This document shows positions 1 through 64,000 of a DNA stretch of 64,000 nucleotides, in pieces. Below the pieces are notes generated by a model. That model worked only from the letters and a program-made list of their open reading frames with translations. It made no database searches and was not told where the DNA came from. A program made the translations under genes and the position numbers. Position 1 is the first letter of the stretch, and each line of letters begins with the position of its first letter. Source of the DNA: Massalongia carnosa (lineage: Eukaryota). The stretch is taken from the NCBI GenBank assembly GCA_965645245.1, contig OZ287077.1, forward strand, positions 1,612,001 to 1,676,000, given 5' to 3'.

Positions 1-501
1 CTTTCCCCCTCCCCAAGCACGGTATCGTTCCCACTCATCATGCGCTTGCGCATCTTCCCCGCGGCATCAAATGTCCAGTCCTCCAGGCCATAGCAGCGCT
101 TCCACGCCATGCCGTCATCGGCGTCCTGGTACTCGTACCAGAACTGCACAGCGATGCGGTCGTCGCCGAAGGCGAAGAGCTCCTTGCGCAGGCGATAGGA
201 TTTCTCGCGCACCCATTTCTGCACGAGAAAAGCGCGGATGGCGGCGTGGCCGGTGAGGAAGCTGCTGCGGTTGCGCCAGATGCTGGTGGGTGTGTAGGCG
301 GGGAGGATGAGGTCGGGATTTCTAAGGTTTAGGTGGACCAAGGGGGGTTAGATTATAACGGAGGGGAAACTCTTTTGGTGGGGTGCATGGAGGGGTTGAA
401 AAGGGGGTAGGGGTAGAGTACTGGGTATTCCAGGCAGCCTGTGCGGCTTTGACCTTTTGGCGAGCGGTTTCGAGGGTGAAAGGAGGTTTGAGGTCGGCCA
501 T
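1..501 (-). CDS. DUF1348 / SnoaL-like (NTF2-fold) protein, 3' end runs off the window
   Basis: Not in the ORF track. Exon 1 is 501-422 (MADLKPPFTLETARQKVKAAQAAWNT), followed by a GT-AG intron at 421-322. Exon 2 is 321-<1 (NPDLILPAYTPTSIWRNRSSFL...KWVREKSYRLRKELFAFGDDRIAVQFWYEY...WKRCYGLEDWTFDAAGKMRKRMMSGND). The motifs match the DUF1348 family as I recall it. Confidence 0.85.
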
Positions 502-898
502 AATGGCAATTTATGATAGTAGCAAGTTTCCTGTAGCATAGAGTTAGAGAAGAGCAAGAGAAAGATGGGAAAGCCCCGCGGGGGGAGATGCAGGATTTGT
601 AACGTTCAAGGTCCGAGACGGAACGATCGGGTTTGAAGGAGAGATCTTGTCAGCAGCTTGCAGGAAGACACCTTGTTTAGAAGATTGTCATTTGGGAAGA
701 GCGGGGTGAAGAGTGGGTGTTTTAGCTAGAAAATAAAAAATTGAATTGCAGAGTGGAGAACGAGCTCAAAAGGAGTGCTCAAATAGTTTACATTCTCGAC
801 TTTTCTGGTACGTGCCATGCTCAATATATCCTTGACCTGCTGTTTCCGCACACGTTAGTCCTCGTGTACCGCTCATCGAACCTTTGTCTGGCTACAGC

Positions 899-2403
899 TC
901 ATAAGTTGTCTTTTGCGACATAAGGATCGAGTCTTTCCATAAGCTCCTCCTCAGTCAGTTCCTCGCCTCGCCATAGCTGTGCCGCCCCAAAAAATTGCTT
1001 TGGCGGAATTAGCACGTTACTCAAAACGTGGATGACCCCATCTTTGGCGATGCCGTCTTCTATGGACACGGTTGAGAAACCGTTAATTTTAATGCTGATG
1101 AATCCGCCGAAACGAGCAATATCCACACTCAAGGATTTTCCCTTGAGCCATGTCGGAAGATCAACCTATAGGGACGTACGATTAGTTCTTGCAGCCCTAT
1201 TGCAAAAGAATGGCGGGTACTGACATGGTAGAGTCCTTTGGGAATATCGGCTGCTTCGCCAGGCTCCGCTGTATAAAAGGCATCCGAATATAATGTCCTG
1301 TTGGGAACGATATGGTACTTCAGCAAAGCCTTGAGATATTTCAGCCCGTAGCTGCTAAACAAGAAAGCATTGATTTTGGGGCCGAGAAGCTGGAAGGCGA
1401 TATTTGAAGGCGCAAAGAGCGTGCCTCCCAAGTGTGTTGAGGTATTGTTCACAGCTTCCAGAAGGCCAGTTTTTGTGAGACCCAGCTCAAAGGTGCTGAA
1501 TTCGCCAGGAAGAAATTGAATAATATCAACGGCCTTTGGTGGCGGAACTAGAATGTTCTCAACGCCATGAATGACGCCGTTGGTTCCGAACTAAAGCTTG
1601 TCAATAGCCGCGTATCTATAGGGGCGGATTGTTGTTCTCACAATGTTAATGGCGATGACCCGATTATAAAAATTGACTGTCAATCCCCGAAGACCAACAT
1701 TGATGCTCAATCGCTGCAGCTGCCCGCCCAAGGCGTTCTCCACATACGACGAGGGAATCGTGTGAGTCACCAAGACCCTGCCAGCAGGATAAAAGTCCGG
1801 GGATACATGATAGAGCAAGATATTCTTCAGATCTTCTTTAGAAGGCTTTGGGTGGTGCTCAGGAATCTTTTCAAAAGCCCTGTCGATAGGAGCAAAAACT
1901 GTGTAATTTGCGTTTGTACCGTTCAGTAACTCGACGATATCCTCATATTCATTGATAAGCGCTGCAAGCTTCGTTGTATATTTGCTCTCCGTGATGAGTT
2001 GATATACGGTCAAGTTCGGTTTCGAGCCATGAGGACCATGATGGCCATGATGACCATGCCCAGGCCCTCCATGCTCAGGCCCTCCATGGCTGCCAAGGCT
2101 ACGGTACTCCTGTTCGAGCCAACTCTTGGCCTCGAAAGCAGTATCTGCACATAGTTGGGAAACCGCATGGCCGGTTTCTTCGGCAGACGTGATTGCCTGA
2201 TCAAGGATACTCTTCGACGATTGAACGGCATGAGCAAAGGTACTCTCCACCTTATGAGTAATATGCTTCCTAGTGGGGGGTTGGTCGAAGATGGAGTCCG
2301 AGGTCCAGTGGGATTCAATGGCAATCTGGCTCATAACATCCTCGTCAGGAATGACAAAAGCCGCAGAGAGAGCCGTGAACGGCAAGAGACAGATGAGTTT
2401 CAT
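899..2403 (-). CDS. Secreted fasciclin (FAS1) domain protein, 3 exons
   Basis: Signal-peptide-like start MKLICLLPFTALSAAF. Two FAS1 repeats (YTVFAPIDRAF...LLYHV...NGVIHGVENILVPP; TLFAPSNIAF...LKYHIV...DGVIHVLSNVLIPP). Exons 2403-1642, 1590-1225 and 1165-899 join in frame across GT-AG introns. Confidence 0.9.
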
Positions 2404-2782
2404 GTTTGCGTGATAGAATGTCAGCAAGTGTAAATGGCAAAGTCCAAGGATCTATTCTGTACCAAATATTCATTGCAAAGATAAATACTTCCTACCTGCC
2501 TTAGGCTGCGAGTGTACGCGGCCACTGCGGCGTGCCGCATGAGGATTCACTAACTATGACGCTGGCATCCTCGCTTCCCGCCATCCGGGGTTAGAGTGGC
2601 CGAGTAAATGAAACAGTTAGTATATTCTGTACTCCGTAATCAATCCTTAGCCTTATAGAGTAATTGAGTACCAGTCCAGAGTACCCCGCCAAGTTCATTT
2701 CAGTTCTCCACCAACAAAACCTCAAATACGATATCCTAGCTATATTGAGTAAACCCATTCCACTTCTAACATTCCTGAAATT

Positions 2783-3842
2783 ATGGTAGGTTCTGCACCC
2801 CTAGTTGTACCTGCCTTGAGAAAGCATACTGCAACGGTACTCTGGCTGCATGGACTGGGGGATAGGTAAGATTCTACATTTCACAGGGGAAAACACGTTG
2901 GCTGACGGGAGAAGTGGAGCCGGCTGGTAAGAAAAGAACGAGTTTTCTTTCGAGCCGGACGGGTTTTGATTGCTGCAGGATGCCAATAGCAGAAAATTAT
3001 CGGCGGCGGGGAAAGTTTGAAGAGGTTGCCTTCATCTTTCCCAATGCCCCGACGATTCCCATCACTGTCGTCAGTCCAAACTTACAGACCTCATACTTCT
3101 TGTCTTGAAGCTGATCAGCCATTGTTAGAACTTGGGAATGAGGATGCCCGGGTAAGGAAATTGTATCCACACCCTAGCAGGCCGTACTAATAGATCCCGT
3201 AGATGGTATGACATAGTAAGACCAAGGGACACCGTTCGTTATAATCATGCACTTTATCTACCTTACAGGATGCTCGGCAGAAAACAGATCTGACAGGGAA
3301 CTATAGAGTAACTTCGGCGATCTCGCCCAAGCCCATGATCAACCCGGCATTATCAAATCTCGAGACTATTTCAACTCTCTAATCAAAGCCGAAATAGAAA
3401 AAGGAATTCCGTCTTCACGAATCGTTCTTGGTATGCCATTTCTATGTTATGCCCCTATTTTTTCTTCTCCTGACCTCCAAAAGGGGGTTTCTCTCAGGGG
3501 GGGGCAATTTCGCTTTTCACTGGAATTACCTGCCCGGACAAATTGGCTGGTATCTTCAGCCTCTCGGGATATCTACTCTTACAAGGAAAGATCAAAGAAT
3601 TTGTTCCAACCGATAGTCCCAATAAGGAGACTCCCATATTCATGGGCCACGGCTCGATAGATCCGGTCGTGAAGTATGATTGGGGCCTACAAACCGCACA
3701 GGTATTGAAGGAGATGGGATGGAGCGTGGATTTCAAAACCTATCAAGGACTAGACCATTCGGCGGATCCTAACGAAATGGATGACTTGGAGAAATGGATC
3801 AATAACCGGTTACCACCACTGGGTGACAAGGCGACTGACTGA
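2783..3842 (+). CDS. Acyl-protein thioesterase 1 (phospholipase/carboxylesterase family), 7 exons including two micro-exons
   Basis: Spliced reading gives [32 protein letters not shown]...[25 protein letters not shown]...RIVLGGFSQGG...IFMGHGSIDPVV...YQGLDHS, with the Ser-Asp-His triad motifs. Micro-exons of 12 nt (tggagccggctg) and 13 nt (atggtatgacata) lie between GT-AG introns. Divergent from the fasciclin gene across about 380 bp. Confidence 0.92.
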
Positions 3843-4555
3843 TTGATTAGACAGGGAGACCGTGGCGGCAAGAGAGACCTTTTTTATTGTTATTGGCCGG
3901 GGGCAGCAGCTGCTACACTAATATGGTATTTTATATCAAGACACAAGAGTTTAAAGAATTGAAATAGGGCATGAGTGTAAGGAAGGCTTCTCGCCGCCAC
4001 AATCTTATCCTTACCCACGATATGAAAAGTAACTAGAAGTGCCAATGTACAGATACAATGAGACAGTATCCTGTGCTTCATAAAGGCGGTTAATTCTAGG
4101 GCGCCAAAAACCGGTTCACCAGATGTTAACAAAGCTACTCTCTTCTCTATGCCAACACTAATCAGTGTCCAGTTACAGCGAGGACAAATCCTACGTGGTT
4201 GGCTCATGTAATCTAAACGTAGACTAATAGCCATCAAAAGATCTTCTAAGAAGTAATACCGGGACGCCTTGTTTTACTATCTTAACGCCCTTTGTCTTCA
4301 AATTAACACTCTCACATACACTACCCCATTTGACGAGTGCTGGGATTTAGCCTGATCTTCTAATTCTATCTAATCTGCCCGTGGCAGCACTAACCAATTA
4401 GCTCTTACTCGATAGGATCTCAGGGAGTCATTGAGTGCGCCTTTGAGAGTGGTGCGAGGACGACAATGAGGAGCAAGGGCCTGATGGAGGAGCTCGGAAA
4501 CCATGAGAAAACTTTTCACGTATCATGTGATGGCCTTAAGGATGGTCGTTAAGCC

Positions 4556-4821
4556 TACGTTCACCCTTTTACACCAGCGCTAAACGCGGTGACGCGGTCG
4601 CTAAATTAGCTTCATGGTTTAATAATCACAAAATAAAAAATCAGCTGCAACAATGATTATGATAACGAAGAAAATTTTTCATTTTCAAGATTGTACGTAT
4701 TAAAACTCATAAACTATATGAGTTGATGATACTGAAAGTTTGAGATAATTATACAAATACTTGATTTTTCGCTGATCTTTCTGATTTTAGCGCTGGGTGC
4801 AAAAAGGGGTGAATACGAGTA
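4556..4821. mobile_element. MITE-like element with imperfect ~30-bp TIRs
   Basis: Left end tacgttcacccttttacaccagcgctaaa versus reverse complement of right end tactcgtattcacccctttttgcacccagcgctaaa. The interior is AT-rich and non-coding, with TA at both outer ends. Confidence 0.65.
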
Positions 4822-6332
4822 CATTAATTCGGCAAGATGTACGTCTATAAAGTTCGTGTAACTATCAACAAGATGATTTCTCCGCGCTATTTCTAATAAC
4901 CTTGGAATTGATGCTTAACTGAGTTAGATTGTTTGGAAATACAAACGTCTTCCGTCTATCTACCTAGTTGATGCTTAACATTGCCATCCTTGGGTCGAAA
5001 ACCGAACGGGAAGCGGTCGCTGGAAACTCTTGGCACGGAATTGTGATCATGGGTTTTACTCTGGGCAACACATGGATGTTTCGTCAGTCTATCTGTGAGC
5101 AATAGGATATTAAAGGCGAGGGATTTTCAGAAAAGAAAGCTACAATGTTCCCGTCCCCTGTGTTCTTGTATACTTCTTTGGCCACTCTTCATAAGGCTAA
5201 GTCATAAAAAAAAAACACATTCTCCTTTTTCCATAATACGAGCTTCCTGTTTGTCCTTTTTGTAGCCTTTTGTGTTATAAATGTCAGTTTTCTTCCAGCG
5301 GAGTACCTAGATCTTGATCCTCTTTCAGACTCTGGTTCCGCTCAGTATCAAGCCACAAACACGGATTTCCTCTCATTCATCGTGCTCGGCCAACCTTCAC
5401 CGAACATCGATCAATCTCCAGGGCCGGACGCATATAACGATTTATCCCTCTTCGACGGCACTCCATCCACCAGTTCCGGGCAACAGCTAGTTTCAAATCC
5501 GAGCTTGGGCGAACCTGTGTTTTCGAACCTCGATCAACCGTTGGACTCAAGCTCTGTCCAAATTTCCTCACCGAGCTTGTAGACCTAAACGATAACTTGC
5601 AAGATACAAGTCTCAATTCCCCTTATGACGTTTCTTTAAGCAACCGAAAATCCTGTAAGGTGCTTTCCGACCCCTCTCGGGTAATCCACTCCCTTCAGAA
5701 ACGCCCCGGTTGGCTTTACACCCGATACCAAGCCTATGCAATGCCCTGTCCGAAATGAGGATGAGGGCGAAGAGGCTCCCACAACTCCGCAGCCAGGACC
5801 GTTAATTCCTCAATGTGGTAGCCTTACGGCTGTCTGCTGTACCAGTAGGATTGTAATACCGATAAAAAAACAAAACTAGTCGATATCATGAGGATATCAC
5901 AAACTATCAATTATGTACGCCACTCGCCTGTCTTTACGCTATTGCAAGCTTATTTGGATACAGGCACGCGGTCGTCGAAAAAAAAACGCAACGTGCAAGC
6001 GAGAATAACTACCTCACCAAAACACATCAAAATTCATTCCTATTTCTTACCTTTTCATCTATTCATCAATCATCATGCCTCCTACTCGTGACACAATTCA
6101 TTACGATACATTTGCTAGAGCTAAAATTCAGGATGTTTATCAATGAAATGAAAGTCGAAATTTCTGAACGTACAACGCAACGCACGCTCAAAGCTGCTTT
6201 GAATTATGAGAAATGTCTGATCTGTGTCAAAGGATGACTGACAGACTCATTCATGAACAGACGAGTGAAATGCGCTTCTTTGATGTATAATAGATAATCA
6301 AAGCCTGAAGACTGATATCGCACTTCGAATAT

Positions 6333-6725
6333 TGTGGTGGGGCCACACGTGCTATACAGATGACAGGGCAGGCCTGTGCAGCCGAGGGTAAGGATAAAAG
6401 GGGCTTTTTGCTGGCGTTTTCTCCAACATTCAACACACACATCGCGAAAAACATCTCTATATACATTTCTCAACACATCATCATCACATATACATTCCAT
6501 AACACATACATCTCCTAATATTTATCAACACACATCATCTTTGTCACATAGTCATAGTGACAACACATTTATTTGTGCAGTCGTCTAGTCGAGTTCATCA
6601 CATGTTTATGCAGTCGTAGAATCATTCGATCATTTGTGTGTGTTCACTGCTCAGTTGGCCATCTATCTATCACGTCGCACCTCCTTCCATTAGCACGCAT
6701 CTTTGCCATTCATCACCCCTTCTCA
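6333..6725. mobile_element. Solo LTR (393 bp) inserted in the Tc1 transposase
   Basis: TG...CA termini flanked by atat (6329-6332, 6726-6729). Excision restores cac ttc gaa tat gat tct (HFEYDS) in the transposase frame. Confidence 0.7.
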
Positions 6726-7104
6726 ATATGATTCTAAGGATCAATTACGAATCATTAAACAGCTCGAAACACGATATAGAGGAGATTGCATTCAACATCG
6801 CGATGCACCGCTTGAAAAAGATAGCAAACGCAAGCATGCATGAGCGGCGGTGAGCTTCAATTTCAAGTCAAATATTTACTTTTATGACGTATCGGGCAAC
6901 AGCAATGACAAGATGACACATCAGGTTTATATAGATTCTATACTAGAGCCCCTTGTGAAGTTCTGATTGAATCGTGACGATAACTTCGTTTTAGAAGAAG
7001 ACGGTGATTCATATCATGACACGGATAAGACGAGAAACGCGGTCAAAACATGAAAATAGAACCATCAATTGAAGCATTATTTCAACTGCGCTTCATCGCC
7101 TGAC

Positions 7105-8796
7105 ATCAACCGACGAACCACTGACGAGTTTGATGCGAGAACCGGAATTCCGCAAGGTTCACCCATCTCTCCCATTCTGTATTTGTTCTACAATGCGGAT
7201 TTACTAGACATATGTAACAGGCCCGGCACGAAAACGAGCGGACTCGGATTCGTCGATGACATCAATGTACTAGCATATGGGAAAAGCACGCAAGAAAATT
7301 GCAGAATGCTAGAAAGCATTCACAGAGAATGTGAAAGATGGGCTCTACGGCACGGATCCTTATTTGCTCCGACTAAGTACGAGCTTATTCATTTATCTAG
7401 AAATCCAAAGAAATTTGATATGACGGCTACTATTAATATAGAAAATAGCCTAATCAAACCAAAAGCGGATATAAGAATACTCGGTCTTCAAATAGATACC
7501 AAACTTAAGTGGGGTGCTCACATACGGAAAACGCAGGAGAAGATGGTCAAGCAGAGCATGGCCTTAACAAAAATTTCCACGTCTACCTGGGGAGCTTCGT
7601 TCGCTAGGGCCAGGCAAGTATACACGGCGGTGGTGCGGCCGGCCATGACATAAGGTTCAATCGTCTGGCACACCCCGAAAGACGTAAATAGAAATAAATC
7701 CATAACGTCCAAATTGGCGGTCATTCAGAACAGATGCCTACGCACAGTCGCCGGAGCGTTCAAGGCTACCCCGATACCGGTGCTGGAGGCAGAAACACAC
7801 ATAGCCCCAATAGATGTGTATTTGGATCAACTGCAGGCTAAAGCCAGATATCGACTACGAATCACGGGGCAGAAAGCACTCGCTAACTCCGCATGCAAGA
7901 TAATAGCTAATAAGCTACGGGAAAGAGCGGGTCGAAGAAAAACTCCGCCGCCAACACCCGGAGAACTGAAACACACATGGGCCAAGGCAATGTTAAATGG
8001 AGAGGCCGCCGTCAGATTACCGCCTTCCGCGCCCTCGTGGTACGAGGCCAGTCCAGAATATCTCAAGGAGCTGAATGAAGCGCGAACGGCCCAACGGGCA
8101 CATCATACGCGGCTCATGGAGCATCATATGAAAATATGGAAGTCAACATGGGCGACTTATCAAAATCGCATTCCACTCCCCACCGAGGCTCAACAAGCTT
8201 CGCTTGACAAAAAGAGATTAAAAATTCACAGCAATTTGGCAAAAGCGGAGAGTTCACTAGCAACGCAAATTCGCACGGAGAAAATCAGGCTAGCCAACTT
8301 TCTTTTCAACCGAAGGGTACCCAATCACGTGCCAATGTAAACTCACCGGCGGCCAAACACGTCATCATGCACTGTCAGCTGATAGACGGAAGAAATGATT
8401 ATTTAATCAAGTGAAAACTAACAATTATCGCACGATAATTGAAAATTCCGCAAAATTGAAAAAGCTGACAGCATGGTTAATGCGGGCAGATATACTAAAA
8501 CAGTTTTCATTTGCAGCGACTATGCTGTACGGATAGTTCCCGTTGACACAGCATTTGAAATGTTTGACTTCTTCCCCTTTTCTTTCGTTCTTTTCCTTTT
8601 TCTTTCAAGGACCTCACAGATACACGTTATTAGGTACATTGAGGGGTCATGGGGATCCCGCAGGCGATAATTCTGGTTACTAGGTTTTTATTCCTTAAAA
8701 GGTTTTCCTATGTACAATAGTCATATAGAACCACGCCCGCATGGGCCGGCCTTCGGCCGGTGACATCGGTGTAAGAATTTATCATCATCATCATCA
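7105..8796 (+). mobile_element. 5'-truncated Tad1-like LINE (RT C-terminal half), copy 1
   Basis: RT motifs GIPQGSPISPILYLFY and FVDD, an (ATC)n tail, and a 12-bp TSD tcatcgcctgac (7093-7104, 8797-8808) that duplicates the SSPD codons of the host transposase. Internal stop at 7651 and frameshifts near the 3' end. Confidence 0.92.
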
Positions 8797-9246
8797 TCAT
8801 CGCCTGACTTATCTTCTATTGAGAACTGCTGGCTTCTCATAAAACAGCACGTACGGAAGTATCCTCATTGAAATAATGCCTCATTGAAAGCGTTGATTCG
8901 TGAGGGGTGGGTCAGTGTCAGTCAGGAATTTATCAATAAACGGGTGCTTGATATGCCTAGAAGGCTTCAGGAGGTAATAGATGCAGAGGATGCGATGACT
9001 GATAATTAGTTGCAAATTTCAGATAGATAATGTAAGGGAACGGATAACAGGACACCACTTTGGTTAGATAAACACCACCTCCGGTTAGGTAAACACCGCT
9101 AGCCCAGGTAGGGTAGATTCCTCGGCCCCGTCCGCCTCTTCCCCTTTTAGGTCTAGCGGTTGAAACTCCCACATTCTACCTGCACCTCATCCTTGCACTC
9201 ATATTTCACATTTGATCTGCAGGCACCCTGCCGCCGCCACGTCGTC

Positions 9247-11387
9247 ATGCCGCTTCGACCTCCCGAAGATAGTCAATCCTTTGCCTCACTAGAAGACCTG
9301 TTGCTTAGAGTCAATGAGCATGCCGCCCCCGAAGGCTACGCCGTGGTGCTTCTTCGAACCAAGAAAACCAAGCTGGGAATGATAAATAAAGCTTGGTTAA
9401 AATGCGACCGAGGTGGAAAAGTCAGAGAACCGCAGGGTCAGGATCGTCGGCACACCAGCAGTCGACTAATTGCTTGTCCATTTGCCCTGACAGCCAAAAT
9501 GGACGACGAGGTGTGGTTTTTGGAGGTGGTAAATGGGACACACAATCATCCGTCCAGTCTTGCTGGCTCTCATCCTGCCTTGAGAAAAATCGCTCTGACC
9601 GGTGTAAAGGATGACGTTACCAGACAGTTAACAGTACAAATGTCGGCGTCAAAGGTTTTGTCTAGTCTGCGTGTTCCCGATGTGAATGCAGATCTCAGTC
9701 CTCATGATCCCAATGCCGAGATCATTGTGAATCCGATGTTTAAACCTCGGGACATCTACAACTTAAAGGCGCAGATGAGACGTGATGTCTTGGGACCATT
9801 GACTCCTATTCAGGCATTGATTCGTGAGTTTGACGAAAAGGATTGGGTGTACAACTTTCAACAAGACATTCAGCAGCAGATTACGCATCTCTTCTTCATC
9901 AAGGGCAGTTCCCAAACTCTTCTGATAGATAATCATGAAGTTCTCATTATGGATTGCACGTACAAGACCAATCGATACAAAATGCCTCTTCTCGTCATCA
10001 GCGGACAAACCGCGCTACATACTACCTTTTATGTCGCCTTTTGCTTTCTGATCACGGAGACAGCAGAGGACTACATCTGGGCTTTACAGCAATTGAAGGA
10101 GGTGTATTCTCGATTGGAACTTCCTGATTCGATTATTCTCGTGTCCGACATGGAGAAAGGATTAATGTTGGCATCTTCCATAGTCTTTCCAAATATCAAT
10201 CATTTGCTATGCATCTGGCACATCAATCAGAATGTGTTGACAAAGTGCAAAAATCTTTCGACAATGAGGAATGGAAGATCTTTTTGTCAGATTGGAAATC
10301 AGTGATCTATGCAGCAACCGAGCCTCAATTTTGGAAGCTATGGGAGCAGTTTTCTGCTACCTATATGACTTCTCATGAAGATTGTATTCGATATTTGAAG
10401 TCCACCTACATTGATAATCATCGCGATCGCTTCGTGGCATGCTACACCAACAAGGTGCTGCATTTTGAGATAACGGTAACGTCGCGAGGGGAAGGCGCAC
10501 ATTCAGTATTAAAACGTCAATTAGGATCATCGACCGGAGATTTGAAGCTGGTAGTTGACGGCATTAATCTGCTACTAACAAATCAGTATCATGATCATCT
10601 GATTGCTTTTGAAGAAGCCAGAACACGTTTTCCACTTCATCTTCGCAAAGTTATCTTTCAGCAACTGAGAGCATTTATCAGTCCCTATGCCCTGAAAAAG
10701 ATTCTACACCAATACGAGTTATTAACAGGAAGACCGACTGTTATTCCAGCTTGTACCAACGTCTTCACTACCATCACCAGCTTGCCTTGTAGTCATCTGA
10801 TTCAGCAACGATTATTCGAGAATGAAGGAAGTCTGAAATTGGAAGATGTGCACCCGCATTGGAAGTAGGTTATTGTCATCTGATCGATGGTCAGCGATCA
10901 GCTACTAACAACAGTTCAAGGTTGGAAAAAGCGCGCCCCTCCGATTGCTTTGATTAATCCTCTTCTTCTAGTGAGGGAACCGGAGATAGCCCGACCTCGT
11001 GGTCGCCCTCAGGGAGCGGAAAACAGACGAGCGGAGGCATTGGACAATTCCACTCATCGATTACCATCTCAATTCGAACAGGTTGAAATGGAAACAGCTG
11101 ATGCAATAGCTCCGGAGGTGGAACGAGCTATTCATCGAGCCAATACTACACCAGGCAGGGTAGGACGTCGGGGGCGAGGGCGAGGGCGAGGACGAGGGGA
11201 GGGAGAGGAGGGGGAGGGGGGATTGGTGAAAGAGCTGAGACAAACACAAGGACTGGCCGAGCTAGGGCTAGGGCTAGTCGAGGCAGAGCTGGTCGAGGAA
11301 GGGGAGACGGGATTGGCGGGGATGCAGCAGATGGAATTGGCGGGGATGCAGCGAATGCGGCTCCAATCAACTGATTTGCATTACTAA
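9247..11387 (+). pseudogene. MULE transposase (FAR1-like DNA-binding domain + MULE DDE domain), frameshifted
   Basis: Motifs CDRGG...CPF...HNH, LIMDCTYKTNRYKMPL, SDME, LLCIWHI, TSRGEGAHSVLK and LPCSH. Frameshift in an A-run near 10250, a probable intron starting gtaggt at about 10865, and RGRP/RGRGRG repeats at the C-terminus. The 3' end is approximate. Confidence 0.88.
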
Positions 11388-11512
11388 GCTTCAAATAAAG
11401 GGTGCGATTCATGAAGACAGTGCCAATCGACAAATCCAATGTCTAGTAATCGATGGTTGAAAGCTGAATTGAATTTTTTCTTGAGGTGTCAATGTTGGGA
11501 TGTGGACTGCTA

Positions 11513-11576
11513 TTCGTGCCCCACACTTTCGCTCGGTCGATAAGCGAGTCGACCGAGCGAAAGTGTGGGGCACGAA
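11513..11576. mobile_element. 64-bp micro-MITE (perfect 28-bp TIRs, 8-nt spacer, TA duplication)
   Basis: TA|ttcgtgccccacactttcgctcggtcga-taagcgag-tcgaccgagcgaaagtgtggggcacgaa|TA. Removing it and the pogo element restores gctagacctaaaagggg, the mirror of the left MULE TIR. Confidence 0.8.
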
Positions 11577-12610
11577 TAGACCTAACGTAACTCACTGGGC
11601 AACGGGACAAACTGGGCAACGGGACTAAGTAATTCCGAAATCATCACTTTTTGACCACTCTAGATGATGAAGCCTTCATCACATACATTTTACATACAAA
11701 TTCAGCTTCAGACGTCACAGTAGATTACATTCATCATTTTGAAACTTTATAATCATGGGTGTAGGTAAAAAAACCACCTCCCACAAGACCTCCATTCCTT
11801 CATGTTTTCACCCCACCTCCACCTATCAACAACGATTACAGTCAGCCTTTTTGGCCTGGAAACAGGCCGATGGAGCTCTTTCCATTACGAAGGCAGCTTT
11901 TCTATATGATGTTTCAAAGTCTACCCTTCATGCCCGCATTCAGGGTCGTCAATCACGATTTACGTCTGATCAAACTAAACAACTGCTGACCCCCGAGGAG
12001 GAAGACGCTTTGAAGAACTGGGGTTTACAACTGTACGCCTGGGGTGGCCTGCTAAAATAGCTCAGCTACGTCAGATGGCCATAGAATTCCTACGAGCAAG
12101 GGGGAATCATACTGTGCTAGGAGTCAATTGGCAACAGTATTTTTTACATCGTCATCCCGATCTGCAGGCTCAATACAGTCGCACACTAGATCAAGAACGA
12201 TTATTCGCTGAGAATGAAGAGATATTTCAGCACTGGTTTGACCTTTTCCTCTCCATGAAAGAAAAGCACGGAATTCTTGATGAAGACATCTACAACATGG
12301 ACGAAAAGGGATTCATGATGGGGGTAGCTGCTAGTGCTAAAGTAGTAATTTCTAAGCACGAAAAGCAAGCCTTTTCAGCACAGTCAGGTAATCGAGAATG
12401 GGTGTCATTGATCGAGTCCATTTGTACTACCGGTCGAAGTTTACCTCTTTTCGTCATCTTCAAAGGAGTCAACAAGCAAAAGGCCTGGTACGATGCACTG
12501 GAGGACATTGACACTGAAATAGCTACCAGCGAAAACGGATGGACAGACAATGAACTAGGTCTTGATTGGTTGAAAAAGTGTTTTGAACCTGCTACTGCAA
12601 AATATCTACA

Positions 12611-13048
12611 TGTCAAGGACTGGGTTGGGAATTGAACTAATGTTCCTAGGAATTGGATTGGATGATCAAGATGTCTTTATTAATGAGGCTATAGCTAGGA
12701 GGTGGTTTGCTATACAAGACGTCGGACGAGGAGTCAACTATCTACAGGATATGTCCTCTTTTTATACCTGAGCCAGCCCCTTCTTTCTCATGTTTTACCT
12801 TCACCCTAGATGAGAGATTTTGGTGATGGTGGCGGCGATAAGGTGGAGCGATAAGTGGGCCCGTGGATGTGATCGTTCTAGCGATAAGAGGGTATAGTGG
12901 AGTGAGGAGATTGGTGGAGTGGAGTAAGGGATTTATTCAGACTCATACCGAGGATGAATCTGAATAGGCTTTCAGGTGGCTTTTACCTCGATCGCCGCTT
13001 GACGGTTCGGTAATCATTAGGTTTTAACTCAAACTTTATTTCATGACA
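12611..13048. mobile_element. Solo LTR (438 bp) inserted in the pogo transposase
   Basis: Termini tgtca...tgaca with a 5-bp TSD ctaca (12606-12610, 13049-13053). Excision restores aaa tat cta cac ggt gaa (KYLHGE). Confidence 0.88.
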
Positions 13049-13438
13049 CTACACGGTGAATATCGACTTCTTATAGTAGATGGTCATGCTTCCCATATTT
13101 CTACCGAATTCATCAAGTTTTGCAACGAAAAGAGAATCATTCTTTTGTGTCTACCTCCACATACTACCCATATGTTGCAACCTCTGGACGTGAGTGTTTT
13201 TGGGCCCTTATCACGGGAGTACAAAAAACAATTGGAGGTCGTCACCCGATTCAACGTCTGTTCAGTGGACAAGGTGGATTTTCTGAAGATCATTCAAAAA
13301 GCAAGAAAAGAAGCAATCAACACAAAAAACGTGCTGACTGCATGGAGAGCAACCGGATTAGTACCATACAATCCGTCATCAGTTCTTCAAAAACTCACTA
13401 ATAAACAATCGGTGTTGCGAAAGACTGATAGCATCATC

Positions 13439-13500
13439 ACCACCACTACCACCACCACCACCACCACCACCACCACCACCACTACTACTACCACCACCAC
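13439..13500 (+). repeat. (ACC/ACT)n microsatellite encoding poly-Thr inside the pogo transposase
   Basis: About 21 consecutive Thr codons in ORF 13043-14146. Confidence 0.9.
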
Positions 13501-14963
13501 GAATATCACCTCCTCTCATCCTAACACTCCGACAACCCTTCAAAACTCTCACGAAATTGAAAAGACACCTGCAAATATCGATCAAATAAATCAACTGATT
13601 CGTCGAATTCGAAATGATGAAGAATCAGACTCGACTCCCGTTCGAGCGCTAAATAAATTGATAAAAGGCGCTAAATATGCCTTCGCAGACTCTACCTTGC
13701 TACGTATCACCAACAACGAGCTTCTTCAGGCCAATGTACGGCGCCATCATCGAGCCAATCGTAGCGGGGCTCACTATGGAGGAAAGGCTCGAGTTCTAAG
13801 CCTTGAAGACGTTCAACAAAGCCAGCAATGGGCCAAAGATAAACAAAAGGTGAAAGACGCAAAAAAGAAGGCCGCTCAGCTAAAACGAGCTGAGCAGGAC
13901 CTTATCAAAACTTTCAGGGAAATGTGTCGATTTGGACCTGATTTACTAGGACAAACGTCTACTGCATCTTCGACGAAAAGTCCTCAGAAAAGTCCTCAGA
14001 AAGCACCTGATAGTTCACAAAGTAAGCCTATTTGTTCTTTTCAAAGACGATTACTACCTCCTCCCGTGCTTCAACCAATGACAGAAGAGGTAGAGGGGGT
14101 GGAGGAGGTGAAGGTAAGTGGGAGGTGGAGGTGGTGGAGGAGGTGAAGAAGGTTCAAACTACCAGACGGGGTCGTATTGTACGTCTACCACGTAAAATGT
14201 GATTAAGTTGCATGCAGACAAAATATCAATTTCACGTCTAATAGACATTGAAGCCGAATTTGTAGTTAGTCCCGTTGCCCAGTTTGTCCCGTTGCCCAGT
14301 TTGTCCCGTTGCCCAGTGAGTTACGTTAAAAGGGGGAGAAGGCGGACGGGGCCGAGGAATCTACCCTACCTGGGCTAGCGGTGTTTACCTAACCGAAGGT
14401 GGTGTTTATCTAACCGGAGGTGGTGTTTATCTAACCAAAGTGGTGTCCTGTTATCCGTTCCCTAATGTAATGAAATAGGTGAAAAAATGGAGAATTAGGG
14501 GTGTGTTTTGGTGGGGTATTCTCGCTTGCACGTAGCGGTTTTTTTTGACGACCGCGTGACAGGGTTAAGAACTCAAAATTAGAATCAATCTTCTGCTGCG
14601 GCTCATATGATGTATGTTTCTTTTCTTCCTTCGGACGAAGCTGCAAAACAAATACAAGCTCATTGGAATGTTAGCTGGTGTGCAACGATGATTCAGGCTG
14701 CCACAGAGGAGGGTCTTGACTGCGATACCCACTTGGTAAACTGAAGCTTCACAACATTCAGATCATACGCGTATTTGGAAGTGAAATAGCTTGAGGACAA
14801 TATATGGTAAGCACTAATGGATAGGTAGCACGATTAGTGGTTTTCTTAAACTCACCTAATCAGATTAGATTAGATGTCAAAACCTTGGCATTGTTTATGT
14901 TACGTGACATGTGCGTGACAAAACCTCACAAAAAATAATCATATTCAAGAGCACATCCAAAAG

Positions 14964-17747
14964 ATGTCTAACATCCTCTCTAAAAAGCGGAAGCAATTGT
15001 CATCGATTTCTAATCCTCCATCTGGATCTCACCGCACTCCAAAGCGTGCTAAGACATCCGCAGCTAGGACCATTCTAGCCCAAGCGTCAGACCAGGCTCT
15101 GAACCAAAATGGAGATCTTGACGTGGCTGCGTTCGTCAAGGCTCGGGAATTCGAGATCAAGGCCATGGAGGCAAGTATGGGCTCCTCCAAGAAGTCCTTG
15201 TCTACACGGGCCTTTCAGCAAGTACCAAAAGATCTTAGGAGAAGAACTGCTAGTCATAATGTGAAGCGTGTACCGAAGAGGTTGAGGGCGAGGGCAGCGA
15301 AGGAGGTAAGTGGCAAATAAAAGCATTCTGGGGTGGGAAAAGTCTGAGGATAATTGTAAAACTAAATTTTTATTGCAAGGGCAAAGTTGAAGGATGACAA
15401 TACTACTACCAAGACGTCTCGTCGACACACACTTACCCCCCACATGCGGCTGCGTACAGAAACAGCCAAAAAATTACAAAAGCTAGGATCTCGTGTCAAA
15501 GCTAAGCGTGCTAAACATGCTAAACCTACGCTTGGAGAAGAAGATGCTGCAAATACCAATACTCTTCCTCAAGTCCCTCGAGCAAAAAGGAACGTCCTAA
15601 ACGAATCTCCCAAGCCCTCTTCTAAGTTTCGCAAACGTCAGCTACACAAATCCTGGCTCCCGACTCATCTATATCATGCAAAAAGAGCACATATTACGCC
15701 GCCGTCCGAACCATTGTGGCGCTTTGCAATCCCGTTAACACCAACCGAGAAATGTTACCGGACAACACACCGCGCCTCCTCCTCAAGAGGCTGTTTGGCG
15801 TGGGATACAAGCTATATGAGTACACTTAGGCTGGAAGGGGTAGAGGCTAGTCTGTTGGGGTTGCTACGTGGGCTAGGCGTGGAAGACATTAAGTTGGCGG
15901 AGAAAATTGGGGCTAAATGGAGAAGAGGCACTCGTGGATGGGCCGGATGGGTTAGAGAGCAGGATGGAGAAAAGAGACTCATGACCAGGACCAACATTGT
16001 ATGGCGTGTATGTGAAGCTGAATATTCGGGGAGTATCGAGCCTAGTGTCGTGGAGAAACAGACGAAAAGGCAGATTTTCCTTCGAATTCACCCGGCCGCC
16101 TTCCTGCAGGTCTGGAAGGAGGTTCTCAAACTTGGTCAATTGCAGCGACCGCCGGTAATGGTTGAAGATTTACGTTTCGAGATTGGCAGCATTGAGATCA
16201 CTGGGCCCGGATCCACGGAAGCTTTGATCAGCGTATTACAACCAGCTGCAGATGTTGAGACCGCATCACCAGAAAACATCTCCGCCAAACTATGGCCATT
16301 CCTAGTGACAGTGACGAACCCGGCCTCCTTACCTCATAATGCTCTCCTGGCATTTGAGATAAGTGACCCACGGTTGCATCATCCACCACAAACGGTGATA
16401 CAACCGAACCCATCAAACTTGGATGATAAGCTTCTAGAGCTTTTATCCAACTGGCCGCCAGATAAGACTCAAAGCTCCCCCACCATTTTCGACCGTACTG
16501 CCCGTTTTGCTGCTTGCAGGCTCCTTCCCAGCCAAAAGGCGATCCACAGGCGTAAAGGCGCGGCATTGCCAGGCACATATCCGAACGCACTTCCCGGAGA
16601 CCCGCGCATACCGATCTTGCTTATAGCATCACGCTCAGGGTCCGACGGGGCCCATGGGTCCTGGACACTCCTTCTCCCGTGGAAATGTGTTCTTCCTGTG
16701 TGGTACTCGTTGATGCACTACCCTCTCTCCTCGGGGGGAAACCCGCGCTTCGGTGGCCTGCAAGAAAAGAGGCAGGTTGCGTTTGAACAGGGGGGTTCAT
16801 GGTTTCCGGGGGATTATCCGGGAACAAACGCTGGCTGGGAGTGGGAAATGCTGGAACGGGCGAAGAGGAAAGCGCAATGGGAGAAAAGGCCTAAAGGGAA
16901 GAGAGTTGAATGGGAGAGCGTGGATCTCGGGGATGGGAAGAAGGGCGAGATTGGTATGGGCTGGGCATGTGATTGGGAAAGACTCTTTCAGGGCCAAGAA
17001 TCCTCAAGCAGCAGCATAGCAGAACCTGCACATGCAAAAGCCTGCCTATCTGAACCATCAGCTTCCGGCCCAACAGTACAAAAATCTACGGATTCTAGCC
17101 CACCGAACCCCCCGAAACCGCCACCGTTCAATATTCACCATATCCTCACCCCTGTAGATCGCAAAGTCCCCTCCGACCCGCCACCCACGGCCCTAACAAC
17201 AATTTCCCTTTCCCTTCTCGCTCGCGGATCCCCAAGCCCCTGCGCTCGCATCTACCGCCTCCCCACCACCAATCCCACCCTCCGTCAGAAGTGGCTCGCG
17301 CTCACCGGCACTACCAAAAGCACCCAGCAAAAACCTCATCCTCTCAAGAACCCCCCCCGGACTTCATTTCCCAAAAACGCGCCCCCACACGAAATCCAGC
17401 AGCACATCGCCGCCTCGCTACTCGCTCCGCCCTCGGCAACCGCAGCTAAAACGACGGCTCCGAAACCGCTGCGGGCTGGCGACGCAGCGTATCCGGTTGT
17501 GCCGGGGGAAGAGGACTTGATTGGCTTCGTCACGACGGGAAACTTCAACCTGGGGGAGGGCAAGGCGAGCGCGATTGGATGTGTGGTTTTAGCAAGGATT
17601 TTGGGGTTTGGCCGGGCGTCAGCAGAAGGAAATGGAAATGGAAATGGAGATGGAGCTGGAAGGAAGGAAGGCCAGGGGAGGGTTTGCATTGTCCGGGACG
17701 CGGGGCAGGCTTTGGGGAGGTTAGCCCGGTGGGAGTTTGTTGGCTGA
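14964..17747 (+). CDS. POP1: RNase P/MRP protein subunit POP1
   Basis: Exon 1 is 14964-15305, intron 15306-15386, exon 2 15387-17747. POP1 N-terminal motifs FVKAREFEI, AFQQVPKDLRRRTASHNVKRVP, WLPTHLYHAKR and WDTSY. POPLD-like region WTLLLPW...FEQGGSWFPGDYPGT and C-terminal LIGFVTTGNFNLGEG. Confidence 0.95.
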
Positions 17748-18264
17748 TCTACCTAGAGAAAGTAGTGGTGGTTGGGAGTTGGTTCCTGCACTTGGCTCCC
17801 CAGCGGTGAACGAGGGGCCGAGTTTTCGGGACTTGTCTGGTAGGAAGTTCGTCAGGCTTTGTGCAATGGCATTATTAGCTACCTACTAGAGTTCTTTTCG
17901 AAATAACCCCATGAAAGTTTGCACAATTATGTCTCTAATAACCCCAGCCCGGACCGCAAATATCAAAAATCGTCATCCAAATAGAACATGAGCAAAACCC
18001 TGCACTGCCGTCCCGCCCCGTCAGCTCGGAAATACTGCGCTCCAAAGGCGATCGCCAAGCAGCGGTGGAGACGGCGAGTTGGGGGGGGGGGGGTTTACTT
18101 CGACATAGTACGCAGTGTTGGGGTCAAGGGGATCGAGGGATCTATGCAAAGTAGGTCCGCGAAGGGCGGGATCACGACTCTCCTACCGCTTCTGACATTG
18201 TTTGTTTCGGTTCATCGTTTCTATGAAAGCATAGATTCACTTTGTAGGTATAATAGCATGATTG

Positions 18265-19930
18265 ATCAATCAACGAACAACCAACGCATTCCAGCTGAGT
18301 ATAGGAATTCCGCAAGGATCTCCTTTGTCTCCCATTCTATATCTCTTTTATAATGCAGACTTACTCGATATTTGCAATAGACCAGGTACCAACGCAGCGG
18401 GCATGGGTTTCGTAGACAACGTCAATATACTGGCGTATGGAAAGTCCACCGGAGAGAATTGGAAAACGCTGGAAAAAATACACGACGACTGCGAACGATG
18501 GGCCGCTCGCCACGGCTCCGTATTCGCGCCACACAAATACGAGCTGATACACCTGGCAAAGAATCTAAAGAAATTCAACCTGGACGCATCCTTCGCGGTA
18601 AGAGGCAAGATCCTGAAGACCAAGACTTCGATAAGAGTTGGGAGTATACATTGACACTAGACTCGATTGGGCAGCGCATTACAAGAAATTCAGAAGAAAA
18701 TGACGAGACAAACAATGGCACTGACCAAAATCGCAGCCTCAACCTGGGGGGCGACCCTCCTACGAGCCCGCCACGTGTATGTACACAGCAGTGATACGCC
18801 CCGCCATGTCGCACGGCTCGATAGCATGGCACATGCCAGCCGAAGCAAGAAAGAAAGCCAAAGTCGAATCAAGAAGCAAACTCGAAGTCATACAAAACAA
18901 GTGTTTACTAGTCATAGCCGGAGCGTACAAGGCTACCCCAATTGAAGTATTACAGGCAGAAACCCACATCCCTCCCTTAACGCAACATGTAGACCGCTTA
19001 CAAGCAAAAAGGAGATCCAGACTCTCGAACAGCGAACAGGAAAAAATTATAAAGCAGGCGTGCAATAGAATTCAAGCGAAACTCAGAGGTAAAAGAGGTC
19101 AATCGCGAGTCGCAGAGAAAACACCGGGAACTCGTAAACGAGAATGGGTAACAAAGATAACGAAAGACGCACCGAAAACAGTTAAACTGGATCAACCCTC
19201 TCCCCCTCCCTGGACAACGATCGACGAGGCACAGAAGAGACAACGCACAGCGCAAGTAACGACGCAGAACCAACGAGACGGGATAATAAAGAAGCACTTT
19301 GAGAATCAGTGGATCAACAAGTGGAAAGCATATCAAGCAAAACACACGTTATATCCCACGATCGCACAACAGGCGCCTATACACAGGAAAAGGCTTAACG
19401 CACACAAGTTACTAGACAAAGCGCAAAGCTCACTAGCAACACAGATAAGAACGGAAAAAATCGGACTGGCCAACTTTCTATATCGGCGCAAGGTCCCAGG
19501 GGTGAACTCGGCGGCATGTCCCTGCGGAAGCCTCTTACAAACAGCCAAACATGTAATCATGTTCTGCAGACTGCACGAACACATGCTACGAACGGCAGGC
19601 TCGTCAGACTACCGCAAGCTAATCACCGAACCTAAAGCTCTCAAAGTAGTAACCGCGTGGCTCATGCGTACAGGTATTTTAACACAGTATTCCATTGCCA
19701 CGCAACTGCTTGAACAGCAGCCGGGCAGTCTCTCTTCAGTTTGAAAAACAGGTATCGCAGATTTTCGAGATACAGGAATCAATCCGCGGGAGCGGCGAAC
19801 CCCCGATGAAGAGGATACGCAGGAGTAGTTTTTCACCTTTGGGTTTTCTACTTAGTACATAGCTTATATAGCATCTCCCGCATGGGCCGGCCTTCGGCCG
19901 GTGACACAACGGCGTAAGAATAATCAAATC
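18265..19930 (+). mobile_element. 5'-truncated Tad1-like LINE, copy 2
   Basis: GIPQGSPLSPILYLFY, FVDN (mutated FVDD) and a C-terminal CPCG...HVIMFC knuckle, with frameshifts. Tail aataatcaaatc and 12-bp TSD atagcatgattg (18253-18264, 19931-19942). Confidence 0.92.
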
Positions 19931-20135
19931 ATAGCATGATTGTCATTGAAGGTATGGGTTATATGTGAGCTATCTACTCATTATATAGCAGTCACATTGA
20001 AGACTTCCGGGCGACCCCCTTTCATAGGGAGTCAGCTGGTCCACTGACCTTTCGGTCCCCGGAGGTCACTTCGGCCCCCGTGGTAGGGTTACCGAAGATA
20101 GGCACTAGATAGATGCCCATGATGGTAGTCCAACA

Positions 20136-20222
20136 GTCCTTACCATCTAACACTTACCATCTAGCAGTCTTTACCATCTAACAACTAGATGGATGTTAGA
20201 TGTTAGTCCTTACCATCTAACA
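20136..20222. repeat. Cluster of four (gtcc)ttaccatcta(a/g)ca direct repeats
   Basis: Four near-identical copies within about 90 bp, with partly inverted tagatg units between them. Confidence 0.75.
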
Positions 20223-23200
20223 GTTTCTGCGTTGTGGGGTGATACATACATACATAGAGCTTGTTGCTGTGTAAGAATCCGCTTTTTAGAAACTGTCCAA
20301 GTTCAGTTGTCTCGTGCAGATATCCCGGCGGATGTTGAGCAGGAAATACATATCTAAGGGCTGTTGTTCTGTTTGTGTCAGTAATACCGGCTCTACCTTC
20401 GACGCCTGGATATGATTGATTTCAAGCCTGGAGATAATCAGTTGTCATCTTGTTGGATCAGTGTTGGAATGATTCCCTTGGCCCATTTTGATTGGTCGTT
20501 TCGGTGAAAGATGGGATTTGGTTGACGATGTTAGGCTGCCGCAAAACGGGGCTGGAAGGATAATAGCTTTCTTCTGTTGATCTTCAACGTTATGATTACC
20601 AGTTGCTAGAGAAACGTGAACGCCTTTGGGGAGCAATAACCACAAACTGGGCTCCAGATTGGTTGAGATTGACTCTGTGGTGGCTTCTACCATGGCTCTG
20701 GTTTGAGGGAGACGGGATCCGATATCCAAAAACCTACATAGCACTTTCCTGAGTGAATCACTGAACGGCCAAACCTAAGCAAGAAGGGGGGTGAGTCAAA
20801 GGTACTGGGAGTATTAAGTATGCTGAAAGCGGGTAAAGGGTGTTAGATAGGCAAAACAGTCGATAGTCAATGGAAGTGAGGGTGTGTACACGAGAGTGAC
20901 TGCAGATGATCCATTGATTATAATTATGAGAAAAGCAGTGTCTAAGAACTATAGAGGTCTCTGGGGAAGATCAAGGTCTTCCTTCTGTCCATTAGTGCCT
21001 CCTTCCTATTTAGAAAGGGATTTCCATAACATCTCCCCCTATCTAGTAAGAATCCAAACACCCTTGTTTTACTCATCGAGGACAGAGGACGTGAACGGAT
21101 ATCTTGTTGCATCCTCTGGAAGTTCTGTCATCGCTTTTTTTGGTTGAGAAGTCCATCTCATCAAGATTTTTTTGCAAAAGACTCGCAGTAAATTCACTAC
21201 CTCGTTCCCATCTGGTCTCCTTTCAAGAAGACTTGACACCCTTCCGACTCTTGATGCGTCCAAGTTTTGCAATATGCGTATCGAAAATTGTTAAGTGTAA
21301 TGATGAGCTTTTGCGGAATCTTTTGTTTCGCGGTCTTCCCTAGATTACGTTTCGAAAATTTTTGATATGACCGATTATGTATCATTCCTAAATGATAAGA
21401 CTTACTTAATGAGTTTGCTAAAACCTGCAATGAGTCATCGTTCTGTAGTATACGTATTTCGCCAAGAGTATATTGAAAAAAAAATGGTGGGTCTCTGGTT
21501 GGTGAATTTGCCCCTGTTTGTGGAAATCGCCTAGTCAAAAACAACACAGTGCTACCAATTTTAAGGGTGTCTGTAGTAGCTCATCAATTCTAGTCATGAG
21601 AGAGACTAATGTCTTCCTTCTTTTCATCAATGCTACCTTCCCATTTGGGAAGAATCCCCGTAACAGGGTGGGCCGGAATGGCGGTTTCAATGATGATCTT
21701 AGGAAATATCAAGCAATTACCAATAGCCGTCTCTCATCATTTAAAGTTTCTCTGATGCTGTAGGAAAGGATTTTCGCGCGCTTTCGTATTGGTTCCTAGC
21801 GCCAAACTCAGGTCCTACTATCCATTTTTTACTTTGGTGGTCTCAACAAGATCTGGATGTGCATACGAACAAGTTTATAGTAATCTAGGAGGCATATTTG
21901 ATGTATAACGCATTCGTATTAACCCTCAACCGTTAAGGAGATGTGCGGTGGAGAGAAAGTATTTTGTTAAGTGAGGGAGCAACTCTTTGAACTTTTGTTT
22001 ATGTAGGTCATAGAAAGGGTTTGAGTCGCAATTGGGATGAGATTATAAGATATGAAAAGAAAGAAATACCAAAGTTTGGAGAAGATGATATATACAGTGG
22101 ACGAAACGAGTACTTACTCATTTGCAAAGTGCTATATATAATATAAATTAAGCCTCATTGTGGAACGGCCTATCAAAAACTGATGAGGTGATTATTGAGC
22201 CTGCTGTCGTCTAGACTTAAGAAGTAGATCGATAGACGAGATAGCAAAAGTGGAACCAGTTAAGTGGTAGATAATGGTGAATAAATGAAGGAATAAATGA
22301 AGTACAAGGACAATGAATGAAGTGGTAGATAGAAGAGCAGACGAAATAGTATGTAAAATAGCGGACGAAGTAGTAAGTGAAGTAGTCGATGGATTTTAAG
22401 AGGCAGTAATTGGAGTGACAAATGGAGTAGTGGGGAGGGCAAAGAGACGAAAAGAAAGATGTTTTAAGAAGAAAGCCAAGGTCTATGAAAGCGCCAAAAT
22501 GGGCTGGCCTCTGGTTGCTTTACAGACGAAGTTTAAATACCTAAGTGACAAGTAGAAGGTATGATGATAACCTTTCCTTTCCCTCCTTTCCCCTCCACTG
22601 CGATTCGGTCTTCTTTATTCATCATTTATCTTCCGCTCTACTTACAGTCCTATGAGAACCCTGGCAGCAAAAAACCCTAACTTTAAGCTTCCCTTCCCTT
22701 GCTGGCCCACCGTGCAAGAAGAGCGCGATTTCGTCCCGTTTCGAACCTGTTCTGGAAGAGGGATAGAGGTGCAGGGCAAGGGCAGGGCAGGAGGCCCTGA
22801 TATCAAGTTCTCCCTCCTCCCTCTTTGTTCTGGTGCTCTCCTTGATCAATCACCTTTCCCGTCTGCCAAAAAACCCCATGGAAAGCTAAGCACTCTCATT
22901 TCAAGGCTTTTCAAAGAGGGCGGCGAGCTTTGATTTTCTTTCGGCACCAGCTCTTGAAAGTTTTGAAAGTAGAATGGAATGCAAAGGCGGGTAGGAGAGC
23001 CTTGATGTCGAGTTCTCCCTCCTTCCTCTTTCTACTCTTGTACTCGTTTATTTCTCCTCTGCATTCTTTATTACTCTCCCCATCATCCTTCCCGACACGC
23101 CTGCTGAAAACTTTGAAGGGAAAAGGGAGGTCTTGCAACCCTAAACGCGGGTGGAACTAGGGCAGAGCAGGACGGAGCATGGCAGGGCAAGAAATTTGAT

Positions 23201-25249
23201 GTCGAGCTCGTCCTCCTGCTGCCCTGTCTTCCCTTCCACCTGTCTCGTCTCTTTTCCTTCTTCTCTTTCCTTCGACTCCCTCATCCTTTGAGGAAAAAGA
23301 AAGAGGCCTAGTGAAATCCAAGCTCAGCTAGCTGGCGGTCGCAGATCCTTCCGTCTCCATCTCTATCGAATTTTGAAGGGGTCAAGGCTCTTGGAGTGGC
23401 GAGGTGGTTCACAATAAAGGTTTTGGCGCTGGCATTTCGTCTCCTCGGTGTTTACTGCAAAAGGCAAAAATAAGGGGGTATGAGAGAGGATGACAAGGGT
23501 TTTTCGCCCAGAGTCCTGGATTTCTTTTACCAAGCTAGTGCTGAGATGCTTTTAGCGAGTGAATAGATGAAGAACAAGCGGGTGAAAAGGAAATAGACGA
23601 GGTCTTATGAGGTACGAAGCTATGGTCTTTATGGGGAATGGAGTATATAAAATAAAAAATTGGGAACAGGATACTCGCGATGATCAAAGGGATAGAAGGA
23701 AAGCTGTATTGCATCAGGTTAAGTTTATTAAGCAGAGTAAACGTCAAAGAAAGTGTTGATGCAATGTTTCCATTCTTCGGATATTTAGAAATCGAATATC
23801 TATGCCTTTCTTGAGTGCTTCGTATGCCTAAGATTGACAGATCGAAACTCGGTTCTCGATTTTGAGTATCGGAGTCGAAACTAAATACTTGATACTTGAT
23901 ACCGGCCATGCTTCTATTTACGCTTGCAACAATTTCACTCCTTTCCCAGCGTTGTGGCTTCACTCCCTGTGACTGAAAGAGGAAAGAGGATACCTGTTGC
24001 TCCTCTCACATAGCCGTGATGGGCTTGGAGAGGAGGGCGCTAGTAATATCTGTTTAAACGATAGATGAAAAAAGAGTTGGACGGGGAATTGGGAAATCCT
24101 CGCGAGGGTAAGAGAGAGAGCACACGCTGTCAGTCACCATCAACGGGTGCGTATATGTACCTAAGCATCCAGAATGTCTGCTATAGGGGTTTTGTGGTGT
24201 ACTGAACGGGCTGAAAAAGCATCCAGCTGCATACGCGACTCCCAGTACCTTGATTCTTTCCCATTCAAAAGAAGAAAACAAGACACACTTGACCGCGCAA
24301 GTGAACGACTTCTTCCCCTCCCCCCCCCAGTTCTTCCTCCCCCCCCCAGTTCTTCCTCCTCGATCAACAGTTATGATCTTTGTCATGCCTCACCCTCCAT
24401 CGCCAATGTCATGTACAAGTCGCAAGAAAACAACCTTCTGCAGCTAGGAACGCAAGAACGCAGTCTGTATTGGAGTGGATCACCCCGCAAGCCAACGCTC
24501 TGACGCTGCACATTTGACGTTGTCAATGAATGATGGATGACCGGTGGTGCTTGGACAAGAGAAACGATGATGATGAAGAAGAGGGGGATGGGAAGTTGGA
24601 GGTCCGGGTTCCCATTGGCGGCCATGGATCATGTCTACCCCCTCCCAAGGAAAAGAAAAGGATGCCTTCCCTGCATGAACTAGAGACGAACGATTCGCCC
24701 ACCAAGCCATTCTCAGTCATCTGGTGCTGCCCAAGGACCCTAAAATCCCTCCAGTCCCAAAGCACGATCCCGCTTAGCCTGCCGCGAACCCCAGACAGAT
24801 TCACTCCCGACCAACCAAAATCCCAGAGCCAGCGAGTAGGGACAACCTTCCCGGAAACCCTATTCGCTGCTTCATTCATTAATCGCATCGTCCGCCTTCG
24901 CCTTTCCCGCCATGCGCTGCCCAAAGCTAAATTATTCAAGATTTCTCTAAAGAAAAAGAAAAAGAATAGAGAGAAAAAAAGAACGCCGTATACTTACCTC
25001 ATCGCCAAAAAAAACATAATATCATCTTCCCTCGATGCCCACTATCGATATTCCAGCTCTACAACCACAAATATACCCACCGGTCTCACACTCCCAATCC
25101 AATCTCCACTCCCATACTATTAGCCCGCACGAAACCCAACCGGAAAACCCAACCATGCAACTCCCCCCTTCCCTCCCGCACTCAAAGATGTGAAAGAATC
25201 GGTCCCAAGGGAAAAAACGTCAGAAATCCCCACCGCCTAACCAAACTCC

Positions 25250-25972
25250 ATGCCCACCACCGCCCTCCCCGCCTCAATTCCAGACTCCCAGCTCGGCCTC
25301 TCCGCCTCAGAGATTCATATACTGCGCCAAAATCAGCAGATCGCCCTCGCCCATCATCAATCGTCGCCCAGCTACGCCCACTCCACCGCCAGCTCCGTCA
25401 GTCGTGGCCGCGGACATGCTCGCACCTCGGCCTCGACGTCGCGCGCCGCGAGCGCGGCGTCGAGTCAGCAGCAGGCAGGGGGTGCCGGGCGGCTGTTGCT
25501 GGATCCGGGGAGCTTGGCGGTGCTGGGGCAGCATTTCGAGCGGTTGATGGGGGCAATTCAGAACCGGGTGGAGCAGGTTCGTCCTTTTTCTAGTTTTCTT
25601 TCAACCCCGGCTCCTCCCCTTACTTTGGCCCCTTACTTCCTCCCCTCACATTCCAACTCATCACCTATCCTCCCAAACCCCAACATCAAACCATCCTTGC
25701 TAACATACCCTCCCTCCTGGAAAAAAAACTAGCTTACAACGCAAACCCACCTCTCTACTCTCAGCCAGTCCGCCCTAATCTCGCACACCACCGTCGCAGC
25801 CGCCGACGCCGAAATCGCCCGCTTCCACGACGTGCTACGCCAGATCGACGAGCTCGAGCTCGAGTTCGACAAGGTGCGGCATATCCGGGACATCGTCAAA
25901 GGCTTTCGCGCGCGCGTCGAGGGCTTGGAGAAAAGGGTGGACGGGAAGGGGGGAGCTGGGAGGAGAGCATGA
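25250..25972 (+). CDS. Small coiled-coil protein, probable BLOC-1 subunit CNL1-like
   Basis: Exon 1 is 25250-25576, GT-AG intron 25577-25732 (branch site gctaac), exon 2 25733-25972 (ADAEIARFHDVLRQIDELELEFDKVRHIRDIVKGFRARVEGLE). The gene model is firm; the family call is from memory. Confidence 0.7.
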
Positions 25973-26724
25973 TGAGGGGAAGGAAGCCGAAAAGGAGATG
26001 GAGACAGGGATTAGGGGGGAATGATGACCGAGAAGGAATTTGAACGAAGAGCTTGGAGGGGATAGGTCAGATGAAGATGGAGATGATGATTCATCTCTAT
26101 GGCTTATGAGGTTGGATACGGTGAAGAAAGGGCATAAAAGAATGGCTGAGGTACCCCTTCCATCCCTTTCCTTCCTCCCTTTCCTCCCTCCCTCTCCTCC
26201 TTTCTTCCTCTCTCCTCTTCTCCTTTGCCCATCTTTCGCTTCACTTCGCACACAGCGAGCGACAGCGACCCCGGCTCCATGTTCAACAATCAATCAATCA
26301 GCCAATGTTCCTTCCCTGCTGCCTCTCCATCTCCATCTCATCTCTCTTTCTTCCTCTCTCTTTCTCTCTCCTCCACCCTTTTCTCTCTCCTTCCCCCCCT
26401 TACCTATTACCACCCTATTCAGTTCATTCTACCAAGCCCTTCCCCTCATCCTCTCAACCTAATTCAACTCATTCTATTCATCTCATTCATAAACACCCTC
26501 GCCCCGCGAAAGAAAACAAAAAGATTAAAAAGAAAAGTGGGGCGATAAATAAAATGAACGCCTCATTGTTTTTCTATCCTTGCTCTCTTTCAGAATTTGG
26601 GGCAGGAGGAGGAGGAAGAGGAGAGAGGAAGATAAAGAGGGGATGAGATGGGATCAGAGCAGATCAAATGGGATGGAATGGGATGTGATGGAGTCCTCTT
26701 TTGATTGTACGGGAAGTGAAGAGA

Positions 26725-26782
26725 TAGCATTATTAGCATTATTAGCATTATTAGCATTATTAGCATTATTAGCATTATTAGC
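26725..26782. repeat. (TAGCATTAT)6 minisatellite
   Basis: Six perfect 9-bp units plus a partial unit. Confidence 0.95.
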
Positions 26783-29700
26783 GGCCGTGCGAGGATGAAT
26801 CCATGGCGTTGAAATTGGAATGGGAGTTTCTGGGGCTGGGATTGGCATTGGCACTGGATAAACGTTGGTGACACTGCGAGCATTGCGGACTGGCTGGCTA
26901 ATTCATCATCACGTTTTCTATTTTTTTTCTTCAACTTTGTCTTTTGTTTCATTGTACTATTTAGACGATTCTCGTTGGATTTCTTCGGTTGAGTTCTGTT
27001 TAATTGTATTCTTAAAATGGAAGGAAGGAGTTTTATTTCTAGGTCAAAGGAAGAGGAGAAGGTGTGGGCCATTGAGAGAAGCTGTGTTTTTGAGCGATAG
27101 GGTATTCGTATGCTTGTCTTCTATTCCTTTCTAATCAGTTTCTCGATAGTTTCTCTTCTTTTTCCTTTATCTTCTTTTGTTTTCTGCTCTCTGGTTTTCT
27201 CTTAGTTTTTTCCTCTCCTCTTCTCGTTCAATTGCTTTGATGAAAATGAAGAAGAAAAAATTAGAACAAATGGTTTCGATTCGAAGTGAAGGAAGATTGA
27301 TGTTAAGCTTGCGAGTTGTGAGGTGTTATTGATGAAGCTGAATTGATATCGTGTTTTAATTAAAGATGCTGAAAAAAAAGCATAAAATTTAAGATAGAAG
27401 GAACGAGCTTGTTATTTATCTTCAATATTAAAATGGACATAAACGCAATAAACCGTAAGAATAAATTTTAACTCAACAATCCTGATTATGAAATATCAAC
27501 CTCTCATCCCGGGAATAATATTCATGGTGTCAAAGAGAAAAATATTTTCATCCAAACTTACAGGAAATATAAAATCATCAAATTCCACATCCTGTTGGGG
27601 GGGGGGGGGGTATTTGGGTATTTGAGTGGTGGGTTGTGAGTGATGGGTGTTTTCTTTGCAGATTGCAGGCTGTATTTAGGTGATCGATCTATGTCTTTCT
27701 TATTTAGATTGCCCCATTTTCTTTCGCTCGCCCCTGAGGATAAATTTACTCTCTTCAAGCTGGGAGGCTGTTCAGCCCATCTACCGTATTTTTTTTGTCT
27801 TAACAGTTTAGTTTTAAGAGTGAATGGGGAAGGAAGGATGTGAAGGATGACTGATCAGTTTGGATCTTTCTTATTCTTCTTCCTCATTCTCATCCTTTTC
27901 TCGTTCTTTCGCATAACGTGAAAAATCCAAGGAAAAATGAACGAAGGAGAGAAAATCAACATCACAAGATAGTCAGGCATTATGTTCGAGCGAGCAAATG
28001 AGCAGGCGAACCGGCGGATAGGCTATCGGCTAAGGAAACGAAATGGGCCTTTGTAATAGAAATAAGATGAAAGGGTGTTTGGGAAAAGGTTTAGGTGGAG
28101 GATAATGGAAAACTAACGATGGACTTCTTCTTTCCTGTTGCTGGATTTTTGAGTTTTTGATATTGGGTCTTTGGGATTCGCCAAATCCCTAGCCATAGCC
28201 TAAAGAATCCCCATCCTTTCCTATATATCTTCTCTCTCCGAGTCCAGCTATCAAATCGGACCCTAGAAAAATGATGCGAGAGTTAAAGCTCCAAAAAATG
28301 GAGTGAATGAAGATAAGAGAAGATGACAGTAGCAAGACCTCGAAAATATATCCCCACATTGACGAAGAAGGAAACAGACTAAGGATAGACATCATGATTG
28401 GGCCTCCGAAAATGGAGGTCTAGAGGGTAATTCTATAGGATGCGACCCATCCTCATCCTTTGCTTTCGTCATTGCCTTGCAGGTTTCTTAAAGAAAGAAA
28501 AACGGCCCGCTCCTGGCATTTTGGGTGTTTTTTTTCTTTTCTTTTCAAATCGTCTTCAAGATGATGACTGGGTTCACTTTTGGTCTAGGTACATCATGCC
28601 TGCTTCCATTAGCTGAGTTCTTGCATTGGATGGGCTGTCTTTCTCTACAAAGAGACTTTCGGTTGAAGCGTAGGAATAGATAAAATAGAAGACTGTGTTA
28701 GGCAAAATGCAGGCAAAGGGTTCGTCTCGCTCGAGAGAATCGAGATGAGGTGGTATTTGGTGGACGGCGATATCTTTCATCACATACAGCTTCACGCTAG
28801 GACATCATGTTTCTCTTCCAGCACTCCCTGTCCCACCCAGTTTCCTTGGAGATGCCTTTAGCTCTTTTTCTTCCTATTTCGCGACTCAATTCCACAAGGA
28901 AAGGACTAGATCTATGGGCTTTCCACAACAGCAGACAAAACCATAATCTGGCAAGGCGAATTTGCTTTTATGAGGTTGCTATGGCTCAGGGATTTCAAGC
29001 GGATCCTGAATATCTATTAGCCATGGTATACAGCTTTCTCCAGCCCTGGAATATAAAATGAACGGGACGGGAACTGTGCTCTGGATGGAAGATGTACGGC
29101 AGGGAGGGAAGTAAAGGAGCGAGGGGAAAATCTGATCGGTCGAACACAAACCCCTGACCACCAATCTACGTCTGCTGTACCCTGTCAATAGTCTTTTCTC
29201 AACCGAGTCATTAACAAGGAGCCCTCAGCAGGGAAAGGCAACAGAGGCGTTCATGAAAACAATTTTGTCTTTTGCTTCACCACCTTACTTTCGCCAAGAA
29301 TGTGGTGCAAGCGAATGAGCTTGAGCGTTTCGGGTCTCATTGCAAGAGATTAGACACCTCCACGTAAATATGATGTATTCAGGGAGACTAGGGCTACCTG
29401 GACAGGGTGTAAACAGGAAGAGAGCGGATCGAAGGCGAAACGAAGCTCTAATCGGGAGACGTAGCACCATATTTGGATCCTTCGGTCTAGGTGATTGTAT
29501 AGGTGGGGGTATAAGCTAGCCGAGGAGATGGTGATGGTGGTATTAAGGAAAAAGCAATCATCTTCCAGGGAGTGAGGGCGGGGAGAACCGGTCAGGGGAA
29601 GTCGATGTAGAAGGAAAACTTGATTCTTCCTGCTTCTCCGCCCATCGAAAGCCCTAAAGTTGATCGTTCCCCAGAACACGGTGCTAACCCAAGCGATCTA

Positions 29701-30190
29701 GGGCTGATCGATCGCGGTTTACGGCGATTAACTCTCATGTTAATGTTTCCCAAAGGTCCAAGCGATCTTAGATAAGCAAGCGAACATGTAGGACTCATCA
29801 CGTAAGTCTGGCATTACTTGCAACAGACTAGCATGCAATACCTACAAGTATATAGATAACAGCCCCTGGCTTCCTCGAACGTCTCAAACGCTCTCAACGT
29901 CACTGAGTGATTGATCAAAACATGCTTTTTGAACCCCTAGAATCCAAAGCTATTCCATGTCCTAAAAGTTCGTCATTCAAAGCTCGGCATGCTGAGGGGA
30001 CCAAGGTCGTGAAAAAGATCCTCCCCCCGAAAAGAGTGCCGATCCAGATAATTTTTTATCCTAGAAACGCCAAGGTAATGCAGATAGGGTATAGGATGGC
30101 ATAAGCGGATCTTCCGAGCGTCGACAACGGATACACGATGAATCTCGCTAGCTATAGCGGCTTTGATAGTAAACAACGACATTGGCTATC

Positions 30191-31291
30191 TCAGGAGCTG
30201 CCGGGACTTCCACCACCGTGACAACCTCTCTCATGTCGTTTCATGTTGCTCCTCACACTAAAGGCTTTTCCGCAACCGCTGTGGGGACATTTGAAAGGTT
30301 TTTCGCCAGTATGAGAGTGACTGTGAATTCGCAAGCTCGATGGCCGTGAAAATGCTTTATTGCAGGTTTGGCAGACATAGCGATCCTGCGATTGCCCAGC
30401 AAACGCGGCGGACGATGACGGTGAGATGTAGTGATGATGTTGCCACGGATTATTGTGGTCGATTGGGGACTGTTCGTGCGGGTTAGATAGGGTCGAAGCG
30501 AGTGTATTGGTTACGCTAGGTGGCGGGAAATTGGAGGGAAGTGACCGCTGATAATACGTCCCAGACGGATTAGCGGGGGAAGTGTACGAGTAATTCGACA
30601 TAGCTCCTGGTGAGGTAGGATAGTGTAGCGCTTGATATGCAGATTGCACCGATTGCGGAGGCAATGGGTTTCCAATATGTGAGGATAGTTTGGGCGCGTG
30701 GCGCTGCTGGAGAGGTTCGTTCTCATTGAGGGCCGAACCAAAAAACGGGATGATAGCCGAGGAAGAATGGGAGGATGTAGCGGAGGGAGACTGGTTGGAG
30801 CCGTCAAACCCGAAGTCCGATCTGAGAGGAGGGCTCGGCGGTAGTGCAATAGAGTTGCTCGCGGTGGGTTGACCGTAGGCCTGTAATCGATGATCTGCCA
30901 GTTGAGGTCCATCTCCTGGATGTTGTGCTTGCGTTGACTGTCTCTCCATCTCCGCTGCTGCCGCTATCAGACAGTAACCGTGGTCTCTACATGGGGTGAA
31001 GCTACCTTGCTGCTCATGATTGGACGCCGCCATCCCAATCAAGCTCTGAATGGAAGGCAACGTACACTTGCTGTTAGGGTCCTCGACTGGCGGGGAAGGT
31101 GGGGGTTGAGGTGATTGAGTGAATACCGGCGGTTGATTTTGGAAAGGACTTGCGGTCAACACGGATGCCATATCGCCACCATACGGCTTCGGAGCTGGCG
31201 TTTGAAGCGTAGCGCTGTAAGCATTCGACGATGGGTGTGCTAATCGCTTGGACGTATGACGGATATCGTGAAGCAAGTTCGATAAGTTCAT
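30191..31291 (-). CDS. mtfA: Two-finger C2H2 transcription factor, MtfA-like
   Basis: C-terminal [55 protein letters not shown], plus WQHHHYI and LPSIQSL motifs. Probable in-frame intron from 31005 to about 30955. An alternative start lies at 31171. Orthology is from recalled motif similarity. Confidence 0.8.
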
Positions 31292-33751
31292 ATCTTCAAA
31301 TCAGTCGACCGTCAGTCAGGTTTTTGCCAATTCGAAGCTAGCACAGTTGAGTCCAAGCAGAAGTGGGGAGTTGAAGCAGTACGGCAGTGGGTTAATAAAG
31401 CTTCATTTGCACACGTTTTAAGGACGGACAGAGGCAAGTCTACTATCTGCAACGGCATTTCGAATGGCGCTCTGACAAAAGCAAAAATAATGGAGGATGC
31501 AGCAGACGACAAGGAGAAGGCTAATGCTTACAAGGTTTCCCACAGTGACTATACCTATCAATGTGGGTGTCAGTAGCACTCCCCTGAATCCCACATCGCC
31601 TGAAAGGAGGAATCGGGGTATCTAGAAGCAGATAGGCAAGAGACCGAGGACTGCGATAGTACAGAGTCGCGGCCAGGGCTTTCAATAGGCGTTGGCCCAA
31701 GGTATGCAGAAAGGGCAGTACCCTAGCTCGTCCAGTCGTCAAGTGCAGTCCTACCGGGTCCGGCTAAGGCAAGGCAATGTGCTTTCGGTATGTATGCGTA
31801 TGTATGCGTTTGTATGCGTACGTTTGATGATGAAGGAGGAAAGGAACGAGAATGAGAAGAGAGGATTGAGAAGTGAAAGGAAACTTAGTCAGGTACGGCG
31901 CTGCACTGTCTGTCCCGAACCTCCTAGGCGTGTGTGTATATGGGTGGGTGACTTTGACTGCTCTGACAGCTGGACCGCAGAGGGGGAGGCTTGGACACTG
32001 TACAGGTCTCTATACAGGCTTGGCGCTGATTGATATCTTCTGCAAGCTGCAAATCAGTACCGTCGTCGTGGGCAGAGCATCATTCAATGTAGCATGTATC
32101 AATTGCTTAGTAGGATGACAGTATGACGGTGATGGCACCTGGGGCATGAGTTCTTCCACCTTGGCCTCCTCCCACATGCGAGGATGACAGGTACCTAAGG
32201 TACTTTCCCTCTACTTCATACCGCAAGCAAGTATAAGGTAGCCGAGCAGGCGGCGAAGGAGTGAGAAGTGAGATGCTTGATTGATCTCGGTTAGGGTATA
32301 GAGTACATGGATTTCCTCAACCATCAGCATGAACCGAGTACAGAGTAATCCGTAGCCAGTTAGCCAATTAGCCACCTTGGCTGTCAAGTAAGGATGTCGG
32401 GATGTCCACTAAGAAGTCTATCTAGGGGTTTATCTAGGGGACGCCAAAGGGGGAGGGGAGGGATTTCGATATTCGACTAGGATCCAAAATAGGACGGCGC
32501 ACTAAGAGGGGGGGATTCCACGAATTACCTTGTTCGTCCACTGTCAGATTACCATGAACGGATGCAGTTGAATCGAGCTTGTATATCTTAGGTTAGCCTC
32601 CTTGATTTAGGGCATGGGATTATTTTCATGAATATTTTCATGAATATTTGCATTGACAAGAGACCTGCTCAAAGTAAAAATAAACAACTGTTACTCCGTA
32701 CCTACCTAGATAGATGATTTCAAATCCTCTCCAGTCTTGTATAGGAAAGAGATAAGAGGTAAAAATTATGTACGTAAGACAGAGAGAGTGAGAGGGAGAT
32801 GCATGAAGATGGCCATTCCCCTTTGATGTGCAAATCACTGCTGGTCGGGGCCAAATGGAGGTGGCACGCGAGGAATGAATTTAAAGAGACAGACAGGTTT
32901 GGCTTTGCGCCTTGCCTTGGCTAGATTTCGGCACACGCACGAGACAAGACATATGAAAAACAAGCGAGAGTAACCAGGAGCACGAGGGTGTGGCGCTGCG
33001 CATTCAAAGGCAAAAAAGGGAAAGAGGGAAGACAAGAGACTTGCGGTTTTGGGGTCGATCAAGTAGAGGCGTGCACCGGATACTTTTGGAGTGGATCTTG
33101 ACACGATCGGTTTTTTATTCAGGCATCCAGTTACCTACCATACCGGGTATTTTGATACGGAGTATTTACCAACCTAGCGTGTCTAGTTACCCTCCCTGAC
33201 TTTTATTTTTGTCACAACCAGCTCTAAAAAACAATTTCTAGCTTTAGGTGAGCAGATCACAGTCTAACCTGAGTTAGAAGTGAGCTGTCCTAATCAATCT
33301 CGGTGTAAAGCGGATTTTTAATATTAAAGGACCATTTTAATTAGGGTAATTGCTAGCGTTTTAATGTCGTTAATTTGATTACTCTGGTGATGATCAGTTG
33401 AAATAAAGCTAGTACAGAAACAGCATAGTTGTGAATGATGAAGCCAATCTTCTTGAATATGCTACAATCTTACATGTGATAATAATGTAACCCATGTGGG
33501 TTTATATAAAAAAATAATATTCAGTTAGATGAGTCTTTACAGAACTTTACAGAAACTGACTCAAGATTTCGATCACACGGTGATCAGTCTATAGTTATCC
33601 AAATAGTGAAGCCATGCTGTTGGACGGTTACAATGTTGACGCATCCTTTACACTTAAGCTCCTCTACCAGCTTCTTTCTCTGTGATTTAATTGATTCCCT
33701 TTCTTTCGCTATATATTCTCGCGATCATTAGTGCTCATTGTTTCTGTCGCA

Positions 33752-35084
33752 ATGCACAAAGAAGTAAAGCGAGATTTCTCGGGGGCTTCTCACTCTACAT
33801 TCCTCTTAGGGGGTCTTTCCCGTCCCTCATTATCTGCATCTCAAAATCCGAGCGAATCACAGAAGAATGATCCCAGATCATCTTCGCCCGTTCTATCAGA
33901 ATGTCCGAGGGAGACTCTGAAGAGGACCCTATCGATCCGCTCTGTGGTTTCTACTTCATTGAGCTTCGCTGAACTAATGAATCGGGCTAGAGCTAGAACC
34001 GCGGATAAGAGAACGGAATACCCTATCATTGGAGTAGGGTCGCGTAGAATAGTCTTCGAGATACCCGGAACGGAACTTGCGGTCAAAAAGGGAAAGGATA
34101 CTGAAGCCATGTGGAACTACTTCCTTCTTACTAATAGAGTTCATAATTGCTATTGCAGATACTCGAGAGTTACTTCAGGATGCATTTCCGAGTAGCACAA
34201 TATACAAAACTCCGCAATGCAATAAGTTCTTCCTACCAGACTCGAAAGATTATTGGGAGGCAAACCTCGACAGATTTCCTTGGTCACATAGAGAAGCAGG
34301 AGCGGTATTCCAAGTCGACCGCATCCTCCCACTCCCACAGCTGATAAGAGAAGTACTAATCGATCTATACTTTGACGACACCAATAACATATGAGAAGGG
34401 GCAAAGAACGACGAAGAGAATAAGCATTGCTTGATCCGTATTTATCTTGGAGAGAATGAGAGTCAAAAGCAGGAATCAACGTACTACGATTCGCTGCTCA
34501 ACATTCCAATGCGTTGGAGTATAATAGAAGACTTGGGGCTGGACAAACTCGCCCTGGGAAAAGAAATGGCAATCGCCCTGGCCGTCGTTAACTGGCAGGC
34601 TCCAATTGATGCCATGGACGTCGAATTTGTGCTTGGAAGTGCTGCGGCAACGCTATCGGAGAGACGGCGGGCATACGATACAGACCCAGGCTTCGGTGTA
34701 TTTCCACCCCCCTGTGATGTAGACTGGCCCGATTTTAACAAAAGATCGATCAGTATTTGGGGATTGGACTTTGATAAGGCAACTCCCATCTAGCTCACTC
34801 CCAATGACGTTGATAAGAAGCTTGTCCCCGTATTCTTAGGAAACGACCCCTACTACCTGCAGCCTGATGGCGATGAGAACTTACGGGAGGAGTTTAGCAA
34901 AACATATTTAAAGGCTAGCCGACTTATCCTGGAGAATAGACAGGAAAGGGGCTCAGTAATGAGCTTACCAAAGCGGTTCTTTAAAAAGGTGGCTGAGATG
35001 ATTAAGAAACATGAGAACTGGGATCCGAGTAGATACTGCTTTGCAAACAGTAATTGTGGAGGGGTTACTAAGGGCACGGAGTAA
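33752..35084 (+). pseudogene. DUF3669-like fungal protein pseudogene
   Basis: Joined frames give LSIRSVVST...IGVGS...VFE...DRILPLP...LIDLYF...NKHCLIRIYLG...MAIALAVVNWQAPIDAMDVEFVLGS...IWGLDFDK...FLGNDPYY. Frameshift near 34146 and in-frame stops at 34392 and 34791. Confidence 0.75.
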
Positions 35085-38000
35085 TAAAAACTCTTGTTTT
35101 TTATTCCTGTATTTATTCCCGTGCTCAGGAAACCGGGATAGGGGGGCAAGATAACCAAATAATGCGATCAATCCTGATGATACTCTGTATTAACATACCT
35201 ACTACGATTTTGTATTTGGGATAATCGATGGCAAAGCACTATGTTCTATTTTGTACAGAGTACCGAGTTCTAGGATTGGCTTCGTCTAATCCTCAATCCC
35301 AGCCTCCAGAGTAGTTTGTACGAGAGATCCAAATGCGCCCCCAAGCAGTTTGAACAAAAGAAAAAAAAGCCTAGCAGTATAAATCAGTGATGAGCAATTG
35401 GTAACAATTAATTCTTCTTTCATTCGCCCTCTCAATCATCATGATCAATGAACCTACGCCCCACCTCGTTGATCCCTCCAATGAGTCTCGTCGCATGTCT
35501 GCAAACTCCTTAGCTCCGGTCTTACCACACCTGGTACTCGCTGCACAGTGCTCGGCTTCAGCTTCCTTCCATCAGTACTCTGTACAGAGTACCCCGGCCG
35601 CAATGGCCTTCTGTCGCACCCAGCACTCATGGATATCGTAGAGAAGCTGCTCGTATACTCTGTAGTCCGCAATCCTCGCCCATGATCCAACTGCATTTGA
35701 AGCTTACCGGTAGTTGGGAGTATGAACTTAAAACTAGCACAACTACCAACTAGATCCTAATTACCCCTTAGGGTTATGAACCAAGTCAGCACATGGATAC
35801 ACCCTTCCAAAGATCGCATGAATCGGCCTTGTCAAAGCGTCCAGGATTCCATATCCAGATCGTCATTGGCATGCAGCAAATAACAGAATCACGGAGAAAT
35901 GCATTGGTAGACTTTCCTGTTCAGGTTGCATACATTAACGTCACTCGCTCTGACTCCATCAGTCGTCGCATTGATGGCAGCTCTGCAGCCAGTCACCCGT
36001 TGGACCAAATCCAATGAATTGTGATCCAGTGATTGAGGAGCAAAAGGAGGCTTATGCAGGATCTTCATCCTACATCCAGTACTTTAATCGCGTACAAGAG
36101 ACGGTGATATGGATGATAACTCTAATGTCACTACGCTGTCATCCACAAAGAAATGCAGGACAGCACTGGATCCCGGATTATGGAAACGCTTCAACATGGC
36201 GATCATCTGCAGCTAAGTCGCCTGTTGGTCCTATTTGATCCAAGCGAGGGATCATCACTGCAGATCAACGGCCCAAGCCTGAAGGTTCTCGTCATTCTCA
36301 CGAAGCACTTACTCCGTTTAGTAGATGAACCCAGACAGCCTAGGCTGAATAGAGAAGAAACCTGCATGATGCAAAAACTTCAGGGTTCGCTTTTCAATAA
36401 CATTGGGCTTTGTCTAGCCCTCCTCGAAATGCCCCGGAAAATGTCCTCCTGCGACTTCGCATTGTCATAAACTTTCTATTAATATTCTGCACCCAAGGGA
36501 TCATTTCAACGAACAAAGGCTGATGGTTCACGAACGAACCCTGAGCAAGAGATCGACACGGCAAGCGGGATTTGCCACGCTGGCGCAGGTGCGATCTAGG
36601 ATTAAGCAGCATGGGATTCGCACAAGCGTGGTGAAACAGAATCACGGGAATCTCCTATTTTGAGTTTGAGGTCGGATCCAGATCGCCTTGTAGAATCTTC
36701 GCAAGACAACATTTACGTGATTAGGCATTCTTTGCCTTAATGATTATGTCTCAGAAACTTCGATAGAAAAACGTTGTGGAACATGAATACGACGAAAGAT
36801 GTTTGCTTTAGGAAGTCGGATTACCTAAGACCGGGCGATTTTCCGCGAACGATGCGGTGACACAATGGAAAAATATGACACGTATAAAAGATACCTTGGG
36901 ATTCTTAGTCTGCAGCTATCTTTATAGAGCGCACCTTCTGTGTACCAGGCCCCGGATCATACTCCACTTCTCCACCCGCATGCCATAATATACGAAGCAC
37001 ATCAAAGGGTTTCATGCATGAACACGTGGAAATCCCAAAAGGTTTGTTTATCCCCGAAGTCAACACCCATACTCTTCAAAACAATTGTGCCCTCGTCAAG
37101 TGATAGGTAATTTCGATCCGCAGGTTCCCAAGAATTCTGGAACAACCCAGTCAAATGAAATCCGCGTTTTGGTGCTTTGATGCCTAACATTTATATCATT
37201 GGCTCTGACCGGATCTCGCTTCGATCGGGATCATGCACTGTTCTCAGTTAGGATTTATCCTGCGAATCCCTTTATTCGTCAACTTCGAGTCTTCCAGCGT
37301 GTTACACAGAAGATGATACCTCTTTACGTATAAGACGTTGCGGCTGCACGCCATCTCTTTAGATCGGTACTCTGTACTCTGTAGAGCTGTTCAGATTAAC
37401 TAGCCGAGAGTACATGCTCGCAGTTTTCCCTGACACCCTTTCGTCACAACGCTCCACACCTTCGGAAATGAGCAATTGAAACTTGATTCCAGATTTGGAC
37501 ATATATGCTTAGGTTGAGTGCCAACGCAATCAAAACGGGCCGAATCACATCAAGAACCGTTAGACCTTTGACTGAAATCGGGTCACGCCTCGTTGGGGGG
37601 CATTGCCTTGGTGGTTCGAATCAACTGAGATTCTATAACATATATTTTTTTACATCTTTGTCATCAGAGTTGAAGGTTTCGGCTTTTTGCCATGTCTTGG
37701 AAGCTTGCCCAGCTTGCCCGGCTTGCTTTTGAACTGCCTGTGGGTCCTGTAAAATGTCAGCTGCAGGAACTAGGCTCAACTCCTACAGGTCTAATTTCGA
37801 GAGTCCGTTGTCCTCGTTGCTTACCTTTGGTATACGGTAGGCTTTGCAGGTCCACGGTCCAGGAATGGCTAATCGTATCCTCAATTGATTGCTGCTCGGA
37901 ATAAAGTTGATTTCGGATGATAGCTATTCTGAACTAATCGTTATGATCTACCACTCCAAGGGGTTTTGCTCGGTAATTCTCATTGTGGATCCCCACATCT

Positions 38001-41000
38001 CAGCTTTTGCAAAGTCGCCATGCAGGCCGTATAGTTGTTGGGTTTGCTCTTCTAGCTAGCATCCCTCCTCACCATCATGGGCTGATTAGGCCTTTACCAC
38101 AAAGAACTCTCCAAGATTGGCGGAATCGCGTGATCCTCGCTGCTGTCTGGGAACGTCCCTTGCCCTGATATTGCTAACGATGCATCTAGGTAAGGTTTGA
38201 AGGGTTTCAAGAAAACTTACCGGAACTTGGTTGTCGGTGATTCTTCGTTCTGACTTCCGAGAGCTCACAGTCATACATTGTTTGAAGTAGTCGTCTCCCC
38301 GAATCCGTCTGTGCGGTGTGGTCTTAGATGCACCAGGCTTCATAGGTTCAGCGTTGAGCCTGATGTTGCCCTTACTGATGCCTTAGATTTTTCTGTTTGT
38401 GAGCCACGCAAGCTCTAGGAGTGGTAAAGATGCATCTTGCAGAAGTCGAATCGCCGGTCGTTATACAAAGATCCTAGCAATTGAATTCCCCCAAGATCAG
38501 GTGCTCGCTGGATGTTTTCAAAATAGGCCTGAGCGTGCACTCGTTTACTAAACTATGCAATCCTTCTCAGACGTGCACTCTTGGCCCCAACCGTAAGCAG
38601 CATGAGAAGCATATCTGGCGGGTAAAACCAAACTCTGCCCTTCCGTAGTACGACTTTTCTCCCAGTCTAACACCCTCACGCCACTTCAGAGTTTCAGCGC
38701 ATTGAAAAAGCCGATGGACTTTCCTTCAAGTCCAAGCTCCAAACAAGCCAAACACCCGGTACGGCATTTATTAAAGTTTGGTGGAACTACAGAACGCACG
38801 CTTTGACCATACCAATGCCCGGCACCAATAGGCCTTGAGCGGCACGCCAACCTGCATCCAGGCGAGCGGGCCAAGCACCCAAATGATCGATCAAGCAACA
38901 ACCCTATCAAAGGAGGGTAGGTACAGAGCACTCCGTACTAACCCTTAAACAGAAATGGATTGCCTACGTCAAGCTTGAAGGTGTTATGGTTGACCTACTG
39001 TTCCCCACCCTTTGCCAACACACACATGACCACCATCAGAATGGGGAAGTGGCAGAGCTGGCAGCGCTCAAGCCCTTTCCCTTTTCATGGAATATCCGCC
39101 CAAAATTGAGATCGGGACTGGCCCTGAATGCTTATGACCATTTCCCCTTGGTCTATCGCCATTGCATGGGAAAAATCTTCGCATCCACCCCTACAAGGCG
39201 GATCGATGGTCAAGGCAAGCGTGTTATAGGGTGTTGGTAAATCAACGCTAACATGACCTTGGGGAACCTAACAAGCTCCACGCCACCATCAGTGGGTTTG
39301 ACCGTCTGGCTTTCCGTCTAGACCTGGAGAAGATCTATTATGACGAAATTGAGATGAACTTAGAGCTACGGCCTGTTCTCTAAGATCTCGCTGGCCGATC
39401 TTCTTTATTTGCAATGCTAGGGCTTACTGTGGTCCTCTCCCCAGTCCTTTGGTTGTCAAAGCCCTGCTATCCTGAACTATTAAGGGGTTTTTGCAGCGGC
39501 TACGATGAATGACTTCTTCGCATGCACACAGAGCACCTCAGGGACCCTCAGTTTCATTTTTGCTTCTTTTTAATACTTTTTGATTAGCTGCGCACAAGAG
39601 ACCATTGCCAAAATAAACATTAACGCTTTCACGATAGTTTCTAACATTATTGCCACATACATCATGATGTTGATATGGCGGATCCATATGACGCCTAGCT
39701 TTTTGTTAATCCCAAGAACAATCCTCTTTGTGCTCTAAATCTTGAGCTATATTTCTCATCTATTACCAAGCCATCCTCAGTATTCGCATGGACTCCAAAA
39801 AAAACACTGATGGCTTGCGTGCACGTCAGTAAAAATGTCAATGTCAGAGGCAGAACTGTGGATCATCAGGGAGATCATACCTGCTAGGGATGGAACATTG
39901 CGGAGGTATCTCAACATCACGGCAGATTAGCTAACTGATCAATACAATAATTCCGAACTGCCGCAATTGGGATAGTACAAAAGCTACAGGCAAGGTACTT
40001 TCCGGAAATTCTTATCAACCTCACATCTAGAGCCATCGAATGAACTCTAAACCGTACCATAGCATGGAAGAACATGAGCGACTAGAGATTTAATGGTTAC
40101 TAGTTTGTCTTGGTCATTTACCTAATCATCCGAATATTTCGTAGGGTTTCTCTATTCTTAACATGAGGCTCAACTTCTCGGTTGAATTTTAGTTATTGTT
40201 TCATTGCTCATTTCGTCTTATTTGTTTTATTATTTTAAAAATTGCCTTTATATTACAGTAGTAGCTGTCAGTCAACTCGCTCACTGTATACAGTTCTGAT
40301 TCTAGAATATTTGCATCACGAGCATATGTTCCCCCAACCTATTGGTTGAACTGTGGGCAACTTGAAACAGTTGGCAAAAATAACAGGTGGATATAACATC
40401 TGCGGAGGGCAAGAACTTGTCGAATTCGATTACTCCGCTTCTGCCAGGTACCCATAATCATGCACAGCTTTTGCAAATGTCCCAAAGACAGGGAACATTT
40501 ACTACAAATAAACGATTATAGGAGGACCTGCGATCTATACTGCGTTATATGGGACTGTCAGGAAATATTTTTTTGAAAAGGTCCACACCTTAGAATCTGT
40601 TGGTTATATCCTTTTTGCCCGTGTCTGCTGCCAGTTTCCCAGCTAATGGCTTCGGATAAGGGCACAACTACATCCTGCCCCAAAAAAAAAATTCGAGCAG
40701 ATTCCCAACTTCATCCCTGCCATTGACCATTCGATTCAGTCAGGAGGAAGACTCCAATAAGATACACCCGTTCACTCAAACATCCTTCCATCTACCAGAG
40801 TTGCTCAATAGCCAATACTAGAGAGAAACTCAAACACCTCCTTAGTCCAAATGTTATCATTAGCACCCTCGTTAACCTCGATCTCAACCTTAACCCTTCC
40901 CTCTTCTCGTGAACCTGGCAAGATGAGCGAGAAACAGAATTTGCTCTCGAGCTAATCCGTACTCCCCCTCTTTCACCACAAGTATTACTGTCTCACAACC

Positions 41001-43187
41001 CCATGCCCAAAATAGCCTGGAAAGAGCATATTCTTCTCTTACAGATCTTGAGGCTCGAATCCGAAACCTATATTCCAGCCAATGCATTTTGATTTTTTAT
41101 CCCTTTTCTTAGTTTTAATAGAACGGGAAAGAATGTATATGTCTGCTTCTTTTATCTAATAGGATTCTTACCGCAGGGAGTGAGTGCGTTAGCAACTTCC
41201 TTTTCTAATATGTATTTCTACGAACGACACTCCAAATAGTGATTCTCACCTCTCCTCGCCCCTCCCCTCACTAATACCCTACACTTCCTCGCCTCCTCCT
41301 CTAGAGAAAATGCCCATGATCTAGAACTAAGGGACTAGGAAGGAGAAAGAAGCAAGAGCACGGAAGCTTGCTTGTTCAAACCTGCGGACTACATATAGGG
41401 ATATAAAAATACTCTCAACACGCCTATAGAAACCCTCATAATTTCTCCATTACCCTCACCGTCGATTCACCCACTCACCAAATTCTCTATCCCAGCAGCA
41501 GGGCAAGAAGTGATGTGTTTATAAACGGAAGGATGGGACGAGGGGCAAGTGCTGCGGAAAATGTGTGACTTGCAAAGGAAACGCAAACTTCCGTTCCTCC
41601 TCTATTCTAAAAAGAATAATACCCGTTGCCACTCCCCGGTAGTATGCATTGAAGCCGCCGTCTGCAATATATTTCCTTTCTTTTCTGGGTGGACTTAAGG
41701 AAACCGGGGGGGGGGGGGACAATTAGCTAGATAATCTACTCGTTCCATCTACCCCAATGTTCACGCGCATGAACAATGTGCAAGCTCGCATCTCCTGTTT
41801 TTTCCGGTTATGTTGTCTTCTGTTGTTTACTGTCTATCGAGGTAGGTAGCTGCATACTCCTTTTCATTCCCTGTCTGGCCATTGTCTTATTGATTTATGG
41901 AGTCCTTCATATTAGCTTTCGATTTCCCATCCATTCGGCTAGTCAGCTAGCTAGCCTTCCAACTACTCTTATAGTCCCATCCCTCCAAACCTGTATGCTT
42001 TTTTCTTTGTCCAAAGTCAACCGACCGAGCCCTACATAACTCTACACTGACTTATCGGCCAGTCGTGCAGATATCTGAACCAATGGGTGCAGGTAGGTGC
42101 GCTGGGTAGATGTGTGGTGGATGGATTGATTGGTTGGTTGGTGTGGGTTGAGTGGTGGGAAGTGGGTTGGTTTGGCTGGTATTAATTTAGGGTGGATAAG
42201 GGATGGGTATGAGTAAGCTAGCAGCTAAGGCGGAAGGAAGGACTAGACTGGATTCAATTGAGCAGAAATGGCCTGGGCTGGATAGATGGATGGGTTGAAG
42301 GGGAGCGGTTGGGTAGGTAGTTAGGCTGGTAGGGTGGAATGGATCGGGTGGGAAAGGTTCGGAGTGGGGTTGTAGTAGGCGAGATAGATAGTTATGATAG
42401 GATAGAGCAAACCTATAGATAGAGAGATGAATAGATAGACGTACGAGCGTCTCTAACCACTTAGGTATCTACCTACCTGCCTACCTACCTTCCTTCTTTC
42501 TTCTCCCACCAACCTCCCGCCTACATCCCTGCTCATCTACCTTCCTACCTCCCTCCGTAACCCCCCTCTTAATCAACTTCAAAACCTTCACACATATACA
42601 TAGATAGTTATAGATGTAAAAATTTCCGAGAAACCAAGTCAACGAATTCATCGAAACTTAAGCTTCTTCTTTTCTTCCTCCTCTTCTTCCTCCTCCGCCC
42701 CATCCTGTCAATTTTTTTGAGAATCAAAATTGAATAAACATACACATGCTTTAATTCTATTTTTTCGTCTCAGTTCTTTTTTACTTCCCGAAACAATTAA
42801 CGAAAAGCAAGGGGAAAAGCGTGATGGAGGGAAAAGAGGAATAAGAAAAATATAAAATTTTCAATAAGGAAATAGGAAGCTAGGTAGATAGAAGATGAAA
42901 GAAGAGTAGAGAAGAGAAAAGAAAGAAAAAGGATGAAGGTGGGAAGAAAAGGGGAATAAAGAATCATTATCGCCACCAGTCAAGCACCACGTGTCTCTCC
43001 ATTACCTTTGTCTATCGATCTACTCCCAATTGTTCAATCCTACCTATCCTATCCATCTAATCCTCCCTTCCTTTCCTAAACGGCTCCGGCTCATTGTGTC
43101 ATTTCCCATTAGATAGAGGAACACGGATGAGATTGATATCATGATATGATATGTTAAGATTTTTATGCGGTGGTTGGTTGCGTTATG

Positions 43188-46100
43188 TGATGATGATGAT
43201 TATTCTTATTCCGATGTGGTACCGGCCGAAGGCCGGCCCATGCGGGCGAGTCTATCTAGTTTTAATAGTACATGAAAACTTTTTGAGGAAGAAAAACCAT
43301 GCAATCCTGTGTCCGGCCGAGGACCCTCCAGTTCCCAGCCGTGTGCTCCATGAAAAAACCTTTGACCTAAGACAAGTATGAAAAATGAAAAAAAGCATGC
43401 CTACTGTTAGCAGTATAGATGCTATGCTGTCAGCGAAAATTGTGACAACAAACCTGTCTTCATTAGCCACTTTGTGACTAATTTCATTGCTTTAGATGAC
43501 TCAGTGATTAATCGATAGTTGTTTGTGCCTATCGTATTTAGCAGAGTTTTTCTGTTGTCGTTGAGTTTGCAAAACATGATCACATGTTTTGCAGTCTGTT
43601 TGTGCCAGCCGTATGAGCAGTTCGGGGACGAGACGTCTGGGACTCGGTGTCTATGTAGGAAGGCGGCTAGGCCTATCTTTTCTGAGCGTATCTGAATGGC
43701 TAGCGCGCTCTCCGCTTTGGCTAGAGTTTCGTGCAATTTGATGCGTTTTTTGGAGAGTGAACCTGATTGTGCCGGGGTGGGAACGGGTGTGCGTTCCTGA
43801 TATGATCTCCACGAGGCCTGCCATGCAACTGTGTGTCGTTTTTTTGATTTGAGCAGTTATTTTGTTATGAGCGGCGCGTGCCTCCCCTATTTCTCGGGCG
43901 AGATTCGGGGGGGATTCGGCCCATGGTGGATTTGGTGTCGGTGTTGGAGGGTTATGTGCCTCCGATGTGATTCTCTTGGCCCAGGCGTATTTCAGCATTC
44001 CTGGAGTGATGACTGGGGCCCTCTTGCGTCCTGCCCGACCTCGAAGTTTATTGGCTATTTTGTTGCATGCATTTGTAATGAAACTCTTTTGGCCATTTCG
44101 ACACAGGCGTTGTCTGGTCTGGGCCTGTAGTTGATCTAAATGTATGTCAATTGAGGTATAAATGTCTCTGCTTCTAGTACAGCTATGGGCGTTGCTTTGA
44201 AGGCTCCGGCTATGTTTCTTAGACATTTGTTTTGTATGACAGCCAGTTTGTTTGAGATGACGTTTGATTTTTGAATTTCTTTTGGCATGTGCCAAATGGT
44301 GGAGCCGTACGTCATGGCCGGCCGGACTATGGCGGTGTAAACCTGGCGTGCCTTTAGAAGAGTGGCGCCCCACGTGGAGGTGGATATTTTTGTCAATGCC
44401 CTGGATTGTTTTGTCATTTTTTCCTGGATTTTCCTTGTGTGAGCACCCCATTTCAATTTTGAATCGATTTAAAGTCCTAGAATTCTGATGTCTGTCTTTG
44501 GTTTTATGATGTTATTTCCTATTTGAATAACAGTGAACATGTTGCATTTCTTCGGATTTCTTGACAGATGTATCAATTCGTATTTCTTCGAAGCGAAGAC
44601 TGAACCATGTCGACTTGCCCATTTTTCACATTTTTTGTGAATTACCTCTAGCGTCTTGTAATTTTCTTCGGTGCTTTTTCCGTATGCTAGCACATTGATG
44701 TCATCTACGAAGCCTAGAGCACTCGTGTTGCTGCCTGGTCTTTCACATATGTCTAGTAGGTCTGCATTGTAGAACAGATAAAGAATAGGAGAAATGGGGG
44801 AGCCTTGTGGGATTCCGGTTTTTACATCGAATATGCCCGTGCCTCGGCTGTGAATCGCCAGGGTAGTGGTTCTTTCATTCAAAAAACTGTTCACCCAGTC
44901 AGTGATCCATTTTGGGATTTTCCTTTTGCGAAGATTGTGAATCAGTCTTCGATGTGTCACTGTGTCATAGGCTCCTGCTACGTCCATGCTCAATAATGTG
45001 GCTACTTTGTCTGTGCCTTGGCCCCACACTGTATGAATTTGTTCAGTCAACAATTCTAGTGCAGATTCGGTTGATCTTCCTCGTCTGGCGCCCATCTGGG
45101 TGTCGGGCAGGAGTCGGTGGGTTTCCGCTAGATGGGTTATTTTTTGTGACATGATGGATTCCATTACTTTTCCAAGCGTGTTTAGGAGTGCTATGGGTCG
45201 ATAGGCGTTCGGGGCCGAATAGTCATCCTTGCCTGTTTTCTTGAGCGTGATTGTGTTGGCGGTTTTGAATGCACGAGGATGATATGCTTGTTCTACACAT
45301 GCTTGAAACAGTGGGGTGAGTAATTCGACTAGCTTTTCCGAGCATGCCTTTACAATTCTGTTGGCTATTCCGTCCGGACCCGGGGCCGTATCGGGCTTGA
45401 GTCGGCGTATGGCTTCCATTACCTCTAGTTTGGTTATGATCATTAGACATTGTGGCGGGCTGGGGTAAAATGAACCCTCTATGTCGCTGAGGTCGGCCGG
45501 AGGGGCGGGTGGAAAGAATTTCTGTTTTAGCATGTCCGATTTCTCCTCGAACGTCTCTGCTACTTGGTCGTCTCGAACGAGATTGGGCATTTTGGGAATT
45601 TCTCTTGTCTGGTCAATTTGTCTTTCGCCCATTTAGCTAGTCGCCCGAGACCAGTAGGCGATTCGGTGGCTTTTTCTATTTCCTTGCGGAACGACAGTCT
45701 TTTAGCCTTTTGAATGATTTTTTATTTTCTATGATTAGATTTTATGTATGTTATCCAATCAGAAATATCTCTAGAATTAGACCAGACACGTCTGAGCCTA
45801 CGAGTTTCTTTCGTGATCACACTGCATTCATCATTCCAAAAAGGTTTGGCGTACTTACTGGGTCTAGCCCAAGGTACAGAGGTTTCTATCACTTCTTGAA
45901 GAAATTTTTGAATTGACACGGTGTAAGCATCGATTTCGGCGGGGGATCGGGGGGTCTTCGGGGGGGGCGCCCTCTTTTCCGCTTCTCTCAGTTTTCTCAT
46001 GTTCGTCAGTTTCCAGGCCCTGCGTTCTCTGATTGTTTGAACCTCACTGTTCAGCGCAATTCGGGTGGAGATCGGAATGTGATCGGACGACTGATTGAGT

Positions 46101-48251
46101 TCCGGTCTTGACATGCAATGTTCTAGTCTATCCGTTAATTCTTCTGACATGAATATAAGATCGATTGTGCTAGACGATTGTCTAGCCTCCCATGTAATGG
46201 TGCCTTTTGGAAGTGTTAGTGATAGATTTGCCTCTTCAATTATGTTCAGTAATTGTTCCGACTCCGCATGTTGAGTAGGCCTCGACGAATGATTCCACAA
46301 TGGATGATGTAGGTTGAAGTCGCCCAGTAAAATTTGTTTTGTCTCTGCAATTAATTGGCGTTTTACTGTTGCTAGCGTGGACGGACTGTCTATAGAAGAA
46401 TAGGAAATGGGAGAGGGATTATACAATTGTGGATGTGGATCACGTCTGATGTGTTTCCAATTTTCATTCGAATTTTTAGGGTGCACATGTCGGCCGACGG
46501 AAACTCTACTTCCCAGCTATCAGGGTCAATAGTATCATTTATGTAGAAACACACTCTGGTGTCTCCATTTAGGCGATATAATAAATGAAACCCACTTTGA
46601 TGAGAGCTTAACGTGGTAGGAATAGATGGATTGCGCCAGGGTTCCTGAATTGCGATAATGTCATAGTCTTGAGTGTTCGGATCGGCTAAGAGGGGTAGCA
46701 TTGTACTCACTCGTCATTTCTGACATTGTACTGCAATATGGAGAGATATTTCGTGTCCCTCATAGGATGTCCATTGATTCGGCCTGGGAGGTCGAGGGGT
46801 CGTTGGTGGTGTTGTTTGCTCTGATTATCGCCGGGGCAGTAGATACAGCTCGGGGTCTGAGTGGGGGTCTACCTACAACTGGTTTTGCAAGGGCCTTTAT
46901 CATGTTTTCTGGATTCATGATGCCCGTGTCAGCCCAGGATGTTCCCGTTCGTGGGGGATTCGGGGGGGTATTGGAGGGGGGTGCGGTTTTCCTCTTTTTG
47001 CTGTTTGTGCTGCCAAGGACCGGGTTGATGTTTTCGCTCTGGAACCTGAACGGGGCCGGTACGGGGGCGACTACTGGGTAGAATGGGACCCGTTTTTGCA
47101 TGGCCCTCTCTGCTTTGCGTTTTTCGACTTTCCTGATTTCGCAGGATGTTGACCAGGCTTCGTGTCCCTTTTCACTGCATGCAGCACATCTTCGATATCT
47201 ACCTGTTGTTTCCATGTTGCATTCGGTGCTAGGGTGAGCCCCAGCACAGTGACCGCAGGCGGTGGGGTTGGGATATGATCGACCTATATGACCATATTTG
47301 TGACAATTAAAACATTGCGTCATGGTGCATCCCTTTGTGAATCTTTCATAGTCTTTGATTTCATAGTCGATTATGAGACCCTCGGCTATAACCCGATTGG
47401 CCGTTGCGGCGGTGGCGACTTCCATATGTAGCGTGGAGAACGCCTTCTCTTCCCTTATAGCCCTGGTGGACCAGGCTATCTGCAGGTCCGGGTGCAGGCG
47501 TGCGTTAGCGGTCTGCAGGTACCCTATGGCCTGCGATTGGTTGGCGGTTTTGATGTGTTCCATCTTGACACCATTTACTCTTGACCGAGTATGTCCGTGT
47601 CTTAATCGCCGCTGAGTCGGCTATTTTTCGGGTCCATTCCGGCTTTTCTTGTAGAGTCTTTTTGACTTCTAGTGATTCAGTGTGAATTTTGAGATCTCCG
47701 CTGATGAGTCGCGATACTCCCCGAATCCCCTCCGTTTCTGCTTGTAGTGTCTCCACGAGATCTTTTGTGGGCATGTTCTTTATTTTTTCCTTGTCGCTTG
47801 CGCTGGAAATGACTACGGTCATTGCTCTGGCCTGACGAACTTCTCGTGGTGAGGGTTCGGTTTGTTTTGAAGAAGTGATTGGCTTGGTGCGGCGGGGAAT
47901 CGGGGGGGCCTCGGAGGCTTGACCTCTGGTGGCGGCTGCGGAATAGCTGTTTGTGGTTGTTGTGGCTGTCTTAGCACTTTCGATACGGGCTAGACTTCTT
48001 TGTATTTCAGTCAGGGTGTCGTGAATGGGCTTCGGTATGTTTTCGTTGTCGTTGTCGATGCTTCTCTGATTATCGAGAAAATTTTTCACCTCCTCTAGAA
48101 TCCCTGTTCCCTCCGGCTCCCCTCCGTCTCCTATGCCTATCAGATAGTCATCTATCTTGTACAGCAGTTGATCTCTCTGCTCCGCGTGCGCGATCACGAA
48201 CGTGTTTTCGAGTTGAATGTTCATCGCGTCCACTGCCGAGATTCGCATCAA
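43188..48251 (-). mobile_element. Near full-length Tad1-like LINE, copy 3 (gag + APE-RT), frameshifted
   Basis: ORF1 48251-46760 with CCHC knuckles (CFNCHKYGH, CGHCAGAHPSTEC, CAACSEKGH). ORF2 46763-43422 with AP endonuclease motifs (LQYNV, IAIQEPW, GDFNLHH, TIDLIF, SDHIP), RT motifs (APGPDGI, YRPIALL, DVAGAYD, PQGSPISP, FVDD) and a terminal knuckle. (ATC)n tail at 43188-43200. No TSD found, so the 5' boundary is approximate. Confidence 0.93.
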
Positions 48252-49809
48252 GAATTGTGTCTACTATGCAAATTGTCATCAAAGCTGCTGGGGTAGGTTT
48301 TAAAATTGTTCAATTATGACTAGATCCACACTGCCGTCTTTGGTGTTATACTCGCTGGTTGCGTTTTGTATTTGAAGGAAGGGAAGTACTTGAACCTGTA
48401 TAATATTTTTGATTTGCTTTGGTGTAGTGTGATATTGGTCCAATGGAGAGAAAGGAGGATTTGCGCGATGATGCGGTAGAATTTTATTGTTGATATTGAG
48501 TGGCTTCAAAGCCCGCTTGGTTGATTCCTGTTTGCTCTTTTGCTTATATGTTGTTTTGTGACCTTAGGTCTTTGGCTAGTTACCTTAATGAGGGAAGGAA
48601 TCTTTTTCTGATGGATGTTTGTGGTTGAAAATAGTAGGCATAGTAGAGTAGGGGAAGTTAGATGGTTTACTGCTTTGCTGTTGGGTAATAGGTAGGTAGG
48701 TAGACGAAGCATGCTGTCACAACCGATACTGAAAAACTGACCAATGCTAGCTGTTTTTGTGAGCCAGGGATATTCTTGGCTGATCAATTGGAAAGGCAGA
48801 AGTATATGGGTTACCTTAGGCGGGGGGGGTATAAAGAGGGAAGGAGACGGATGGAGGTGGGAAGGACGAAAGAAGAGGGATGAGGGGAGTGGTAGGAGTA
48901 TTGCTAAGATAAGGACTGCGACAAAGATGTTTGCTTCTTGAACAGTTCTTCTGCAATCTGTGCTTTCATTGTCTTTTCATAATTAGAAACTTTGGGCAGG
49001 GTTATCTAAGTATCACAACTAATGAGAAGGATGAAGAGATTTAAAGGGACACGAATTGTCGAACATTCAGTGAATATCTACCTAGTTTTCTGAACCAGAG
49101 AACCTCGCTGAGCGTCGCTGTTGCTTTCTCTGTCTTGGCCGTTTCCCATTTTTACGAGAGAGTATCTGAGAATCATGCTGTCCGTATTGAGCATCAACTG
49201 CATAGAGTATTCCAATTCATATTGACCGATAATTTTTCATATCTCCTTACCAACAATTTAAGAGGCATTAATAAACCTTATTTTAGGTGAGAGGCTGTGA
49301 GGAAGGAGTTTCATAATTGAGGGAAAGCTCCTAGTTCTCTGAAGGTTTTGGTTGATATTTGAACTGAGAGTTGTTTCATAGAGTTGTTTCATAGAATAAA
49401 GGGATGAACTTGTTGTGGTTGGATAGCTGGACCGAATTTGGGGGAATTGGTGTGAGAGGGATTTTCTGATTGGAGAAAGGGTTGGTGCAAATTTTGGGGG
49501 GAGGAGCTGGAAATAGAATTTAGGAGGGTGAGAGGGAGGCAAGAGAGATCGTGGGGGAGCAAAGAGATGAGGGGGTAGATAGGGAGATGGGGTAAGAGGT
49601 AAGGAGGGAAATAAGCTAAACCAATGACTTAGATTTAAGGCTGTTTATATATGAAAAATATGGCAGCAGTAAGAGTAAGGAGTTGGGGCGAAAGTAGAAA
49701 GATGTACGAACCGGGGAAAGCGCAAACTATGGATCTTTGCGATAAACATAGTACATTTTGCGTGAAGAGCTTGCAAGCTCGTTGGAGAGATGATCTTACG
49801 CAATAGTAT

Positions 49810-50397
49810 TATTTTTTTTATTTTTTATTAATTCATTAAGCGTATGCATCCTAAGGATATGACGCTGTGACTGCTATTTATGTACATAAACAACAGTCAG
49901 GAAGTGGAAACCTGGCCCCCAGGGTCAAACCACTCCCTTGTTCCATGTTGAACGCAACGAGACCGTCCTTCTACCACGCGGTGCATACACCCAGATCTTC
50001 AAGCGCTAGGAATCCTATAGACTCGATGAACTAGACAGTGTATTTCCACACGTTCGACGAACGTTCTCTCTCTTTAAACGTTTTGATTCAATGGAGAAAA
50101 GACTGGCCGTGATCGAGGGCAGATCGTGGTGTCGTATAAATGAAGGTGTGTAAGTGTGGCCATTCTAAATGAATGGGCTTTTTCGATGAGGTGAAAGGCT
50201 TCCGCCTGAGGGGTGTGGCCATTCCGAATGAATGGGCTTTGTATGTGTGCCTTCGAGGTGACGAATGATCAGTAGAGACGTTGATCGTTCAAATGGCCAC
50301 CGAGGTGGACTTCCGCGTTGGCGATGATCAGATATTGGCCACCTCCGAGGAGGTGTTGATAGCCTGCACCACGTAGAGGTTTCTGACCCAGCAGGCC
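49810..50397 (-). mobile_element. Non-autonomous non-LTR retroposon (SINE-like, 588 bp) headed by an HDV-like ribozyme
   Basis: 12-bp direct repeat acgcaatagtat at 49798-49809 and 50398-50409. A-rich tail on the minus strand (aattaataaaaaataaaaaaaata). No ORF in the supplied track. Several hairpins have mismatches that are G-U pairs only on the minus strand. Confidence 0.85.
50326..50397 (-). ncRNA. HDV-like self-cleaving ribozyme (nested double pseudoknot)
   Basis: RNA: GGCCUGC UG GGUCAGA A ACC UCUACGU GGU GCAGGCU AU CAA CACCUC CUCG GAGGUG G C CAA UA UCUGAUC. P1 GGCCUGC/GCAGGCU (7 bp, G1-U wobble). P2 GGUCAGA/UCUGAUC. P3 ACC/GGU with a 7-nt L3. P1.1 reduced to one U-A pair. CAA junction, P4 hairpin, and J4/2 GCCAA with the C75-equivalent at 50338. 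Confidence 0.85.
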
Positions 50398-50643
50398 ACG
50401 CAATAGTATAATCACAAGTCTAGGAGTATTAAGTTAAGGTAGGTCGAGTAAAGGAGTGGTGGGGGAAGTTTTGAATCAAGTTGCAAGAAAAGGGGTGCTA
50501 GTAGCTGGAAGAACTTGTTTCCGCTGTGTGAACTATTTTAGGGTTAAACCCTCTTCTTGCTTACCTAATTCTGTCCGCTAACGTTCTCCGCCAACATCAC
50601 ATTGATGATCTTGAAAACCTCCTCCTTCATCGAAATACTGCCT

Positions 50644-50769
50644 GTGAGTTCTTGCCTATCGCCTTCACATCTCAAAGATGCACCGCATCGAAACAGTCTC
50701 TCTCTGATCACATACTGGCGCAATATATACAGCTAACATCTAATTTCGCCGCTCTGTCGACCCTCGTAG
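50644..50769 (+). other. Probable 5'-UTR intron of RPS30
   Basis: Donor gtgagt (50644), branch site gctaac (about 50732) and acceptor tag (50767-50769), ending 63 nt before the RPS30 ATG. Confidence 0.55.
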
Positions 50770-50832
50770 ATTCAAAAACCGAGCATTTCGTTTCGACCCA
50801 AACATCCATCAGAATAAGCATACACCGTTATC

Positions 50833-51450
50833 ATGGGTAAAGTTCACGGCTCGCTCGCGCGTGCTGGGAAGGTTAAGTCGCAAACGCCAAAGGTACGCTA
50901 GATAGCTTTGTTCTTTACTGTCACCGTTACAACCTGCTTTTTTCGTCCAACATCCTGCTACGCTTTTCAAACATCCAGGTGCTGTGGCAAGTTATGAAGA
51001 CGGCGAATTTTCATTAAAAAAATCATGGTTACTACATGAACTTCGTCCATTTCATGTCTAGGCCAATCCTCTAAAGATCCTTAATTGAAGGGAAAGTGAT
51101 GACCCTACTAATCTAATCCTCTCTCTCTTTGTAGGTTGAGCCCCAAGAGAAGAAAAAAACCCCGAAAGGGCGTGCCAAGAAGAGAATCACATATACGCGT
51201 CGATTTGTAAACGTAACGATGACGGGCGGGAAGCGAAAGGTGAGTGATCGATCTTTGGAATTTCGGTGTTGTTCCTTTTTCTCGTCAAACCCCCCACACC
51301 TTGATTTTGACATCGTCAATGGGAGCTGTCTTGATAATGGAGACTATATTCCTCAGTCCTATGTAGACAAAGTACTGGAAACACAATAGGCGAGACTTAA
51401 ACTGCTGACAAGAAATTCGTATCTAGATGAACCCCAACCCTACCGCCTAG
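50833..51450 (+). CDS. RPS30: 40S ribosomal protein S30 (eS30)
   Basis: Exons 50833-50892, 51135-51239 and 51427-51450 give [62 protein letters not shown]. Missed by the ORF track because of introns. Confidence 0.98.
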
Positions 51451-53546
51451 GCTGTGCTGGAGACATTCTTTTTGAAGGGGCTGGACTAAGAAACAGAAGG
51501 AGCGAAGGGACAAGGATGGATAATGTGCGAGAACTTGCTTGGACCGAGATTACCGAACGATAATTCTGTCACTGCTCGGTGCAAGACTAGATTTTCGAAA
51601 CCCGTGTCGAGACAAACACGATCCGTTTATGCTAAAAGGATAGCATGCCTAGCCTTTATCAAATCAAGAATCCAGCTTTTCTGACTCTTAAAGACTTTCA
51701 CTGCTCCTTTGAACAGCGTCAGTTTTACAAGAAAGGCGCCATAATTAATTGCTTATATAAAGGTATCGCTGTGCTAGTCCGGCAGGCTTGGAACAACTGC
51801 CCGTTCCCAACGTCATGAAATAGGTGTTCTTCCCTTCCTGCCATTCCGTTCCCAAGTAATTGATTTTTCGCCTGACCTATCCCCTTTTTCAATATCTTGT
51901 CTCCCTCATATCTCCCTCGAACAATCCCAAAAGAGCCTTCTCAAACCTTTCTTCTTGACAGACTCTTCTCCTACCCATCTCCCTCAACACCTTTGCCCTA
52001 AATCTATCCAATGCGAACGTCTAACAATACCAATTTCCATCTCTGATTCCCCCCAAATCCTATCTCCTCTTTTAACCTCCCCCCTCCTTGTCTCCGGTCC
52101 TGTTCCCGTCTCCATTCCTGTCCATATTCTCGTCCCCTTATAGGAGTAATCCCTCTCCCCACTCGATCATAACCAGTTTACCCATTAATCCCCATTAACC
52201 CCACCACCCTCCAGCGCTCATTCGTCAAACCTTACCCCATCGGCTTTAAGCTCAAATATCATCTCATGTTCTAAATGACCACCATCCTCAACTCCCACAG
52301 TGCCTCATTTTGTTACTACCCGCATATTTTTGGGGTTAAAAATTTATCCTTTCCAAAAAAAAGAGTCCTCCCCATCTTCGAGGCGGCTTTCAAACTAGAG
52401 TTTGTTTGTTTGTTTGGGGGGGGGTCAAAGGGAAGGAAGGCTGAAAGCTGAAGAAAGGGAGGAATGGAGAGACTGAAGTGATAACATGCTAACCCAGCCA
52501 AAAAAGGACAAAATAACTTTATCGCGTAATTACTCTCAAAGAATAAGACTGGACATCTATCTACTTAACTCAACGTCTGGTAGAGTCCAAATCGCAGCCT
52601 GCACTCCACACCTCCTACTTGTGATGAACTGATAGTCCTCGGTTAACCATTCGACAGTCCCCCTTCACTCATCCTCATCCACAACTTCTGCGACCTCGCT
52701 CCCACCCTCCATGTCTCTCCCTCAATCTTCGGCGTCATGGCTCCCGTCATCATCATCGCACTTACACTATGATACGTCTTGATCCTCGCCGCTGTCATGC
52801 CAGCCCTTAGGGGCTTTATCCATGATGTTGATGATACGGCCCACCGTTAGGTCAGTAGTGCCCCCTGCTTATACACCAGCATGCCACTGCTAGCTATCTT
52901 CTCATAAAGTTGCGTTTTCCGAGGCAGGGCGCTCAGACTCGCACTTTCATCCCCATTTTTATTTACTGGGCTAAAGTATTCGAAACCCACGCACGGTATA
53001 TAACGGTCAAACTTGATATGTCGGCTTTTTCGATAATGAGGAACGCGCAATCATCCTGGAACTCTCTCCTTGTGGTTGGCCTTTCAGCGGTCTCCCCGGA
53101 GATTTTATAGAACCATTGGAGACTTTCAGTTAAACATCTGGTTCATCACTGTGCTGCTTCCTGATCATGAAGCGATCGCCGTGGTTCAAAGTGTGGCTTA
53201 TTGTTAAAGCCAAGTGAGTACCTTAATCAGTCTGACTATACCAAGGCCTTAGTATAATCCAGCGTAAGCGGCACAACAGGTGCCGTACATAGTGAATCGC
53301 CCTTCTGGATACAAGGATTTATGCAGGCATCAAGGGTGCCATACCAGCCAACGCCTTTCACAGGCACAAGATAGGGTATATGCAACCAGGGAGGCAGTTT
53401 CGGAGGAGACTGGCCGGTGCATGGCGTAATCTCTAGGCGACCTTGATGTTCGGCGGCATAAAATGTAAAATACTGATATCCTAAATTTGTGGTTAGAGGC
53501 TGATTGACCGCTTTATGGTTTAGATTGGATTAAGGCATTGAGAAAC

Positions 53547-54170
53547 TTACCCATACTTCCGGAGATATGATTTAAGAGAGGCATTGATCTTACCGTCAAT
53601 CATGGCACGGCGATTTATTTCTCTGGGCCATTCGCCGTGGTTGAGCTCAAACAGCTGTTCCAAAGCATCCAGCCTCTCCGGAGTTATGGAATGAAAATCG
53701 AGAGCTAGATCATAGAGATCAAGAGACATCTTCAAAGCTTCTTTCATCACAGTTGCTTGCATAAATTCTCGTGCTCTAACTTTTAGGCCATTCTTGGGTC
53801 TTCGTGCTGATCCAGAGGTTGGATAGCGTTTGGGTTCATCACCACCATCGTTATCACCGCTGGAGATAATTTGATAATGAGTGATATCGTTTTTGGGAGG
53901 GTCCAAGCAAGAGATATTTGTTGCCTGGTTATTTGTGGGTGGGGGAGGATCTAGGCAAGCAATTTCTGTTGCAGAGATGGGTAAGAGAGGGGGATGAACC
54001 AGGCTGCCATGTGAGGTCGAAGTAGTGGAGAAAGCGGATTGGACACAACTAGCCGATGGAGCCTCAACATTTATGGATGAGCGAGTGAGCCGCCGGCGGA
54101 GGGGTCGTTCCATCGTAGCATGGATGGAAAGAGAAGACAGTGACTCTGAGCGGTTGATTCTTGAAGCCAT
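53547..54170 (-). CDS. Hypothetical protein, probably the first exon of a longer or decayed gene
   Basis: 207-aa ATG-initiated ORF ending at a gtaagt donor (53550), with branch site ctaac and an acceptor at 53481. Short internal duplication (IACLDPP/ISCLDPP). No family recognised. Confidence 0.4.
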   Translation of the reverse strand: MASRINRSESLSSLSIHATMERPLRRRLTRSSINVEAPSASCVQSAFSTTSTSHGSLVHPPLLPISATEIACLDPPPPTNNQATNISCLDPPKNDITHYQIISSGDNDGGDEPKRYPTSGSARRPKNGLKVRAREFMQATVMKEALKMSLDLYDLALDFHSITPERLDALEQLFELNHGEWPREINRRAMIDGKINASLKSYLRKYG

Positions 54171-57100
54171 ATATCTTAACTTAGGTATTTAGAGTGTTGC
54201 GTTGTTGGTAGATAGATCGCAGTGGTGCTGGGCTGTAATGTGTAAGACGGATGGTTGATCAAATGAAGGACATTCTCATTATAACCAAGTAGGCTAATTC
54301 AGAACCGGTCAGGCTTGTACCCCAAGCTAAGTACTATAAGTTAATATCATTTAATTTCGTGGTAGGTTCTAGATATTGTAGGAAGAAAGAATGAGAAAAC
54401 ATGCAAGAGAAAAGAGGCACTGCGATAAGAGTGTAGAGACAAGAACCTATGCGGTTGAAAACATCATGATTCAGCTACCCGAGGTTTAGCTATCCATCCG
54501 GAGAAACCCAAACCCAAAGCCAACAAGGCTCCCCAACTGGTTGACACACCAGGCATGGAGATGATAAATGAATACCTTAATCGCGAGAAACCTGCTTCTG
54601 ATCGTCGCGAACAAACCACTTCACTTCTTCAAAGGAGTGTTATCAAAACAGGAATGAATATCCATTCGCCGCCAGCGAAGGGGTTTTCATAACAACTCTG
54701 GTTTTCAAGTAGAAGTAAAGCCGGAACATAGTAAGTCAGTCTTTCAACATGAACAAGAGACCAGATAACTAGTCGAGGATGGCACAACAAACCCGGAATC
54801 CTATTAATGGGATTCAACAGAGCGTTTATGCTAACTACCCTATGGTGAGCTTGGAGAAGTGTTGAAATAGGTATATGACTATGGCTATATGGCTATGTAA
54901 TAATAAAGGTATGTATGACCGTGATGTTAAGGATGAAGAGTTGCTAGGAAGCAATCTTTTCCTATTACTGGTCACCCCCTTCTAAGCGAGGTGATCTTAT
55001 CTTATCTTGGGACTAAGCCTAATGCGGCATCTACGGTTTCCGTAGATGATCTGTCCATCTAGGACAGCCGTAGGTGCTATGTTCATCGTACTGATAGGTG
55101 TTCATTGTGCTGGTAGGAATTGGATATTCAACAAGAAGTCTAGTTTCACGAATTCTGCATGTTTCATCGGACGCACCCATGGCGTCTCAGGTGCCGAGGC
55201 GCATCTTCATCAAAGGACAGACGAGCTTATCCTCACCTCCTTCAACGACTGAAGAGATCGACCAGGCAAATCATTGGGTGGGGGCTACGAGCATCAAACT
55301 CCAGTGGGGAAGATCCAATAGCATGGATAAATCGGGCGCCGAAGGGCAGGAGCAAAGAAAGCCTTTATGCTCTAGGATTTGGAGGGGATGCAAGGTAGGT
55401 CCGTTTGGGAGCGACGTACAGAGTATGCTGCCTTAATTTGGCGCCAGCTGGAGGCACAAACGTACCCATTCTGCACGCACACATATGCACCTAAGCGAGA
55501 TTCTCCAGACTTTGGGGGCCAAAACCGAAAGAGATAACGTTGAGCTCCCTATCGTCAGTGGCTTTCATCAATGGCTTTTAAGCCATTGACGCATCTAGCA
55601 ATGTACAGACAACTAGATCCATAGTATCCACTTCGCATTGTTGCAAGCCCTTTGGATACTAACTATTCAGCGATCTTAAGAAAACGCCACATTGCTGGGG
55701 AAGAGCGATCGGTTAATTAACTTGGGGAACTCTTTAAACCACACACCCTTGACTGTTCAAAGCTGCAAAGGCGCTTTTCCCCGACCGCACTCTCAAGCAC
55801 AACCATGGCGTGCAAAGAATGCTCAGTTAAGACGCCAACCCTCGGAGGGAGTAAACCTTGGTTCGTTTTATGGTCGAATTTTCTCAGCAAACGCCATGTT
55901 TTTGGCGCATCGCATGAACGAGCGAACAGAACTATTTTTGTGCGAGCATAAAGGTATTGTAGAAAGGCTGGAAGCGAAGCTGCAGCGATAACGGAAAGGA
56001 GTAAGGCGAGGGTGCCTACATGAGGGGTGAATAAGCTGTCATGAGTGCATCCATGAGCAGTTGATTTGTCGAAGCAGCAATGTCATTGGGCGTTCTGATT
56101 CTATCGTCAATGACTGGGATCATGTTGCTCAGGAAATCGGTGTCTTTTCTGTCTTTCTTGATATTTTCTTTGGCATTACTCTTTCCTTTGTTGAATTTCT
56201 TGCTAGAGGCGTTAGAATTTAATACATTTCTTTTTTATCGTAGGTACAGGTTGAAATTCTATCCCACACAACCCACAAAGACCAAATTTTAATTGCGATA
56301 ATTGCTGCAAGAAAGACGATATAATTTCTTAGTACACAAAGGTATTGAGCATATGTTGGGCGTTTTTCAAAGATATTATGAAGAGGTATAAGCTCCGACA
56401 CTTTCCGATGATTTATGAGCTTAGCATCCGTCCATGATCGTGGAAGGAATAAATCCAAAACGTGATGCTCAACTCGTTGGAGAGAGACGATGTAAAAAAA
56501 TGCTGCGACAGAAAATGAAAATGAAATCCATAAATGAGCGGGTGCTTTGTTTGGAAGGAAAACAGGCGCAATTTCTCTCTCCGCGATTTCTCTATCCGTC
56601 CATCTATCTTAGTCTTTCGTTCATCGCAATGGAATAGGCAAATGGGAAGGCGATGAACAAGATGGGGATCTAGACGGTAAAGAATGCGATCGAGGAAAGG
56701 ATGGCGCTATATGAACGCGGAGGCGTACAGAATCCATAAGTTGTCGTATCGTCTGATCGTCATGTTTTCAGCGAGAGAAGGCGATTTCAGGCCACTACCT
56801 AAGCCCTCCTCCATGGCATATCCAGATACGTGCGTTAGCAGCAAAAAGAATACAAAAGACCGCTCGCATTTCATTTCCTTTCTCTCAATGAATCCATCGA
56901 TTTCAGGACCGGTGTTGGCTGCGTTCCGGACGGTGAATGCTCCAGCGGACTCCTGCCTTGGGTGGTTAATAATCACCATGCCATCATCATCATCATCAGG
57001 GAGGCAGGCAGTCATCCTTCAGCAGAGTGACAGTCCCAGTGCAGGCCCTTGGCAGACTTCGCAAACATGAACCGACCGCAGAAAAGTTCAGCAGCCAAAC

Positions 57101-58397
57101 AGTATCAAAGGGGAGTTCGAAAACGCTCAACGAAAGAACTAGCAACGAGAAAGAGCTAAAAAAAATTTTTTTATTGCACGAGCAATGGGCGTCGAAAGGA
57201 ATGGAATAGAATGGAGTGGGTTTGAGCAAAGGTGACAAACAATGAAATAAAATGATTACGGATCAAGCCCACGAGCTTGGCCCGTGTAAGTCCCGAAAGC
57301 TGACAAATTCCCAGTCAAGGTCCAGAGTACTCGTGGGGGGGAAAATAGCCATAGCAGGAGCTACCTAGGTAGTCCAGGGGAGTAACCAGGCAGTTCTCTT
57401 CCGTAAGAAGAACCTGGATCACCTTCTGATCGGTTTCAGGGAGGGAAGGGAGAGGGGGGCAAATTCAAGCGACAAAGCACAGGAGATTCCTTCTCGCCTG
57501 AGCCTGGCAGCGGGCCAGAAAAAGCAAAAAAGGAAACAAAAAAAAGGGTCGAGAAGGGCCCCCCCTTCGCCCCCCCTGAACTTTCGGTGTTAAGCGCCCG
57601 CTACGAATCGATGATGGTTTCAGCTCAGTCTGCCTTGCCGTTCGCCCTCGTCTGTTAATGTTCGTTCGTTGGGCCAGGGTCGTGCGAAAGAGGGGTGTTG
57701 GTGCAGTAACGTGCATTGCGGGATTTGAGAGAGAACGGGGGATTCCACGGGGCAACAGGCAACAATGAACCCCTCTTTCAACGCGTTCTCGCTGTTCGGT
57801 CTGTAGAGGACTATTTCAAGGTAAAAGCGTGTGGGATAGGAAGTGGGCCCTGGAAAGCTTTGGGTTGACGAAGTCTTCAACATTATACATTGGATATCTA
57901 TACTCTGCAAGCAAAGAAATTCTGATATGTATAACCATAGGAGATACACGCAAATGATGGTATCTGTACAACCAATGCTCCAAATCCCATAAACCATTGC
58001 AAAATCCACCTGATATCCCAAAAATGTTATACAAAACCCATTATCAATGCTTTTCCAGCAGCCATCATTCCGCGTTCGCTGAGACCCTTCGTGATTGGAA
58101 TAACCACGCCCGTAGGAATAGCTGCAGATCAAGCGATGCCAAAGCGACGAACAGTCCCTACCGTACATAGCCCATATCATCCTGCTTTCGTAGAGATTCC
58201 TATTTCTCTAGTCACTAGACCAAATCGGCAAGAGAATAGTTCCGGTTTTTCTTTCAGCCCAATTCCTCCACTGGCCCATATTATTACCGAATCATAAAGC
58301 AATATTCCAAACGCTCAGAACGTCCCTAAGTAGTCCTGCCTCAGCTTTTTGCGTCTTTGACAAGGTTTCTTCTTTATGAGAAGCTTTTCAATAGTGC

Positions 58398-59798
58398 TCA
58401 TCGACTTGGGCCGCCTGCGAAAAGAGCAGTAGCATCTCCGTTGAAATGATGTCCCACTTCTTCCTCTTGCACCTTTGCGAGTGGTGGGGGATCCGAGTAC
58501 CATCCGTACTCTGAAGACTTCCCCATGATCGGATGGCAAGTAATAGCGCTCCAAGTCGGAGACGTAACAAAATGATGCATCGGCTGGCTGGGAACTGGCG
58601 GGGCGGACAGGGGCGTCGACCGTGCTTCCGATACCGACGTGTTTGATGACGTGGCGCTGGTCTGGAGAGATGGGGGATGCATGTCTGATGCACGGCGCCG
58701 AAATTCCATTGGGAGAGAGGACTGATAATGGTTGTGGTAGTTCAGGGGAACATCGTCAACATGCCCATAGGACAATGACCGCGGATGCATCGACCATCCA
58801 GCATCATCTCTGGGCGGCGGAAGGGGAGTGAAGCTAGGACCAGGATCGCGGGCCTGCTGAGGCACCGAACTTGGCGGCTGGGTAAAGTGCGCGGAAAAGC
58901 CTGGTGTGACTGGGGATTCGGCAAGCTTCCAATATGCTTGAGCGGGATCTTCAGGCGTGGAGTGCCCAGCTGAGAGAGGACCATGATCAAAGTACGGCGA
59001 GTCCCAATGTTGCCGTTCATGATGATGGGGGAACTCGAATGCTCGGTGACTGGTTGGGCCTACACGCCCGTTATTGGAAGCTCGTTGGAGATGTAGAGAG
59101 AAGATGGCTCAACTTACCTCGACCCACGGGAGACAATACATCTCCATTCATGGAAGCGGTCGCCGAGGGAAAGTCTTGAGTCGAGAGGGGAAGTGGGGGA
59201 TAGTGGTGGAAATGATCAATGGAATCAATAACGCAGCTGCCTACAGCAGGCGAAGATGACGAGGAGGTCGAATTCTCGCCAGGATTGTCGATTTTTGATC
59301 CTGTTCGTGGCCTTCGCTCTATTTGCGGCTGCTGATCCACGGGGAAGAAATTACACTCCTTCTTCAAACGTATACAGTTTGAACACCGGTTTTGAGCGTC
59401 ATCTGGGGCCAGAAGACATCTTATTTTGCGTCTTCTGCAATGACCTGTAGCATCTCGTCAGCCTTTCCGTTTATGAAAATGAAGATCCACGTACCACAAG
59501 CGACTGAAGTGCGGTGATAACCCAACTTGTTGCGTCGTTTGTCGGCCACAGACAGGCCCGATTCTCCTCCACGAACGTTGGGCGTCGACGCCGATCGCTT
59601 CAGTGTGTTCATCGAGTGTTTTGACATTTTGCGCCGCCGTTGTGCAGCCATCGAGGCACTCAACGGACCTGGCGGATGAGATAGGATATGTTGCGATGGT
59701 AAGGATGAGGGATTTCCATAATTGAAAGTTGAGCTGCTCAGAGGTTCCGGTGCGCTCCCTAGCGGCGAATGGCGGGTTTGATCCGGCACCGACGCCAT
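58398..59798 (-). CDS. Zn(II)2Cys6 transcription factor, 3 exons
   Basis: Exons 59798-59495, 59444-59118 and 59059-58398 join in frame. KRRNKLGYHRTSVACGHCRRRKIRCLLAPDDAQNRCSNCIRLKKEC gives CX2CX6CX10CX2CX6C. The start codon is uncertain (59798, 59804 or 59906). Confidence 0.9.
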
Positions 59799-61606
59799 GA
59801 TCATTAGGTCTTTCAGATTTCTTCCTTCTTCGGTTGCGTATTCCGACAGTCCTCGTGGCGAAGCTGCTTGTTTGGCTTTCAATCTATGCCTTGTTCCAGC
59901 AGCCATATAGAAGTCGTAGAGCCACCAAGGTGCGCGTTTGCATTATCCGCAGGTGGGCTTGTCGGGTCAACTGGATGAGTTCGTGATTAGGATGACTTAA
60001 TGATGTCCCCGTTATACACGCGTAGGTCCAAATGCAATAACTGCAAGAGAAACCAAAGATTATATATGACAATGAAATGGTGGGGGTAAGCGTCTTGACA
60101 AGAAAAGAATGTTTGTCAAAACCAGAGATATTAATGAGCGCAGATACTTGGAGCTTTATCGAACTTCTTCTGGACCAAGACTAGTGGACGATCAAGCAGA
60201 GAGACGACCTCTACTAGCCAGACCGTTTCAAGGTTTGAGCTTGGTGAGGGGGGGCAAATGCAGGGGATCCAGATGGGTTGTTCCGATAGTTACCCAGCAG
60301 TTCACTCACAACAGGAGGGTGGGGGATGCGTTTGACCGAGCGATGGAGTGAAATTTTGCCAGCACCTTAGCTTCAAGGTACGTACCGGGGGGGATAGCAC
60401 ACACTATAGCTCTGTACTTCAAATGCCAATCGGAAAAACGTGGCGTCGAAGGCTAATGGAATAATGGAACAATGGAAGTCGAAGAGCGATAGTGCTTCGT
60501 TAGGGCCATAGAAGCACATGGCAGGCATGACCCAAATTCGAAACAGGCGATCCTCGACGAATCATGACGAGCGGCAGGGAGGTGCAGAGATTAATGTGCA
60601 GCGATTGTCCGGTCGATATCTGGTGAGGCTTGGCTTGCCAGTAACAAATGGCATTCGCGCCGTCTTAAGCCCAAAAGAAAAAAAAGGTTAGAAAGCTGGC
60701 GAGCAGCCCTACAGGCCTGACGTGGTTGGCCAGAAATGCCTCCCAGTACGACTTCATTTTGGTGTTGGTTGGAGCCTAGTAGCATGGGGACCGGCCAGCG
60801 CTTCTTTCCCACCTCCACCTCTCCCTATCCTCGTCATGTCTTTTCATATTCAAGCTAGTCAATAGCTGGTTGTGTTACCTATCCGTGACGAGGACGTTCT
60901 CTCGAATGCCTATTCGTGATTTTCTCTACCCTCCAAATGCCGTTTGCTCGCAACCAACTGGCCACTCAGAGCATATGGTCCGGCGCACATCTGGATGATC
61001 AGTGAAGTCACCATGAAGGGGCTTCTCATGCCTCGATTCAGCTCACCGAATTTCCAAGCATCCTTCTGATGGTAAATTGCCCACCGAGCTTAGGCACGCC
61101 ACAGCCGTCAACCGCCCTTGTTTTGAGTGTATGGAATACGCAAACCTGCTCCGAGACCTACTTACTAGCTTCCTGGAATATGCAAGGGACATGGTGGTAA
61201 CTACAAGCTGACTGTCAAAGGTCTGGCTTGCCCATGGGGTTTCCACACCGAAAGTGCAGCCCAGAGGCCAGTCAACGTGACGATCGTTCATCACTTCGGT
61301 AATACGCTCCTCATCACCATTCATATTCCCCGATGCAAGCATGACGAGCTAAGGCACTCCGTGTTATGGTAAAAAAAAATCAGTTAACTGTGATATTCGA
61401 CGCACCAAGGTCAGGATCTACATTGCCACGTGAAATGATTAGCGGAGGGAGCTAGTTATAGGGCGATTTGGGGAAATTGGCGGTTAATTGACGACAGCGT
61501 GACCGATGGTGGGTTAGTGGCAGAAGTAGGTAGGGAATAGCGATCATGGCAAAATGCAATGTATTGCTAGTAGATGTACGGATTACGCTGTTGTAGTTTG
61601 ACCGTT

Positions 61607-61653
61607 GACCATTGACCATTGACCATTGACCATTGACCATTGACCATTGACCA
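61607..61653. repeat. (TGACCAT)n heptamer tandem repeat
   Basis: About six to seven units. Confidence 0.9.
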
Positions 61654-62289
61654 CTGATCTCTGATCACTGAGCATTTGACTGTAGCGGTAGATTTTGATG
61701 GCGTGTTTGGTGGTTGGTAGTTGCAGGCAAGCACGTAGGGCACGCAGGAACGTAACGTAGTGTGTATACGAGAGAGGGTTAGTTTAGCGAGGAAATGAGA
61801 TTATCGCCAGGGTGCCCCGATCCAGGTTGAGGTGAAAAATAATCCACACTTCATGGACATCGTGTTTGAACAAGTCTGCCATTATCATCACACCCCATCG
61901 TCCTCATATTACAGAGTATAAAGTACCTTGCCCGCTTACTTAGCTAGGTACATACCTCATCGACCTGGATAGTTGACGTCATGCATCATCGTACCTTATC
62001 GAAATCTCGCCTTGCTTGCTACGTGATTGGTGCGCCAGTGTTTTGGAACAAACATGTGCTTTTTTACTCCGTACGCTGTTCTCTTCACCTAGTCCTCTGT
62101 ACGATGAAGGAAGCCATATGGGTACAAAGTCCACAACCACGTTACCAAATCCTTGACGTCGGTTTTCGTTGAGTCGGGCAGTCACACCATCACACCCAGC
62201 AGTTTCAGAGTCTGGCAAGACGATCGTCAACAGCTAAAAGACAGGTTCTAGTCTGTATCGACTCTGTACGCATAAAAGAGTTCCGCGTT

Positions 62290-62320
62290 CCCTGCTTCCT
62301 GCTTCCTGCTTCCTGCTTCC
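62290..62320. repeat. (CCTGCTT)4 tandem repeat
   Basis: Four 7-bp units. Confidence 0.85.
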
Positions 62321-62895
62321 CTGAACATCCGAAATGACCCCTCCCCACCCTACCGTGCCAAGCCACGGTAGGGCAGAGGACCTTGCCAACTCCGTAACGC
62401 GACAGTCACAATGTAACTAAGAAGAACACCGGAGCCCTTGAGCTTTGATGGACAATGTGTCTCTGCACATGCACTCCGTAGATACGACGCTCTCACCACG
62501 CTGTTCGCTTTTGGTTTTGAGCATTTTTGACCCTCTTCGGGACCTGTCAGGTACGGCCTCGTTCTTTCCTGGGACAAAACGTTCAAGGCTTCTTGCCCGG
62601 CCATCCCTGAAGCCCACGAGCTCAAAACACGTGGAGATTTTCCTTGGCTTATCCAAGCCTCGACGCTTTAACGATTCGGGGATGTCCATTTTCCAACTAG
62701 TTTGGGACTCGGTAGATCCCCTCCCCTCCCCAAGTGAGACGTCTGCTGTAGGATCGGGGCACACTAGATAGTTGGTGGTGCTGGGTGATATATGGCTCAT
62801 GATGATAATTCACGTTGATTCGCTATCAGGTAGAGGCGAGAAGAAAAGAACGATAGCTTCAGAATAATCGTCAAGGTGCAGTCTCCTCCTTCAAA

Positions 62896-62927
62896 GGTGC
62901 GACGGTGCGACGGTGCGACGGTGCGAC
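62896..62927. repeat. (GGTGCGAC)4 tandem repeat
   Basis: Four 8-bp units. Confidence 0.85.
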
Positions 62928-64000
62928 CTCTTCCTTCCCCTTCCCGCGCTTCACCCGATCAAGCTTTGGTACCTTGCAGATACACACTAAGTGCATATGT
63001 TGAGTATCACGCCTGTCGAGAAGATCCAGGGCAGTGGAACGACTCGTCTCATCATCCGCAGTTCACACCCTCTAAGAGGGTCCTTCCGGTCCGGGTCAGT
63101 GGAAATTAGGTCGTTGAAAACTCTTCGCGTTTTGCAAGATGCTGATCAGCTCTTCAGATCTGGAGGATGCAAAGCGAGAACTTTGGCCTCGACAAGAGCT
63201 GCCACAGCCATTTCCCCTGAATGTTTCCTTCTCAGCTTACGTTTGCGTTGTGCATAGATCCGCCAGGGGCGGACGCATCCTGTAAGCGTGTGGCTGGTCA
63301 GTAGGCAGCGCATGGCGCTATCGTTGCTTACTTTTTGATGTTGGTGTCGATCTTCTGGATGTAAGATGCGATCTAAGGCTTAGGACTCTTCGATATGATG
63401 ACCATGAATTTGTTGAGAGATTTGACCGATCAAACTCAACCATCTCCGTCTCCAGGGATCTAGCTTAGATGAGTCGCTCGTCCATAAAGCCAGGTACGGA
63501 TGGCGATCTGATCCGCTAGGTAGTGAAGCTTTTGTCAGTGCCCTAGAATATTATTAATGACCACGTGCCAAAAACCTCCGACAAAGGCGCAAAGCGAGTA
63601 AAGGGGGACAGGCCTGGTGATGCAGTGAATTGCAGCTTACGGGCGTAACACGGGATGGGAGTTAGTAAGTTTCGTTACTCGTACTTGATTGGAGGATATG
63701 GATAGGCGGTCCTATGACGATGTTTCGTTCTCACTTTCCATTTACAATCTACTGGGGAAGTGGGAAAACCTAAAAGGCCCAAAAGGGATTTTGGATTCGA
63801 TGTCTTGGTGAAGTGAAGAGGCCAAGGATGGTCTGGGGGATGATCGTTACATCATCAGCGCTCTCCATTTCAAAGTCTACTTGGGTGATCGGCATGATGG
63901 TCTTCTAGAAGAAAATGCTTAGTAGTGCGAAAGGCTTCCATAATCCCGAGTGATGATGGTAGAGATGATGACAAGTCTTCCAATATTGTTCTTAGCTTTT

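What the first reader, a model, noticed from the sequence alone, without database searches (positions are those of the whole stretch)
49798..50409. Ribozyme-headed non-coding retroposon: the HDV-like cleavage site coincides exactly with the element's 5' end
Seen: a 588-bp segment with no long ORF is bracketed by a perfect 12-bp duplication (acgcaatagtat) and ends in an A-rich tail on the minus strand. Its first nucleotide (50397), directly abutting the TSD, is G1 of a 72-nt sequence with the helices and junctions of an HDV-like ribozyme in the correct order: 7-bp P1 with G1-U wobble, P2, 3-bp P3 with 7-nt loop, CAA, P4 and GC*CAA. Established: HDV-like ribozymes cut immediately 5' of G1 and define the 5' ends of several non-LTR retrotransposons (R2, trypanosome L1Tc/NARTc, RTE), including non-autonomous R2 derivatives (SIDEs). 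Inference: this is a full-length, non-autonomous fungal retroelement that uses self-cleavage rather than a tRNA/5S/7SL Pol III head to make its RNA, and borrows a LINE's RT. I do not recognise it as a named family, but I cannot confirm novelty without a search.
Basis: partly seen in the sequence, partly recalled or inferred. Interest (0 to 1): 0.92.

Follow-up and report, generated by a model that had tools for sequence, protein, structure and literature searches.

The report
Ribozyme-headed retroposon in a lichen fungus
A 588-base non-coding jumping element, present in very many copies in what looks like a lichen-associated fungus, begins exactly at the predicted cut site of a hepatitis-delta-type self-cutting RNA, a design known from trypanosome and insect elements.

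Summary
Window 49810-50397 (minus strand) is one insertion. It has a perfect 12-bp target-site duplication, an A-rich 3' tail and no ORF above 55 aa.

Its first 72 nt (50397-50326) fold as an HDV-like ribozyme. Rfam RF02682 matches exactly these coordinates, below its gathering score (29.9 against 44 bits). A covariance model built from 11 metagenomic ribozymes with the same core scores it 50.5 bits, against 15.9 for the next hit in the window.

Public assemblies laid on the locus show four things:
- An empty site with one copy of the 12-mer in a lichen metagenome.
- Element depth hundreds of times that of the flanks.
- Many contigs whose match stops at exactly 50397 and continues into unrelated flanks.
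- A full-length copy in another organism with its own 13-bp duplication.

So this is a high-copy, insertion-polymorphic, non-autonomous non-LTR retroposon whose 5' end coincides with the ribozyme's predicted cut site.

Not shown: cleavage itself, any RNA, and the partner LINE. The decayed LINE next door shares no sequence with the element.

The design is already known (NARTc/RIME, R2 SIDEs). The fungal host and the core type appear to be new. Verdict: a new member of a known kind, of moderate to high interest.

The parts
50398..50409 (.). Upstream copy of the target-site duplication (ACGCAATAGTAT on the + strand)
   Evidence: One search finds two exact copies in the window. In one search the empty site in X4 carries one copy.
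50326..50397 (-). 72-nt HDV-like ribozyme. G1 = 50397. P1 50397-50391 with 50367-50361. P2 50388-50382 with 50332-50326. P3 50380-50378 with 50370-50368. L3 50377-50371. J1/4 AU 50360-50359. CAA 50358-50356. P4 50355-50350 with 50345-50340 (loop CUCG).
   Evidence: Sequence. Rfam RF02682 scores 29.9 bits on exactly these coordinates. Model R1 scores 50.5 bits, E 2e-9. All 23 pairs of the class structure form in this sequence (alignment, pair counts). The minimum-energy fold of the 72 nt reproduces P1 and P4.
50338..50338 (-). Predicted catalytic cytosine (position 60; the C of GGC before CAA in J4/2)
   Evidence: It aligns with the C of GGCNAA, which is invariant in all 24 rows of alignment A3, and with the same column of the RF02682 and RF00094 consensus. 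Its catalytic role is inferred from established HDV ribozyme chemistry and was not tested.
49831..50325 (-). Non-coding body. It holds two 28-nt direct repeats (50154-50181 and 50213-50240), each containing a hairpin.
   Evidence: No ORF above 55 aa. Repeats. In other copies a joint skips 57 nt at 50133/50191, so the repeat number varies. The listed variant positions among copies lie between 49926 and 50314.
49810..49830 (-). A-rich 3' tail (17 A in 21 nt, containing two AATAAA motifs)
   Evidence: Sequence. The 3' ends of other copies vary (loose ends at 49812, 49814 and 49821), as expected of tails of variable length.
49798..49809 (.). Downstream copy of the target-site duplication

Best explanation
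This is one young, full-length copy of a high-copy, non-autonomous non-LTR retroposon of a probably lichen-forming or lichen-associated fungus.

Proposed life cycle:
1. The element has no recognisable promoter of its own. It is most likely transcribed as part of longer Pol II transcripts, by read-through from neighbouring genes or from an upstream copy.
2. Its first 72 nt fold into an HDV-like double-pseudoknot ribozyme. The ribozyme cuts immediately 5' of G1 and removes all upstream host sequence. Because it cuts upstream of itself, it stays on the RNA.
3. The 3' end is made at the A-rich, AATAAA-containing tail.
4. A LINE-encoded endonuclease and reverse transcriptase, supplied in trans, copies this RNA into a new site by target-primed reverse transcription. 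Copying runs up to G1 and produces an A-rich tail and a 12-13-bp target-site duplication. Every new copy therefore starts with an intact ribozyme.

Shown here: the insertion, its exact ends, the empty site, multi-copy status, a shared 5' end at G1, the ribozyme fold and its fit to a covarying class.

Inferred: the cleavage itself, the polymerase that transcribes it, and mobilisation in trans by a LINE.
For: **Anatomy.** A perfect 12-bp duplication, a 21-nt tail with 17 A, and no ORF above 55 aa.

**Insertion.** X4 record 8 (12,446 nt) runs from window 50398 straight on to 49797. Its record positions 10962 and 10963 are adjacent. It therefore lacks exactly 600 bases, which is 588 plus one 12-mer, while X1 holds the filled site (records 1 and 7, no differences).

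**Copy number.** Summed contig depth in X1 is about 850-909 in both flanks and 3x10^5 to 1x10^6 across 49814-50405. 2,167 contigs were laid in X1, 279 in X4 and 137 in X5. The tool warns that this depth is not a copy number.

**Common 5' end.** Loose ends directly beyond 50397 occur in 13 (X1), 12 (X4), 5 (X5) and 1 (X6) contigs. Agreement among their flanks is low (0.39-0.52), so the flanks differ. Smaller classes lie at 50398 (6 in X1, 5 in X4), as expected when the next flank base matches by chance, and at 50394 (4 in each).

**Independent copy.** X6 record 24 (7,074 nt) covers 49809-50397 with 11 differences. The same 13 letters, TCTATTGTGAATA, flank it on both sides.

**Ribozyme.**
- Rfam's best match lies on exactly 50326-50397(-).
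- Model R1 was built from 11 metagenomic ribozymes and did not include the window. It scores the site 50.5 bits, against 15.9 for the next hit in 64 kb.
- In the 24-sequence alignment, 93.5% of cells pair, against 63.5% in shuffles. 18 of 23 pairs change on both sides. The covariation score is 0.754 against 0.195, reached by 0 of 500 shuffles.
- P2 was not part of the model, yet all 7 of its pairs covary.
- The window sequence forms all 23 pairs.

**No Pol III head.** ARAGORN finds no tRNA. Rfam gives no tRNA, 5S or 7SL match at E up to 10. B-box-like matches are at chance level.

**Precedent.** HDV-like ribozymes that define the 5' ends of L1Tc, NARTc, R2 and its SIDEs, baggins and RTE are described in passages of PMC6765202 and PMC3185411.
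Against: - Both Rfam matches are below gathering score: 29.9 against 44 for RF02682, and 24.9 against 50 for RF00094.
- J1/4 reads AU where HDV has GG. By my own reading of the sequence, P1.1 can then be at most one A-U pair. The same AU is present in all 24 sequences of the covarying class, and PMC3185411 describes the active L1Tc ribozyme as having a single-pair P1.1.
- R1's score is partly circular. Its training sequences were fetched with a pattern taken from this ribozyme's core, so only P1, P2 and P4 are independent evidence.
- The nested part of the 72 nt is not thermodynamically exceptional (z -1.73; 9 of 200 shuffles fold as well).
- No cleavage was tested.
- The sequences of other copies could not be obtained. 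Covariation within the family was therefore not tested, and the apparent conservation of the ribozyme rests on a cut table (11 rows not shown).
- No partner LINE was identified. The decayed LINE 0.8 kb downstream shows no similarity to the element (scores within shuffles) and has no ribozyme.
Confidence: 0.75

Rival explanations
1. Same retroposon, but it is an internally deleted derivative of an autonomous LINE that carries the same ribozyme head and the same 3' end, as SIDEs are of R2 and NARTc is of L1Tc. It would not be a separately assembled SINE-like element. This rival concerns origin only and is compatible with the mechanism given above.
For: In organism B (X5), 4 contigs keep the ribozyme down to 50326 and then diverge, so the same head sits on other bodies. 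Published ribozyme-headed non-autonomous elements share their head with a parent LINE.
Against: No such LINE was seen. The only LINE in the window shares neither head, body nor tail with the element. No genome is held.
Confidence: 0.4
2. The 72-nt head acts mainly as DNA, as an internal promoter that starts transcription at +1. The first 77 nt of L1Tc are reported to have such a promoter function (Pr77). The ribozyme fold would then be secondary or inactive, and the common 5' end would reflect initiation rather than cleavage.
For: PMC3185411 describes a dual promoter and ribozyme function for the first 77 nt of L1Tc and NARTc. Nothing here separates a cleaved 5' end from an initiated one.
Against: The sequence fits all four helices and the invariant core of a strongly covarying ribozyme class. 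A promoter alone would not require this. No promoter evidence was obtained; the only promoter scan available is for bacterial sigma-70 sites and does not apply.
Confidence: 0.12
3. The ribozyme-like fold is a chance look-alike or a dead relic, and the element's 5' end falls there for unrelated reasons.
For: The Rfam scores are below gathering. P1.1 is weak. The folding energy of the nested part is unexceptional.
Against: The match begins on the very base that ends the insertion. An independent model gives 50.5 bits against 15.9 for the next hit in the window. All 23 pairs and all invariant core letters are present. None of the listed variable positions among copies falls in 50315-50397, while 31 fall in 49926-50314 (the table is cut and affected by contig ends).
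Confidence: 0.08
4. It is a DNA transposon (MITE) or a segmental duplication remnant rather than a retroposon.
For: The window is rich in DNA-transposon remnants (MULE and DDE_1 domains).
Against: There are no terminal inverted repeats. One end is an A-rich tail of variable length. The duplications are 12 and 13 bp at two loci. The orientation is fixed, with the ribozyme at the other end.
Confidence: 0.02

Closest known systems
NARTc (Trypanosoma cruzi) and RIME (T. brucei): non-autonomous partners of L1Tc and ingi, headed by the 77-nt Pr77 / L1Tc HDV-like ribozyme
   Same: Short non-coding non-LTR retroposons, dispersed in the genome and flanked by target-site duplications. Their first ~75 nt are an HDV-like ribozyme that cuts at +1, so the ribozyme is inherited by each new copy. 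They are mobilised in trans. Tandem and isolated copies both occur (PMC3185411, passages). One tandem junction was also seen here.
   Different: A different kingdom. The ribozyme sequence is different: the 3' half of L1Tc, as readable from the reverse primers printed in PMC3185411, lacks the AU-CAAC junction and has another P4. A parent LINE with the same head is known there and was not found here. Promoter activity of the head is shown there and was not tested here.
R2 SIDEs (short internally deleted elements of Drosophila R2)
   Same: Non-coding derivatives that keep a 5' HDV-like ribozyme and use a LINE's proteins in trans (PMC6765202, passage).
   Different: SIDEs insert site-specifically in 28S rDNA and are cut out of the rRNA co-transcript. 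Here the flanks of the copies differ (flank agreement 0.39-0.52) and two loci have unrelated duplications, so insertion is dispersed.
Rfam RF02682 (HDV ribozyme from F. prausnitzii) and phage theta ribozymes (PMC10879173)
   Same: The nearest catalogued sequence model. P3 and L3 (ACC-UCUACGU-GGU), CAAC and GGC-N-AA match the RF02682 consensus. Metagenomic ribozymes with the same core abut tRNA 3' ends (L002, L014, L031, L037), as theta ribozymes do.
   Different: The score is below gathering. J1/4 is one base shorter (AU instead of AGG). Theta ribozymes are minimal and lack P4 (PMC10879173, passage), whereas this one has a 6-bp P4. The biological setting, the head of a eukaryotic retroposon, is unrelated.
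Classical fungal SINEs with tRNA-derived Pol III heads (recalled, not looked up here)
   Same: Short, non-coding, A-tailed, flanked by target-site duplications, and dependent on LINE machinery.
   Different: No tRNA, 5S or 7SL head and no B box. A self-cleaving ribozyme sits where the Pol III promoter would be.

Membership tests
HDV-like self-cleaving ribozymes (structural class) | P1 helix starting at the cleavage site, usually with a G1-U wobble | tested here: met
   7 of 7 pairs, with G1 (50397) paired to U (50361). The P1 columns covary in the class: 6 of 7 pairs change on both sides.
HDV-like self-cleaving ribozymes (structural class) | P2 pseudoknot between the J1/2-proximal strand and the 3' end | tested here: met
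   7 of 7 pairs (50388-50382 with 50332-50326). P2 was not part of model R1, yet all 7 pairs covary across the 24 sequences.
HDV-like self-cleaving ribozymes (structural class) | 3-bp P3 closed by a ~7-nt L3 | tested here: met
   ACC/GGU with L3 UCUACGU, matching the RF02682 consensus. It is invariant in A3 by construction of the search pattern.
HDV-like self-cleaving ribozymes (structural class) | P4 helix, followed by the catalytic C in J4/2 (G-C-N-A-A) | tested here: met
   A 6-bp P4 with a CUCG loop, then G, C (50338), C, A, A. 5 of the 6 P4 pairs covary in the class.
HDV-like self-cleaving ribozymes (structural class) | P1.1 (two pairs between L3 and J1/4 in HDV) | tested here: inconclusive
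   J1/4 is AU, which by my reading allows at most one A-U pair. The same AU occurs in all 24 sequences of A3. That is by selection, since I kept only ATCAAC matches. PMC3185411 describes the active L1Tc ribozyme as having a single-pair P1.1.
HDV-like self-cleaving ribozymes (structural class) | Mg2+-dependent self-cleavage 5' of position 1 | not testable with these tools
   No assay was possible, and no RNA run is listed among the holders.
Rfam RF02682 / RF00094 (curated families) | Bit score at or above the family's gathering score | tested here: not met
   29.9 against 44 for RF02682, and 24.9 against 50 for RF00094. It is therefore not filed as a member of either Rfam family, only of the structural class.
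Non-autonomous non-LTR retroposon (inserted by target-primed reverse transcription) | Target-site duplication of variable sequence and ~7-20 bp, with an A-rich 3' tail | tested here: met
   A 12-bp duplication here and a 13-bp, unrelated one in X6. The tail has 17 A in 21 nt.
Non-autonomous non-LTR retroposon (inserted by target-primed reverse transcription) | Dispersed multi-copy family with an orthologous empty site | tested here: met
   depth, number of contigs, loose ends with unlike flanks, and X4 record 8 bridging 50398 to 49797.
Non-autonomous non-LTR retroposon (inserted by target-primed reverse transcription) | No coding capacity for RT or endonuclease | tested here: met
   The longest ORF overlapping the element is 55 aa.
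Non-autonomous non-LTR retroposon (inserted by target-primed reverse transcription) | An identifiable autonomous LINE partner (shared head or tail) | tested here: inconclusive
   The only LINE available, at 43.2-49.0 kb(-), shares nothing with the element. No genome is held.
Canonical SINE | Pol III head derived from tRNA, 7SL or 5S, with internal A and B boxes | tested here: not met
   No tRNA, no Rfam match to these RNAs at E up to 10, and B-box matches at chance level. It is SINE-like in life style but not a canonical SINE.
R2 SIDE | Site-specific insertion in 28S rDNA | tested here: not met
   Different flanks at many copies and two unrelated duplications. The flanks here are single-copy and non-rDNA.

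The most novel reading that the evidence does not exclude
The 72-nt head is a portable ribozyme module rather than part of one element's lineage.

- Its core, ACC-UCUACGU-GGU-N7-AU-CAAC...GGC-N-AA, was found 30 times in metagenome contigs. It was not found in 185,579 prokaryote species genomes or in IMG/VR.
- Outside this fungus it abuts tRNA 3' ends in tRNA arrays.
- It also closes a repeat unit after an A-run in AT-rich, eukaryote-like contigs.
- In a second lichen-associated organism the same head sits on other bodies.

On this reading the module has moved between very different genetic parasites, possibly across kingdoms within the lichen consortium. In tandem copies it would make both RNA ends of a promoter-less element: the 5' end of the downstream unit and the A-run 3' end of the upstream unit.
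Probability: 0.12. Interest if true: 0.85.

Novelty: new member of a known kind. Interest (0 to 1): 0.6.

Why it matters
It appears to extend ribozyme-defined retroposon RNA processing from trypanosomatids and animals to fungi. It does so in a family that is abundant and still polymorphic for insertions, so it can be studied as a living system rather than a fossil.

It gives a clean, testable case of a short retroposon that seems to need neither a Pol III head nor a promoter of its own.

It flags a repeat that will fragment lichen-fungus assemblies. The element region drew 2,167 contigs in one run.

It yields a compact, natural 72-nt HDV-like ribozyme with a minimal P1.1 for biochemical comparison.

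It also shows that this core type belongs to a wider, covarying and partly uncharacterised class seen in metagenomes.

Tried and rejected
- **No genome.** No whole genome is held for the window, so no genome-wide census or consensus could be made.
- **No second copy in the window** (blastn).
- **Earlier notes of this scan.** Nothing on this genome, this sequence or its relatives. The 'HDV ribozyme' notes concern phage ribozymes.
- **RNA evidence.** No RNA holder is listed among the 17 runs, so expression and 5' ends could not be examined.
- **Fetching other copies.** An exact 25-mer of the ribozyme gave 0 hits in metagenome contigs, genome contigs and viral contigs.
- **The degenerate core.** It gave 43 metagenome loci. 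About 15 of the matches are chance hits inside coding sequence with no P1 pairing, and these were dropped. With AT fixed, the core gave 0 hits in genome contigs and viral contigs.
- **First alignment.** A1 misplaced the 5' strand of one group and was replaced by A2 and A3.
- **Neighbouring LINE as partner.** No similarity of head, body or tail. The protein atlas said only 'reverse transcriptase', so the LINE's clade was not determined.
- **ORFs beside metagenomic ribozymes.** No RT was found next to any (11 ORFs scanned), and none is similar to the window.
- **Bacterial promoter and terminator scan**. It does not apply to a eukaryote.
- **Papers not held.** Webb and Luptak 2011, Webb 2009 and Ruminski 2011. 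[quoted passage not shown]
- **Not searchable.** Repbase and Dfam.
Full report
**1. The observation**

Read on the minus strand, the region is:
- a flank;
- ATACTATTGCGT (50409-50398);
- 588 bases (50397-49810);
- the same 12 letters again (49809-49798);
- the other flank.

The 12-mer has only these two exact copies in the window. The 588 bases end in a 21-nt tail with 17 A. No ORF overlapping the element exceeds 55 aa.

A 12-bp direct repeat is not remarkable in itself. The window holds 18 such pairs 100-2000 bp apart, against a mean of 8.5 in shuffles. The case rests on what abuts the repeats.

**2. The ribozyme**

The base next to the upstream repeat is G 50397. From there the sequence reads:
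- P1, 7 bp with a G1-U wobble (50397-50391 with 50367-50361);
- a 2-nt junction;
- the 5' strand of P2 (50388-50382);
- one A;
- P3, ACC/GGU, closing the 7-nt loop UCUACGU;
- the 3' strand of P1;
- AU, then CAA;
- P4, 6 bp with a CUCG tetraloop;
- G, C (50338), CAA, UA;
- the 3' strand of P2 (50332-50326).

An Rfam scan at a permissive threshold places RF02682 (HDV ribozyme of F. prausnitzii) on exactly 50326-50397(-). The score is 29.9 bits (E 0.0047 on 2.2 kb; E 0.14 on the whole window). RF00094 scores 24.9 bits. Both are below gathering score, so I do not file the sequence under either Rfam family.

To test the fold independently, I scanned public metagenome contigs with a descriptor of the core only: ACCTCTACGTGGT, N9, CAAC, N10-40, GGCNAA. 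This gave 43 loci.
- About 15 of the matches lie in coding sequence and have no P1 pairing. I dropped these.
- 30 matches carry the same AU-CAAC junction. In most of them a 7-bp P1 and a P2 form at the expected places (24 distinct sequences).

A covariance model of P1, P3 and P4 was built from 11 of these sequences, without the window. It scores 50325-50397(-) at 50.5 bits, E about 2e-9. The next hit in the 64 kb scores 15.9 bits. The core letters contribute by construction, so only the helices are independent evidence.

On the model-guided alignment of 24 sequences, with P2 added as a pseudoknot:
- 93.5% of cells form standard pairs, against 63.5% in shuffles and about 40% or less when the partners are slid.
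- 18 of 23 pairs change on both sides.
- The covariation score is 0.754 against 0.195, reached by 0 of 500 shuffles.
- P2 was not in the model, yet all 7 of its pairs covary.

The window sequence forms all 23 pairs. The plain minimum-energy fold of the 72 nt reproduces P1 and P4, but it is not exceptional (z -1.73).

The weak point is P1.1. By my reading, J1/4 = AU allows at most one A-U pair. The whole class shares this AU, and PMC3185411 describes the experimentally active L1Tc ribozyme as having a single-pair P1.1 (passage).

**3. Is it a mobile element, and where does it start?**

No genome is held for the window and the window has no second copy. I therefore laid public assemblies on 49000-51200. 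Four runs were laid of the 17 listed: X1, X4, X5 and X6. Matches were accepted from 80% identity.

(a) *Filled and empty sites.*
- X1, probably the source, holds the filled site. Records 1 and 7 cross both junctions without a difference.
- In X4, a lichen metagenome from another study, record 8 (12,446 nt) aligns to 51200-50398 at its positions 10160-10962, and to 49797-49000 at positions 10963-11761.
- So it passes straight from 50398 to 49797 and lacks exactly 600 bases, which is the element plus one 12-mer.
- Its flanks carry 8 differences and one 1-base insertion over about 1.6 kb.

(b) *Copy number.* Summed contig depth in X1 is 849-909 in the flanks and 3x10^5 to 1x10^6 across the bins from 49814 to 50405. 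2,167 contigs were laid in X1, 279 in X4 and 137 in X5. The tool warns that this is no copy number, but the family is plainly very abundant.

(c) *The 5' end.*
- Contigs whose match stops at 50397 and continues into unlike sequence number 13 (X1), 12 (X4), 5 (X5) and 1 (X6).
- Flank agreement is only 0.39-0.52, so these are different loci.
- Smaller classes stop at 50398 (6 in X1, 5 in X4), about what a chance match of one more base would give, and at 50394 (4 in each).
- 217 further loose-end rows were not shown.

(d) *An independent copy.* In X6, a different coded organism, a 7,074-nt contig holds a full-length copy (49809-50397, 11 differences). The letters TCTATTGTGAATA flank it on both sides. 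This is an independent insertion with its own 13-bp duplication and the same first base.

(e) *The 3' end.* These ends scatter (49812, 49814, 49821), as expected of A-tails.

(f) *Variation among copies.*
- The listed positions that vary in at least 10% of depth number 31, all between 49926 and 50314.
- None lies in the ribozyme (50315-50397) or in the last 116 nt.
- This hints at constraint on both ends.
- However, 11 rows are not shown, and variants near contig ends are not listed. I treat it as a hint only.

(g) *Tandem copies.* One X1 contig joins 50397 directly to 49827. That is a head-to-tail pair in which one copy's A-tail abuts the next copy's G1.

(h) *Same head, other bodies.* In X5, 4 contigs keep the ribozyme and diverge at 50326.

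**4. What it is not**

- *Not a canonical SINE.* ARAGORN finds no tRNA. Rfam gives no tRNA, 5S or 7SL match at E up to 10. B-box-like matches are at chance level, 140 against 158.5 expected.
- *Not a DNA transposon.* It has no terminal inverted repeats.
- *Not an R2 SIDE.* Insertion is dispersed.
- *Not linked to the neighbouring LINE.* That LINE (APE and RVT_1 domains in broken frames, about 43.2-49.0 kb on the same strand) is not visibly related. Local alignments of the element against it score within shuffles, and it has no ribozyme hit. The 0.8 kb between the LINE and the element is at single-copy depth and is present at the empty site.

**5. Host**

A continuous 793-aa POP1 reading frame has as its nearest atlas clusters ones commonest in Ascomycota and Basidiomycota (lead-level evidence). 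Several holder runs are labelled lichen metagenome. I read the host as a lichen-forming or lichen-associated fungus and did not try to go further.

**6. Mechanism**

- *Shown:* a unit that inserts with 12-13-bp duplications and an A-rich tail, always starting at G1 of a sequence that fits a covarying HDV-like class.
- *Established, from papers read in passages (PMC6765202; PMC3185411):* HDV-like ribozymes cut 5' of position 1 and so stay on the RNA. They define the 5' ends of R2 and its SIDEs, of L1Tc and NARTc, and of baggins and RTE.
- *Inferred for this element:*
  - read-through Pol II transcription;
  - self-cleavage at 50398/50397;
  - 3' end formation at the AATAAA-containing tail;
  - reverse transcription in trans by a LINE, up to G1.

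Tandem pairs would let the downstream ribozyme also trim the upstream unit just after its A-run.

I put 0.75 on this account as a whole. I put more than 0.9 on 'retroposon whose 5' end coincides with G1 of an HDV-like fold'.

**7. Comparison and novelty**

Functionally the closest relatives are NARTc and RIME (trypanosomatids), followed by the R2 SIDEs.

By sequence model the nearest is RF02682, together with a metagenomic class that includes tRNA-abutting ribozymes.

Five literature searches found no paper describing a fungal retroposon headed by an HDV-like ribozyme. Two hints exist:
[quoted passage not shown] That paper is not held.
- PMC3185411 mentions HDV-compatible folds in Pr77-like sequences of Penicillium chrysogenum as 'laboratory data'.

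Repbase and Dfam could not be searched.

I rate it a new member of a known kind, with interest 0.6. It is a clean, abundant and apparently recently active example in a new kingdom, but the principle is not new.

**8. Side observations**

The same core was found 30 times in metagenome contigs. It was not found in 185,579 prokaryote species genomes or in IMG/VR.

Some metagenomic members abut tRNA 3' ends inside tRNA arrays.

Others lie in AT-rich, eukaryote-like contigs (GC 0.24-0.30; hAT and Tnp2 domains). There they follow an A10-13 run, and they close a repeat of at least 1.1 kb rather than heading it. I could not explain that arrangement.

Noticed in passing
window 43200-48976 (-): A decayed non-LTR retrotransposon. 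It has Exo_endo_phos_2 (45722-46516) and RVT_1 (44469-45632) domains in broken frames. Its 3' end near 43200 carries a GC-rich hairpin and a TCA-repeat tail rather than poly(A). It lies on the same strand, 0.8 kb downstream of the element, but shares no sequence with it.
   Followed up: partly
window 9157-10305 (+), 13028-14146 (+), 15366-17747 (+): A MULE transposase remnant, a DDE_1 (pogo/Fot1-like) transposase remnant, and an uninterrupted POP1 (RNase P/MRP subunit) reading frame. The window is rich in transposon remnants.
   Followed up: no
L009, L010, L018, L019, L024, L025, L026, L030, L033, L036, L038, L039, L043 (ribozyme coordinates for all but L018, L030 and L036): AT-rich (GC 0.24-0.30), eukaryote-like metagenome contigs with hAT and Tnp2 domains. 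An A10-13 run lies directly 5' of a ribozyme with the same core. Homology between contigs runs 1.1-1.4 kb upstream and ends at the ribozyme's 3' end. Here the ribozyme closes a repeat instead of heading it. L012 and L040 behave alike. Unexplained.
   Followed up: partly
L002:2982-3062, L014:2991-3066, L031:2991-3066 and 5699-5774, L037:561-634: Full-size HDV-like ribozymes (with P4) that start on or next to the last base of a tRNA gene, inside dense tRNA arrays (3 to 14 tRNAs per locus). They resemble theta ribozymes but are not minimal.
   Followed up: partly
search pattern: The core ACCTCTACGTGGT-N7-ATCAAC-N(10-40)-GGCNAA has 0 matches in 185,579 prokaryote species genomes and 0 in IMG/VR contigs, against 30 matches in metagenome contigs. 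The carriers of this core type are therefore mostly uncatalogued.
   Followed up: partly
window 50397 joined to 49827 (read-laying table 5, X1): One contig shows two copies of the element head to tail, with the A-tail of one abutting G1 of the next. In such pairs the ribozyme would also define the upstream unit's 3' end.
   Followed up: no
window 50326 (read-laying table 7, X5): In another coded organism, 4 contigs match the ribozyme and diverge immediately 3' of it. The same head sits on other bodies. This is a lead to the autonomous partner or to sister families.
   Followed up: no
window 25985-26211 (+): A sub-threshold Rfam match to plant MIR408 (28.9 bits against a gathering score of 64). 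It lies in a stretch with many overlapping ORFs on both strands and is most likely spurious.
   Followed up: no
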